A stretch of DNA of 64,000 nt from Macrostomum lignano (taxonomy: Eukaryota): NCBI GenBank assembly GCA_002269645.1, contig NIVC01000479.1, forward strand, positions 260,795-324,794, written 5' to 3'. The notes under the pieces are model-generated. The model saw only the letters and a list, made by a program, of their open reading frames with translations, was not told the DNA's origin and did no database searches. This document shows positions 1 to 64,000 of this stretch, in pieces. A program made the translations under genes and the position numbers. The number at the start of each line of letters is the position of its first letter. Positions within the stretch are counted from its first letter, which is position 1.

Positions 1-432
1 GTAGGGTTAGTCTTGAAGCGTGTGTACATTCAAAAGGGGTAAGGTTAGTCTTGAAGCGTGTGTTCATTCAAGAGGGGGTAGGTTTAGTTTTGAAGCGTGT
101 GTACATTCAAGAGGGGGTAGGTTTAGTTTTGAAGCGTGTGTACATTCAAGAGGGGTACGGTTAGTCTTGAAGCGTGTGTACATTCAAGAGGGGTAGGGTT
201 AGTTTTGAAGCGTGTGTACATTCAAGAGGGGATAGGGTTAGTTTTGAAGCGTGTGTACATTCAAGAGGGGTAGGGTTAGTCTTGAAGCGTGTGTACATTC
301 AAAAGGGGGTAGGTTTAGTTTTGAAGCGTGTGTACAATCAAGAGGGGGTAGGGTTAGTTTTGAAGCGTGTGTACGTTCAAGAGGGGCAGGGGTTAATCAC
401 GAAGCGTGTGTAGGGGTAGGGGTTAGTCTTTT
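1..432. repeat. Minisatellite, about 39-bp unit (GTAGGGTTAGTYTTGAAGCGTGTGTACATTCAAGAGGGG)
   Basis: Direct tandem copies. Confidence 0.9.
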
Positions 433-620
433 GAAGTCTTGGTGAGGTCGGCCTATTCAAGACGGTTTATGATCTTAAAGCGTAATTTAGTCTGTACGTA
501 CAATAACTTAGGTTGTAAATTCATACATTCACGGCTAGCACAGTCCTCAACTGTGCGTACTTTCAATAAGGGTATAGCGTGTATCGAACTAGAAGATATA
601 AATCTATGAGACGTACACAC

Positions 621-3600
621 CTCTGAATCCCAGGGCCCGGCGCGCCACACCGGACACACGTGGCTACCGCATCGTTCAGACATTGGCGGCTTATCTCCGA
701 GCAGTTTCAAGCAGGAATCGTCGGGCACAACAGAATAGGAGCTGCTGCGAAGCTGCTCACAGTGCACAGTTCGAGTTCTCTGCCCGTCGCCGCCGCATGG
801 CACCGAGCATGAAGTCCAGGGCCCCGTCATCCACAGCAGAGCGTCCCGATTCGGAGAGTCTAGTTGAGCCTGGGGCCTGCCAGAGGCCGAGTTTGAGTTC
901 GGCTGCATCAGCAGCATCATTCGCGGCAGGTAGGCCTGCACGTAGGCTTCGTAAGCTGAGTGCGAGTGAAGGCTCAGGGTGGTGTTCACATTGCCGGCTG
1001 ACACCTGTTGGAGGAGGATGTTAAATCGGCTTGGTACCATTGTCTTTTTGAGGCTGAGCACCATGGTGTGATTGAGGCTGAGCACCAAAGTGTGATTGAG
1101 GCTGAGCACCAAAGTTTGATTGAGGCTGAGCACCATGGTGTGACTAAGGCTGAGCATCATGGTGTGATTGAGGCTGAGCACCATGGTGTGATTGAGGCTG
1201 AGCACCAAAGTGTGATTGAGGCTGAGCACCATGGTGTGACTAAGGCTGAGCATCATGGTGTGATTGAGGCTGAGCATCATGGTGTGTGATTGAGGCTTGA
1301 GGTCTTTAGCACTAGGGGCTTTAGCACCAGGGACTTTAGCACTAGGGGCTCATTTGCTCAACAGTCGTGCTGTAAGTCACCTGGTAAACTCCGCTGTCCT
1401 TCGGTCGAAACCGCGTGATGATCAAGTCGCCATCGATCTGGCAGATTCGGCTGCGGCACTGGGCGAAACTTTTGACCGCCGTGAAATTTCTGACCGCATC
1501 TCGTCGGCCACTCAGGCGTTGCCAGCCGAGCTTGGCCGGCTTGAAATTCGCCACCGGACAGTGCAGCCGGACTCGAGTGCCCGGTATCACCGTGGCCGAC
1601 TGGCCGCATTTGACTTGCAGACTCTCTCGACGCTCCATCTGGACTAGGATGCTGGAGGCGGCCAGCTGGAACTGCGGCTCCTTAGCGGCGGCGGAAGCGT
1701 TGATGCACTTGATGCGGTACTGGCGCAGCGTCTCAACGTCCACCTGGCATTTGGAGAACGGCGGCGGGCGCGGCAGACTGCGACAGTTGCTCGAGCTGAC
1801 GCGAACCGTAGTGTTGCTGCGAGTTCTCAAGTCGCCAGTGAGTTGCACGCACTCTGGACTGTTTCTGGTCAGGCCGGTCTCGTTGCACAGCCGCTGCTCC
1901 GAGCTGCTGCCAGGGGCTGAGAAGTGCGGCCGGCACTGCGGGGAGCCGCCGGTTTTGTATTTTTGATGCGCACGGATTCTGTTGTCACTTTGTGAACAGT
2001 GTGTTGCTGCCCTAGCCTAATTAGGACTAGGGCACCTGTAGCGTCGTCTAATTAGGACTAGGGCACATGTAGCGTCGTCTAATTAGGACTAGGGCACCTG
2101 TAGCGTCGTCTAATTAGGACTAGGGCACCTGTAGCGTCGTCTAATTAGGACTAGGGCACCTGTAGCATTGTCTAATTAGGGCTAGGGCACCTGTAGCGTC
2201 GTCTAATTAGGACTAGGGCACCTGTAGCGTCGTCTAATTAGGACTAGGGCACCTGAAACGTTGCCAAATTAGGGCTAGTGCACCTGTAACGTTGCCTAAT
2301 TAGAGCTAGGGCACCTGTAGCATTGTCTAATTGGGGCTAGGGCACCTGTAGCATTGTCTAATTAGGGCTAGGGCACCTAGGCTGTAGCGTCGCCTAATTA
2401 GGGCTGGGGCACCTTTAGCGTCGCCTAATTAGGGCTGGGGCACCTTTAGCGTCGCCTAATTAGGGCTGTGGCACCTGTAAAGTCATCTAATTAGGGCTAG
2501 GGCACCTTTAGATTTTGCATGTTTTACGGCGAAGGTCCGAAATAGCGCCTAATTCTAAATAGAGCGTGTCTAAAAATGTTACCTTACCAAAGAAGAGGCA
2601 CGAGAAAATGTCGCATAATAAACGATGGTATATCCTTAAAAGTACACCCAGCACGAATTAACAAAGACAAATCATGAACAAACCTTGCCAGGTGAAACCC
2701 GGTAATATGGCGGGCATCTGGGCTCCATCAAGCAGTATTCCCTCAAGTGTGGCTTCTCGTCCAGGTGAGAGCATTGGCCCTGCCGCAGGTGGTAGCTGGG
2801 ACCTTCAGGCGAGTCAACAAGCTGGTAGCATTTCACGGGGCGTTCCTGGTATGCGGTTCGAAGCAAAGGAAACTCAAAACTTATTGAGGCCATAAGAGTA
2901 TATGAAAACTTGACAAAGGCCAAAAAAAGCCAAAGAAAACTTAATTGAGGCCATAAAAGCCAAAAAAACTTGATTGAGGCCATAAAAACCAAAGAAAACT
3001 TGATTGAGGCCATAAAAGCTAAACCAAAACTTGATTGAAGCCATAAAAGCCAAATCAAACTTGATTGAAGCCATAAAAGCCAAATCAAACTTGATTGAAG
3101 CCATAAAAGCTAAATCAAACTTGATTGAAGCCATAAAAGCCAAATCAAACTTGATTGAGGCCATAAAAGCCAAATCAAACTTGATTGAGGCCATAAAAGC
3201 CAAATCAAACTTGATTGAAGCCACATAGTTGATACACTCGTATAAAAGCCAGTTTGGCAAACAGTGAGACAGAATGCACACACGCTCTTGTAACTGCAGA
3301 AAACAGAACATTAGATTGCTGTGCCGCAAGGTAAACCTTTCTTGATACTAATAGATGTTGCCTATTCATTTAATACCTGTCTCTCCCCAAGGATGATTGA
3401 TTTTTGCCCTTCATTTTGGATTTTGATTGACAATCAGTGCCCAGCCGTGCTACGAGGCCAATGTATATACAATTCATTTCTTATTTGGATAGGGCTATCA
3501 GGTAGCGTTCTCTCAGGATTCTGATTCCTTTTAATTGGAGTTTTCGAAACTTGGCTTCCTTTTACTTTCGAAGATAGCATGCAATAGGGTATAGCAACAG

Positions 3601-6600
3601 CATATTAGCAGCATAGTAACAACATTGCAACAGCTTTGAAATAGCCTTGCAACAGCCTAGCAAGAGCCTTGCAAAAGAAAAGCAACAGCATGGCAACAGC
3701 ACAGAAAAATCATAGCAACAGCATAGTAACAGCATAGCTACAGCCTTGCAACAGCATAGCAACAGCATAGTAACAGCATAGCAACAGCATAGCTACAGCC
3801 TTGCAACAGCATAGCAACAGCATAGCAACAGCATAGCTACAGCCTTGCAACAGCATAGCAACAGCATAGCAACAGCATAGCAACAGCATAGCAACAGCAT
3901 AGCAACAGCATAGCAACAGCATAGCAACAGCATAGCAACAGCATAGCAACAGCATAGCAACAGCATAGCAACAGCATAGCAACAGCATAGCAACATCATA
4001 GCAACAGCATAGCAACAGCATAGCAACAGCATAGCAACAGCATAGCAACAGCATAGCAACAGCATAGCAACAGCATAGCAACGGCATAGCAACAGCATAG
4101 CAACAGCATAGCAACAGCATAGCAACAGCATAGCAACAGCATAGCAACAGCATAGTAACGCTATGTTCTCACCATTTCGCCGAGTCCGCACGGCCTGGAG
4201 CAGGGGCCCCAGGGTCCGGCTTTCCAAACTGGGCCGACGCACCCTTCAAACTGGTAGCATGGCAACCCCAGTTCCGGTCGGGCCTTCCGACTTTCGCATC
4301 GCTGAGTCTGGTCAGCCACTTGACCGGTCTTGGTGTCAACGCATCTAGCTGGCACCGAGAGTGAGCCTGCGGGTGCGTGCGGGCGATGAATGTAAAATCT
4401 GTAGTAAAAACATTAGCTGAAGTTTTTTTACTGATTCACACAATTAATTATTGGTAATTATTGATTGGTAACACAATAGTGGCCAATTCATATCTAACAG
4501 GTAACACAATCATGACCAATTCATATCTAACAGGTAACACAATCATGGCCAATTCATATCTAACAGGCAACACAATCATGGCCAAGTCATATCTAACAGG
4601 TAACACAATCATGACCAATTCATATCTAACAGGTAACACAATCATGGCCAATTCATATCTAACAGGTAACACAATCATGACCAATTCATATCTAACAGGT
4701 AACGCAATCATGGCCAAGTCATGTCTAACAGGTAACACATCACACGCAACACCTTGACAAGCACACTCACCGATTTGATTGCACCTGGCCGAGCACCTGA
4801 CGTCTCCGGCGAAGTCGAAGCGCCACCTGTACTGACTGGTCAGCGAAGCCGGTGTGCAGCTGACTGGCGGGGGACACTCCACAGACCGGATGCTCGGCAG
4901 TGGGATCGCTGAAACAGGTTCAACAGGCGCATGTACAGGTGAAGGTCTCCCAGTGAATTCAGGGTGACTCGAGAATCTGGATTAGGGATCTGCGATTGGG
5001 AATCTGGGATTGGGGATCTGGGATTGGGGATCTGGGATTGGGGATCTGGGATAGGTGATCTGGGATTAGGGATTTGGCTTCGTGGATCTGGGATTGGAGC
5101 ACTGAGATTAGGGATCTGGGATTGGAGCACTGAGATTAGGGATCTGGGATTGGGGATCTGGGATTAAGGATTTGGCTTCGTGGATCTGGGATTGGAGCAC
5201 TGAGATTAGGGATCTGGGATCGAGGATCTGGGATTGGGGATCTGGGATTGAGGATCTGGGATCGGGGATCTGGGATTGGGGATCTGGGATCGGGGATCTG
5301 GGATTGGGGATCTGGGATCGGGGATCTGGGATTGGGGATCTGGGATCGGGGATCTGGAATTAGGGATTTGGCTTCGTGGATCTGGGATTGGAGCACTGAG
5401 ATTAGGGATCTGGGATCGAGGATCTGGGATTAGGGATCTGGGATCGGGGACCTGGGATTGGGGATCTGGGATCGGGGATCTGGGATCGGAATTAGAGATC
5501 ACGAATCAGGTGTTCGAAATTGAAGAAATCGAATACCAGGGATCAGGGATCAGAGATCATGAATAATGAGATTGGAACTTAGGATTAGACTACAGGGATC
5601 AGAGCGGTATAAAGTGGGCCAGCAATCTAATTATAGTAACAGCAGTAGACATAAACAAGAGACATGGATGTACACAAGAGTGCACTGTAACATTTGATGT
5701 CGGCATGGGGGTTGGGTGTCTGGGAGGCGATCCAATCACTCATTAATCATGGGTGCGGCAGGGCATGGTGGTATCCATGCTCAGCTGAACCTCAGAGAGG
5801 CAGCAGACAGCTGAGCAGCTGAGCTCCCCTCTCTTTGTATTTGTCTGTAGTGGGCGGAGGAAACTGGGATCCATTAGTCTTATTTTTGGGTGAAGAATTA
5901 GCGCAAAATTTTCAAACGGGGAGCCCCATGGGATATGATTTATTATTTTTCATACTGTGAAGGCAAAATTTATGAGCGCCTGTTTTTAATAATGTTGCTA
6001 TAATGTTGGATCAGGGATCGGGATCAGGGATCGGGATCAGGGATCGGGATCAGGGATCGGGATCAGGGATCGGGATCAGGGATCGGGATCAGGGATCGGG
6101 ATCAGGGATCGGGATCAGGGATCGGGATCAGGGATCGGGATCAGGGATCGGGATCAGGGATCGGGATCAGGGATCGGGATCAGGGATCGGGATCAGGGAT
6201 CGGGATCAGGGATCGGGATCAGGGATCGGGATCAGGGATCGGGATCAGGGATCGGGATCAGGGATCGGGATCAGGGATCGGGATCAGGGATCGGGATCAG
6301 GGATCGGGATCAGGGATCAGGGATTGTGCAGCTCACCTGAGCACCTGTCATCAGGCAGTCTCCCCTCGTCAGACTTGGCAGCGTAGAGCTTTGGCGACGT
6401 GCCAGACAGAGCCACCAGACCGGCAGAGCCCCCAGCATAGCAACCAAACGTGAGATTCCGCAGACCGGGTGCCTCGTCCCGGCAACGAGCGCTACATTCG
6501 CCAACCGAATTGATGGCCCACCTATAGTTTATTTGGTAAAAAAATTAGCATAACCTTTTGGCTTTTTTATACATGGCAGTAAATACGACCTGCAGTCTTT

Positions 6601-7584
6601 ACTGAGTGATGAAGAGAGGAAAAGGAAATTTTTGGCGCTATTCTTTAGCCTGTCTGCTGGCTGAAAGGATAAACTGCTTGCTTACATTTTATTACGGCTC
6701 GAATTGTCGAAAGAATTTTTTTACGATCGCTTTGTAAAACTACTTAGATGACGAAGCACTAGCTGCTAAAAACTATATAGATAGTTACTCCGCCTGATTA
6801 CTCACTGAATAAAGAACTGCCAGCGCTACTTAGATGACGAAGCTATTTATACTTTAAATTAAGAGTATAGTTACTCCGGCTGTTTACTTGTAGTCCAGAA
6901 TTTTTAGTCCTTATCTCCCAAGAGAAATTATGAACATTTCTTTTCATTTTTTGCACCGTTTTCTAAGAACACTGGACCATCACGGAAGATTAACAAAAAC
7001 TTGGGTCAGCTGAATTGGAGGTTTTAATTAAAAGCGAGAGTCTGAACTTGGTTTCGGTGAAATTCCAATTAGTACCGCTGCACTTTTAACTAGGAATAAT
7101 GGCTGAATCTCTAACCGTATTGAAGCACAGGATTCCTAATCATTGCTACGCACCAAGGGGCGCCAGCACTAAGGGGCTTTAGCACCAAGGGGCGCCAGCA
7201 CGAGTTTTGTCTATGGTCAAAGCAAAGTTCACGCTATGCAGAAAAAGCGATTAAGAAGCCGTCCTCAATCCGGATATTTTACCGGTCTAGAAATCCATGG
7301 AATTCAACCTTGCGCCGCATGTACTTTAAGCGAGTTAGCGAATCCCCCATTGAGCTGCTGGGGATGCAGTAAAACTAGTTCTCTTAATCCCTAATCCAAT
7401 CTCTCAATTTATAATAGACACCGTCAGAAGCTGGGCCATTAATGAGTGCCTGAGATCTGAGAGTGGGTTCTAAAGGAAAGAGGATTAATAGCGTGTTATA
7501 AAGGTAAGCCAGAATTAATCAGCACCAGAGGCTGCTGCACTCACCGGTTAGCCGACTCCGATGCGGTTGTTATGCAGGCGGCAC
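621..7584 (-). CDS. ADAMTS-like protein (ADAMTSL1/3, punctin/MADD-4 type: several TSP1 repeats plus an Ig domain), partial; continues beyond the window start and its 5' exons were not found
   Basis: Phase-compatible GT-AG exons: 7545-7584, 6337-6521, 4771-4908, 4173-4366, 2684-2845, 1381-1935, 621-1004. The joined translation has TSP1 motifs (RWAINSVGECSARC; RCSARCNQIG; WKAGPWGPCSRPCGLG; WMTGPWTSCSVPCGGDGQRTRTVHC; WRAGPWDSE) and an Ig domain (VRLHCPV...LGWQR...DGDLII...DSGVYQ). Confidence 0.85.
1047..1290. repeat. Minisatellite, 24-bp unit (TTGAGGCTGAGCACCATGGTGTGA), intronic
   Basis: About 10 tandem copies. Confidence 0.9.
2010..2510. repeat. Minisatellite, 31-bp unit (TAATTAGGACTAGGGCACCTGTAGCGTCGTC), intronic
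   Basis: Tandem copies. Confidence 0.9.
2880..3225. repeat. Minisatellite, 30-bp unit (AAACTTGATTGAAGCCATAAAAGCCAAATC), intronic
   Basis: Tandem copies. Confidence 0.9.
3585..4160. repeat. Minisatellite, 11-bp unit (CATAGCAACAG), intronic
   Basis: Tandem copies. Confidence 0.9.
4465..4740. repeat. Minisatellite, 33-bp unit (CAGGTAACACAATCATGGCCAATTCATATCTAA), intronic
   Basis: About 8 tandem copies. Confidence 0.9.
4975..5560. repeat. Degenerate GGGATCTGGGATT(G) array, intronic
   Basis: Variable 13-14-bp units. Confidence 0.9.
6010..6322. repeat. Perfect 13-bp array (GGGATCGGGATCA), intronic
   Basis: Near-perfect tandem copies. Confidence 0.95.
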
Positions 7585-7829
7585 CTGCCAATAAAACGGC
7601 CACCAGGTGCACGTACTGAATCATTAATTTGAATTGGCAATCCTGGCCCACCTCAGGAGCTGGCTTTTGGCTTTTAACGCTTGAGGTGCAGGTCAGTTTT
7701 TATTGAGGCTCGGAGCGCTGGAAAAAACGGCATTAGGAAGTTACCAGTTCGTCATATAAAACAGTTCTGGCTTCCCCAAATTGGAACAATTAAATAAAGT
7801 ACATTTTGAGCCTCATTTTCTGGGGACTA

Positions 7830-8480
7830 GGGAGCCTAATTGCCTAATCCTTCTCAGATGGAAGTTTTGACTTCAAAGTCCCCCTAATTTTTTAATCCTT
7901 CCCGGATGGAAGTTGTGAATTAAAAGTCGCCTAATTTTCTAATCCTTCCCGCGCGTCCCGGATGGAAGCTGTGGATTCAAATTCGCCTAATTGTCTAATC
8001 CTTTCTGGATGGAAGTTGTGAATTCGAGGTCCCCTAATTGCCTAATCCTTCTCGAATGGAAGTTGTGAATTCGATGTCCCCTAATTGTCTAATCCTTTCC
8101 GGATGGAATTTGTGAATTCGAGGTCCCCTAATTGCCTAATCCTTCTCGAATGGAAGTTGTGAATTCGAGGTCCCCTAATTGCCTAATCCTTCTCGAATGG
8201 AAGTTGTGAATTCGATGTCCCCTAATTGCCTAATCCTTCTCGAATGGAAGTTGTGAATTCGAGGTCCCCTAATTGCCTAATCCTTCTCGAATGGAAGTTG
8301 TGAATTCGATGTCCCCTAATTGCCTAATCCTTCTCGGATGGAAGTTGTGAATTCGATGTCCCCTAATTGCCTAATCCTTCTCGGATGGAAGTTGTGAATT
8401 CGATGTCCCCTAATTGTCTAATCCATGATCCATCCCGGATGGAAGCTGTGAATTCAAAGTCCCCCTAATTGTCTAATCTA
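7830..8480. repeat. Minisatellite, 47-bp unit (CCCCTAATTGCCTAATCCTTCTCGAATGGAAGTTGTGAATTCGAGGT)
   Basis: Tandem copies. Confidence 0.9.
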
Positions 8481-9632
8481 ATCAAACTTTTTGCAGATGA
8501 GACACATCAGACGGCGTGATGTGTCTAGAAATGTCAGGCAGGCGATCGGCTGGTTAATAAACATACAGGTTGAAAGCAATAGTTTCACTGATAGCCTCGC
8601 GAAAATCCAGCCTGTGTTCGTCAGGACTCTCGTATCGAAGCAGCCTCTCTATCCGGCCCTCGAGTCCTTTGAAACTTCACAATAGCAATCAGCCAAGCTC
8701 AAGGCTTCTCTTCTCTCCTCTCTTTAATCTAACTTTCTGTATGCTCAAGACCGATAGGAGAAACTAAATTTTCACCTTGAGTTGTTTACGGATGAATGAA
8801 CCGATTTTTTTGTACCCCGTGACCGAATTGCTGCTTAATTTATTTCCATTTTTAAGAAAAACTAATTCTCACACGCAGTTGTTGCAGATTTTGCAAGCAA
8901 TGCAAGAGAAAACATAGCCTAAGGCAAAATTAGTGAGCGTGTGATTGTGGGAAAAAGACCCTGCTGAACCAGAGGCTACCCGCTGATCTGAAGTACCAAC
9001 GCTCTGCAGAGATGCAGAGAGAACGCTCAATTACCCTGCTGTAGCCAAGTATAGCCATAAGAAGTCCTACATAGAAAGACCTAGAGCACTGGTCTGCATT
9101 GCACGTGAAATAATGCCACGTTTTATAAGTAAAGTACATCCAAACTCACGCCTTTTATGGGCTACGTTGGTAAACCCGCAAACTTTGAAGATTTGTAATG
9201 AGATCAGTGTTTTTGATAAGCACAAGGATTCAATCGTGTCTGATGTCTGTCCGTCTGTCCGTCTGTCTGTCTGTCTGTCTGGTCTCCGCCCTTGCCGTGT
9301 GTCTGTCTGTCTGTTATAGAGGCTCGAAGGGGGTGGCTGGGAGCCCCTCCTATTAAACCGTTCTGCTGGGAAAACAGGAGGAAAGGGGGTGGAAGAGAGA
9401 GCTGGGGCTCAGTTTTTTGTCCAATAAGCACCTCGATAGTTCTCATTGGCTGGAGAAAGGCTATTTTGGTAAACAGTAAGGGAACGAACCAACCCACGAA
9501 CCCTGACAGACGTACGTACGTCTAACTAATCCATGATTACTATGTTGCATTGTGTCGGTGTGAACCATTGGACAAAACTGAAAGCAGAGATGCAATGGCG
9601 AGATGGCCGCTGGGAAAGGATTCAGTCTTTTT

Positions 9633-11600
9633 AGGACTACAGAGGGGGCGCCATCTACAGAGGGGCGCCAGCTACAGAGGGGGCGCCATCTACAGAGGGG
9701 CGCCAGCTACAGAGGGGGCGCCATCTACAGAGGGGCGCCAGCTACAGAGGGGGCGCCATCTACAGAGGGGCGCCAGCTACAGAGGGGGCGCCAGCTACAG
9801 AGGGGCGCCAGCTACAGAGGGGGCGCCATCTACAGAGGGGCGCCAGCTACAGAGGGGGCGCCATCTACAGAGGGGTGCCAGCTACAGAGGGGGCGCCATC
9901 TACAGAGGGGCGCCAGCTACAGAGGGGCGCCAGCTACAGAGGGGCGCCAGCTACAGAGGGGCGCCAGCTACAGAGGGGCGCCAGCTACAGAGGGGCGCCA
10001 GCTACAGAGGGGGCGCCATCTACAGAGGGGGCGCCAGCTACAGAGGGGCGCCAGCTACAGAGGGGCGCCAGCTACAGAGGGGCGCCAGCTACAGAGGGGC
10101 GCCAGCTACAGAGGGGCGCCAGCTACAGAGGGGCGCCAGCTACAGAGGGGCGCCAGCTACAGAGGGGCGCCATCTACAGAGGGGCGCCAGCTACAGAGGG
10201 GCGCCAGCTACAGAGGGGGCGCCATCTACAGAGGGGCGCCAGCTACAGAGGGGCGCCAGCTACAGAGGGGCGCCAGCTACAGAGGGGGCGCCAGCTACAG
10301 AGGGGCGCCAGCTACAGAGGGGCGCCAGCTACAGAGGGGGCGCCATCTACAGAGGGGTGCCAGCTACAGAGGGGGCGCCATCTACAGAGGGGCGCCAGCT
10401 ACAGAGGGGCGCCAGCTACAGAGGGGGCGCCAGCTACAGAGGGGCGCCAGCTACAGAGGGGCGCCAGCTACAGAGGGGCGCCAGCTACAGAGGGGGCGCC
10501 ATCTACAGAGGGGGCGCCAGCTACAGAGGGGCGCCAGCTACAGAGGGGCGCCAGCTACAGAGGGGCGCCAGCTACAGAGGGGCGCCAGCTACAGAGGGGC
10601 GCCAGCTACAGAGGGGCGCCAGCTACAGAGGGGCGCCAGCTACAGAGGGGGCGCCATCTACAGAGGGGCGCCAGCTACAGAGGGGCGCCAGCTACAGAGG
10701 GGGCGCCATCTACAGAGGGGCGCCAGCTACAGAGGGGCGCCAGCTACAGAGGGGCGCCAGCTACAGAGGGGGCGCCAGCTACAGAGGGGCGCCAGCTACA
10801 GAGGGGCGCCAGCTACAGAGGGGCGCCAGCTACAGAGGGGGCGCCATCTACAGAGGGGCGCCAGCTACAGAGGGGGCGCCATCTACGGAAGGGCGCCAGC
10901 TAGAGGGAAAGCTCCAGCTACAGAGGGGGCGCCATCTACAGAGGGGCGCCAGCTACAGAGGGGGCGCCAGCTACAGAGGGGGCGCCATCTACAGAGGGGC
11001 GCCAGCTACAGAGGGGCGCCATCTACAGATAGGCGCCAGCTACAGAGGGGCGCCAGCTACAGAGGGGCGCCATCTACAGATAGGCGCCAGCTACAGAGGG
11101 GCGCCAGCTACAGAGGGGCGCCAGCTACAGAGGGGCGCCAGCTACAGAGGGGGCGCCATCTACAGAGGGGCGCCAGCTACAGAGGGGGCGCCATCTACGG
11201 AAGGGCGCCAGCTAGAGGGAAAGCTCCAGCTACAGAGGGGGCGCCATCTACGGAAGGGCGCCAGCTAGAGGGAAAGCTCCAGCTACAGAGGGGGCGCCAT
11301 CTACAGAGGGGCGCCAGCTACAGAGGGGGCGCCATCTACAGAGGGGCGCCAGCTACAGAGGGGGCGCCAGCTACAGAGGGGGCGCCATCTACAGAGGGGC
11401 GCCAGCTACAGAGGGGCGCCATCTACAGATAGGCGCCAGCTACAGAGGGGCGCCAGCTACAGAGGGGCGCCATCTACAGATAGGCGCCAGCTACAGAGGG
11501 GCGCCAGCTACAGAGGGGCGCCAGCTACAGAGGGGCGCCAGCTACAGAGGGGCGCCAGCTACAGAGGGGCGCCAACTACAGAGGGGCGCCAGCTACAGAG
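9633..11600. repeat. GC-rich 17/18-bp composite minisatellite (CTACAGAGGGG(G)CGCCA(G/T)), about 2 kb
   Basis: Tandem copies; source of the spurious 342-609 aa ORFs. Confidence 0.95.
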
Positions 11601-12149
11601 AAGTCTAAACAATGGTTTGGTAAAATAGTAGATTAGTAGACAACCAAAGCAGGCGGTATTCACACACTTTTGCAATTGCAACTCGTGGGAAGGTACATGT
11701 AGAATAGGCAGTAAGAACTTTAGGTCATGCATGCATGTAAAATGACGCAGCATTTTCCAACAGAACCTGACAAAAAACTCCGCCACAAAAAGCAGCAATT
11801 CTAAGCAATTAGCGATTGCAAGAACTCTTTAAGTAAACTGGAACTTGTAGAGAGTCTACTATTTAGCATAAGCGCTCCGCCTGTCTGGGTGCAGCTCGAA
11901 AGCGAGTCAAAGGCAGCGTTGTAATTCTCTCACTCCGCTCTGCGAATTTTGCATTGCGGGCTGTACTTTTGGTTTTATCTGTGTAAAAAACTTTTTTAAT
12001 CATTTTTCAATAAATACTACTTGATAAATGGCTGGACTGCAGTAGAAAGTAAAGAAACAGCTGAGTAAAATCTATCCACATTTTTATCAAAAACTACAAT
12101 CCATGGCTAAAAAATTCCATGTACAAAAATATGTATCGCTTACAGCTGC

Positions 12150-12630
12150 CTGTACAAGAATCTGTATAGTTTCCAGCTGCCTGTACAAGAATCTGTATAG
12201 CTTCCAGCTACCTGTACAAGAATCTGTACAGTTTCTAGCTACCTGTACAAGAATCGGTATAGCTTCCAGCTACTTGTACAAGAATCTGTATAGCTTCCAG
12301 CTACCTGTACAAGAATCTGTATAGCTTCCAGCTACATGTACAAGAATCTGTATAGCTTCCAGCTACATGTACAAGAATCTGTATAGCTTCCAGCTACATG
12401 TACAAGAATCTGTATAGCTTCCAGCTACCTGTACAAGAATCTGTATAGCTTCCAGCTACATGTACAAGAATCTGTATAGCTTCCAGCTAGCTGTACAAGA
12501 ATCTGTATAGCTTCCAGCTACCTGTACAAGAATCCGTATAGCTTCCAGCTAGCTGTACAAGAATCTGTATAGCTTCCAGCTAGCTGTACAAGAATCTGTA
12601 TAGCTTCCAGCTACCTGTACAAGAATCTTC
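12150..12630. repeat. Minisatellite, 31-bp unit (TGTACAAGAATCTGTATAGCTTCCAGCTACC)
   Basis: Tandem copies. Confidence 0.9.
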
Positions 12631-13137
12631 TGTGTACAGCACAGAAAAATCAAGAATTGGATCAGTATAAAATGACAAAGCTGCTACATGTACATTAGCC
12701 TTTTAAACCACCCGGAAGGCAACCTCCCGGATCAGTTTAGCAATGATTAATTCTGACGAGTCTGAAAGGTTTCTCAGCCAGCCAACTAGTAAAGGGTGGA
12801 AAAATGACTAAATATAGAATTCGAACTACTCGGAGGCATGAGCACAGCAGTTTGCACCAATGATGCTATCTTAGATTAAAAAAAGCATATAAAACTTTTT
12901 TATTTTATCAACTGTAGTCCTTCCTTGAGTCAGTGAACTGGCCTGTGCACACAAGCTCGAAGCGGCCAATATTAAATATTCTATTTTTAGACACAACACT
13001 TGGTACTCAATTCAAATCAGAATGCACATCATTATTTGAGACTCGGTCTATTTAAACAGCAGAACCCTCTCGCAGTTGCTCAGGTAAATTTAGAAACAAA
13101 ATTAATTCGTTCTATCGCCATATTTACTAGACAGACA

Positions 13138-15139
13138 ATGCCGAATAACAGCAAAGAAACTGCTGATAAACTGGTGAATATTGAAGCAAATTTTGCTTGC
13201 TGGCAGCCGGCACTTGTTCTGGCATGCGTTGCTTTCATTTGCTCAACCGCAGTGGCCTCCTACTCGGTGTCCGTTTACATTAACAATCCGATTTTCGGTA
13301 GATCACCAGACGAACCGGTAAGATCTGTCACTTACCTGGGTAATAAATCAGATTTCTATAAGTGAAAATTTTCATCACAGTGAAAACAATTCATTCTAAA
13401 CCATCATACTTTCGATAGGTCAGCATGCACTTTGTTTTGGATAAGCAAAAATTGAAGACTTGTGCGCGTTCGGGACTTCGTGTGAAGTATACCGACTTGC
13501 CGTGCATGAGATCGGACACTGAGTATTACACTATTGGTGAGGGGATGGGACTGGCTGCCCCACTTTTGTCTGGTGTGGATATGGTGGCTGTCTTAGAGGG
13601 GCTGTTTTAAGCGGGCTGTGGGACTGTGTTTAAGGGGGGTGCTGTAAAGGGGGGCTGTTTTAAGGGGGCTGTTTTAATGGGGCTGTTTTAATGGGGCTAT
13701 TTTAATGGGGCTGTTTTAAAGGGGGGCTGTTTTAATGGGGCTGTTTTAATGGGGCTGTTTTAATGGGTTGCTGTTTTAATGGGGCTGTTTTAATGGGGCT
13801 GTTTTAATGGGGGGCTGTTTTAATGGGGCTGTTTTAATGGGGGGCTGTTTTAATGGGGCTGTTTTAAAGGGGGCTGTTTTAATGGGGCTGTTTTAATGAG
13901 GCTGTTTTAATGGGGCTGTTTTAATGGGGGGCTGTTTTAATGGGGCTGTTTTAAAGGGGGGCTGTTTTAATGGGGCTTTTTTAATGGGGGCTGTTTTAAT
14001 GGGGCTGTTTTAATGGGGCTGTTTTAATGGGGGGCTGTTTTAATGGGGCTGTTTTAATGGGGCTGTTTTAATGGGGCTGTTTTAATAGGGCTGTTTTAAT
14101 GGGGCTGTTTTAATGGGGCTGTTTTAATGGGGTGCTGTTTTAATGGGGCTGTTTTAATGGGGGGCTGTTTTAATGGGGCTGTTTTAATGGGGCTGTTTTA
14201 ATGGGGCTGTTTTAATGGGGCTGTTTTAAAGGGGGGCTGTTTTAATGGGGCTGTTTTAAGGGGATGTTTTAATGGGGCTGTTTTAAAGGGGGGCTGTTTT
14301 AATGGGGCTGTTTTAAGGGGATGTTTTAAGGGGGCTGTTTTAAAGGGCGGCTGTTTTAGTGGGACTGTGTTTAAGGGGGGTGCTGTAAAGGGGGGGCTAT
14401 TCTAGGAGGCTGTCTTAGAGGGGTTGCTTTAGGGGTGGTGTTTAGGGGGTGGTGTTTTAGGGGGGGGGACTTTCTTAGGGGGACTCACCATAAAACACGA
14501 CATCATTAAACGCCAAACAGACGGATGCCTCGGACCCGTAGTCTGCCGAGACGAGTGCCAGTCGGACTCATCGCGCACAGTCGGCTGCCGTTGCCATGAC
14601 AATGCCGGAGGTTTCAACTTGACCGGAAATTCGGGCAGCGTCGGATTAAATATGGGAGGTGTTTATCTGATTTATGCCCAGGTAAGTGAGTTATCGATTT
14701 CTCAGTCAGTGGAATCCTGACCCCAGAGGAACCCCAGTCAGGGGAATCCCAGTCAGGGAAATCCCAGGCAGGGGAATCTCAGTCGGGGGAATCCCACTCC
14801 GGGGAATTCCAGTCAGGAGAATCCCAGTCAAGAGCATTCCAGTCAGTGGAACGTTAATGTTGAACGTTGAACTTGGCAAATGATTTATCCCCAAACCAGG
14901 TCAGCTTTCGAGATTCCGAGTCCAGCCCAGTTGCCGTGTCGCTGCAGGTGAACGGCAAGCACACTTCGGCCCAGTGTCATCAGGCGAACTCGATGTCCAA
15001 CGGCTCATACTGCGTCATCAATAGTCAAAGACGATTCAAAGTAGGCGATCGAGTGGCCGTGCACTCACCTGAGGCCTTCAGAGTTGTCAACGCAGATAGC
15101 GCAGTCACGTTCTGGGGACTGGTGCGCCTGTCTGACTGA
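13138..15139 (+). CDS. TNF-superfamily ligand 1 (Eiger/EDA-like type II membrane protein), about 232 aa
   Basis: Exons 13138-13317, 13419-13536, 14521-14681, 14900-15139 (phases 0,1,0; all GT-AG) join in frame. N-terminal TM segment ALVLACVAFICSTAVASYSV; TNF-domain motifs GGVYLIYAQVSF, AQC...YC and terminal TFWGLVRL. Confidence 0.85.
13600..14420. repeat. About 14-bp array (GGGGCTGTTTTAAT) in intron 2 of TNF-like gene 1
   Basis: Tandem copies with variable G-run length. Confidence 0.9.
14712..14850. repeat. 15-bp degenerate array (ATCCCAGTCAGGGGA) in intron 3 of TNF-like gene 1
   Basis: About 9 copies. Confidence 0.8.
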
Positions 15140-15879
15140 CATCCTTAACAAGCGTACAAATTATTTTTGATAGCCTAGCTAGCTTGTCGCTCGAACATGA
15201 ACTTTTAACGGACATGTAAATCATAGTTTTTTAGTTTGTCATTTAATGTATTTTTCTCATATAGGATTGCCATGTTTATAAAGAATAAGGTTAACCAAAG
15301 AAACTTGTACATAACTGATAAGTATTAAGTTTTTAGCTGATGCAGAAACTGCAAGAAATGACCTCGAATTCACCTGCGTAAAAGAGGATATGATATGAAA
15401 ACAGAAAACGTCAATATGCCAATACTGTCTGTATGCAGGCACACACTCACACACGCTCATACAGGGTGTACAAGATTGGACGTCACCATTCTTCATGAAA
15501 CGCCACATGCCATCGAACTGCTACACTTTGTCTATCTGGATATATCGACATTATATTATATAGTATAGCTCGTACACAAGCTGTTGAAACCCGCGGATTT
15601 TGAACCCGGGGAATTCCAATCCCCGGAACTACTTTTGCATGTATTCTGAAATCTAAGGCCATACACAAACAAAAACTTGTTAATAGTTAGTAGGATAGAG
15701 GTAGACATAAAATGGAGCACATTCGTGTAAAATTAGGGTTTGAGGCAAACGTTGATATTGTTGGCTGGGGTACTCCGCAGAATGCCAGGAAATGTCTGTC
15801 TGACTCTAAAACATGTGTTGGCAAACTCTGGCCTCTCCCTGACTCTCCCTATGTCCCTTGGATCCTTTAAAATTTCTAT

Positions 15880-16333
15880 CGTCTCTTCTGTTTCCTTTCT
15901 TCTCTCTCGTCCCTCGTCTCTCCTCTCTCCTCTCTCTTCTCTCCTCTCTTCTCTCGTATCTTCCTTCATCTCTCTTCTCTTTCATCTCTCTTATTTCATC
16001 TCTTCCCTATTCTTTTCTCTCTCCACTCCTCTCTCCTTTCTACTTTTCGTTTTCTCTCTGCTCTCCTCTCTCCTCTCTACTTTTTCGTTTTCTCTCTCCT
16101 CTCCTCTCCCCCCCTCTTCTCTCGTCTCTTCCTTCTCCTCTCTATTCTTTTCTCTTATCTCTTAACTCTCTCCTCTACTCTCTCATCTCTCCTCTCTACT
16201 CTTTCCTTTCTCTCTCCTCTCTCCCTTTTCTCTCGTCTCTTTCCTCACCTCTCTTCTCTCTCGTCTGCTCTTTCATTTCTCCTTTCTCTTCCTTTATCTT
16301 TTCTCTCTTATCTCTTCTCGTTTCTCTCTGCTC

Positions 16334-16410
<77 letters not shown>

Positions 16411-17240
16411 CTCTTCTCTCCCATCTCTTTTCTCCTCTCTACTCTCTCCCCTCTTCATTCTCCTATTTCCTCTTCTCTCTCCCTGTCTCTCCTCTCTCCT
16501 CTAGTCTCTGTAATCTCTTCTCTCTTATCTTTCCTCTGTTCTCTCTACTCCCATCTCTCGTCTGTTCATTTGCTCTCTCATCTGTCATCTTTACTCTCTT
16601 ATACGTTCTCTCACTTATCTCCTCTGTACTCGTCCCTTTCACCTCTTCTGACTCCTTTTTTCTTTACTCCTCTCTTCTTTTCTCTTCCCTCTTCTATACT
16701 CTCTCTCCTCTATTATCTTCTCTCGTCTCTCTGCACTCTCCTCTCACCTTTTTCATCTCTCATCTTTACTCTCTCATCTCTCCTTTCATCTGTCTCATCT
16801 CTTTCCTCTCTCCTCCTCTTCCCTTTACTCTCTCATCTCTCCTTTCTCCCCTCTTCTTACACCCCTCTCTTATCACTATCTCTTCTCTTCTCACTCCTCT
16901 CCCCCCATCTTATCTCCTCTCTTCTCTATCCTTTCTACTCTCTCCTTTCTAATCTCTCCACTCCTCTTGACCCTCTGTCATCTTCTTTCTGCTCTCTCAT
17001 CTCTACTCTCTTTTCACTCTTCTCTACTCTCCTCTCATCGATCCTCTGTCTCATCTCTCCCCTCTTCTAACCTTACTCTTTCCTCTCCCTCCTTTCTCCC
17101 CTCTTCTCGCTTCTTCCTCCCTTCTTCTCTGCTCTCCCCTCACCACTTGTCTCTCCTCTTATATTCCATGTTTTCTCATATCCCCCTCTCGCCTCTCCTC
17201 TCTTCTAATAGTCTATTCCTTCTCCTTTCCACTCTCATCT
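15880..17240. repeat. Polypyrimidine low-complexity tract with a pure (CT)n core at about 16338-16407
   Basis: Very strongly C/T-biased plus strand. Confidence 0.9.
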
Positions 17241-17686
17241 GGCCTGAACATAAGCTGGATTCTTTATACGGCTTCTGAAGTAAAAATCTACCCATTCCTG
17301 CTTGGAAAGCCAGTTTGTGGGACGTAGTAGTACTCTCATTTCTGTTCTCATGCTTTGATCATGTCATCTTTCTTGCCAATTTGCAGTCCTGAAAGGAATT
17401 TGTGTATTTTCAGCTCCACTGCAGTCTGCATCAGTCTAACAACCAAGGAAATACGCATTTCTTAGGAGGACATTTAAAATTTAAGGTACTTTTAAGAGAA
17501 ACTTAAAATTTCCATGGTGTGCCTAATTTAGTAGGGTTGTATTGCATTGCATCACCTTTTCATAAATCTTTCGCTTTCACAAACCATGCCAGATTGCCTT
17601 GATTTGCCAATTGCCATCCACTGTTAAACTGCTGCAGAGTTTGCCAATACAGAGGTGAGGGCAGTGGTTAGAATTTCTCACTAAAC

Positions 17687-20395
17687 CAGTGCTGGGCAAG
17701 TTAATCAATTTTTTTAACTTGTTAAAAGTTAAAAAGTTAATTTAATTGCTCCAAAAAAATTAACTGTAACTAGTTAATTATTTAACTTTTGCCCAAAATT
17801 TAACTTCTGAAAAGTTAAAAGTTAAAGTTAATAATTCCCTAACAGAAAAAGTGACATTTTCCTGGACATGTGTTCGGCGTGTTTTTTAAATTTCAGGTCG
17901 GCGCGGCGCGGCTGTGGCCAGGTCGCGGCGCCCTGGGGAGCTTGTCAGGGAATACTCCCCTGGGAATTAGACCGGGGACCCTGGGGAGAAAAAAAGCATT
18001 TTTAACTAAATTTTTGCCATTTAAATAAGAAAATCATTCACAGAAAGCTGATTGAAACTCTGTCTATGCTTTTTTACCACAAAACTGCTTATTTCAATGT
18101 ATTATTTCAAACACAACACACGTTTGAATGGGGGGGGGGGTTCATAAGACTGAAATTTCACAACGCCGAAACACCATACTTCACAAGACCGAAACTTCAT
18201 AAGACCAGAATTTCACATTGTAGAAAACTTTACAATAAGGATTGTATTGCATGTAGAATTTTCGGCGTTGTGAAATTTCGGTCTTATGAAATTAGCAACC
18301 CGTTTGAATGTTTTTTTTTCACTATGAGTCTTTCAATCAAGCAAATTGAATGTACGAGCGTAGAAACCTGTCAGGAAAAAAAAGCCTTACTGACTATTGT
18401 GTTGGTCTACGTTGACGGCTTGACAGATTTGACACAGGCACAGCGCCATATCCTGTGTCAGTCACTGACGCATAGGGGGGTGTCATACAATAACAAAATA
18501 CTCCGTATTAGACAGGACAAAATGGTGATTTACATGTATCTGCAAGAAATTAAAATTCCGATTATAAAAACAGTCTCATTCATTAATTATCCTCCCACGA
18601 GTGCAGCTGCTGAGTATGCATTTTCCGCCTCCGGAGTCTGGACCCTTTCTGATAAAGGTGTGCACACGATTTGGTGATGCCATGTTGTCAAATACAGTAT
18701 ACGCGTCTTTCTCTGGGGCCTTTGAGTTCGCGTTCTCACTTTCTTAAGATAGATGTCTAGCGGTCTAAGGTTCTTACAGCTCTTAGTCTCTCCTATCAGG
18801 CCGTCAGAGAAGACCGTATAAACTGACGGGATCTCCTAGTATCTAAGCTGAGTTGGAGTCTCCCTAAGATTTGCCCTATGTCACAGTTAAGGCAAATGAT
18901 CGATTTGAGACTCGGGTTTCTGCCAACTGGATAATCCAGAAACTAATTCAAATGGAGCAATTCAAGATCGAATAACTGCGCAGGAAAAAAACGAAGCGCC
19001 GCTCCAGTTTGAGATGAGCGTCTATTTGTACCAATTAGCATGTTTGGCCTCCCCCGCCGCCGGTGGGGTGTCTTCGCGTTGTTAGCAACGGCGGGGGTTT
19101 TGAGCAATAACAAACTGGGACTCAGTCCCCTAATTGTACATGAATTTAGTTAGTTCTAGTAGGTTGCTAAGTGTGGAGGTTAGAGATTATTCGGGCTTTC
19201 GCAAATCTATGTGTTGAGTTGGATAAAATTTGGGATAGAAAGATTATAGAAAAAGTGCTTAGTTTTCCGTCTCTACACTCTGTCCATGAATGATTAAACA
19301 GTCCTCTGTTTCTCTCGGTTGTCAGGCAGCTTGGGGTTGATCTCGCCTTCTTGGGCAGCTTCGGGTTGGGTAGGAGTCTCTAGGTGGGCCTCACGTTTTC
19401 TCCCTCAGGGTGCGCCAGAAGATGCCGCGTGCCGCGTTGTTCTCTAAGTCAGGCTGCTGCTCAGTTTGCTTTTCCCGGCCGGTTTAGTCGCCATTGTGCC
19501 TGCGGCGGGGTGACGCTACTAACTGGAATGGAAGGAGGCTTTGTTAGATTCGGCTATTCAAATTGACTTGACAGTTGATTAATTATCTTAAAGCTGCTTC
19601 TGTTTGCTCTTCTAATAGCTATATAGGGGTTCCATTGTACTCTTCTGCCTCGCCCTTCACTGCGCCTGGGCTTTTCATAAATTTCTACCTATCTTCTAAC
19701 TTGGGGTCAAAACTTCAGATTTCTAACTCTTATATACAGTTTTAAACAAACATTGCTTAAAGTTTTTACCCTTGCGCCTTGAATATGTAGTCCATCCAAA
19801 GCTTTAATCAAAGTTTAAAAAATGCCACTTAGTGACTTATAAAGATCTAAGTTATCCGCCGTTTTTTACTTATTTTTTTCCCGGGATCCCCGTGGAATGA
19901 CAGTAAATTCCCCAGGTCCCCAATAAGAAAATTCCCTGGGGAATCGACATCCCTATGTACAACGATAACTTCTAGTAGTCATTGGGTAGAATATCAATAG
20001 ATAATAGTTGAAGATTCCAGAATATTCCGGAATATTCTATACATGATAACTTGTAACTGAAATATATACATGTAATAGTTTGTGACGCATTAAATAATGC
20101 TTAGAAAGGCGAAGTTATTTTATGTATGTATTAATTTTACTTTTTAATGGCATACAAGCTGTTGAAACCCGCGGATTTTGAACCCGGGGAACTCCATTTC
20201 CCGGAATTATTAACTTTTGTCATTTAACTTTAACTTACAGGAAAAAATTAACGATTTTTGTTAACTAGTTAATACATAAAAAATTTAACGAAAATTTAAC
20301 GATTTTTTAAAAAATTTAACTAGTTAATTAACTAGTTAAACAATTAACTAGTTAATTAACTAGTTAAACAATTAACTAGTTAACGCCCAGCACTG
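17687..20395. mobile_element. Non-autonomous hAT-type DNA transposon, 2.7 kb
   Basis: TIR CAGTGCTGGGC at both ends; AT-rich TTAAC/GTTAA subterminal repeats; perfect 8-bp TSD CACTAAAC (17679-17686, 20396-20403). Confidence 0.85.
18560..18990 (-). mobile_element. Possible degraded LINE (RTE/CR1-like) APE endonuclease fragment inside the hAT element
   Basis: Broken-frame motifs WIIQLAETR, PLSERV and NAYSA resemble the APE motifs DII.L.ETR, PISER and VYAP. Many stop codons. Confidence 0.35.
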
Positions 20396-20659
20396 CACTA
20401 AACTGTTGTGGCTAAACGTAGCCTCCACGGAGGTGCAAAGAAGGATATAAAGAAAGCTATTCCAAAACACTGTACATTTGTTATGTACATTCAGTCCTAT
20501 CGCCTGACCCTTGGTCTGGCTCTGGGGGAATGAGTGAGTGAGTGAGTGGCACAAACAACAGAAAAAGCAGACAAACTTCACATGCTTACAGTTTCTGCTC
20601 TGAATGAGTTACAGAGTTGAAACTTTACATTTAGATAGAGAATGAGTCAATAAAGAATT

Positions 20660-21340
20660 TTGTCAAGATCAAAGTCAATCGCTTCACGTGGAGCAAACTT
20701 ATGGCAGCCGAAAGTTAGTCAATTTTTAAACCCCTTTTACACATCTGGGCCCAGATCGGGAAAGAGAGGCAGGCGGACGGAGGTTGGGGTGGCTGTCTCG
20801 CTGAAAAAACAGCCTAACTTTAAAAGTGCACAGCGCCGTTCAAAATTGAGTTTGAGACTTGAAATAGTACACGATTGTGCCAAAATAGTTGAAGATTGTC
20901 TGTGTCAAATTTGAAGAGAATCGGTAGAAGTGGAGCGGCGCTACGAAGGATTAAGTAAAAAAACGCGCATTTTGAGCAGTTTTTTGCACTTTTAGGTAGG
21001 AAGACTCAAATTTAAGAAATGTAAAAGTAGCCTAAGACATTCTCCGTAGTGAGTTTAGGGTGGGTGCAAAATTTGGTGTCATTTGGTTGAGTGGTTTGGG
21101 AGTCCATAGCGATCAAAATTGTCCACAGACAGACAGAACACAGACGGTTGTGATTTTTCTACGAGCGTATGTAGAGTAGAGATTAAAATGGCCTAAAGCC
21201 TGATCCGGAAAATTTGCAGTTTTCCCATATAAGTTTTGACGCTGACTTGCCAGGATTGTAGGAGTTCACTTGCAACATACAGACAGACAGACAGGCAAAC
21301 ATCGCGTCGGTTTTAGTATTAGGAGAGAAGAGATAAACGC
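20660..21340. mobile_element. Possible Helentron-associated (HINE/DINE-1-like) element; a similar one lies at about 9120-9530 in opposite orientation
   Basis: Internal (GACA)n / (GTCT,GTCC)n microsatellites, AAATTTGG motif and AGTATTAG-type end. Boundaries approximate. Confidence 0.35.
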
Positions 21341-21794
21341 TAGTGTTATTTTTTTAAATGAACCAATTATCTAACTCAGACAGAAGAGAAAAACAGACAA
21401 TAATCAAGACCATTTTAATACAGCAGGCTTGAGTGGAACAATGAAGTATTCAGAAGTGTCTGGCCGAGTCTTGAGCACAGAATAAATATAGGCAGAAAAG
21501 TAGAACTTCCCTTTTATTTGTCTAAACAAACTATTTAGACAGAGTTTCTTATGAATAAACACTGACTCATGCTTATAGAGGTCAACTTAGAAATTTAATC
21601 TCAAGCTCAGTGCAGTGTGCGCAGCACTGTACAGAGTGAGTTACACGTACATGTATTTTGAGTGGGCAATTCGAAAAGCTTGAAGTCAAAGAAGTAGAAG
21701 TTTTACATGAGACAGTGAGATTGTAGCTATAGAAACAACTCAAAAAATGTCCTGTCTGAGCTTTATAAAAATTTCAGTTTTGAGGGTAAAAATC

Positions 21795-22515
21795 TTGGTT
21801 GCGGCGCTAAAATCTTGCTTGTGCTGCTAAAATCTGGCTTGTGGCGCTAAGTCTTGCTAGTGGCGCTAAAATCTTGATTGTGGCGCTGAAATCTTGCTTG
21901 TAGCGCTAGAATCTTGCTTTTGGCGCTAAAATATTGATTGTGGCGCTAGAATCTTGGTTGCAGCGCTAGAATCTTGCTTTTGGCACTAAAATATTGTTTG
22001 CGGCGCTAAAATCTTGGTTGCGGCGCTAGAATCTTGCTTTTGGCGCTAAAATATTGATTGTGGCGCTAAAATAATGTCTGTGGCGCTAAAATCTTGGTTG
22101 CGGCGCTAAAATCTTAGTTGTGGCGCTAGAATCTGGCTTGTGGCGCTAAAATCTTGCTTTTGGCGCTAAAATCTTAGTTGTGGTGCTAGAATCTGGCTTG
22201 TGGCGCTAAGTCTTGCTAGTGGCGCTAAAACCTTGATTGTGGCGCTGAAATCTTGTCTGTGGCGCTAAAATCTCAGTTGCGGCGCTAAAATATTGATTGT
22301 GGCGCTAAAAAAATGTCTGTGGCGCTAAAATCTTGGTTGCGGCGCTAGAATCTGGCTTGTGGCGCTAAGTCTTGCTAGTTGCGCTAAAATCTTGATTGTG
22401 GCGCTAAAATAATGTCTGTGGCGCTAAAATCTTGCTTGTGGCGCTAAAATCTTGCTTGTGACGCTAAAATCTTGCTTGTGGCGCTAAAATCTTAGTTGGG
22501 GCGCTAAAATCTGTA
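21795..22515. repeat. About 20-bp minisatellite (TGGCGCTAAAATCTTGCTTG)
   Basis: Tandem degenerate copies. Confidence 0.9.
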
Positions 22516-22689
22516 GCTTTAAAGTCTTGTAACACTAAAGTTAAAGTTTCCAACAAAGATTTACTCGAATTATCCTACTAAGCAGTCATACTGCAGACTA
22601 CTTTAAGTAGCTATAAGAGACGTACAAAGTTTTGGCCAATTTAGTGTTGCCAAAATCATTTCGAGACGAAAGCTTTGCTGATGAGTGCC

Positions 22690-23500
22690 AATTTTAATCC
22701 CACTGTATATAGCAGTGTCAGTTTTGGCGCCACTGCATATGGAAGTGTCAGTTTTGGCGCCACTGTATATGGGAGTGTCAGTTTTGGCGCCACTGTATAT
22801 GGAAGTGTCAGTTTTGGCGCCACTGTATCTGGGAGTGTCAGTTTTGGCGCCACTGTATATGGGAGTGTCAGTTTTGGCGCCACTGTATCTGGGAGTGTCA
22901 GTTTTGGCGCCACTGTATCTGGGAGTGTCAGTTTTGGCGCCACTGGGAGTGTGAATTTTGCGTCATTGGAGTGTCAGTTTTGGCGCCACTGGGAGTGTGA
23001 ATTTTGCGTCATTGGAGTGTCAGTTTTGGCGCCACTGGGAGTGTGAATTTGCGTCATTGGAGTGTCAGTTTTGGCGCCACTGAGAGTGTGAATTTGCGTC
23101 ATTGGAGTGTCAGTTTTGGCGCCACTGAGAGTGTGAATTTTGCGTCATTGGAGTGTCAGTTTTGGCGCCACTGGGAGTGTGAATTTTGCGTCATTGGAGT
23201 GTCAGTTTTGGCGCCACTGGGAGTGTGAATTTTGCGTCATTGGAGTGTCAGTTTTGGCGCCACTGGGAGTGTGAATTTTGCGTCATTGGAGTGTCAGTTT
23301 TGGCGCCACTGGGAGTGTGAATTTTGCGTCATTGGAGTGTCAGTTTTGGCGCCACTGGGAGTGTGAATTTTGCGTCATTGGAGTGTCAGTTTTGGCGCCA
23401 CTGGGAGTGTGAATTTTGCGTCATTGGAGTGTCAGTTTTGGCGCCACTGTACGGGAGTGTAAAAATTTTAACGCTGCTAGAGGAACTGTCAATTTTGGCG
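22690..23500. repeat. Two-part minisatellite: 30-bp unit changing to a 46-bp unit, both built on GTGTCAGTTTTGGCGCCACTG
   Basis: Tandem copies; unit switch near 22940. Confidence 0.9.
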
Positions 23501-24093
23501 CAGCATGAAGCGTCAGTTCCGGCGCCATTGAGAGTCGCAACTCTCAAAGCTCCGACATTGGCACCATGTCAGTACGTGTTGTCAGTTATGGCGCTACAGT
23601 TTTCATTGAAATTACAGCATTACAGAATGCATTAAAAGAGTAAAACCACAGTCGATCAGCTCTCTCTGTATACCGGCATATGACTGAGCTCATGTCAATG
23701 CACTTCCTACAATCTGGCAAGTCGCAGACAAAGCTAATGAAATTAACATTCACTGTCTAATAAATGAAATTCCAGAGACTCTTTGTAAGAGAACTTCGAT
23801 AGAAAGGGGAACTTCGACTCCGTGCGCAGGCTGTAGGTTTTAAAACATAAGCACGTGGTATAGGTGCGTACTTTCCGCTGGATAGAGGGTTGGGGTTGAG
23901 GTGAGAAGGTAAGAAAATGAGTGGGCGTTGAGCATGGCACTAAAGCAGTTGAAATAAAAGTTAAAAGCACAGAAAAGCAGACTATAATATGGAACCAACG
24001 CAAACGCTTAAAGAGCAGCTATAGTTTTTTAAAAAGTAAAATAAGAAACGAGTCTTACTTGAGCAGTTGCATGACAATTACAACTCAAGCGGA

Positions 24094-27000
24094 ATGTCTA
24101 ATCCTATTTCATCTGAAAGGTCCTCTGTAGAAGACGATTCGCCGAATCAGCAGGAGCATTCAACAGTCCCTAAAACTCCAGAGAAGACTGAGGAAGACCC
24201 AGGCGAACAAGCTCCATTAAACGGGAAGCCTCGGAATCAGGAGCAGCAAGAGAAAATTAGACTGGCAACAAGCCAACAATGCAACTGTAAAAGTATATTC
24301 TATATGATTTGCGCACTGCTTGGGATTGCGCTTTTAGCTGCCATCCTCTACAAGCTCTGTCAAGAAACTGACAAGATTTCTACAACACCTGCGCCAAACT
24401 TTGTCAGCGCCGTGAGCCGAAGAAGTCCAGCAGCAGCAGCCATCACCACAGCTGCGACTGGATCGAATATTTCCTCTACTCGTAGCACAACTGTAAGACT
24501 CGTTATACTTTTTAACTACTTTAAGTAACAATAGCAATAGAAAAGCGTGTATAATGCGCATTTCAGCGGCCAACAATCTACTTCTCGATGGTCCTTGATC
24601 CTAAACGAATTGACGTTTGCTCGGACAATAAAGAAACCAACTGCAGGCATGGCAAAAGACCAACTTTTATACTGCCGGGCGCCAATGGCCGTGAGTAATG
24701 GTTTCTGTGAGTATGGCTCAAGCTTGGTAGCATAGGTTTTTTGTCTCCTTTTCGCCCTTTTTCTCAAAGGTCTACTCTAACTATCCATAACTAATCTTCG
24801 TTCCTGAAAAGTCCAAAAAAATCCCCGTGAAACGAAAAAATCGCACTTTGAAAATGATGAAAAATAACAAATATCAATAAAATAATCGCTTGCATATAAG
24901 TGATATAACAAAGGTTTTTAGCGTTTCTTGAGTCTATTTTTTAAGAAGAGATTTTGGGTTTTTTTTGTTATTTTTCAAACAATGTAGTTATAAATACTAT
25001 TTTAGCTTTGAAAGTTTGTACTTTATTTTACTTGCTTAAAAATGTGATTTTTCGACATCCTCCATTTTCATACGCTCGTATTTGGTATGTGCTGGTGGAA
25101 AAGTCATGGGATTTTTAACGATTTTTCTCTAGCAGTAATACATAAATTATAGCGGACTTTTGAACAACGTAGAGCGACCGAAAGTGCATTACCCTTAGTA
25201 TTTTTATTACACCTGCCCCAATGGGTAGATGCGCAACCGACAGCTCAGCCGCAGTTATTGCGCGGCGCATCTGAAGGCTGCGTACGGCTGTTCAGTCCAA
25301 GGACTGGGGGGTCGCCACACACCCTCAATTACCTCAGCTAATGCTGGCACCCATTTTACAGCTGGGTGAACTGAAGCAATGCAGAGTGAAGTGTCTTTTG
25401 CTTAACTTGCTCAATTGGGAAAAATTGTTCCGAGTGAGTCTTAAGTCTTGCTCTAACTACTAGGCTACAACCCTCACTCTGGACCCCGTTTTGAGTTTCA
25501 GCATACCAATCAACAAGACCAAACTGTTATTGTACTTTCAGATGCACAGAACCTGGGACCATTCACTTGCAAAGTAAACCATCAATGCGAGCAAGTGCAG
25601 ACAATCGGCAATGAGTTTGTTTTTAAACGCCCAGGAAGAGTCAAAATCAATGCCCAGGTGAGACGCTGTACCCCTAAGTATGTTCCAAGCATATTATTAC
25701 AACCAAAAATGACAACCAACAAATATAAATATAAACCTTTGAATGAAAATTCGTTATAGAATAAACAGAACCTGTATTAGGCCACTGCTAGCTACAGATG
25801 TCACTCGCAAAGATGCGTTCATCAACTCTTTTTTAGTAGCTAAAGTTGCATTTCTGTCTTTCTGCAAGCGAAATAAAATAATTTACATTTTACGTTTTTG
25901 AAGCTTCAAAAAAACAATAAGAAATTTGAGGTAGAAAATTTCATGAAAACTTGATAACGGCCTAAACCATTGCGTCTGCATAGCGAGCAAGAGAGAAAAG
26001 GGGTGGTGCCCCCAGCCCCCAGCCAGGCCGATAAATAGTTTGGCTTTCCTCTTGCCCGCTTGTGTCTGACTGTGACGACTCTCCTTACTGCTCTCTCATT
26101 GGTTGAGCTAGATTGGGCCTGCCCCCTAGGCTGGGTTTCGTCCGGTCTGACTTTGGACCCTCTCTCTCTCTTTACTGCTCTCTCATTGGCTGAGCTAGAT
26201 TGGGCCTGCCCCCCTAGGCTGGGTTTCGTCTGGTCTGACTTTGACCCTAGCTCTCTCTCCTTACTACTCTCTCATTGGCTGAGCTAGATTGGGCCTGCCC
26301 CCTATGCTGGGTTTCGTCCGGTCTGACTTTGTCCCTCTCTCCTTACTGCTCTCTTATTGGTTGAGCTACATGTAGATTGGGCCTGCTCCCCCCCTAGGCT
26401 GAGTTCTGTCTGTCGTACGTTCACTTGTGTACATCGAGTTCAATTCTTGTTGGTCCATCTTTAACCCCATATGCTCCCTGAGGCCGCAAACCCCGAGGAA
26501 GGAAAATAAATTTTAACTGCCATTTTAGATTTAAGTGACACTGCGCAGACTAACTACTGAAAAAAGAGTAGACGCTCAACTTTCTTCCAACTTAAATCGC
26601 AAGTGACACACCCTGTGTTATTCGAGTACCTGTGCTCACTGCAAAACAATTACACCCGAAAGCAGAAAGAAACAAAATACTGATTTACCGATGAAAACCC
26701 GCCAAGACTAGACTCAATCAATGAAAGATGTCTATCAACTCACCAGTGATAAACTGACCAATTATTCCATGTAAGTAGTATAGCGCGCCAGGATTGCTAA
26801 CAAACAACTCATTTCTTGTATTTACTCCCTTCGAGACACATACTTACTCATTTTGAGCTCTGCAGTACGACTTTAACGAAGGGAGTACGAGAAATGAGAG
26901 GGGCTTCGACAAAGAAGTTCTAGCGCTTGTTGTATATACGACTCCATGGACAACCAAAGTAGAATTCTTAATTCTTAGTCTACACTCGAAAATCATGCAA

Positions 27001-27337
27001 ATTACGATAGGAAGTTTTTGAATGGTAACCCTCCGACCCTCATTTAAACTCATTAATTGCCACCCCACGAACTATACAGGTGTCATTGGAAAGCGCCAAC
27101 ACAGGTCAGCAAGTCACCCTGGACTTGAGGCTCAATAGAAGCAGAATTGAGAAAAGAGTGTTCGATAAACTTCACCCAGGCAGCAAAGTTACTCTGCCGA
27201 TTCACTCTGAGCGTATAAAATTGTCAGCAAACAGCACCATCGCTCTGAGATTGACTCTTGAATCTGGATTACCCGTGGAACTGCTCTACGCAATTGCTGA
27301 CACAGACGTCAGCTTCGAACTGTTACTGGACAACTGA
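24094..27337 (+). CDS. Divergent TNF/C1q-fold type II membrane protein 2, paralog of the gene at 13138, about 298 aa
   Basis: Exons 24094-24492, 24567-24690, 25542-25657, 27080-27337 (phases 0,1,0, same as ligand 1). TM segment IFYMICALLGIALLAAILY; Thr/Ser/Ala-rich stalk; GNEFVFKRPGRVKINAQ|VSL has the same AQ|VS intron position. The start codon is the first in-frame ATG; an upstream exon cannot be excluded. Confidence 0.7.
25343..25405 (+). mobile_element. Nin/Deu-domain SINE-like core in intron 2 of TNF-like gene 2
   Basis: GCTGGCACCCATTTTACAGCTGGGTGAACTG...GTGAAGTGTCTT resembles the conserved central domain of Nin/Deu SINEs, recognised from memory. Confidence 0.45.
26085..26400. repeat. 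About 85-bp tandem repeat, 3-4 copies, intronic
   Basis: Recurring GAGCTAGATTGGGCCTGCCCC...GGGTTTCGTC. Confidence 0.8.
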
Positions 27338-27409
27338 ACAATGTTGGCAATACCATTAATACTCGTGATTGATAACGGCTGTTTTTCAATGCGATCTGCA
27401 AGATAAGGG

Positions 27410-27745
27410 CTGATTCTTTAATGGGGCAGACGGGTATATAATTCCCAAGCGATTATGGGGTGACGGGCGATTCTTTAATGGGAGTGAAGGACGATTCTTT
27501 AATTGAGTGAAGGGCGATTCTTTAATTGAGTGAAGGGCGATCCTTTAATTGAGTGAAGGGCGATTCTTTAATTGAGTGAAGGGCGATTCTTTAATTGAGT
27601 GAAGGGCGATTCTTTAATTGAGTGAAGGGCGATCCTTTAATTGAGTGAAGGGCGATTCTTTAATTGAGTGAAGGGCGATTCTTTAATTGAGTGAAGGGCG
27701 ATTCTTAATTTGAGTGAAAGGCGATTCTTTAATTGGGGTAAAGAG
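27410..27745. repeat. 23-bp minisatellite (GGGCGATTCTTTAATTGAGTGAA)
   Basis: Tandem copies. Confidence 0.9.
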
Positions 27746-28164
27746 CGATTCAAAAGCTTCAAAAGCGCGCAATGACGACATTACGAGACATTTTTTAAAT
27801 TTAAGTACCAAAGCAATTAACATCCCGCACCCACAAAGACGTTACAATAAAGTAATACATAAGCAAATCATGAATGAATTTTTTATTGACCATCAATCAA
27901 TATATTGCAGTTTAAATTGAAAAATATTCTTTTAAACATTTTTTCACTTTTTATTTATTTCCTTCACTTTCACCACTGAAAGTAGCATACACTGACTATT
28001 GAAAAATTAAATTGACTGATCAGGGTAAAAAAGTAACTATAAATATTTGAATTGAGTTTTGAACAAGCGGCCATAAGAAACAAATTACAAGCTAAAAATA
28101 GGCAATTGATGTGACCTAACTATAAAATCAGCATGCACAATTAAAAATTCAACGACAACGAAAG

Positions 28165-29170
28165 TTTGGCTGGCATAGCAACTGAGGATCTGGGAGGCTG
28201 ACATAGCAACTGAGGATCTGGGAGGCTGGCATAGCAACTGAGGATCTGGGAGGCTGGCATAGCAACTGAGGATCTGGGAGGCTGGCATAGCAACTGAGGA
28301 TCTGGGAGGCTGGCCCAGAAACTGAGGATCTGGGAGGCTGGCCCAGCAACTGAGGATCTGGGAGGCTGGCATAGCAACTGAGGATCTGGGAGGCTGGCAT
28401 AGCAACTGAGGATCTGGGAGGCTGGCATAGCAACTGAGGATCTGGGAGGCTGGCCCAGAAACTGAGGATCTGGGAGGCTGGCCCAGCAACTGAGGATCTG
28501 GGAGGCTGGCCCAGAAACTGAGGATCTGGGAGGCTGGCCCAGAAACTGAGGATCTGGGAGGCTGGCCCAGAAACTGAGGATCTGGGAGGCTGGTCCAGCA
28601 ACTGAGGATCTGGGAAGCTGGAAAAGCAACTGAGGATCTGGGAGGCTGGTCCAGCAACTGAGGATCTGGGAAGCTGGAAAAGCAACTGAGGATCTGGGAG
28701 GCTGGCCCAGCAACTGAGGATCTGGGAAGCTGGAAAAGCAACTGAGGATCTGGGAGGCTGGTCCAGCAACTGAGGATCTGGGAAGCTGGAAAAGCAACTG
28801 AGGATCTGGGAGGCTGGCCCAGCAACTGAGGATCTGGGAAGCTGGTCCAGAAACTGAGGATCTGGGAAGCTGGAAAAGCAACTGAGGATCTGGGAGGCTG
28901 GCCCAGCAACTGAGGATCTGGGACTCTGGCCCAGCAACTGAGGGTCTGGGAAGCTGGTCCAGCAACTGAGGATCTGGGAAGCTGGAAAAGCAACTGAGGA
29001 TCTGGGAGGCTGGCCCAGCAACTGAGGATCTGGGACTCTGGCCCAGCAACTGAGGGTCTGGGAAGCTGGTCCAGCAACTGAGGATCTGGGACTGGGAGGC
29101 TGGCAAAGCAACTGAGGATCTGGGACTGGGAGGCTGGCAAAGCAACTGAGGGTCTGGAAGGCTGGCCCAG
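28165..29170. repeat. 28-bp minisatellite (GCAACTGAGGATCTGGGAGGCTGGCATA and variants)
   Basis: Tandem copies; source of the spurious 320-351 aa ORFs. Confidence 0.95.
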
Positions 29171-29348
29171 TGATCGGGGAGAACGCCAGTTTCCCTATCT
29201 TAGGATAAATAATTAACAGTAATAGAAAACATTAGTTTGTTTTTTATTGATATTACAGAATGGCAAAACGACTGTGAAGAATCAAATGAATGGAGAGTTT
29301 AGTTTCTCATTGCCAAGACATCCGTGAGCGATGGTCAAGGTCAGGTCG

Positions 29349-30119
29349 TCAGTCATCCGCCGCTGACGGTTTCGGCAGGGTGCTGTGGTGCCGATGCGAC
29401 TTCAGGCCGCTTAGAGATGTCGATAAAGCTTCCTCATTGTCATCGACATCGTCGGCTGCTGCTCCGGCGGTGGCGGCGGCGCCGGTTGAAGCTCCGGCGC
29501 TCTCAGAGACTGCCCGACTTGGCTGGCGACTGTGCCGAATCTGCTGGTGGGGCTGCTGTTGCCTGCCAGCTGCTGCAGAGAACTTGCCAGCAGAAGCATC
29601 CGGTGCAGTGCTGATGCTGGTACGCCGTGACAGCAGCAGAGAATGCAAGCCCAGCGCCAGGAATATGAACAACAGTACACCATCCACGGCGTACACTACA
29701 GCAATCTGTGTCAGATAAGACGGCATGTTGTACACCTGCAGAGTAGTGCTAGCGTTGTACCGCCGATCAGGCACTGAGCAGACATAATCTCCTGAGTCCT
29801 CAACAGCCAGGTGAATAGCCGACATGGTGCCATTCACTGCACTGATATTAGCATGGGACCAGGCCCAATTATCAATCTGGCTGCCATTGGGAAAGTACCA
29901 GGCCAGCTCAGCAACGGAGTAATTAGTGGCCAGTTCCGGTGACAGATGACAGCTAACTGTGGTGTTGCTACCCACTAATAGGGACTGCTGGTACGGTTCG
30001 GCAGCCAGAGGCGGAGTCTCTTCATCTGGCTCGCTGGCAACTGTCTGCTGAGGCGTTGAAAATAGCAGCAACAGGAAAAGCAGGAACACTGAATTGCTTT
30101 GGAGCATCGTTGTGGACAT
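29349..30119 (-). CDS. Single-Ig-domain type I membrane protein 1 (256 aa), intronless CDS
   Basis: Signal peptide VFLLFLLLLFSTP; Ig motifs VSCHL, LAWYFPNG, EDSGDYVC; TM segment IAVVYAVDGVLLFIFLALGL; low-complexity cytoplasmic tail. Confidence 0.85.
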   Translation of the reverse strand: MSTTMLQSNSVFLLFLLLLFSTPQQTVASEPDEETPPLAAEPYQQSLLVGSNTTVSCHLSPELATNYSVAELAWYFPNGSQIDNWAWSHANISAVNGTMSAIHLAVEDSGDYVCSVPDRRYNASTTLQVYNMPSYLTQIAVVYAVDGVLLFIFLALGLHSLLLSRRTSISTAPDASAGKFSAAAGRQQQPHQQIRHSRQPSRAVSESAGASTGAAATAGAAADDVDDNEEALSTSLSGLKSHRHHSTLPKPSAADD

Positions 30120-30155
30120 GAATGAAAAAAGTTAAAGGTACTTTCAAAATGTCTA

Positions 30156-30890
30156 ATGACACAATCTACCATTGTCTAAATCTAATAGCATGATACACAA
30201 TCTATCATTGTGCAAACCCAATAGCACGATACACAATCTATCATTGTGCAAACCAAATAGCATGATACACAATCTATCATTGTGCAAACCCAATAGCATG
30301 ATACAAAATCTACCATTGTGCAAACCAAATAGCATGATACACAATCTACCATTGTGCAAACCAAATAGCATGATACACAATCTACCATTGTGCAAACCAA
30401 ATAGCATGATACACAATCTACCATTGTGCAAACCAAATAGCATGATACACAATCTACCATTGTGCAAACCAAATAGCATGATACACAATCTACCATTGTG
30501 CAAACCAAATAGCATGATACACAATCTACCATTGTGCAAACCAAATAGCATGATACACAATCTACCATTGTGCAAACCAAATAGCATGATACACAATCTA
30601 CCATTGTGCAAACCCAATAGCATGATACACAATCTACCATTGTCTAAATTCAATAGCATGATACACAATCTACCATTGTGCAAACCAAATAGCATGATAC
30701 ACAATCTACCATTGTGCAAACCCAATAGCATGATACACAATCTACCATTGTGCAAACCCAATAGCATGATACACAATCTACCATTGTGCAAACCCAATAG
30801 CATGATACACAATCTACCATTGTCTAAATTCAATAGCATGATTCACAATCTACCATTGTGCAAACCAAATAGCATGATACACAATCTACC
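30156..30890. repeat. 33-bp minisatellite (ATGATACACAATCTACCATTGTGCAAACCAAAT-type)
   Basis: About 22 tandem copies. Confidence 0.95.
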
Positions 30891-31639
30891 AGTGCCAGAC
30901 ATAAACAGTAGCAAGTAACATAAACTAAAAGCAAGTCTTCAGCTTTTTTTTTTCTTCCACTAACGATTAAATTGCCTACTTTTAGGCCCAATTATAATAT
31001 TAGCATGCTTACATTTTTACCCACTCGAACAGGAATTTAAGTAAAACTAGGCTCTGTTAATCTATCAATTTTACGCTTAGCGAGGGTTGGCGAGAGTGTC
31101 CTCAATTAATGATAAGCGCCTGCCTCGGCTATTATAGGAATTTTAAGCTGAACAGATGCGACTGAAAGACAGTCCTTTTTGGAGGAGATGAATGAAACAA
31201 TCTAAACGCTTTTTATTTTTTTACAGAGTAGAACCCTTCTTGCCTTTCACTTTCTCTCTCTCGTCTAAACGCTTTGATATTGAAGGCTGCACAAAAATAT
31301 ATCTGGGGATAGTTGGTAATTTCCTATTCAAATAAATACATCTACAAAGTACAAACTTAAACATGAAACTATATTCCTGGGGACACGCAGAAATTTTATA
31401 CGATGAGAAGTTTCTGTAGGCTGCTGAACAACAAGCCTGTCATCATTAAATATAAAATATTAATTTTGTGCTAGCTATTAGATTTCATAGACGAAAGGGT
31501 ATACTGAAGAGGTTTGAGGAGATATTGAAGACATGAGGTTATAGAGTGTGAGAAAAGGTCATTAGAGTGTGAGGATAGATAAAGGCCTGTGAGAGATCAG
31601 GAGAGAAAATATCAGTGTCGTCCCAGCTTAGTGGGTGTG

Positions 31640-32420
31640 AGGAGAGATCAGATGAGTGTGATGAGAGATCAGGGAGAGTGAGGAGAGATCAGGGAGAGTG
31701 GGGAGAGATCAGGGAGGGTGGGGAGAGATCAGGGAGGGTAGGGAGAGATCAGGGAGGGTGGGGAGAGATCAGGGGAGTGTGAGGAGGGATCAGGGAGGGT
31801 GGGGAGAGATCAGGGAGGGTGGGGAGAGATCAGGGAGGGTGGGGAGAGATCAGGGAGGGTGGGGAGAGATCAGGGGAGTGTGAGGAGGGATCAGGGAGGG
31901 TGGGGAGAGATCAGGGAGGGTGGGGAGGGATCAGGGAGGGTGGGGAGAGATCAGGGAGGGTGGGGAGAGATCAGGGAGGGTGAGGAGAGATCAGGGAGGG
32001 TGAGGAGAGATCAGGGAGTGTGAGGAGAGATCAGGGAGTGTGAGAAGAGATCAGGGAGTATGAGGAGAGATCAGGGAGAGTGAGGAGAGATCAGAGAGTA
32101 TGAGGAGAGATCAGGGAGGGTGGGGAGAGATCAGGGAGAGTGAGGAGAGATCAGGGAGAGTGAGGAGAGATCAAGGAGTGTGAGGAGAGATCAGGGAGTG
32201 TGAGGAGAGATCAGGGAGGTTGAGGAGAGATCAGGGAGGGTGGGGAGAGATTAGGGAGGGTGGGGAGAGATCAGGTAGTATGAGGAGAGATCAGGTAGTA
32301 TGAGGAGAGATCAGGGAGAGTGAGGAGAGATCAGGGAGAGTGAGGAGAGATCAGGGAGTGTGAGGAGAGATCAGGGAGTGTGAGGAGAGATCAATGAGGG
32401 TGAGGAGAGATCAGGGTGAG
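31640..32420. repeat. Purine-rich 20-bp minisatellite (GGGAGAGATCAGGGAGGGTG and variants)
   Basis: Tandem copies. Confidence 0.9.
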
Positions 32421-32907
32421 ATAGATAGGTGTGTGAAAGCCCAGCTGAGATACGCTTTAATCAGAGTTATTAGGGTGGCAAATGAAGCAAATAAAGTGAG
32501 TGCCTGTAAAGTAAGTTGTCGTCATGAGAGCTCTTACGACAAAAATTTCCACATCCTTTATACGCTCGTAATCGCATTAATTCTACTTTTTTATCCAAAA
32601 AGAAATCGCTAAATTGGGGTCCACTTAGCTCGAATATCTTCAAACATGATGCTTTCATCTCAGAAAATGAACCACTTTTAGGACAGAATTATTATCTAAT
32701 AGATTAGTATTAGACGGGCCGATTTAGAAAAATCTTCAAACATAATACTTTCACTTGCTACTTAATTAATCTATTAATGAACCACTTTCAGGACAGAATT
32801 TTCATTGTCGTATGATAAAAACTCACTTAGACTCCAAAGTAAGTCATGCCCAAAATCCGTTAGTGTCTATATGGCATGCGAGGAGTTAGGAAAAGCGCAG
32901 TCGAAGC

Positions 32908-33549
32908 ATGAAGCCCGACAAGACGCATTCTCAATTTTACAAGGCTACTCGCCTAAAACTCGGTGACTCAGCCACCAAAGTCCACCAAGATCTGGTAGCT
33001 GCTTGGGGCGATGCTGTTCCATCCTTGAGAACCATACAGCGCTGGATGAAAGACGTCAATGACGGGACGCGGGAAGTGCTCGGCGATGGTGACCGACCTG
33101 GCCGGTCAAGGAGCTAAAGGACAGATGAGCTGGCGATGAAGGTGAAGGAGATGGTCTGCGAGGATCCCCACCTCTCGTCTCGTGATCTAGTTGACCTCTG
33201 GCGAACCGGAAACCTGTAACGTACTCTGAGCAAGATCAGCTCGCAAAAACGGACAATGCTCGACCGCATGTTGCAGGACTCTTTAGGGATTTCCCCTGCA
33301 AGAGCGCTCTGTCACCGCGATTTGGAAGAGCCCTACAGTTCCGATCTGAACCTGTGTGACCGATTTCTGTTCCTCTAGCTAAAGAACGCACTCCGCGGCA
33401 TGACCTTCAACAACTGTCAAGAGGTTGAAGAGGCCTCATTGCAGGTGTTGCGGAACACCTCTGAAAGTGCCCTCCGAGACCAGGTGGATCTGCCCCTGGA
33501 CCACTACCAGCGCGTGATTGCAGTCAATGGACACTACGTTACTGATTAG
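32908..33549 (+). mobile_element. Degenerate mariner transposase remnant with internal deletion
   Basis: HTH region PSLRTIQRW...DRPGRSR, then DNARPH and YSSDLNLCD motifs and a C-terminal NGHYV; stops and frameshifts. Confidence 0.8.
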
Positions 33550-35604
33550 AGTTAAAATGTTTCACGTTTTTACCTGTTTGCTTGCCTAGAGGTACTAACG
33601 ACAAGACTTTTGTTCCACCTGGAGTACGTATTGAAAATGATTTCGAAGTGGCGAATAAAAGTATAGTGATGGGAAGTTTTAAAGGCAAGATAAGATTATT
33701 CTGTTATTTTTTGGGAATGATACTAATAGATTTACTGGGATTATGGCGACAGTTGAAAAATCCTGTCCAAAAAGTCCCTCTCATGACCACTACTCCAGTA
33801 TCTCTAGTAATTTGTCAATAAAATTGAAGAAGAAATGAAGTCAGCAGTTCATCCTCAAAGGTACCTACAGACTAATACAAAGAGTAAACGCTTGATTAAA
33901 GACTGTTGTCGTTCGCTTTCTCCTAGACCTTGTCGGAGCTTTGGATGCCAAGGTTTCAAATTCCTTTCAACCCGCGTTGATTACACAAAACTGCATTTGA
34001 GAAGACAACTAACCAAATTTGAACAGGCGTGTCTTTTAGCGCGCAGCAGTGTTGTCCAAAAATAGATTTCCAAGAAACCCGGACAGGCGTCATAGAAAGA
34101 AAGGCAAAGACAAAAGCAAAAGCGAAAAATGTCGTGAAAGCGACGCGAGCTACAATCAACGATCGAGTTCGAACTAGAACACAGAGACGTCAATGGATTT
34201 CCCAGATACCCACGCCTTTCATTTTTTTCTACAAAAGAAAGAGGCGTTCCAGGGCTGGCTTGAATTGCTAGGCGCGGCGAGTCGATAATTTCTTTTCAAA
34301 CTACCCGCATTTCAGTTGCCAGCCACGCCTACGCGCTGTTTTTGCTAGGGCGACATGGACAGATAAGGCAAAGGCATCTCAAAGCTCGCCTGCAGTAGCA
34401 GCTGTAATCAGGAAATGGGAGACTCCCCCAGGTAACGCAGGCCTTGCAACGCAGCGCAGGAAGGAAACGACAAGACAAGGAGCTAGCTTGGCTGGGCCAG
34501 TGCAGGGGGACGGACTGGCGACACAAAATCCGCCCCTCCCTTCCTCAGGATGTGCTGAGCAGCAGCATCATTATCATAGCTATCTGCTTCTTTTATTCCC
34601 AGCTGCAGAAGCCAACTGAGCAGAGGGCAAACCATCAATCAGCAGAGCCCACCGCCATGCCTAATATATCCACGAACTGAAATGAGGAAACTTATTTTTT
34701 CGAATTATCTTTCTCTTTCTTTTCTGACTAACTACATTACATATCTATATAGATAGCGTCACGTTCAACTTGGGCCTTCATCTATCATCGCGTACCTAAT
34801 GCCTATTATCCTGTGTCACGCGTCACCAAGTTGGAGAAAGAAAGCAAAAAAGTAGACAAACGTGGCATTGCCGAAGTCAGCCAAGCACAAAATAATGCTC
34901 ATTTAATATGCTTTGTTAATAAAAAAACATAACACACCAAACGCGTCGAGCTGGCCTAGAAAAAAACTGAAAAAATTGTTTGCAAAAGCAGCAAAAAACG
35001 CTGGCTATCACTAAAGAAAAACGGAAAATGGAATCATAGTTAACAGCATATATAGGAAAACGAGACGTGGGCGAAAAACAGTCTGAGTTTTCCTCAAATC
35101 CCAGCTGACTCAAGGCTGGCAGCAAATATCAGTAGCAAGAAGATAAAACCGGATTACCCGCTTCCGAAACGTCACTTTTTCTTATAGGTCTGATCCAGAC
35201 TGACTGACTGACTTTGGGTGATCGATTACTGAATTTTTTCAACCTATATGCGCATATGAAACAGCGATAGTCCAGGATGGGATTTCAGATCGAACTTTTT
35301 ATCTACTTGTAGGCTAAATTCGAAAAAAAGTAAAACTCGTGTGTCCATCACCAAAATAATTAATAAAGTAGCGCTTAAATAAGGCACAGAGCAATAAGCT
35401 GATACGCAACAATTCACCTAAGAAAGTGCAGCACCAATTTTTTTATAAAATCTATTAATATATAGCAAATTTTACACCAACACGTGACCAGAAATCAAAG
35501 GAGCATTCTGAACTTAGACGTGGTTTGAAAGCGGTGACCTCAAGGAACTGAGCAAAACCAATGCTAGAATCTATCTATGATCCTAAAAACTTACAAGTTA
35601 AACT

Positions 35605-36350
35605 GGCTCAAGGAACTGGTTCTGTTCTTTGAGTCATGGCTTCCATAACTGGTTCTGTTCTTTGGGTCATGGCTTCCAAAACTGGTTCTGTTCTTTGGGT
35701 CATGGCTTCCATAACTGGTTCTGTTCTTTGAGTCATGGCTTCCAAAACTGGTTCTGTTCCTTGGGTCATGGCTTCCAAAACTGGTTCTGTTCTTTGGGTC
35801 ATGGCTTCCAAAACTGGTTCTGTTCTTTAAGTCATGGCTTCCATAACTGGTTCTGTTTTTTGGGTCATGGCTTCCAAAACTGGTTCTGTTCCTTGGGTCA
35901 TGGCTTCCAAAACTGGTTCTGTTCTTTGGGTCATGGCTTCCATAACTGGTTCTGTTCTTTGAGTCATCATGCCTTCCAAAACCGGTTCTGTTCTTTAGGT
36001 CATGGCTTCCAAAACTGGTTCTGTTCTTTAATTCATGGCTTCCATAACTGGTTCTGTTTTTTGGGTCATGGCTTCCAAAACTGGTTCTGTTCTTTGAGTC
36101 ATGGCTTCCAAAACTGGTTCTGTTCTTTGAGTCATCATGCCTTCCAAAACTGGTTCTGTTCCTTGAGTCATCATGCCTTCCAAACCGGTTCTGTTCTTTG
36201 AGTCATCATATGCCTTCCAAAACTGGTTCTGTTCCTTGAGTCATCATGGCTTCCAAAACTGGTTTTGTTCTTTGAGTCATGGCTTCCAAAACTGGTTCTG
36301 TTCTTTGAGTCATGGCTTCCAAAACTGGTTCTGTTCTTTGAGTCATGGCT
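35605..36350. repeat. 33-bp minisatellite (GGCTTCCAAAACTGGTTCTGTTCTTTGAGTCAT)
   Basis: Tandem copies. Confidence 0.95.
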
Positions 36351-36604
36351 TTCAAAACGCGTCAAGATTCACGAACTCTCGCAGAAAAGCACTAGCCTTA
36401 ATAAGACCAAAACAGCACATTGAAGCGACCCCGTATTTTTATGCAGAAAAATTGGATTAGAATCAAGTAAAAAGCTAATGAAAGCTGAACCAACCAACCA
36501 GAGACAGAGTTTTATTTAACAGCAGAACTGAATCATGGTAAGAAATTAACTATTGGTTGCACTAGAAAAAAAGCAAAAGAAATTCCAATAGAAAAAACTT
36601 GCAA

Positions 36605-37114
36605 TCAAACTGCGCGACTAGATTGTCTAAAAGAGCCCAACAGAGACATAACGCATAACACGCCAGTCACAATCGTTAGAGCACCATCAATAGAGTACAC
36701 AATCGTTAAAACTGACGCATAAGACGGCATTTTATAAATGACAACATTAACCGAAGCGGTCATGTTACACGAATTCAAACGGCACTGATAGTAACCACTG
36801 TCACCTTCCGTAGCCTTTAAACAGTTTAATTTACCATCGTTTGATTGAAACCGGCCTCTCAAAGACAAGCCAGTAATCATAGTGCCATTAGGCGAGTACC
36901 ATTCCAACGAGCTACTATTAAACTTGCTGACGCAATCGCCCACAGCAACAGGCTTTGGCAAACGACAAGAGATTGTGAAGCTGCGACCAATTTCGGCTGA
37001 GGTTTGATTGAGCGATAAAACTAAATGACTGGCAGCATGAACTGTCTGCTGGCCGAATACTAATATCGACAGAATTAGTGCACTCGCAATCGTTTTGTAA
37101 GCTGTGTAAGTCAT
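36605..37114 (-). CDS. Single-Ig-domain type I membrane protein 2 (169 aa), paralog of the gene at 29349
   Basis: Signal peptide IASALILSILVFG; Ig motifs TISCRL, LEWYSPNG, GDSGYYQC; YKMPSY then TM segment VLTIVYSIDGALTIVTGVLCV; very short tail. Confidence 0.85.
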   Translation of the reverse strand: MTYTAYKTIASALILSILVFGQQTVHAASHLVLSLNQTSAEIGRSFTISCRLPKPVAVGDCVSKFNSSSLEWYSPNGTMITGLSLRGRFQSNDGKLNCLKATEGDSGYYQCRLNSCNMTASVNVVIYKMPSYASVLTIVYSIDGALTIVTGVLCVMSLLGSFRQSSRAV

Positions 37115-39053
37115 TTGTTTGACTGTGACTTAATTACACTGGCATAAAAAAGACAAGTAAATGAAACAAATAGAAATTTTGTTACAGGCTGCAGTTTTTA
37201 ATACTTTAACTATCGCGGTTTTTCTAGTATTTTAAATTAATTAGTATAATATCATGCACAATTATTGCATGATATATTCATACATATAATATATATATTG
37301 CATGACATATTCATACTCAGGCCACTTCAAATGCCACGTTACTGAGCAGCCTCATCTCGTGATCAATTTTGATCGAAAGCTGGGATATTCATATATTTGT
37401 AATAATTAACGATATTCTAGCTATTATTCTGATAAACAACTTTGTGTCGTCACTTTATAAGAAGTTTAAATAAAGAATTACCACCTGTTCCGATTTTGCA
37501 AATTCGATTCTTGGAAAAGAGACGCGTGTAACCTACAACTTTACGATGTAACCTGTATCAAACATACTCTAAAAAGTCCACAAAAGCTGAAAGGTAGCCA
37601 TATTGCAATTTCAATTCACCGTACCTACTTAAATACTCGCCAAAGTACAGTTACCCAGGACTAATTTTTCCTATTTTTAGCTCGTGGCTGCTTTCAATAG
37701 CTGATTTGATAGGAGCCACTAGCAACATATCGACTTGAGCAGAGCATCAGTGCCCCAAGTGAGCCCAACGCTGGAAAGACACAAGTGGCAACTTATCTGA
37801 CACTAATCTCGCCTCGCACTGACTATCGAACAGAATGCCTGGAGCAATTCAGACACATGCCAATTAAAAAATGCATTAACTGCAGACATTCTCTCATTTC
37901 ACCCTTGACAGTTAATACAGACAGTGGAAAACTTGTCGACTAATGAAACACAGCTTAGTCCAATAGAGAACCGTTACAAGCCATTAAAGGCGATTTCCTA
38001 TAGGTGTGAACGATTAATTTGCACTCCGAACCCAATACGTTAACACCCAATTCACACAGGGATAGCTAGTAATATATGCCATGCGAAAGCGAATATACGA
38101 ATGTAAATAGATTATTAAATGCATAACCAGACTGTCAAGGTAAATAATCCAGAACTAATCCTAGTTGATTCAATATGACATGCGCTGTGATCCTAAGCTG
38201 ATAATCTAGCAAGTCATTGACAGCACGGGATGGATAATCAGGATATTATTGTCTGAGTTAATAAATCGCTAGATTGAGATTATGCCCCTTTCGTGTGTCT
38301 GCAGCTCTAAGCAGTTTTAAATTCTAAAGATATTTAAAAAAACATTTGCTGGTAAGACAAGGTTTAATGAGTGGCATCGCATAACAATTCAGTCATACGA
38401 GCGTATGAGCAGGTTGCTATGTAACAAATTCTCGTTGAAAAACACACGATATCATGATAAAATATTCGCCTGCTGTAGCTTACATAGCTATGCACGACTG
38501 CTCACCCTCTGCCTACCCCGTGGAGCTCGTATGCTTTCTGCAGTTCAGTCATGAGACAACGACTGATGCAGAATTGCACAAAGTTCTCAACGCCCGGTTT
38601 TCCCTTTCACTTTCACACAGCTAAAAATAAAGCAATTACTAATTTAACGATTACTAAGCCAAAAAACCCGACACGCCACAAAGAGATTGTAAGCTGTCCA
38701 CTGACAGAGACTTGTGTATTTAATTATCCGCCTACAGATCGCCTCGCTTCACACAGAAACAAACTTTCTTTCTAGAAGGTTTATACGGGATAAAAACAAA
38801 ACTATGGGAAAGATTGATCGAAAGTTCATTTTGTTGTTTTTGTACGGGTCAATGACAATAGAGAGGAAAGAGGAAAAATAACCAACTAAGTTAAACCCGC
38901 ACAGAGGCGTCGTTGGATTGTTCAAATTCAAAGTTAGAGTCGGGACTTCAAAAGTGTCTGTTTTGTATATAGAAATAGACATTCTCTGCTCCCCGATCAT
39001 TTATCTTCTATAGTAATTTTCCAACTGATGCGACGTGGCAGAGCTCAAGGCTG

Positions 39054-39392
39054 TTAGTCCAATCCCTTCAGCAGCGAGCCGATGTCAAGATTGTTGATGT
39101 CGTGGTGACGATCCATGGCCTGACCGGCTGGGCGGTAGCCAAGGCGACCCTGCTGCTGTCGCAGCTCCCGCTCTCGCTCCTGACGCTGCATGGACTCCAT
39201 GAACTGCTCCCACATAGTCTCAAACTGCTCATCGTTCATCACGGGTCCGGAGGAGCTGCCGCTGGCGCTGGCGCTGCTGCTGGCGCCGCTGCGATGACCG
39301 TTGCTGCCAGATACAACGGCGGTAGCTGGCAGAGCAGTAACAGCAGCAGCCAGGGAAATAGCAACCAACAGATAGAAGGTAAAACACTTCAT
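39054..39392 (-). CDS. Small secreted protein or possible peptide precursor (112 aa), family unknown
   Basis: Clear signal peptide MKCFTFYLLVAISLAAAVTA, Ser/Gly linker, Q/E/R-rich helix, no Cys after the signal. A TATA-like sequence (TATAAAA on minus) lies near 39498-39504. Confidence 0.7.
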   Translation of the reverse strand: MKCFTFYLLVAISLAAAVTALPATAVVSGSNGHRSGASSSASASGSSSGPVMNDEQFETMWEQFMESMQRQERERELRQQQGRLGYRPAGQAMDRHHDINNLDIGSLLKGLD

Positions 39393-40473
39393 TATAGAAC
39401 TTGGGCTTCGAATTTTTTACAAATAATTTTATCAGCTGTATATTTTGAGCCGTAACTAAATCAAACGAACTGGGTGCAGGACGTGAGAAAATTTCAGTTT
39501 TATACATAAAACGGCGATGAAAATCTACACTCGGCAAGTTAATCCCTATTGGACAGGCGAGTTCAGATTTTTAAAAAATAAATTTTTAGACAATGGCCAT
39601 GACTTTTGATTGGTTTAGCCATGGGGGATGTCAAACTGCTGTTCAATGGCCATAGCAGAGACAAAGTTCTAGAATAGAAAAATAAGCCTATTTCATGCAA
39701 AACTACTTACAAGTAGCGAGTGAAAAAATATATAACCTACTAAGATACTAATTCACCTGATGTGTATCATATAATAACCACATGAGCACATAGATAACCT
39801 TTATGACAATAGCCATTTTCATTTAGAGTCCCTCCTGAAATTGGCAGCCACAGTAAAAAAAAATTATTTTAAATTGCATGGCTGAATCTGCATCCACCAC
39901 TCCTAGAAGTAGCTTAAGTACATAGGGTACCCTTTCTAGTGCTGCTTTGACCACTCAAGCCAGGTCTTAAATATGCAAAAATGGCTTCCTAGAAAGTGCT
40001 GATGTCAGCTTTAGGAATAGCTAAACGTTGCAGAGTATGAGGTCCAGCAAGTAAGATAGATAAGATAGCAGATGAACCCTTTTACTATTCTAACTATACA
40101 TGAATCGCAGCAATAGTGTGCAATGCTGCATTGTTATAGTGCAGTAGCAGCTTGGCATTATGCAGAGTTCTTGCCTGCTATTGTCTCTCTTATGGCACCA
40201 TTTCTGTATAATATGGCAATTACAAAACTACCTATAAGAAGGATGTCCACTGCTAAAATACCCAAGGAATTCAAGAAAATGTTGAAACAACCTCTTCCTA
40301 CTTCTGAAACCAGTCTTTATTACTTTAGGCCTGGGCTTATCTAGACTAGACTATGTTGGACTGCTTATTCTTCATTGTAAAAAAAGAAATCTAGCATTTG
40401 TCACTTGTTACTATGTCAGACAAACTTTTGAGGCCATTGGGTTAAAACATCAGCACTATAGTCAGTAGATCAT

Positions 40474-40665
40474 CAGGGGCATAGGGAGGGGGATAGGGGG
40501 ATGTATCCCCCCCCCCCAAAGAGCCTGACCAAAACTTTTTTGTTGACATTTGTTGCTATACATGCTACTATGTGACTCTGTCATAGCACTTTTACATTGG
40601 TATATCCCCCATAGAAAATTCACCTTGGTGTATCCCCCCATAGGAAATTCCTGGCTATGCCCTTA
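40474..40665. mobile_element. hAT-type MITE, 192 bp
   Basis: Imperfect TIR CAGGGGCATAG / CTATGCCCTTA; perfect 8-bp TSD TAGATCAT (40466-40473, 40666-40673). Confidence 0.75.
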
Positions 40666-41680
40666 TAGATCATGTGCATATAAATAGCTTGCTGCTCTAT
40701 TGTAAACAGCTTATGCATGGTGATGTAGGTGCTATCATAGCTTATACCAAGCTTAGAAAGGAATCTTAGTATCATACTCTTAATTTTTATATATAACAGC
40801 TTCTATGAAGGCCATTGACCTTTAGCTTTGCCTTGGTTGCTAATTTCTAAGGCTATTTAGACTAGGTATGATTTAGGATACTTAATTGACCATAGGAAAA
40901 GTGCCATAAACTAGCATTCAATGATATGAAAAAGAAAACTGAAGCCAAATTGGCATAGATATTTATAGCCCAATCTAAGCTATATATGTATATAAATGTT
41001 AAAATGAAAATGGTCTTTGAAAGGTTTTGTATAAAAGTTCAATCATACTAATAATTAAAAAAACAATTTCATTAGATAAATAGCAAAATTAGCTATTGGT
41101 ACATATATAATTTTATTGTATTTAGTAAACCAAATGAACACTTTAAATTGATTATGTAAATAGATAATAGATATCAAAATCTTATTATTAGTCTCAAAGG
41201 GACAGTGAGGGATTCAACATTATAAGCTTAGGTTTATAGTCTCTTAATTGTCTCCATGTTTGTTCTCTCCTATCCTAGGTCCAATATTTGTAACTTTTTT
41301 TGCCAAATCCAGCTTCTTGATATCATTATAAGCAGAATCACATATCATTTGTATACATAGGTTACTTAGGCTCTAATTTTTTAGCTCAAGTTGATAGGCC
41401 CTGTATATTATATGCATAATTACCAAGGTGAAATTTATCCCAAAACAAATAATATACTCTATGCAAAAATAAGTATATATGCATATAAAACTTCATTAAT
41501 TATTTTGATCCTAAGAGAGCTTTAGTAAATTATTATTGGCATTAATATTAATAGGTCTACACTTACATTTAAATTCAACAATAGGTCTATATACACTTTT
41601 CTGGCAAAAAATCTACTATTCTATATACTTTTCTTGATCATTTTTTGTTATATTTACTTAATATATAAAGTATACAGTAC

Positions 41681-42183
41681 CAGTGGCATAGCCAGGAATT
41701 TTAATTGAGGGGGGGGGGGAAGGGCCAGGTTGGGTTGGCCTGGCTAGCCATACCTTATGCTATTGCCATTTTTGGCACCACAGACACTCATTTTGGCATT
41801 GCAGACACTCATTTTTGGTGCCGCAGGCACTCTTTTTAGTGCTGCAAGCAGTCATTTTGGTGCCACAGGCACTCATTTTGGCACCACAAGCACTCATTTT
41901 AGTGCTACTAACACTCATTTTAGTGTTGCAAGCCCTCATTTTGGCACCACAGGCACTTATTTTAGTGCCATAGGCACTCATTTTAGCGCCACAGGCACTC
42001 ATTTTAGTGCCATAGGCACTCATTTTAGCACCACAGGCACTCATTTTAGTGCCACAGGCACTCATTTTAGTGCCACAGGCACTCAATTGCCTCATGGTTT
42101 TTTGGTACCCGCCGCGCCCAACCCTATCCCCCAGGCGATTGAGGGGGGGTGCAGCCTCCTAGGCCCCCCTGGCTATGCCACTA
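41681..42183. mobile_element. MITE of a related family carrying an internal 21-bp minisatellite
   Basis: TIR CAGTGGCATAGCCAG / CTGGCTATGCCACT; TSD not clear; internal array at about 41765-42085. Confidence 0.6.
41765..42085. repeat. 21-bp minisatellite (GCCACAGGCACTCATTTTAGT) inside a MITE
   Basis: Tandem degenerate copies. Confidence 0.85.
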
Positions 42184-42783
42184 CATAGTATACTTTGACA
42201 TAATTATAAAATATAAAAAATAGACTAATTAGACTGAAACTACTCAATGTAAATAATATTTTTAGAGCTTGCATATGCAGCAACCCAAATTGCGGAAGGT
42301 TTTCTGTGTACACCAGCCACATTTTTATTGAATTTTCAATTGTACGCCAACAGATTTTAAATGTACACCAACTTAAAAAATGGTAAAAAAATCAACGAAT
42401 ATTTAAATTTAAATTTAAACTACAAAAAATTGATAACGACATGACGATTGTTGTGACAATTCCAATAATTAAAATGATTGGTAAATGAGAAAATATTAGC
42501 AGAAAAAAAGGTTTTTGAAATAACTTAACATAGAAAAAGCACAAAATTCTTTATATTAATTTCTATGCCAGTTGCCATACACCACACTGTACGCCACACT
42601 GTACACAGCCAAGAAATGTACGCTAGTGTACGCCACGGAAATCAAGTGTATGCCGGAATTTTCCAGCATACACCCCATTGTCTGCAAAATTGGCGGCAAC
42701 TATCTACCTAGTATTTTAATTGCATACATGGTGGCTATCCACCTAGTGCTTTAATTGCATACATGGCAGCTATCTACCTAATA

Positions 42784-43766
42784 CGAAGGGTGTCCAAAAA
42801 TAGTGATACTTTTAACCATAGCTCTTGTTCTATAGCTTCCTGTGATTTAAAATTTTATGAATTGATAGAAGCAAATCTCTTCTACAGACTGTTTTTTTAA
42901 TTTTTAAAATTGATACCAGAGAGCAAAAGTTATACCCATGAAAGTAACAGTACCTGTACCATAGAGTTACACAAATTATAGGCTGAGCTTCACGAGATCC
43001 ATGCCAAGTAAGCTTCGATGAATTGTTGATTTCGCTTGTCCAACCTGTCAGCGATCTCTCTAATGGTCATTTGGGAGTCCTCATCAAGAAGATTCAGAAT
43101 GGAGTCTGCCAGTATATCAGGTCAATGAACGTATGGCCGCCCTGTCCGATGCTGATCTGCCAAGTCAGTCCTTCCCTCGCTGAACTGCTCCATCCATCGA
43201 TAAACTGTCATTTTGCTGACCACAGAGGATCCATGCACAGAGCAAAGTTTTGCGTGAATTTCTGAGGCACTATGGCCAGCATCCCAAAGAGTGAAGATAG
43301 TACTTTGCTGAGCAACAACTGAGTGCACATCCATGTGTGTTGTCGAGTATGGGCAATGAAATCAATTGCAAAATGCAAGCTCCTCTGTTTGCAAGTAAAG
43401 TAATGAATTTAATGCTTTATTTTTCTGCGCATGATTCTGTCCATAGACAAATTTCAGTCAGTCACAGTGAGCATCATTTTGCAATTGGGCTTTGGTATTG
43501 CTTAAACAAGACATTTATCGATGCCTTCTTAATGAATAAGTGCAGAAGTTGACTATCATAAATTTTGATATAGTTTGTGTAACTCTATGGTACAGGTACT
43601 GTTACTTTTGTGGGTATAACTTTTGTTCTCTGGTATCAATTTTAAAAATTAAAAAAGCAGTCTGTAGAAGAGATTTGTCACTATCAGTTCATAAAATTTT
43701 AAATCACAGGAAGCTATAGAACAAGAGCTGCGGTTAAAAGTATCACTACTTTTTGGACACCCCTCG
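42784..43766 (-). mobile_element. Internally deleted mariner-like element with about 197-bp TIRs
   Basis: TA TSDs at 42782-83 and 43767-68; long inverted repeats (42784-42980 vs 43569-43766); N-terminal HTH remnant on minus (SASEIHAKL...SKMTVYRWMEQFSEGRTDLADQHRTGRP). Confidence 0.85.
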
Positions 43767-44320
43767 TATTTTAATTGTATGCGCGGTAGCTAGTAGTTGG
43801 CCACAGTATAGGCCTAGTGAATTGGACCCTTTCCCTCAAATCCACACATTGCTAGGTCCTTATTTACTAAACCTAATTAAAAATTATTGTTTTTATTTTC
43901 TTTTATAATTTTTTATCCTATTTATACCATATATACCTAATTTAATCTCAATTCATTGCTATTTTTTATTAATTTAAATATTAATTTAAATAGTATTTGA
44001 CTTACTATATATAAAGATATGGCTACTAAGCATGCAATTAAAACATTGGATAGACAGCTGCTGTGCATACAAGCTCTTTGTAATATATAACAGCTATAAT
44101 AACAAACCTATGTAAATGTATTTTGTAAATGTATTGTAAATGTATTTTGTCTATTTGCATTAGGCCTATAATGTAAGGATATTAGATATATAATAGAAAA
44201 GATAAATCTAAGGACAAAAATTGCAATAGAAACAATATAGACAAATTTTGCTATAGCTAATTTGGCAACAAGTTTTCTATGATTATATAATATATAATAA
44301 TTGACAATTATAAGTATTTC

Positions 44321-45702
44321 CAGTGGTGGCGCAGGAGGGATGAAGGGGCTATAGCCCCTGGGTGACTACTAGTCACTTCCCGCAGGGAATGACTATCCTT
44401 TATGCAAAAAATTCTAAAAATATGCGCAACGCCAGTGTTGGGCAAGTTACTCAAAAAAAGTAACTTGCGTTACTGTAACTTAAGTTACCAATTTTTAAAA
44501 AGTAACTTACGTTAGCCTAGTAACTTTAGACAAAAACCTGGTAACTTTTAAGTTACTGTCCATTGCTCACTTCCGTTACCGCCATGTTATTAAAATTTAC
44601 TGCTTTTTTCACATTGCACATTTTTTCACATTGTTGTTACCGAAATTTGCCATTGGGGATTGGGATTAACCGATTAACAGACAGAGACAGGAATTGGCAA
44701 CACGATGTGAGGCAAGTAGAAGGACCAATGGGCAATGGCAATCAAAAATTAAAATTATAAATGATAAAATATACGAATATCAATAATTCAATAGAGTAAA
44801 ATAAATAGAACTGTATAAAATGGTGTAGTGTACTGCAGTGCCAGTGGAGGGACTTGTGGAGGCTACAGATGAATTTCTTTCTTTGGTTGTTTGTTTGAAT
44901 CAAACTTGAAAATTTTTAGTAACGAAAATGGGCCTTTTCATGTAGCTAGTTCTGGTTCCAGAACCAGAACCAATTTGTGAAGTATAACTTTTTGTCTCCA
45001 TAACTAGAGGGAGATACGTGCTATAAAGTTTTTATTATTGAATGAAAATCGCTAAGAAGAAAGTGAAAAATTGTGCTAAGTGAGGTTGTTAAGGCAGTCA
45101 AACATTCAACAGAATTAAATAGTTATACTGCTGTTTTTCTTGGAAGATCCCCACCGATTCTGATTCTGGAATTGGTAATATGAAAAGCCTCAATGAAAGG
45201 CGAAAATATTTTACCAATATTAACAAAGTAAAACATGTTTCAAGTATTTCTTCATTAATTAAGCGCAATACCATATGATACTATTTACTTAATTTTGAAT
45301 TTAGGAATGAAAAATGCAAAAACATGTGACAACTGGCGTACTAGCTAAGCATTTCAGTTTTAAATTTAAATATTGCGATTGTTGCAAAGTAACAGTAACA
45401 GACTTCCGAAATTTAAGTAACTTACCGTTACTCCGTTAGGCCTACTAAAATAAAAAAGTAACTTGCGTAAGGAATGCTTTATGAAAAAGTAACTTGCATT
45501 AGGCCTACCATTTGCAAGTTACTCGGTAACGGAAGTGCCCAACACTGCGCAAGGCCATAAAAAATTTATGAGATAAGGGCCTATCATTTAGTTCTAAGAA
45601 TGCTTATTGCCAAATGCCAAGGGTAGGAGGGCAAGGAGGATGACCACCCAACCATTGCCCCCTCCCTCCCAACTAAAAGTGCTGCACTACTAGCCGCCAC
45701 TG
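44321..45702. mobile_element. Outer hAT-type non-autonomous element
   Basis: TIR CAGTGGTGGC / GCCGCCACTG; degenerate 8-bp TSD AGTATTTC / AGTAGGTC. Confidence 0.6.
44433..45547. mobile_element. Inner (nested) hAT-type non-autonomous element
   Basis: TIR CAGTGTTGGGC / GCCCAACACTG; GTAAC/GTTAC subterminal repeats; TSD CGCAACGC / CGCAAGGC (7 of 8 identical). Confidence 0.8.
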
Positions 45703-45756
45703 AGTAGGTCTATTTCTATTTGATTATCAATAAAATTGGTCAGCACCTATTTATAT

Positions 45757-46133
45757 TGAAGAGCTTGCATGCATGGTAGCCATCCACTTAGTGTTTTAAT
45801 TGCGTGCACAGTAGCCAATAGTTGGCCACAGTATAGGCCTAGGCCAAGTGAATTTGATCTTTTCCCTTAAATCCCCGCTATGCTGCCCCGCATTGCTTTG
45901 CTTTGCTACTAACTAAACCTAATTAAAAATTATTTTTACTATATCATTTTATCCCACGTATACCTTGTATGCAAATACAATCTCAATTTATTGGTATTTT
46001 TTAATTTGAATAGGCCTATTCATTTAAACAGTATGGGGACATATGGCCTTTATGACTTACTATTATAAGATGTGGCTGCCATGCATATAATTAGAACACT
46101 AGGTGGATGGCTGCTATGCATGCAAGCTCTTCA
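45757..46133. mobile_element. Old foldback/MITE-like element; a second, interrupted copy lies at about 42700-44080
   Basis: About 60-bp inverted ends TGAAGAGCTTGCATGCAT... / ...ATGCATGCAAGCTCTTCA; internal similarity to 43769-44080. Confidence 0.55.
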
Positions 46134-47250
46134 TGTTTATATTGGCCTTGGCCTATTCATTAGCATTAGTTCTGCTTAACATTGTTTTATGCAGAATAGA
46201 CTAACAATATGGCATATGCAGCAATATGCTAGCTTGGCCTCATTTGTACAATACTAATAGAAATGCTAGCATAGTGTGCAATTTTGGGTAATGGCTAGAG
46301 TTCCGGCACTGGAACCCATTTTCTAACAGCTAGGGATCCAGCAGTGCTGTATATATATAGGTTAGCGAAATAAATATGCTTTGCATGTGTCTCTGACTCT
46401 GCTATGTTACCATGCAGTGCACCAAGTTTGATGGAGTTGTTGACGGCTCAGACAGACGGAGTTGATGGATGTGGATTCGTGGAACGGCCGGATGAATTTT
46501 CTAAGATTAAACTTGTGCCAACTTTCTTAGAACTCTGTTTGATTATAACAAAAGTAGTGTTAATTTGAGTAAACTCTCTCTGCTGCTTTACTCAGGTCTA
46601 GGGGAGATAAATAGCTATAACTGCGACTAAAGCGATCCTAGCTAATATTGGAACACTGAAGATTTCTGAATCGCAGTTGATCTCGGAGAGAGTTTTTTTG
46701 CCGGCACATAAAATTAATCAGTTCTGAATTATCGGTTCTGAGGATGACACTTAAGTAAATGTACAGCGTATATGTGGAAGCAATTGTAATCTACAGTGTA
46801 AATGCCCCGCGTGTGCCTAGCAAGAATCTGCATGAGCATGTATTAACGAAAATCCCTTTGTTGGGAAGTGTGCGTTCACCGTTCTCTTTGATAGGGCCGG
46901 CACTTGTGTAAGGGTGGTATTATAATTATTTCCCAACATCATCGGAACCGATGTATTGTCGGTAGGGCGGCCGGCTGCGGTTGTGTTCCTCGAAACCGCG
47001 GTGGTGGCGCAAGAAAGTCAGCGGATCCCTCCAGGAAGGCACTGCTGAAGGCCGCCCTGATCCTCGTCGGTCATGAAGAAGCTTCTTTTCTTTCGTCAAT
47101 ATAATGACCAAATATAATTTCCATGTTTCAACTTCTTTGCGATCAGATACGTCGTTGGATGCAACCTCATATCAAAAGCTGGGGGTAAAGAAGCAAACTA
47201 TAATTGTGATGCATGCTACGCGAGCGTACTGTTTGCAGTAGTGTGTTTAG

Positions 47251-48429
47251 GTATTTCAAAAGTTCGTAGAAAAGCCGTCTTTGCATAAAGCTATGGCCTT
47301 GAAACTTTTTACAAATACTATTTCATAAATCTATAGCCTGCAGCTAAATTTTCAGCAAAATTGATTGAAATGGCCACCAGAAATCTGCGATCAAACTCTG
47401 AACCCCCACTGCATTTCCTGCGTTCTCCAAGGAGCAGTCAAGAGCCATAATGCTGTTCCTGTTTCGTCGAGGCTCTAGCGCAAATGAAGCTGCTGCTGAG
47501 ATGAAGACTGTACTGCAAGATGAAGCTCCATCCCTCAGCACTGTGAACAAGTGGTTTGGTCGCTTTATAGAGCCGGCCATTTCAATCTGGCTGATGAGCC
47601 AGCCAAGAGAAGGTTGTCCAAGAACATCAACAGACTCATTGAATGTGGCTGCTTTGAACGAGGATGCAAGACTGACGATTGAGAGGATGGAGGAGAGTCT
47701 TGGCATTGATGCCAAATCGATTTGGAGCCGGATCTTGCACGAAGATCTTGGTGTCACCAAGAAAGCTGCCAAATGGGTGCCACGAATCCTCTCGCCTGAG
47801 CGGAAGCAGCGGAGAATTGATTTCTGCAGAAATTTCCTGGATCAGTTCAAAGATGAAGCATCTGCGAACTTCCAGAACATAGTCACAGGTGATGAAGCCT
47901 GGTTCCATCAGTACGACCCGCCAACTAAATCACAGTCGATGGTTTGGTCACTCAAAGGAGCCCCACCTCCCAAAAAGGCAAAGCGGGTGAGGTCAGCTGG
48001 GAAAATCATGTTCGCAATTTTCTTCTCGCCCAGAGGCATCGTGGGCTCAGTGCCTGTTGAGCAAGGCCGCACTGTGACCTCTGATTGGTACGTGACCATC
48101 TGCTTGCCCACTGTGTTCAATTCCATCGCAACTGGCCAGCAGCGCAGGCTGGAAAATTTCAGAAAATCAAGCAGAGCTGCTGCGTGGAAAGTTGTTTGAG
48201 ACTCATGATGAGCTGATTTCTGCTGTGAGTGAGCAGCTCAACTCCATTGAAAAAGCTGATTTTAGAGGTTGCTTTGATAGCTGGCTGCAGCGCATGCGAA
48301 CGTGCATAGAAATCGGTGGCGATTACGTTGAGAGATCAGATTGAGATGCTGATTAATGTGTCACAACCCGCTTTTTGATATCTGCTTGCTTTCTGTCATT
48401 TTCTACGAACTTTTGAAATGCCCCTCGTA
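47251..48429 (+). mobile_element. Mariner element, defective transposase (ORF 47450-48199 plus C-terminal piece in another frame)
   Basis: TIR ATTTCAAAAGTTCGTAGAAAA (left copy 5'-truncated; right copy ends ...CCCCTCG-TA). Motifs KWVPRIL, IVTGDEAWFHQYDP and terminal GGDYVE. The HDNA/YSPDL catalytic segment is deleted. Confidence 0.9.
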
Positions 48430-49263
48430 ATTGTAGAGCTTGTTCCTATCGGGGATGAAGAGCTGTCTCGAGCCCTCTCTCTTGCCAACGACTGAGGGGC
48501 AGACAAAACCCCACTATAACAGTGGCAATTTGGGGCGGAGCAGCTCAGCAACGAACACGTCTTGACTTTCACGCTCTTGTGGTTTGTAATTTTTGTCTCA
48601 TGGCCCGGGGACTTCCCTGAGGTTCATAATTGCACAAGGGCCAGCCCTCAAAGGCACAGAAAGTGTACATATCAGACTACTTTGCGAAAGTAAGCGCCGC
48701 TGTATACACTCTATATGTGAGCCGTGTGCATGAGTCATTCAGAAGATGAAAGAAGTTGTTCAGCCCGAGGGATGCTGCATTTTCGAATTTGCTGTGCTCG
48801 AATTTGTGTTACTCTACCAATAACGCATTTTGATATTTAGCCATAAATTTTTAGGAATCAAATATATTGGCATAATTTTAAAAGCACGAGAAATTAGAAA
48901 ATTTGATCTATTCTTAGATGCAATAAAAATAAGTTCTAGACACGATTTCAAAATACACTGTTTGGACGTATTTTGGGCAGCACTCGTAATAAGACAAAGA
49001 CATAACTATTACAAAGAGAACTTTCAAACCAAAACTTGATTTATTGGATTTAGTTTATTGTTCTCTCAGTCCAGTGGAACATGCAGCTAACCGGAGATTT
49101 CAGGATCGATTCGTTCAGTCCAAAAAAATCAAAAGACAGACAGGTTAAACTTCATTAAATCAAAACGCAATTTCTTGCTTGTAGTTATTAAAGTGTGTTA
49201 GATTTCACTGCGATTGCCCAATCTGTCGCTATCCTCGATCTCTCGCTCTCTCTATTCGCGGCT

Positions 49264-49626
49264 TTAAGTTGACCAGGTGCAGAACTTACTCAGACACGGG
49301 GTGACGCTCGGCTTGGAGCGACGCTCCACAATCGGACCTGGCGGTGTTGGTGCCATTGGAAAACCAGCTGGATTCTCGGCGGCGTTCCAGGGACGATTTT
49401 TAGATGGATCGAAGTGCTCCTCGAACTGCCTCTGCTGCTGCTGCTCACGCTGGAGCATCTTCTCCTCGATGAGCAGTCGACGCATCAGCTGAACGAGCTC
49501 TGCTTGGTCGTCGGTCTCGAAAATGTGTCGGTTCGATGGCGACTTGAAAGGCCGAGCGTTCACGGCTTGATAACAGATGGACGACAGGAGAACGAGCAGG
49601 ACAATGGGACCAGCTGCTGCTCTCAT
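49264..49626 (-). CDS. Prepropeptide copy 1 (120 aa), C-terminal cyclic peptide SKPSVTPCLSKFCTWST
   Basis: Signal peptide GPIVLLVLLSSICYQAVNA, propeptide, dibasic ERR site, then a C-x4-C ring. Conserved in three copies. Confidence 0.85.
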   Translation of the reverse strand: MRAAAGPIVLLVLLSSICYQAVNARPFKSPSNRHIFETDDQAELVQLMRRLLIEEKMLQREQQQQRQFEEHFDPSKNRPWNAAENPAGFPMAPTPPGPIVERRSKPSVTPCLSKFCTWST

Positions 49627-49800
49627 GGTGACCAGAGTCTGAAACAGGTGAAACGTACCTGTAAAATGTCACGGCAAACCCATACGGCTACTGGCAGTTG
49701 CAGTAATAACGGTTCGTAACTTACCGATTGGGTTTCTTTAAGAAGTGCGTGTTAATCAGAAAATTGTGTAGGCGAATTTGTTAAGCGCCTAAAACAACTG

Positions 49801-49850
49801 TATTTATAGACAATAAGCTTAGCCAATGGCGCCAGAGCGCGTTGGTGGGC
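49801..49850 (-). promoter_or_regulatory. Core promoter of peptide copy 1: TATA box plus inverted CCAAT
   Basis: TATAAATA on minus at 49801-49808; CCAAT at 49823-49827; a GCGCCAGAGCGCGTTGGTGG block follows. All are conserved in the three copies. A 5' UTR intron is predicted at about 49639-49724. Confidence 0.6.
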
Positions 49851-51436
49851 CGGCGGCAAGTAGGCGTTGTCCTGATAAATTATTTTTTAGCCACAGACTT
49901 TCCACTTTTTTATTAACTGATGGACAGATAATTGAAAATTTTCAACAGCTTTTACACTGATTATCGAGCCATTTCATTTTTTCGTTATTTAATTTTTTAT
50001 CAGCTTGAAAAAAACTAAGAGAAAGCATCAAATCGACGCATCTGTCGCTCTGAACTTTGTAAGTCAATTAAGTCAATTGATGGTCGTCATTTTTTAATTT
50101 ACCAATATAGTAAAATTGGGAAAATTTAAAATTAAATTGGTAAAATAGTAAAATTTAAATAAAATGTTTTTTTCCAATTACATAATGCGCAATGGAATTA
50201 TCGTCATTATTATTAGTTAGTTACCAATTTTTATCGCTTCTATGTGGTTTTTCAAGTCCATACCAAGACGACAACCGACTACTCGTAGAGGGGCCAATCA
50301 GATACTGTCGTACACAATTTAAGCGACTGCCTGCGTCGGGTTCCACAAGTGCATCCTGTGACGGAATATGTCGCTGGATTCACACCGTCTTGATAGAATC
50401 GCAAGCGCGCTCGATGGGATTATTCCTTGTAAATCTCTGGAATCTGGACGTTTTGAAGGCCCAATTTTAGATTAGAACGAAGGCAATTCAATTCTCGGCT
50501 CGGCCATGACACACGAGGGAAATTTAATAAGCTATCAAGATTGATATCAGGATGGGAGTACATGCTTGCTGCTTTAAACACCTTTATTCCGCAGAAGCCA
50601 GACTTGGCTTTTTACATGTTCATGGGGACTAACGTATAATCCATTATGCTAAAAATTGTTTGTCGGTAGGTAGGTATCTATCTATCTATGTTTGTGATCG
50701 ATTAGAGAAAAATATAATGCTAAAGTTGGACTGTTAAATAGTATCCATGCCAGGTGTCACCGACGCGATGGGATACTTAAAGGCTGAGCGCCGTGATAAC
50801 TGCTGAATTGGAAAAAAGCGGCGACCCTGGGGCGCGCCTGAGAGCAGAAACATCCCACCGGTGAATTTGTGTTTTCTTGTCTTTGGATGGTTCAAGGCCG
50901 CAATTACTCATACTCATGCATACATGTGCATCATCACCAGAGTGGTTAAAATTATAGTTAATCGATTGTCAGCAAAGCGCTGCATATTCAGGGTGCCAGC
51001 ACATGTACATCTACTATGGCTCGATACGTACAGTCTAAATGCATTGAAATGCAAAATTCTGAGCTACATCTAGTCTATACGATAGAGAATTAAGTCAAAA
51101 AATGAAAAAATATCAAACCACTGTTTGCGATCTCGCTACGAGCGAATTAAGAAGACAATATGCTACCAAGAGTTTTTCTGTCCCAAGATGTAATAAAGGA
51201 TTTATTTGAAGCCATTACCGATAAGATCGATAAAACTTGGCCACAAAAGGCCAAAATAGGGGATTTCTGGAAAGAAAATTTGCACGATTTTTTTATTGAG
51301 CGGGGACATTCGACTCTATAACTTTATGATCAATTAGTTAAAATTAAAAGACAGGTGGGTTCAGCACTAGCTAAGATAAGTTTGTTAGACTTCACTTCGA
51401 GTGCCCGATCTTTCTGAGCTTTCGGAGGCTCCAAGC

Positions 51437-51793
51437 TTAATAGGTGCAAAACTTCAGCAGACACGGGGTGACGCTCGGCTTGGAGCGACGCTCCACAATC
51501 GGGCCTGGCGGTGTTGGTGCCATTGGAAAATCAGCTGGATTCTCGGCGGCGTTCCAGGGACGATTTTTAGATGGATCGAAGTGCTCCTCGAACTGCCTCT
51601 GCTGCTGCTGCTCACGCTGGAGCATCTTCTCCTCGATGAGCAGTCGACGCATCAGCTGAACGAGCTCTGCTTGGTCGTCGGTCTCGAAAATGTATCGGTT
51701 CGATGGCGACTTGAAAGGTCGAGCGTTCACGGCTTGATAACAGATGGCCGACAGGAGAACGAGCAGGACAATGGGACCAGCTGCTGCTCTCAT
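51437..51793 (-). CDS. Prepropeptide copy 2 (118 aa), C-terminal peptide SKPSVTPCLLKFCTY
   Basis: Near-identical intact ORF to copies 1 and 3, with shared upstream elements. Confidence 0.85.
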   Translation of the reverse strand: MRAAAGPIVLLVLLSAICYQAVNARPFKSPSNRYIFETDDQAELVQLMRRLLIEEKMLQREQQQQRQFEEHFDPSKNRPWNAAENPADFPMAPTPPGPIVERRSKPSVTPCLLKFCTY

Positions 51794-51972
51794 GGTGACC
51801 AGAGTCTGAAACAGGTGAAACGTACCGATTCAGAACGACATGAGAAACACATACGGCTACTGGCAGTTGCAGCAGTAACTGTTCGTAACTTACCGATTGG
51901 GTTTTTCAAGAAGGGTGCTAGTCTGGAAATTGGAAATTGTGCTAGCAATTTTGCAAGCTCGTAAAACAGTTG

Positions 51973-52020
51973 TATTTATAGACAATTAGCTTAGCCAATA
52001 GCGCCAGAGCGCGTTGGTGG
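51973..52020 (-). promoter_or_regulatory. Core promoter of peptide copy 2
   Basis: TATAAATA on minus at 51973-51980; CCAAT at 51995-51999; same GC block. Confidence 0.6.
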
Positions 52021-54153
52021 ACTGGCAGGTGGGCGTTTTCCAGAAAAATTATCTTTGTTTGAGATCTAGTCGAATGGTAGCTAATTGATTTATAAGTGCT
52101 TGTTAATTGGATTTTTTAGCGACATGATTTTTCTCATTGCCTACATTTTTATTAGCTTGGAAATGGAAAAATTAAGAGAAAGCATGATATCGATGCATTT
52201 AATTGTAGTTGGTACTACATAAGTCGACGATGCAGTAATTCGATGCTTTTCTGTCTGTCTAGTCCGGTTCATATGAGCTTCAGATGCCTCACTGAAGTTT
52301 CTGTAGGTCCATTTATCTGAATCGCACTGGCCCGAAGAAGGAGAACTGTTGTATTTAAGAATCTGCGCGCCATTCAGCAGAGGCCATTGAGAGGTCGAGT
52401 GTACGTCTGCGCGGGCTTGTCCACAATGTGTGGTCTCTTGACAGTTTTTCTAGGTTGCAGGTACGTGTCGTCTATATCTGTACATGTAAACCGCGCACCG
52501 CGAGCATTTGCAGAGTGGGTAAAATATTTATTTGATCAATCATGAGCGATGTGCTGAACGGTAGATCATCCTGTTGGCGGGCGGTTTTTCAAGGCGTGGT
52601 TTTAGAGTCAGTCTTGTGGTGTCCCTGGCTGTGGACTGACTTGCTGTGGAGGGATATTTTCTGGGAAGTTCAGAGACTCATCGAAGAGGCAATTCCGGCT
52701 AATTTACGGTTGCTCAATTTGGAGCTTGGTGCTTAGCACGACGTGGCACCCCTAAAACCGACATCAGTGTTCTGTACTGTTCTGAGCACCTCCTGGTTGT
52801 CTCGAAAGTCTTGATGACCGATTGGCTAGGACTCAGTGGTAGACATTGGATACGATACGCGGGCCACAAAAAGTACACAAAAATTAAAAATGTCTGTTTC
52901 TCAAAGTCGATGCAAATTTAGGGAGATGACTGGTGCGCTTCTTATCAAGGAAAACCATGCTTCGCGTCTATTTTTAGCCTGCACGTTCGCCTTCAATTGG
53001 CCGACGAGCGGATAGTCATTCGCAGGCTTAAATGCCATATATCCGCAATCACACAGAATACAGGCGACTCGGCGGGCTGCATGCAATGAAAAAATTGGAA
53101 AGAGGGCTTCGGGCCACACAGAAATGGCCTGTGGACCTCAGGTTGGGGACCCCTGCAGGGCTAGGTCCTAGAAGAATTGGCATCGGCAACTCATGCGACA
53201 GTAGGAGGCGACGTTTCCTGGACGCTTGGGGAAGTCGAGTCTGCGATCGATGACTGGGCCGATAGTAAAACAAGTATCAAGTTATGCTTCCCTTAATTAA
53301 TGAAGCCTCATCCGCAAACTGGAGTGGTACTGACACCTTAACTTCTGACATTGTTAGGGGTTAAAATCAAAGCTAAAGTAAAGCTGAAGGTGATCATTCC
53401 GTAAACTGCACTCATTGCGTCTGGTTTTGTCTGTAGTTTTAGATTGCCGGTTGTTTGCTCAGCAACATGCTTTTAAGTCAGACTATTTGAAATAACGATT
53501 AGCGAGAAAGGCCTCTCTTTGTCTAGGCGGTAACTCGAGGTTCGTAATTTTCTAAACAGAAAGCTTTCTGAATGTCAATAGAGCAATAAGAAAGGCAGGA
53601 CATATCGAAAGAGGAACACTGGATCTCTCCTCTATTAAAAGCAATAACAATTTTTGTGCTGAAAAATGAGAACTTCCTATCTTTGTAATGTATTTTTTAC
53701 ATGTCTCCTAAAACCTGTCTCCTAAAATTTTCCAAGAAGCGTATAGTTCCCGTCCTTCTACTTGAGTAGCCTTCGGTACATGAGCCAGCTAGCTATACAT
53801 GCAGGGCTATTTGCAGTGAACCATGCAGTTTGTACAGTGAAGAACTGAGTAAAAAATAATTTAAATCAAACAACTTTTTGCATCTCGCATGCAGTCTCTA
53901 GAATTCAGCGAGAAAATGCATATGAGCTTCAAAGTCTCTGAAGCTGTATTAAATTTATTATTTTAAATCGTCAAACGTAAAACCGATGAAGTGTTGCCGC
54001 GAAAGACATTAAAATATAGGATTTTCGAACAAAAGCTGGCGGAATTTTTTATTTATTGCCCTCATTTGTTTGGGACATTCAGCTAATCGCATAATTTTAG
54101 GATCGATTGATTCAAAGAGAAAAGATCGACGTGAGCTCTCCGCCGATCCAAGT

Positions 54154-54510
54154 TTACCAGGTGCAAAACTTCAGCAGACACGGGGTGACGCTCGGCTTGG
54201 AGCGACGCTCCACAATCGGGCCTGGCGGTGTTGGTGCCATTGGAAAACCAGCTGGATTCTCGGCGGCGTTCCAGGGACGATTTTTAGATGGATCGAAGTG
54301 CTCCTCGAACTGCCTCTGCTGCTGCTGCTCACGCTGGAGCATCTTCTCCTCGATGAGCAGTCGACGCATCAGCTGAACGAGCTCTGCTTGGTCGTCGGTC
54401 TCGAAAATGTGTCGGTTCGATGGCGACTTGAAAGGCCGAGCGTTCACGGCTTGATAACAGATGGCCGACAGGAGAACGAGCAGGACAATGGGACCAGCTG
54501 CTGCTCTCAT
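54154..54510 (-). CDS. Prepropeptide copy 3 (118 aa), C-terminal peptide SKPSVTPCLLKFCTW
   Basis: Near-identical intact ORF. The ATG at 54510 aligns with copies 1 and 2; the ORF track extends it upstream into the 5' UTR intron. Confidence 0.85.
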   Translation of the reverse strand: MRAAAGPIVLLVLLSAICYQAVNARPFKSPSNRHIFETDDQAELVQLMRRLLIEEKMLQREQQQQRQFEEHFDPSKNRPWNAAENPAGFPMAPTPPGPIVERRSKPSVTPCLLKFCTW

Positions 54511-54671
54511 GGTGACCAGAGTCTGAAACAGGTGAAACGTACCTGTAAAATGTAACGGCAAACCCATACGGCTCCTAATAACGGTTCGTAACTTACCGGT
54601 TGGGTTTTTTCAAAAAGCGATGTTTATTTGGATATTGTGTAAGCGAATACTGTCAAGCTTTTAAAAGTGTG

Positions 54672-54726
54672 TATTTATAGACAATTCGAGTAAGCTTAGC
54701 CAATAGCGCCAGAGCGCGTTGGTGGG
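54672..54726 (-). promoter_or_regulatory. Core promoter of peptide copy 3
   Basis: TATAAATA on minus at 54672-54679; CCAAT at 54700-54704; same GC block. Confidence 0.6.
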
Positions 54727-55399
54727 TCGGCAGGTGGGCGTTTTTCCGATAAATTTGATTATTCTTTTATTTTGCATGTAGACTCACCTCCACTTGCTTT
54801 GAAAAAGTGCTTTCAGATATTTGTGATTTTCAAGTGTTTTTCAACGGATTTAATCGCGACTTCTATAGAATTTTTCGTTTCCAAAATTGATTTTCATCTT
54901 TTAAAATTAAGAGAAATTGGATCGAAGCGCAGTGAAATCACAGATGTTCTATGTTACATTTATGATGCAACTGAAGCAGAAGGTTGCGCTACAACTCGAG
55001 TTTTCTTAGAAAAGACCCGGACGCCGTTGATGAACGCGTATTTTCCGTATCGTCATTGCATTTATGTGGGATTCTGAGAAACTCAGACAAACTGAGTGAA
55101 AAAAAATCCACGTTAGAAAAATTAGATTTTTCGAGAGCACACTGCAGCAATGAATACGCAGTAATTCCGAGTATTTTTATTCCATAGTTGTTCATGCACC
55201 GACGATAATGATTAAGTCATGCGAGAGTGTCTATTGAAATTAAAATTTTATTTATAGAATGTTGATTCATTTTTTGTCTAGAGCATACTGACAGAAAGGA
55301 CGCTTTGTCTGCGTGGATGCCGCTTTTAGGCAATGTGTCTGTCTTCTACAGAAACCATTTGCAATGAAATGTCTATAGATGTCTATATGTCTATATGCC

Positions 55400-55655
55400 T
55401 GTATAAATGCATCTATAGTTTAACTCTACTATCCCTATTGATGATCTATAGTCAAGCACCGCTATCCCTATTGAGGATCTATAGATAAGCACTGCTATCC
55501 CTATAGAGGATCTATAGTCAAGCACCGCTATCCCTATTGAGGATCTATAGATAAGCACCGCTATCCCTATTGATGATCTATAGATAAGCACCGCTATCCC
55601 TATTGAGGATCTATAGATAAGCACTGCTATCCCTATTGAGGATCTATAGATGTGC
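55400..55655. repeat. 33-bp minisatellite (CTATAGATAAGCACCGCTATCCCTATTGAGGAT)
   Basis: About 7 copies. Confidence 0.85.
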
Positions 55656-55879
55656 CGTACACCCATGTCTGAATACAAACCTGTGTGAGAAATTTCCCCA
55701 TGCAGACATATCAGCCGAATTAGGGTTTCGCGTCCCGGATGTATTCAACGCGACAGGCTGCTGGACTGACAGGGCGAACAAAGACAGGGACAGGGACAAA
55801 GACTAAGACAGAGACAGGGGCAGGAATCGAAGGAATTTAAACTGTAGAGGTCGCAAACCTAAGGGATGCCGATATGCCT

Positions 55880-56120
55880 ATATTTGGTCTCTTGGTTGGC
55901 GCCCCTGTCTCTTGGTAGGCGCCCCTGTCTCTTGGTAGGCGCCCCTCTCTCTTGGTAGGCGCCCCTGTCTCTTGGTTGGCGCCCCTGTCTCTTGGTAGGC
56001 GCCCCTGTCTCTTGGTAGGCGCCCCTGTCTCTTGGTAGGCGCCCCTGTCTCTTGGTAGGCGCCCCTGTCTCTTGGTAGGCGCCCCTGTCTCTTGGTAGGC
56101 GCCCCCTGTCTCTTGGTGTC
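55880..56120. repeat. 20-bp minisatellite (GGCGCCCCTGTCTCTTGGTA)
   Basis: About 11 near-perfect copies. Confidence 0.95.
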
Positions 56121-57079
56121 TCATGCTTGGCATCAACCACATCTGTCAACCACATCACTACCATGTGAGCGAACTTAAAAGAATATTAATTTGCGTTTCG
56201 AGTTTTTCTGAAGCATGCATTGAAATGCAGAGACATGAAAATTCATAGTCTTTGATTTTGCCGAAACTCAATTAGTTTTGACTTTTGTCTGTCCATTTCT
56301 ATTTTTAAAACTTCAATGGTTTTTATTTCGTCAATGAGGTTTGAATTTATTAAATCAATTAATAATTGTTATAGCTTTCCGGGTATTTTAGATAGTACTT
56401 TATTGTAGTTTATTTAATTACGATTCCGGATTGCGTTGCTTTGCTTGTTACCATAGCAACGGAAACCTGTCAGAGATGCTAGCTCCCCAAATCTCTGACT
56501 AAAATTTATTTATTAGAAAATTTATGTTTTTTTTCTACAAGCTACAATTCTTGTCAGGATTTCTGATTTGAGAGCATATTTAGAGGTCGAAACCGTGTGG
56601 CGCCATCTAATGGGGAGAGTGTCATTGTAAACATGAACTATGCTGGGGGGCGCCAGTAGTAAGGGGCGCCACACCCAGGGACTACTTAGTAGTCGCTGGC
56701 CACACCCTTAATCACAAGCCAGCACAGGGCGCCCTAGTCTTTGCCTTGACGTAAGCAATAGCGAAAAAAGAGCGTGTATTGGTACACGCATAGCCTGTAG
56801 AAGTGGAATTTAATTAGTTTAATTTTGCCAATCCGCTAAAACAAAGGCAATGCCATATTGGTTCTAAATTAAAAACTCTGCATAAAAAATCTATTGCGTG
56901 CATATATTTTTCTTTTGTTTAGTGTCTGAAAGGTTGTGCTATTGATAGATTTTCCATTGGCAATGAAATGAGAAGAGAAAATCTCTGAATATGATATTGA
57001 GCAATTGGGACTAGCGATCTAGACCCCCATTAGAGAGGCCTATAGATTTTTGGACTATCCATATTACAATTCTAGACCT

Positions 57080-58370
57080 AATGAAATAGCAGGTCTATAG
57101 ATCATATAAACTATCAAGTCTATAGATCGTATAGACTACCAAGTCTATAGATCGTATGGACTATCAAAGTCTATAGATCATATAAACTGGACTATCAGGT
57201 ATACTTATCTTATGAACTATCAAGTCTATAGATCATATGGACCATCAAGTCAATATATCATATGGATAATCAATTCTATAGATCATATGGAATATTACGT
57301 CTATAGATCTTATGGACCAGCAAGTCTATAGATCCTATGGATTATCAGGCCTATGGATCTTGTGAACTACTAAGTTTAGAATCATTTGGTCTATCAAGTC
57401 TATAGATCATGTGCAATTCTATAGATCATGCGGACTATCAAGTCTATAGATCATGTGGACTATCAATTCGATAGATCATGTGGACTGTCAATTCGATAGA
57501 TCATGTGGACTGTCAATTCGATAGATCATGTGGACTATCAATTCGATAGATCATGTGGACTGTCAATTCGATAGATCATGTGGACTGTCAATTCGATAGA
57601 TCATGTGGACTATCAATTCTATAGATCATGTGGACTATCAATTCTATAGATCATGTGGACTATCAATTAGATAGATCATGTGGACTGTCAATTCGATAGA
57701 TCATGTGGACTATCAATTCTATAGATCATGTGGACTATCAATTCTATAGATCATGTGGACTGTCAATTCGATAGATCATGTGGACTGTCAATTCGATAGA
57801 TCATGTGGACTATCAATTCGATAGATCATGTGGACTGTCAATTCGATAGATCATGTGGACTATCAATTCGATAGATCATGTGGACTGTCAATTCGATAAA
57901 TCATGTGGACTATTAATTCGATAGATCATGTGGACTATCAATTCTATAGATCATGTGGACTATCAATTCTATAGATCATGTGGACTGTCAATTCGATAGA
58001 TCATGTGGACTGTCAATTCGATAGATCATGTGGACTGTCAATTCGATAGATCATGTGGACTGTCAATTCGATAGATCATGTGGACTATTAATTCGATAGA
58101 TCATGTGGACTATCAATTCTATAGATCATGTGGACTATCAATTCTATAGATCATGTGGACTGTCAATTCGATAGATCATGTGGACTATCAAGTCCATAGA
58201 TCATGTGGACTATCAATTCTATAGATCATGTGGACTATCAAGTCTGTAGATCATGTGGATAATCAATCTATAGATCATGTGGACTGTCAATTCGATAGAT
58301 CATGTGGACTGTCAATTTTATAGATCATGTGGACTGTCAATTCTATAGATCTTATGGACTATCGATTCTA
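57080..58370. repeat. 25-bp minisatellite (GATCATGTGGACTATCAATTCTATA) with degenerate edges
   Basis: Tandem copies. Confidence 0.95.
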
Positions 58371-59080
58371 CCGATTTTAAATGGGCCATCAGGCCTTTAG
58401 ATTATAATTAGAGATTTAATATATTGTTATGGATTATTATACTAAGTCTGTAGATCCCAATACTGAGATTAGAATAGAAGATGGACAAGCGGCTCAAATA
58501 GAGCTTTCTACACTGAATGCAAGAAAAGTATCAAAATCAGCAGTTAATCTGGAAAATTCCCCGCCAAGACAAAGGCAATTATGGCAATAGAAGGCATTTT
58601 TTGTCAGACGAAAGGCTGGATACGAGTAGAGGCTTCTGTTCGCATGGATGCGCGCTGTTTTGTTAAAGTGAAGTGATTAAATATTAAATTAAAAAGCTTA
58701 ATATATCAAACTGGGAAATAAATGCTGTGGAAAAATCCTAAAAGCTCTGCATTTTAATTCAAGCAGAAATAGAATTGCATAAATTTGCTTTTTTTCCCCG
58801 TCTGCAGACTGGCTGCTCCAGTGTTGCTGCTCTCTAGTGATTGTTTTCTCACTTTAGCCGTCTGCAGTTCGAGTATAGGCGACAACCCCCCCCCCCCAGG
58901 TAAAGCTAGTTATCTATGCGTGGGCGGATATTGCTAATTGTTATACTGTTTTTTTTATTTTACTAAATGGTTTTCGAGAAACGAGACGGAGCAATGTCGC
59001 CATTCAAGTGCCATAGATATTGACCTTATAGTGTATTTTTGGGAATTTTTATGATGTTTATTACTAATGTGTAGCTTAAT

Positions 59081-59546
59081 TAGTACCAAAGGACTACCTA
59101 AAGAAAAAATACACTGCGGAGATGGCAAGTTTTCATTTTTTCAACACAAAGATTGTTATTGCTTTTGATAGAGGGGAGACCCAGTGTTCATCTTTTGATA
59201 TGTTGTGCATTTTTTAGCTCTATTGATTTTTATAATCTTTTCGTTTAGAATATTAGAATACCATGTCAATTTTTTATTCTACGAACATTTCATTTACCTA
59301 AAATCGTTAAAAAACAACCTTAGAATCATAATTTTCTAAACGAAAAGATTTATAAATATCAATAGAGCAATAAGAAAGGCGCAACATGTAATTCAAAGGT
59401 GAACATACGTAGAATCTTTTCGTTCAGATTCTATGTTTGCCTCCTATCAAAAGCAATAGCAATTTTTGTGTTGAAAAATCTCCGTAGTGTATTTTTCGGC
59501 GAAAACCAGCCTCATTAACATCTACTTTAGTAGTCCTTGCCTAGTA
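59081..59546. mobile_element. Palindromic MITE-like element; a partial related copy lies at about 53540-53700
   Basis: Arms AAAAAATACACTGCGGAGAT...TTTTTCAACACAAAGATTGTTATTGCTTTTGATAG are inverted at about 59440-59496. Confidence 0.6.
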
Positions 59547-59563
59547 CACCATATTTCACTGCC

Positions 59564-59668
59564 AACCTAACCCTAGACATAACCCTAACCCTAATCCTAA
59601 CCTAACCCTAACCCTAACCCTAATCCTAACCTAACCCTAACCCTAACCCTAATCCTAATCCTAGCCCA
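59564..59668. repeat. Interstitial degenerate (CCCTAA)n telomere-like repeat
   Basis: CCCTAA/CCTAA/TCCTAA units. Confidence 0.85.
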
Positions 59669-59800
59669 AATTTGTGGTGTTAGGCAGCTGTGTGGTATTC
59701 TGGTATTTAATAATAACCATTTTGCAGGATGGTTGCATAATTGTCCATTTCGCTGACTCCTGAGCTGACATACAAGCGCTCCAATACTGTACGAAGGCAC

Positions 59801-60232
59801 AACAACAACAACAACAGAGTACGCTGTCAGTTCGCAAAAGCAGCGTCAGATGGCGCGCTTCGAAGCTTGGGCGCGAACAAACGCTGCACCGCCGGCAGAG
59901 TCCGGGGCGCCGGCGTCAGCCAGCAGACAGTCGACGTAGCGCCGAGTCCTCGCCTATCCCCGCCGGTAGGGTGCCTGCAACGTAAGTAGCAGCACCTCCT
60001 GCACCGGCTCCGGACAGTAGGCCTCGGCGCGGATGACGTGGCCTGCCAGCTGGAGTCGCCGACGGCGCAGCAGATCGCTAGGACGGGCCAGGGCGGCGCG
60101 ATGATAGAGCGCCGTGTTGGTGACTCGCTCATTGCCGATCTTGAAGGCGGCGCGCAGCAGGCCAGCGTGCGCCGCGTCGACTTGAGCCTCGAGCGAGTCT
60201 GTCAGCGTCCAGGTCTCGGCGTTGTATAACAG
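59801..60232 (-). mobile_element. 5'-truncated RTE-clade LINE (C-terminal RT-distal region)
   Basis: LLYNAETW...LLRRRRLQLAGHVIR motifs; (GTT)n tail; flanking direct repeat GAAGGCAC (59793-59800, 60233-60240). Confidence 0.8.
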
Positions 60233-60947
60233 GAAGGCACACACTCATACACACGCTCACACAGGGTGTACAACGGTCCTGATTCTTTCTAATCGTCAGG
60301 CATGTGCACTCTCTAAAGCATAAATGAATGTGGCTGAGACAGACAGCAGCTGTCGCTAGTTGCATTATTAGTACAATAATTGCTCGGGTCTATGAGAATT
60401 TCCCGCCGAGGTTTTCCCTCAGGGTTTCTCCTGTCGGAAATTCAAGTCAAATCCAATCGGATTTGAAATCTAGTCTAGTTCTAATCTAGTCAAGTTTATG
60501 TCTAGTCTAGTCTAGTTTAGTCTAGTTCTAATCTAGTCAAGCATTGTCTATAGACTGTAAAAACCCTGCGGGCAAACCTCGGCGGTAAAACTTCCTGCGG
60601 GAAATTCTCGTGTTCCCCAATTGCTCGCTTTTTTATTTTCCCATTTTGGTAATAAAATAGTTGTGCTCTCACACGCTGGTAAAGTCTTCGATATTCTCAA
60701 ATAAGCAACAAACAAAAAGAAGAAACCAAAGTGTACGCTGGAGAGAAGAGAGAGGAGAGAAGAAAACGAACAAAGATGCATGGACTCTACTCAGCCTGAG
60801 CACACGCACGCTCACACAGGGTGTACAACAACCCTGGCATGTACCCTCTCTGTGACTCGAAGGTTAGCAATGGCCTGTTGAACAATATATGAACAGTATG
60901 TGCGCGTTATTAACGGTCAGTTCATAGTTGAAGCTGTTAGCTTAGTA

Positions 60948-63449
60948 TCAATAATAGGCCTTGTGCGCTTCGGCCAGAGATTTCAGTATGGCACTGTGCG
61001 TTGACGACACGTCGGCTCGATTCCCGACGTCCATCCAGGTGACAAACTCGCCATCTCCAGCCAGTGCAGTCAGCATGGCCTGCGAGTCGAATTTTCTGCT
61101 AAACGCTTCGTGCAAATTTACCAGCTCAGTCTCTAGCCAAGCTGATGGAGCCTGGCTGTCTGGCGATCCTGGAAGGACCGAATGCTTCAGAGCGGCTGCT
61201 TGGATCTCGCTGCGAGCGTTGGCCGAGTCCGCAACCGACTCAACCCGGTCACTTAGCCATGCTTTGAGCTCGTTGGCTAAATTGCAGCAGGTGGCCGAGC
61301 ACCTGTGCGTAATAGGATGACATTTAGGTGATATCAGTTACTGACGTTCCCTGAGTCGCATCCGACAGTGCCACTCAAAATATCGACGTATGAGAATCAT
61401 GCTCGTAGTGTTCTTCAGCTACGGTCCTCAACTCCCCTATCCTATAATAGTGTCCTTCAGCTACGGTCCTCAACTCCCCTATCCTATAATAGTGTTCTTC
61501 AGCTACGGTCCTCAACTCCCCTATCCTATAATAGTGTTCTTCAGCTACGGTCCTCAACTCGCCTATCCATAATAGTGTTCTTCAGCTACGGTCCTCAACT
61601 CCCCTATCCTATAATAGTGTTCTTCAGCTACGGTCCTCAACTCCCCTATCCTATAATAGTGTTCTTCAGCTACGGTCCTCAACTCCCCTATCCTATAATA
61701 GTGTTCTTCAGCTACGGTCCTCAACTCCCCTATCCTATAATAGTGTTCTTCAGCTACGGTCCTCAACTCCCCTATCCTATAATAGTGTTCTTCAGCTACG
61801 GTCCTCAACTCCCCTATCCTATAATAGTGTCCTTCAGCTACGGTCCTCAACTCCCCTATCCTATAATAGTGTCCTTCAGCTACGGTCCTCAACTCCCCTA
61901 TCCTATAATAGTGTCCTTCAGCTACGGTCCTCAACTCCCCTATCCTATAATAGTGTCCTTCAGCTACGGTCCTCAACTCCCCTATCCTATAATAGTGTCC
62001 TTCAGCTACGGTCCTCAACTCCCCTATCCTATAATAGTGTTCTTCAGCTACGGTCCTCAACTCCCCTATCCTATAATAGTATCCTTCAGCTACGGTCCTC
62101 AACTCCCCTATCCTATAATAGTGTTCTTCAGCTACGGTCCTCAACTCCCCTATCCTATAATAGTGTTCTTCAGCTACGGTCCTCAACTCCCCTATCCTAT
62201 AATAGTGTTCTTCAGCTACGGTCCTCAACTCCCCTATCCTATAATAGTGTTCTTCAGCTACGGTCCTCAACTCCCCTATCCTATAATAGTGTTCTTCAGC
62301 TACGGTCCTCAACTCCCCTATCCTATAATAGTGTCCTTCAGCTACGGTCCTCAACTCCCCTATCCTATAATAGTGTCCTTCAGCTACGGTCCTCAACTCC
62401 CCTATCCTATAATAGTGTCCTTCAGCTACGGTCCTCAACTCCCCTATCCTATAATAGTGTTCTTCAGCTACGGTCCTCAACTCCCCTATCCTATAATAGT
62501 GTTATTCAGCTACGGTCCTCAACTCCCCTATCCTATAATAGTGTTCTTCAGCTACGGTCCTCAACTCCCCTATCCTATAATAGTGTCCTTCAGCTACGGT
62601 CCTCAACTCCCCTATCCTATAATAGTGTCCTTCAGCTACGGTCCTCAACTCCCCTATCCTATAATAGTGTCCTTCAGCTACGGTCCTCAACTCCCCTATC
62701 CTATAATAGTGTCCTTCAGCTACGGTCCTCAACTCCCCTATCCTATAATAGTGTCCTTCAGCTACGGTCCTCAACTCCCCTATCCTATAATAGTGTCCTT
62801 CAGCTACGGTCCTCAACTCCCCTATCCTATAATAGTGTCCTTCAGCTACGGTCCTCAACTCCCCTATCCTATAATAGTGTCCTTCAGCTACGGTCCTCAA
62901 CTCCCCTATCCTATAATAGTGTCCTTCAGCTACGGTCCTCAACTCCCCTATCCTATAATAGTGTTCTTCAGCTACGGTCCTCAACTCCCCTATCCTATAG
63001 TGCGCACCTGTGACTGCGGTGCTTCACCAGAAAACTGGGAAACTCCTGGCGATTTGCCCGAACGATGGTGGCAGCCTGCAGAACTGGTCGACCTCCGCGT
63101 TTAACCGCATTTTGCCTGTCGTCCCGCTTCCATCGGGTGACGGCCAGCACAGCGCAGTGGTTGGGGCCCCACAGCGGCAGGCCACCTCTGTCAGGCGCCG
63201 TTGTTGAAGTGCAGCTTTTGTACGGATTTCTCGGAGCCGAGTTCGCCACAGCGTACCTTGAGTAGAGAGTGTGAGGAAATTAACCGTTAAGAGAGCAATA
63301 AATCTGACTAATGATTCTATGGACTAATTGATTGTTTCACCTTCCGCCGTGAGACTTCCTGCTGAACCCGCCAGCCTGATCGAACCCATTGAAGCTGTCC
63401 TCAATGGCGTCTGTCGATTCCGGGTCCGCCCAGCCGCACAGACTCAATG
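60948..63449 (-). CDS. Last three exons of an unidentified protein-coding gene that begins beyond the window end
   Basis: Exons 63341-63449, 63008-63256, 60948-61302 have GT-AG sites and matching phases (2,2). They give about 237 stop-free codons ending ...SLAEAHKAYY-stop. No family recognised. Confidence 0.6.
61405..62998. repeat. Highly homogeneous 42-bp minisatellite (AGTGTYCTTCAGCTACGGTCCTCAACTCCCCTATCCTATAAT), about 38 copies, intronic
   Basis: Near-identical copies with no unique spacers. Confidence 0.95.
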
Positions 63450-63529
63450 CTGCAGATTTTCTTGACGACTGCAAATAATTTTTTTTCGGTTCATTTATTT
63501 GTAAATCCTCACACAAATACACGGCTAGA

Positions 63530-64000
63530 TATCCTCTTAGATATTCCTCAGATACCCATTCTGATACCTAATTAAATACCCACCCAGTTATCCACTTAGA
63601 TACCCACTTAGATAGCCACCTAGATAACCACAAAGATACATACTCACAAAATACCCAAAAATTTATGCAACCGGGTAACTTACCAAGCTACCCACACAAA
63701 GATACCCACAAAGATACCTACAATGATACCCACAAGATTTCCACAAATATACCCACAAAGATACCTAAAAGATACCCACAAAGATACCTAAAAGATACCC
63801 ACAAAGATACCTAAAAGATACCCACAAAGATACCTAAAAGATACCCACAAAGATACCCTCATACCCACAAAGATACCCACACAGATACCCACATAGATAA
63901 GCACAAAGATACCTACACTGATACCTACAAGATGCCCACAAAGATACCCACATACCCACAAAAGATACCCACAAAGACACCCAAGCATATCCGCAGCCGG
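63530..64000. repeat. Degenerate GATACCCACAAA-type array
   Basis: Recurrent AGATACCCACAA / AGATACCTAAA units. Confidence 0.85.

Follow-up and report, generated by a model that had tools for sequence, protein, structure and literature searches.

Three tandem genes for candidate cyclic-peptide prepropeptides in the flatworm Macrostomum lignano

The precursors of urotensin II (UII), somatostatin, allatostatin-C (AstC) and the SSRP-like peptides have in common the layout considered here, which is a single C-terminal cyclic peptide located past a basic site. The vertebrate UII and URP peptides have the ring CFWKYC, and their genes contain several coding introns (one in the pro-region and 2-3 more). 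The protostome SSRP-like peptides are typified by Aplysia apUII (SGGMSLCLWKVCPAAPWLIS), Conus rolani SSRPL1 and Capitella Ct-SSRPL1 (pQASSGAQICIWKVCPPTPW) (PMC3493602, PMC9048919); they bear a Gly/Ser N-terminal extension and a C-terminal extension with several Pro and a single Trp (PMC9048919). What defines UII, somatostatin-related and SSRP-like peptides alike, without exception, is a WK motif (PMC9048919); the nematode nlp-56 has FK in its place and for that reason is not counted among the members (PMC9048919). A phase-0 intron in the pro-region is common to the SSRP, SSRP-like and AstC genes examined (PMC7536072, PMC9048919). In the literature searched we found no report of the SSRP-like family in Platyhelminthes.

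The window analyzed here, i.e. the whole stretch of 64,000 nucleotides from Macrostomum lignano (NIVC01000479.1:260795-324794), a flatworm as the original prediction had correctly surmised, contains exactly three copies of the gene under study (tblastn), arranged in tandem on the minus strand (Table 1). As originally predicted, all three open reading frames (ORFs) are intact, encoding proteins of 118-120 aa that are 96-98% identical to each other, with the copy 3 protein being identical to the three-copy consensus. Their coding regions are uninterrupted by introns. In copy 1 a TAA>TCA change in the ancestral stop codon has added Ser-Thr to the C-terminus, while the mechanically called ORF of copy 3 extends to an upstream ATG at 54567 (137 aa) that lies within the putative intron. 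The three genes are not present in the deposited protein set or the transcript-based GenBank annotation, as represented in the searched collections, and the contig collection searched had no record of the exact protein products.

Table 1. Features of the three gene copies, in re-checked coordinates of the window. The masses of the disulfide-bonded peptides are in each case 2 Da under the reduced mass.
Feature	Coordinates	Strand	Details
Copy 1 CDS	49264..49626	(-)	120 aa, single coding exon; C-terminal end ...CLSKFCTWST (stop)
Copy 1 predicted mature peptide SKPSVTPCLSKFCTWST	49267..49317	(-)	RR 49318-49323; predicted disulfide-bonded [M+H]+ 1869.887
Copy 1 putative 5'UTR intron	49639..49724	(-)	86 nt, GTAAGT...TGTTTCAG; donor and acceptor kept in 3/3 copies
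Copy 1 core promoter	49800..49830	(-)	inverted CCAAT box 49818-49830, TATA box CTATAAATAC 49800-49809; putative function
Copy 1 AATAAA poly(A) signals	49040..49059	(-)	at 49054-49059 and 49040-49045
Copy 2 CDS	51437..51793	(-)	118 aa; C-terminal end ...CLLKFCTY (stop)
Copy 2 predicted mature peptide SKPSVTPCLLKFCTY	51440..51484	(-)	RR 51485-51490; predicted disulfide-bonded [M+H]+ 1684.844
Copy 2 putative 5'UTR intron	51806..51893	(-)	88 nt
Copy 2 core promoter	51972..52002	(-)	inverted CCAAT box 51990-52002, TATA box 51972-51981
Copy 3 CDS	54154..54510	(-)	118 aa; C-terminal end ...CLLKFCTW (stop)
Copy 3 predicted mature peptide SKPSVTPCLLKFCTW	54157..54201	(-)	RR 54202-54207; predicted disulfide-bonded [M+H]+ 1707.860
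Copy 3 putative 5'UTR intron	54523..54596	(-)	74 nt; carries a 12-nt deletion not seen in copies 1 and 2
Copy 3 core promoter	54671..54707	(-)	inverted CCAAT box 54695-54707, TATA box 54671-54680

In each precursor a signal peptide leads into a long pro-region that is helical and rich in Gln and Glu, after which come a disordered linker with many Pro, an RR dipeptide and a C-terminal SKPSVTPC-L-(L/S)-K-F-C-T-(W/Y). Heuristic analysis predicts the first 24 residues to be the signal peptide, with a hydrophobic core (Kyte-Doolittle values from 2.55, the mean over residues 7-19, to 3.2) and a -3/-1 site at VNA/R that gives the predicted cleavage VNA/RP. The AlphaFold2 model contains one helix at residues 6-24, corresponding to the signal, and another at residues 38-71 (pLDDT about 90), with the remainder being disordered. 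Its confidence is lowest over residues 100-104, a stretch containing the RR at 102-103; this RR is predicted to be an accessible dibasic site, cleavage at it being itself a prediction. The only cysteines left after removal of the signal are C111 and C116, which probably form a disulfide, and the C111-x4-C116 loop ends 2-4 residues before the stop. The precursor has no Gly-basic amidation site, and neither a Pfam search of its full length nor the AlphaFold2 model recovered a known domain or a globular fold. Thus, the signal peptide, helix, RR and two post-signal cysteines support the prepropeptide layout of the original prediction, and the signal-peptide check that it had proposed recovered both the hydrophobic core and the cleavage site. 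An additional RR at residues 49-50 could be a further cleavage site. Elsewhere in the 128,000 residues of the six-frame translation of the window, the ring pattern C-[ILVM]-x-K-[hydrophobic]-C is matched only once.

Upstream of every copy there is an inverted CCAAT box GC[C/T]ATTGGCTAAG, as read from the sequence, with a TATA box CTATAAATAC following 18-24 nt downstream. A conserved donor CGG/GTAAGTTACGAAC is located 84-88 nt past the TATA box, and the putative intron GT...TGTTTCAG of 74-88 nt ends 12 nt upstream of the ATG, such that the TATA/CCAAT promoter and 5' UTR intron that had been proposed as shared features are present, at the sequence level, in all three copies. AATAAA signals are present 96-230 nt past each stop codon. 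The intron acceptor of copy 1 could alternatively be a trans-splice site. The core promoter of copy 3 falls beyond position 54510, at which the original prediction had ended.

Identity among the copies is mosaic, with 94-98% in the core promoter, 82-97% in the intron and 97-99% in the CDS, as against 59-65% in exon 1 and 50-67% in the 3' flank, and falls directly past the stop codon. The pattern is in keeping with selection and gene conversion acting on the promoter and CDS, rather than with a recent neutral duplication. The CDS has a GC content of 56-58% (GC3 63-65%) in comparison to 42% in the spacers, and in this respect resembles an annotated neighbor gene; the mosaic conservation and coding-like composition together suggest that the genes are functional. 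Synonymous codon differences (1-3 per pair) are as rare as non-synonymous ones (2-5 per pair), and the high CDS identity is hence due in good part to gene conversion; a comparison of three paralogues does not suffice to demonstrate purifying selection on the protein. It is conceivable that the ORFs are non-functional, being silent or decaying duplicates that are kept alike by gene conversion, or that the true product is antisense, in keeping with their absence from the deposited annotation, the uninformative dN/dS signal among the copies and the long antisense ORFs over copies 2 and 3 (187 and 161 aa). However, in copy 1 the antisense ORF is interrupted, leaving ORFs of 71 and 101 aa in different frames, whereas all three minus-strand ORFs are intact and share the same architecture. 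Likewise, the promoter, splice and poly(A) signals all run along the minus strand and are selectively conserved, the conservation stops at the stop codon, the composition is coding-like, and the sole stop-codon change lengthens the ORF by two codons instead of truncating it. Hence, we regard such a lack of function as very improbable.

The predicted mature peptides resemble vertebrate UII and URP in the size of the loop, the position of the Lys and the aromatic residue following it, as well as in their C-terminal position past basic residues and their predicted unamidated state. However, in place of the Phe-Trp of the vertebrate ring they have Leu-Leu or Leu-Ser, and their CDS has none of the coding introns of the vertebrate genes. 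The original prediction had already pointed out the Ser or Leu in place of Trp3, and the ring indeed reads LK in copies 2 and 3 and SK in copy 1. Neither ring variant nor the full precursor matched the Pfam Urotensin_II model (PF02083; hmmscan, E<=10 for the ring variants), with which a vertebrate control, LLARIWKPYKKRETPDCFWKYCV, scored 34.9 bits (cutoff 18.6). The same model also misses Aplysia apUII, whose ring CLWKVC had been correctly cited as a molluscan parallel (PMC3493602). Homology searches, another of the checks proposed earlier, returned no match at E<=1 among 5.8 billion clusters and none at E<=0.001 in an exhaustive phmmer search against 1.84 billion representative proteins. A vertebrate-type UII identity is not supported, given the lack of a Pfam match, the missing Trp and the intronless CDS. 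Thus, of the proposed membership in the UII/somatostatin superfamily, the layout of a cyclic-peptide precursor is retained, while the Pfam and homologue searches, the WK motif and the intron speak against a specific UII assignment; the link to UII is not established, and the sequences point to the spiralian SSRP-like family as a better comparator than vertebrate UII.

Like the protostome SSRP-like precursors, those of M. lignano are short and contain one cyclic peptide near the C-terminus past a basic site, and both come from spiralian hosts. Both peptides begin with a Ser-containing extension and have a four-residue loop in which the first residue is aliphatic, the third is Lys and the fourth is hydrophobic. 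They also have a Trp at the C-terminal end or close to it, which in M. lignano is seen in two of the three copies. The extensions in M. lignano are SKPSVTP on the N-terminal side and, past the ring, T-W in copy 3, T-Y in copy 2 and T-W-S-T in copy 1, with no Pro in these tails. These likenesses raise the possibility, which we consider doubtful, that the three proteins are genuine, though divergent, flatworm members of the family uniting the spiralian SSRP-like peptides (Aplysia "apUII", Capitella SSRPL1) and chordate UII/URP, acting via an SST/UT-related GPCR. Consistent with this, UII, URP and every protostome SSRP-like peptide have a four-residue loop as well, the aliphatic first residue and the Lys match the protostome I/V/L-WK motif, and the N-terminal extension with Ser and Pro lies past the basic site at the C-terminal end of the precursor. 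The Trp, which we count as last in two of the three copies, is also last in Capitella and is near the end in Aplysia and Conus (SGGMSLCLWKVCPAAPWL(I/V)S). Moreover, planarian and schistosome GPCRs are annotated by BLAST as allatostatin/somatostatin-like, with an SSRP-type ligand being unreported there, and SSRP-like introns have been lost in annelids with compact genomes (one intron in Dimorphilus). Against this membership is the absence of the WK motif that every accepted member possesses. The position equivalent to the Trp is the most variable of the ring among the paralogues (L in two, S in one), differing by a three-nucleotide codon change; as it varies among genes that are otherwise 98% identical, it does not form a conserved pharmacophore in these genes. 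Further, no Pro-rich segment separates the Trp from the ring, and the CDS has no counterpart of the two introns that split SSRP-like genes into three exons, one of phase 0 in the pro-region and one of phase 1 where the mature peptide begins. Nor is any similarity between the precursors detectable, in line with the blank Pfam (a model that misses apUII too) and phmmer searches. A chance resemblance of this degree in a C-x4-C peptide, with the many known cyclic families allowed for, has a probability that we roughly estimate at about 0.01-0.05. The AstC, somatostatin and cortistatin precursors have the same generic order of signal peptide, pro-region, basic site and single C-terminal disulfide-looped peptide. 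However, the loop is always of six residues in protostome AstC and of 10-15 in somatostatin and cortistatin, and the M. lignano peptide lacks their Asn or FxP motif and its gene their phase-0 intron.

The above sequence and model-based observations lead us to favor, with somewhat better than even confidence, a cluster specific to the Macrostomum lineage, comprising three tandem, independently promoted genes that each code for a prohormone-type cyclic-peptide prepropeptide. Family membership is nested within this explanation, to which it adds the claim of homology. The predicted signal peptide would direct the precursor into the ER and be removed after VNA, and the C111-C116 disulfide would then close the four-residue loop. 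The amphipathic Gln/Glu-rich helix modeled at residues 38-71 would form the pro-region, perhaps with a role in sorting into secretory granules. A PC2-type convertase might cut past Arg102-Arg103 in the Pro-rich disordered linker; M. lignano has an essential PC2 homologue that is expressed in the nervous system (PMC4490696). Such cleavage would yield an unamidated cyclic peptide of 15-17 residues, SKPSVTP-c[CL(L/S)KFC]-T(W/Y), which, more speculatively, could act as an extracellular signal, most plausibly as a neuropeptide or hormone on a GPCR. The three copies may contribute both dosage and slightly differing ligands, because the second residue of the ring and the C-terminal residue vary among them.

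Alternatively, these genes might encode a non-neuronal secreted effector, such as a prostate or seminal-fluid, other gland or host-defence peptide, with the neuropeptide likeness being merely generic. In M. lignano 76 transcripts are limited to the prostate, and many of these code for proteins with a signal peptide and no homologue or domain (PMC5977470), as is the case with the proteins described here. Orphan status, tandem amplification and TATA-box promoters fit secreted effector families, and reproduction-related genes evolve fast in the genus (PMC7336406). A further fitting feature is a prepro-region that is invariant relative to the mature peptide, in which changes are concentrated: the final 45 nt hold 6 of the 11 variable nucleotides (binomial P about 0.001), but counted by codons the share is 3 of 8 (P about 0.07). 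On the other hand, a short single peptide past a dibasic site together with a helical pro-region is more prohormone-like than the known seminal-fluid and adhesive proteins of M. lignano, and a dibasic site with a short cyclic peptide is not described for the prostate set (Mlig-pro1-76). Further, a charge of +2 over 15 residues is weak for an antimicrobial peptide, and none of these sequences turned up in the searched supplementary files of the seminal-fluid screen. An effector role thus appears unlikely to us, and the prohormone-type cluster is retained as the preferred explanation.

With respect to the narrower claim of homology, we think there is a small chance, slightly below that given to either of the preceding alternatives apart from loss of function, that with these genes the UII/SSRP-like peptides are represented in flatworms for the first time, in a form in which the otherwise universal Trp of the WK pharmacophore was lost and the paralogues are diversifying at exactly that position of the ring. 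If this were true, the ligand-receptor interface would have been re-tuned in Platyhelminthes, and the peptides would become ligand candidates for the orphan "allatostatin/somatostatin-like" GPCRs of flatworms, including those of parasitic species.

The ORF list for the 48.5-55.5 kb region contains three minus-strand ORFs (copies 1-3; see table), the shared 118-codon frame of copy 3 beginning at an ATG within a longer ORF. Their products are 96-98% identical and conform to the consensus MRAAAGPIVLLVLLSAICYQAVNA / RPFKSPSNRHIFETDDQAELVQLMRRLLIEEKMLQREQQQQRQFEEHFDPSKNRPWNAAENPAGFPMAPTPPGPIVE-RR-SKPSVTPCLLKFCTW. Copy 1 departs from it in having Ser instead of Leu as the second ring residue, and in a stop codon change (TAA>TCA) that adds two residues, Ser-Thr; in copy 2 Tyr replaces the final Trp. 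The Leu/Ser difference involves three nucleotide changes (CTG/AGT) and the Trp/Tyr difference two. In the 64-kb window a tblastn search recovered three copies and no more, the rest being at noise level, and six-frame translation of the window yielded a single occurrence of the relaxed ring motif outside the three genes. The original prediction of three ORFs with a common layout agrees with the ORF list, the alignment and the tblastn search, and the triplication is real and beyond chance.

The N-terminus of the precursor combines a positive n-region with a hydrophobic core (maximum Kyte-Doolittle value 3.2), and the best -3/-1 signal cleavage site is VNA/RP, past residue 24. Once the signal peptide is removed C111 and C116 are the only cysteines left; dibasic sites are found at residues 49-50 and 102-103, and the precursor sequence contains no Gly-basic amidation site. 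An AlphaFold2 run without an alignment predicts a helix at residues 6-24 and a confident helix at 38-71 (pLDDT about 90) in an otherwise disordered chain, with the confidence minimum at residues 100-104, at the second RR. This predicted pattern suggests that RR 49-50 is buried in a helix and that RR 102-103 is exposed in a Pro-rich linker. A Pfam search with the whole precursor recovered no domain and only sub-threshold noise, including a Calc_CGRP_IAPP hit over the signal and pro-region (E=0.17) that was rejected as such. As modelled, the architecture is that of a prohormone rather than a folded secreted protein, and the proposed prepropeptide layout with a C-terminal disulfide ring is well supported at the sequence level by the signal peptide, RR 102-103 and C111/C116.

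Gene parts were defined by aligning the three loci, flanks included, and running a coordinate script, and the same succession of elements was recovered in every copy. Identity between the copies is mosaic by segment, falling immediately past the stop codon. The cluster CDSs have a GC content of 56-58% and a GC3 of 63-65%, values resembled by those of the annotated neighbor gene, and the intergenic spacers have a GC content of 42%. Taken together, the shared anatomy, the mosaic identity and the coding-like GC suggest that the cluster comprises real, independently promoted minus-strand genes. Long antisense ORFs over copies 2 and 3 were rejected as the true gene, as their counterpart in copy 1 is broken and the signals are all oppositely oriented. 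Pairs of copies differ by 1-3 synonymous and 2-5 non-synonymous codons, so that the two kinds of change are equally rare, and gene conversion must therefore account for much of the CDS identity; three paralogs do not suffice to demonstrate purifying selection on the protein. That these are silent ORFs homogenized via gene conversion is nevertheless unlikely, given that their signals are conserved and correctly oriented. Six of the 11 variable nucleotides fall within the last 45 nt, the mature-peptide part (binomial P about 0.001), whose share of the variation by codons is 3/8 (P about 0.07). Effector families, too, typically pair an invariant prepro-region with a variable mature peptide, and orphan secreted proteins are expressed by the dozen in prostate cells of M. 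lignano (PMC5977470); a non-neuronal secreted effector is an alternative, albeit one that we regard as rather improbable. The supplementary files searched from that seminal-fluid screen contained no match to the cluster sequences.

Predicted and observed features of the precursor cluster and its surroundings (positions in the window)
Feature	Position or spacing	Details	Identity between copies
Copy 1	49264-49626 (-)	ORF	
Copy 2	51437-51793 (-)	ORF	
Copy 3	54154-54567 (-)	ORF; shared frame starts at ATG 54510	
Core promoter			94-98%
Inverted CCAAT box	minus-strand orientation	GC[C/T]ATTGGCTAAG; predicted from sequence, every copy	
TATA box	18-24 nt downstream of CCAAT box	CTATAAATAC; predicted from sequence, every copy	
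Exon 1			59-65%
Splice donor	84-88 nt past TATA box	CGG/GTAAGTTACGAAC; predicted, conserved in every copy	
Putative intron	stops 12 nt upstream of ATG	74-88 nt, 3' end CACCTGTTTCAG; every copy	82-97%
Exon 2 5'UTR			100%
CDS		without interruption, every copy	97-99%
AATAAA signals	96-230 nt past stop	every copy	
3' flank			50-67%
Start of pro-region	49540-49560 region	FKSPSNR, residues 27-33	
Mariner/Mos1-type transposase remnant	47344-48199	HTH_48 and partial DDE domain; ~1 kb from copy 1	
112-aa ORF	39054-39392 (-)	signal peptide MKCFTFYLLVAISLAAAVTA/LP; Ser-rich stretch; Gln/Glu/Arg-rich segment	
Ig-like ORF	29349-30119 (-)	single exon; annotated; duplicate on NIVC01000840.1	
Ig-like ORF	36605-37114 (-)	single exon; paralog of the preceding	
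TSP1_ADAMTS exons	453-1848 (-)	TSP1_ADAMTS (E=7e-11) and Ig-like domains	
24-nt minisatellite	1048-1297	extends into ORF of the 453-1848 region	
Other minisatellites (examples)	9637-11600, 28168-29170, 30159-30891, 57094-58370, 61406-62999		

Nested within the prohormone reading is the stronger claim of true homology to the SSRP-like family of protostome somatostatin-related peptides. What had been stated of known urotensin II (UII)-like peptides holds: the mature Aplysia apUII' is SGGMSLCLWKVCPAAPWLIS, and its C-C loop has been verified (PMC3493602). Koch et al. 2022 later assigned apUII to the SSRP-like family, reported in Mollusca, Annelida, Brachiopoda, Rotifera and Xenacoelomorpha, whose hallmarks are a WK (Trp-Lys) motif within a four-residue Cys loop, an aliphatic residue preceding WK, a Gly/Ser-rich N-terminal extension and a C-terminal extension with Pro/Trp, encoded by a gene of three exons with phase-0 and phase-1 introns (PMC9048919). 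The same authors did not accept nematode nlp-56, which has FK for WK, as a member, and Platyhelminthes are unmentioned in their study (PMC9048919); a literature search for urotensin and Platyhelminthes yielded just a database paper and a review, the latter without any report of a flatworm peptide. The M. lignano peptides resemble the family in loop size, the Lys, a hydrophobic fourth and an aliphatic first loop residue and the presence of Ser in the N-terminal extension, and two of the three copies have a Trp at or near the C-terminus, as does Capitella pQASSGAQICIWKVCPPTPW. However, they lack the family-defining Trp, the equivalent position differing among the paralogs, as well as a Pro-rich tail, and their genes have no coding intron. 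The Pfam Urotensin_II HMM gave 34.9 bits with a vertebrate control and left both M. lignano variants, as well as Aplysia apUII, undetected. Hence, the UII label originally attached to the cluster is unsupported by every membership test run (Urotensin_II HMM, Trp and intron). An AstC identity is excluded by loop size. The probability that a given C-x4-C peptide would by chance resemble some known cyclic family to this degree is roughly estimated at about 0.01-0.05, which is suggestive, not decisive, and on these sequence features true SSRP-like homology appears doubtful. The start of the pro-region and long-form Aplysia apUII (FKSPMQSR, residues 85-92) have FKSP..R in common; this was judged a chance match, a four-residue identity being expected in ~5-10% of cases for two ~100-aa proteins.

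No homologs were recovered in a word-indexed search of 5.8 billion clusters or by exhaustive phmmer against 1.84 billion representatives, the self-match being absent from both, and the precursor genes are absent from the protein collections searched. Exact look-up in a contig collection recorded none of the three products, nor the 137-aa extended ORF, an absence that is uninformative on expression: all members of the annotated neighbor gene in this collection are from NCBI genomes, so M. lignano RNA-seq assemblies seemingly lie outside it. The deposited annotation, which is transcript-based, appears to lack all three genes. The window had no Rfam match, and the peptide strings none in a full-text literature search.

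The homeologous contig NIVC01000840.1, traced via the neighbor gene, stops about 1.6 kb before the cluster at window-equivalent 47656, within the mariner/Mos1-type element. NIVC01000307.1 is colinear with the window only to window-equivalent 43767 (positions 1-5544 of the stretch examined) and then diverges completely, with no cluster copy in the 10 kb examined; an insertion or subgenome rearrangement upstream of the cluster's expected position may explain this break.

The window, which is the final 64 kb of NIVC01000479.1 (260795-324794; GCA_002269645.1, assembly Mlig_3_7), contains further genes, one of them annotated as 'hypothetical protein BOX15_Mlig005030g1 [Macrostomum lignano]'. The GenBank models corresponding to the 112-aa ORF on homeologous contigs (PAA85707.1 and PAA76140.1; 'hypothetical protein, partial') begin at least 19 codons downstream of its start and therefore miss the signal peptide; judging from its sequence this ORF may encode another small secreted protein or precursor, and it shows no alignment or similarity to the triplicated gene. 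Both Ig-like ORFs combine a signal peptide and a single Ig-like domain (hits to Pfam Ig_3/ig below threshold) with a transmembrane segment preceded by a common V/IY-x-MPSY motif, and the TSP1_ADAMTS exons probably belong to an ADAMTS-like or papilin-like gene. Much of the window is taken up by over 25 separate minisatellite arrays, with periods of 7-98 nt and up to 113 copies, which give rise to many spurious long ORFs; this load fits the ~15% of the M. lignano genome reported as simple and tandem repeats.

If the precursors are processed as their architecture predicts, the signal peptide would be cut after residue 24, the C111-C116 disulfide would form in the ER, and the predicted helical pro-region might aid granule sorting. 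A PC2-type convertase would then cut after RR102-103; M. lignano PC2 is present, expressed in the nervous system and essential (PMC4490696). The product would be an unamidated cyclic peptide of 15-17 residues (predicted [M+H]+ 1707.860, 1684.844 and 1869.887), which might act at a receptor on the cell surface; flatworm GPCRs labeled allatostatin/somatostatin-like by BLAST are possible candidates (PMC3022928).

The cluster is an unannotated, lineage-restricted candidate signaling-peptide locus in a model flatworm, and it points to incomplete coverage of short, multi-copy secreted-peptide genes by the Mlig_3_7 annotation. If expressed and processed as predicted, it would provide a so far unannotated cyclic peptide signal in a model of regeneration and sexual selection. 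The SSRP-like/UII family is unreported for Platyhelminthes in the searchable literature; a relationship to it would close a phylum-level gap in the evolutionary record of somatostatin-related signaling and show that one lineage can dispense with the WK pharmacophore, while the absence of one would point to convergent evolution of a minimal Lys-containing C-x4-C ring. In either case, the cluster offers three natural ring variants that could be synthesized for tests on orphan flatworm GPCRs.
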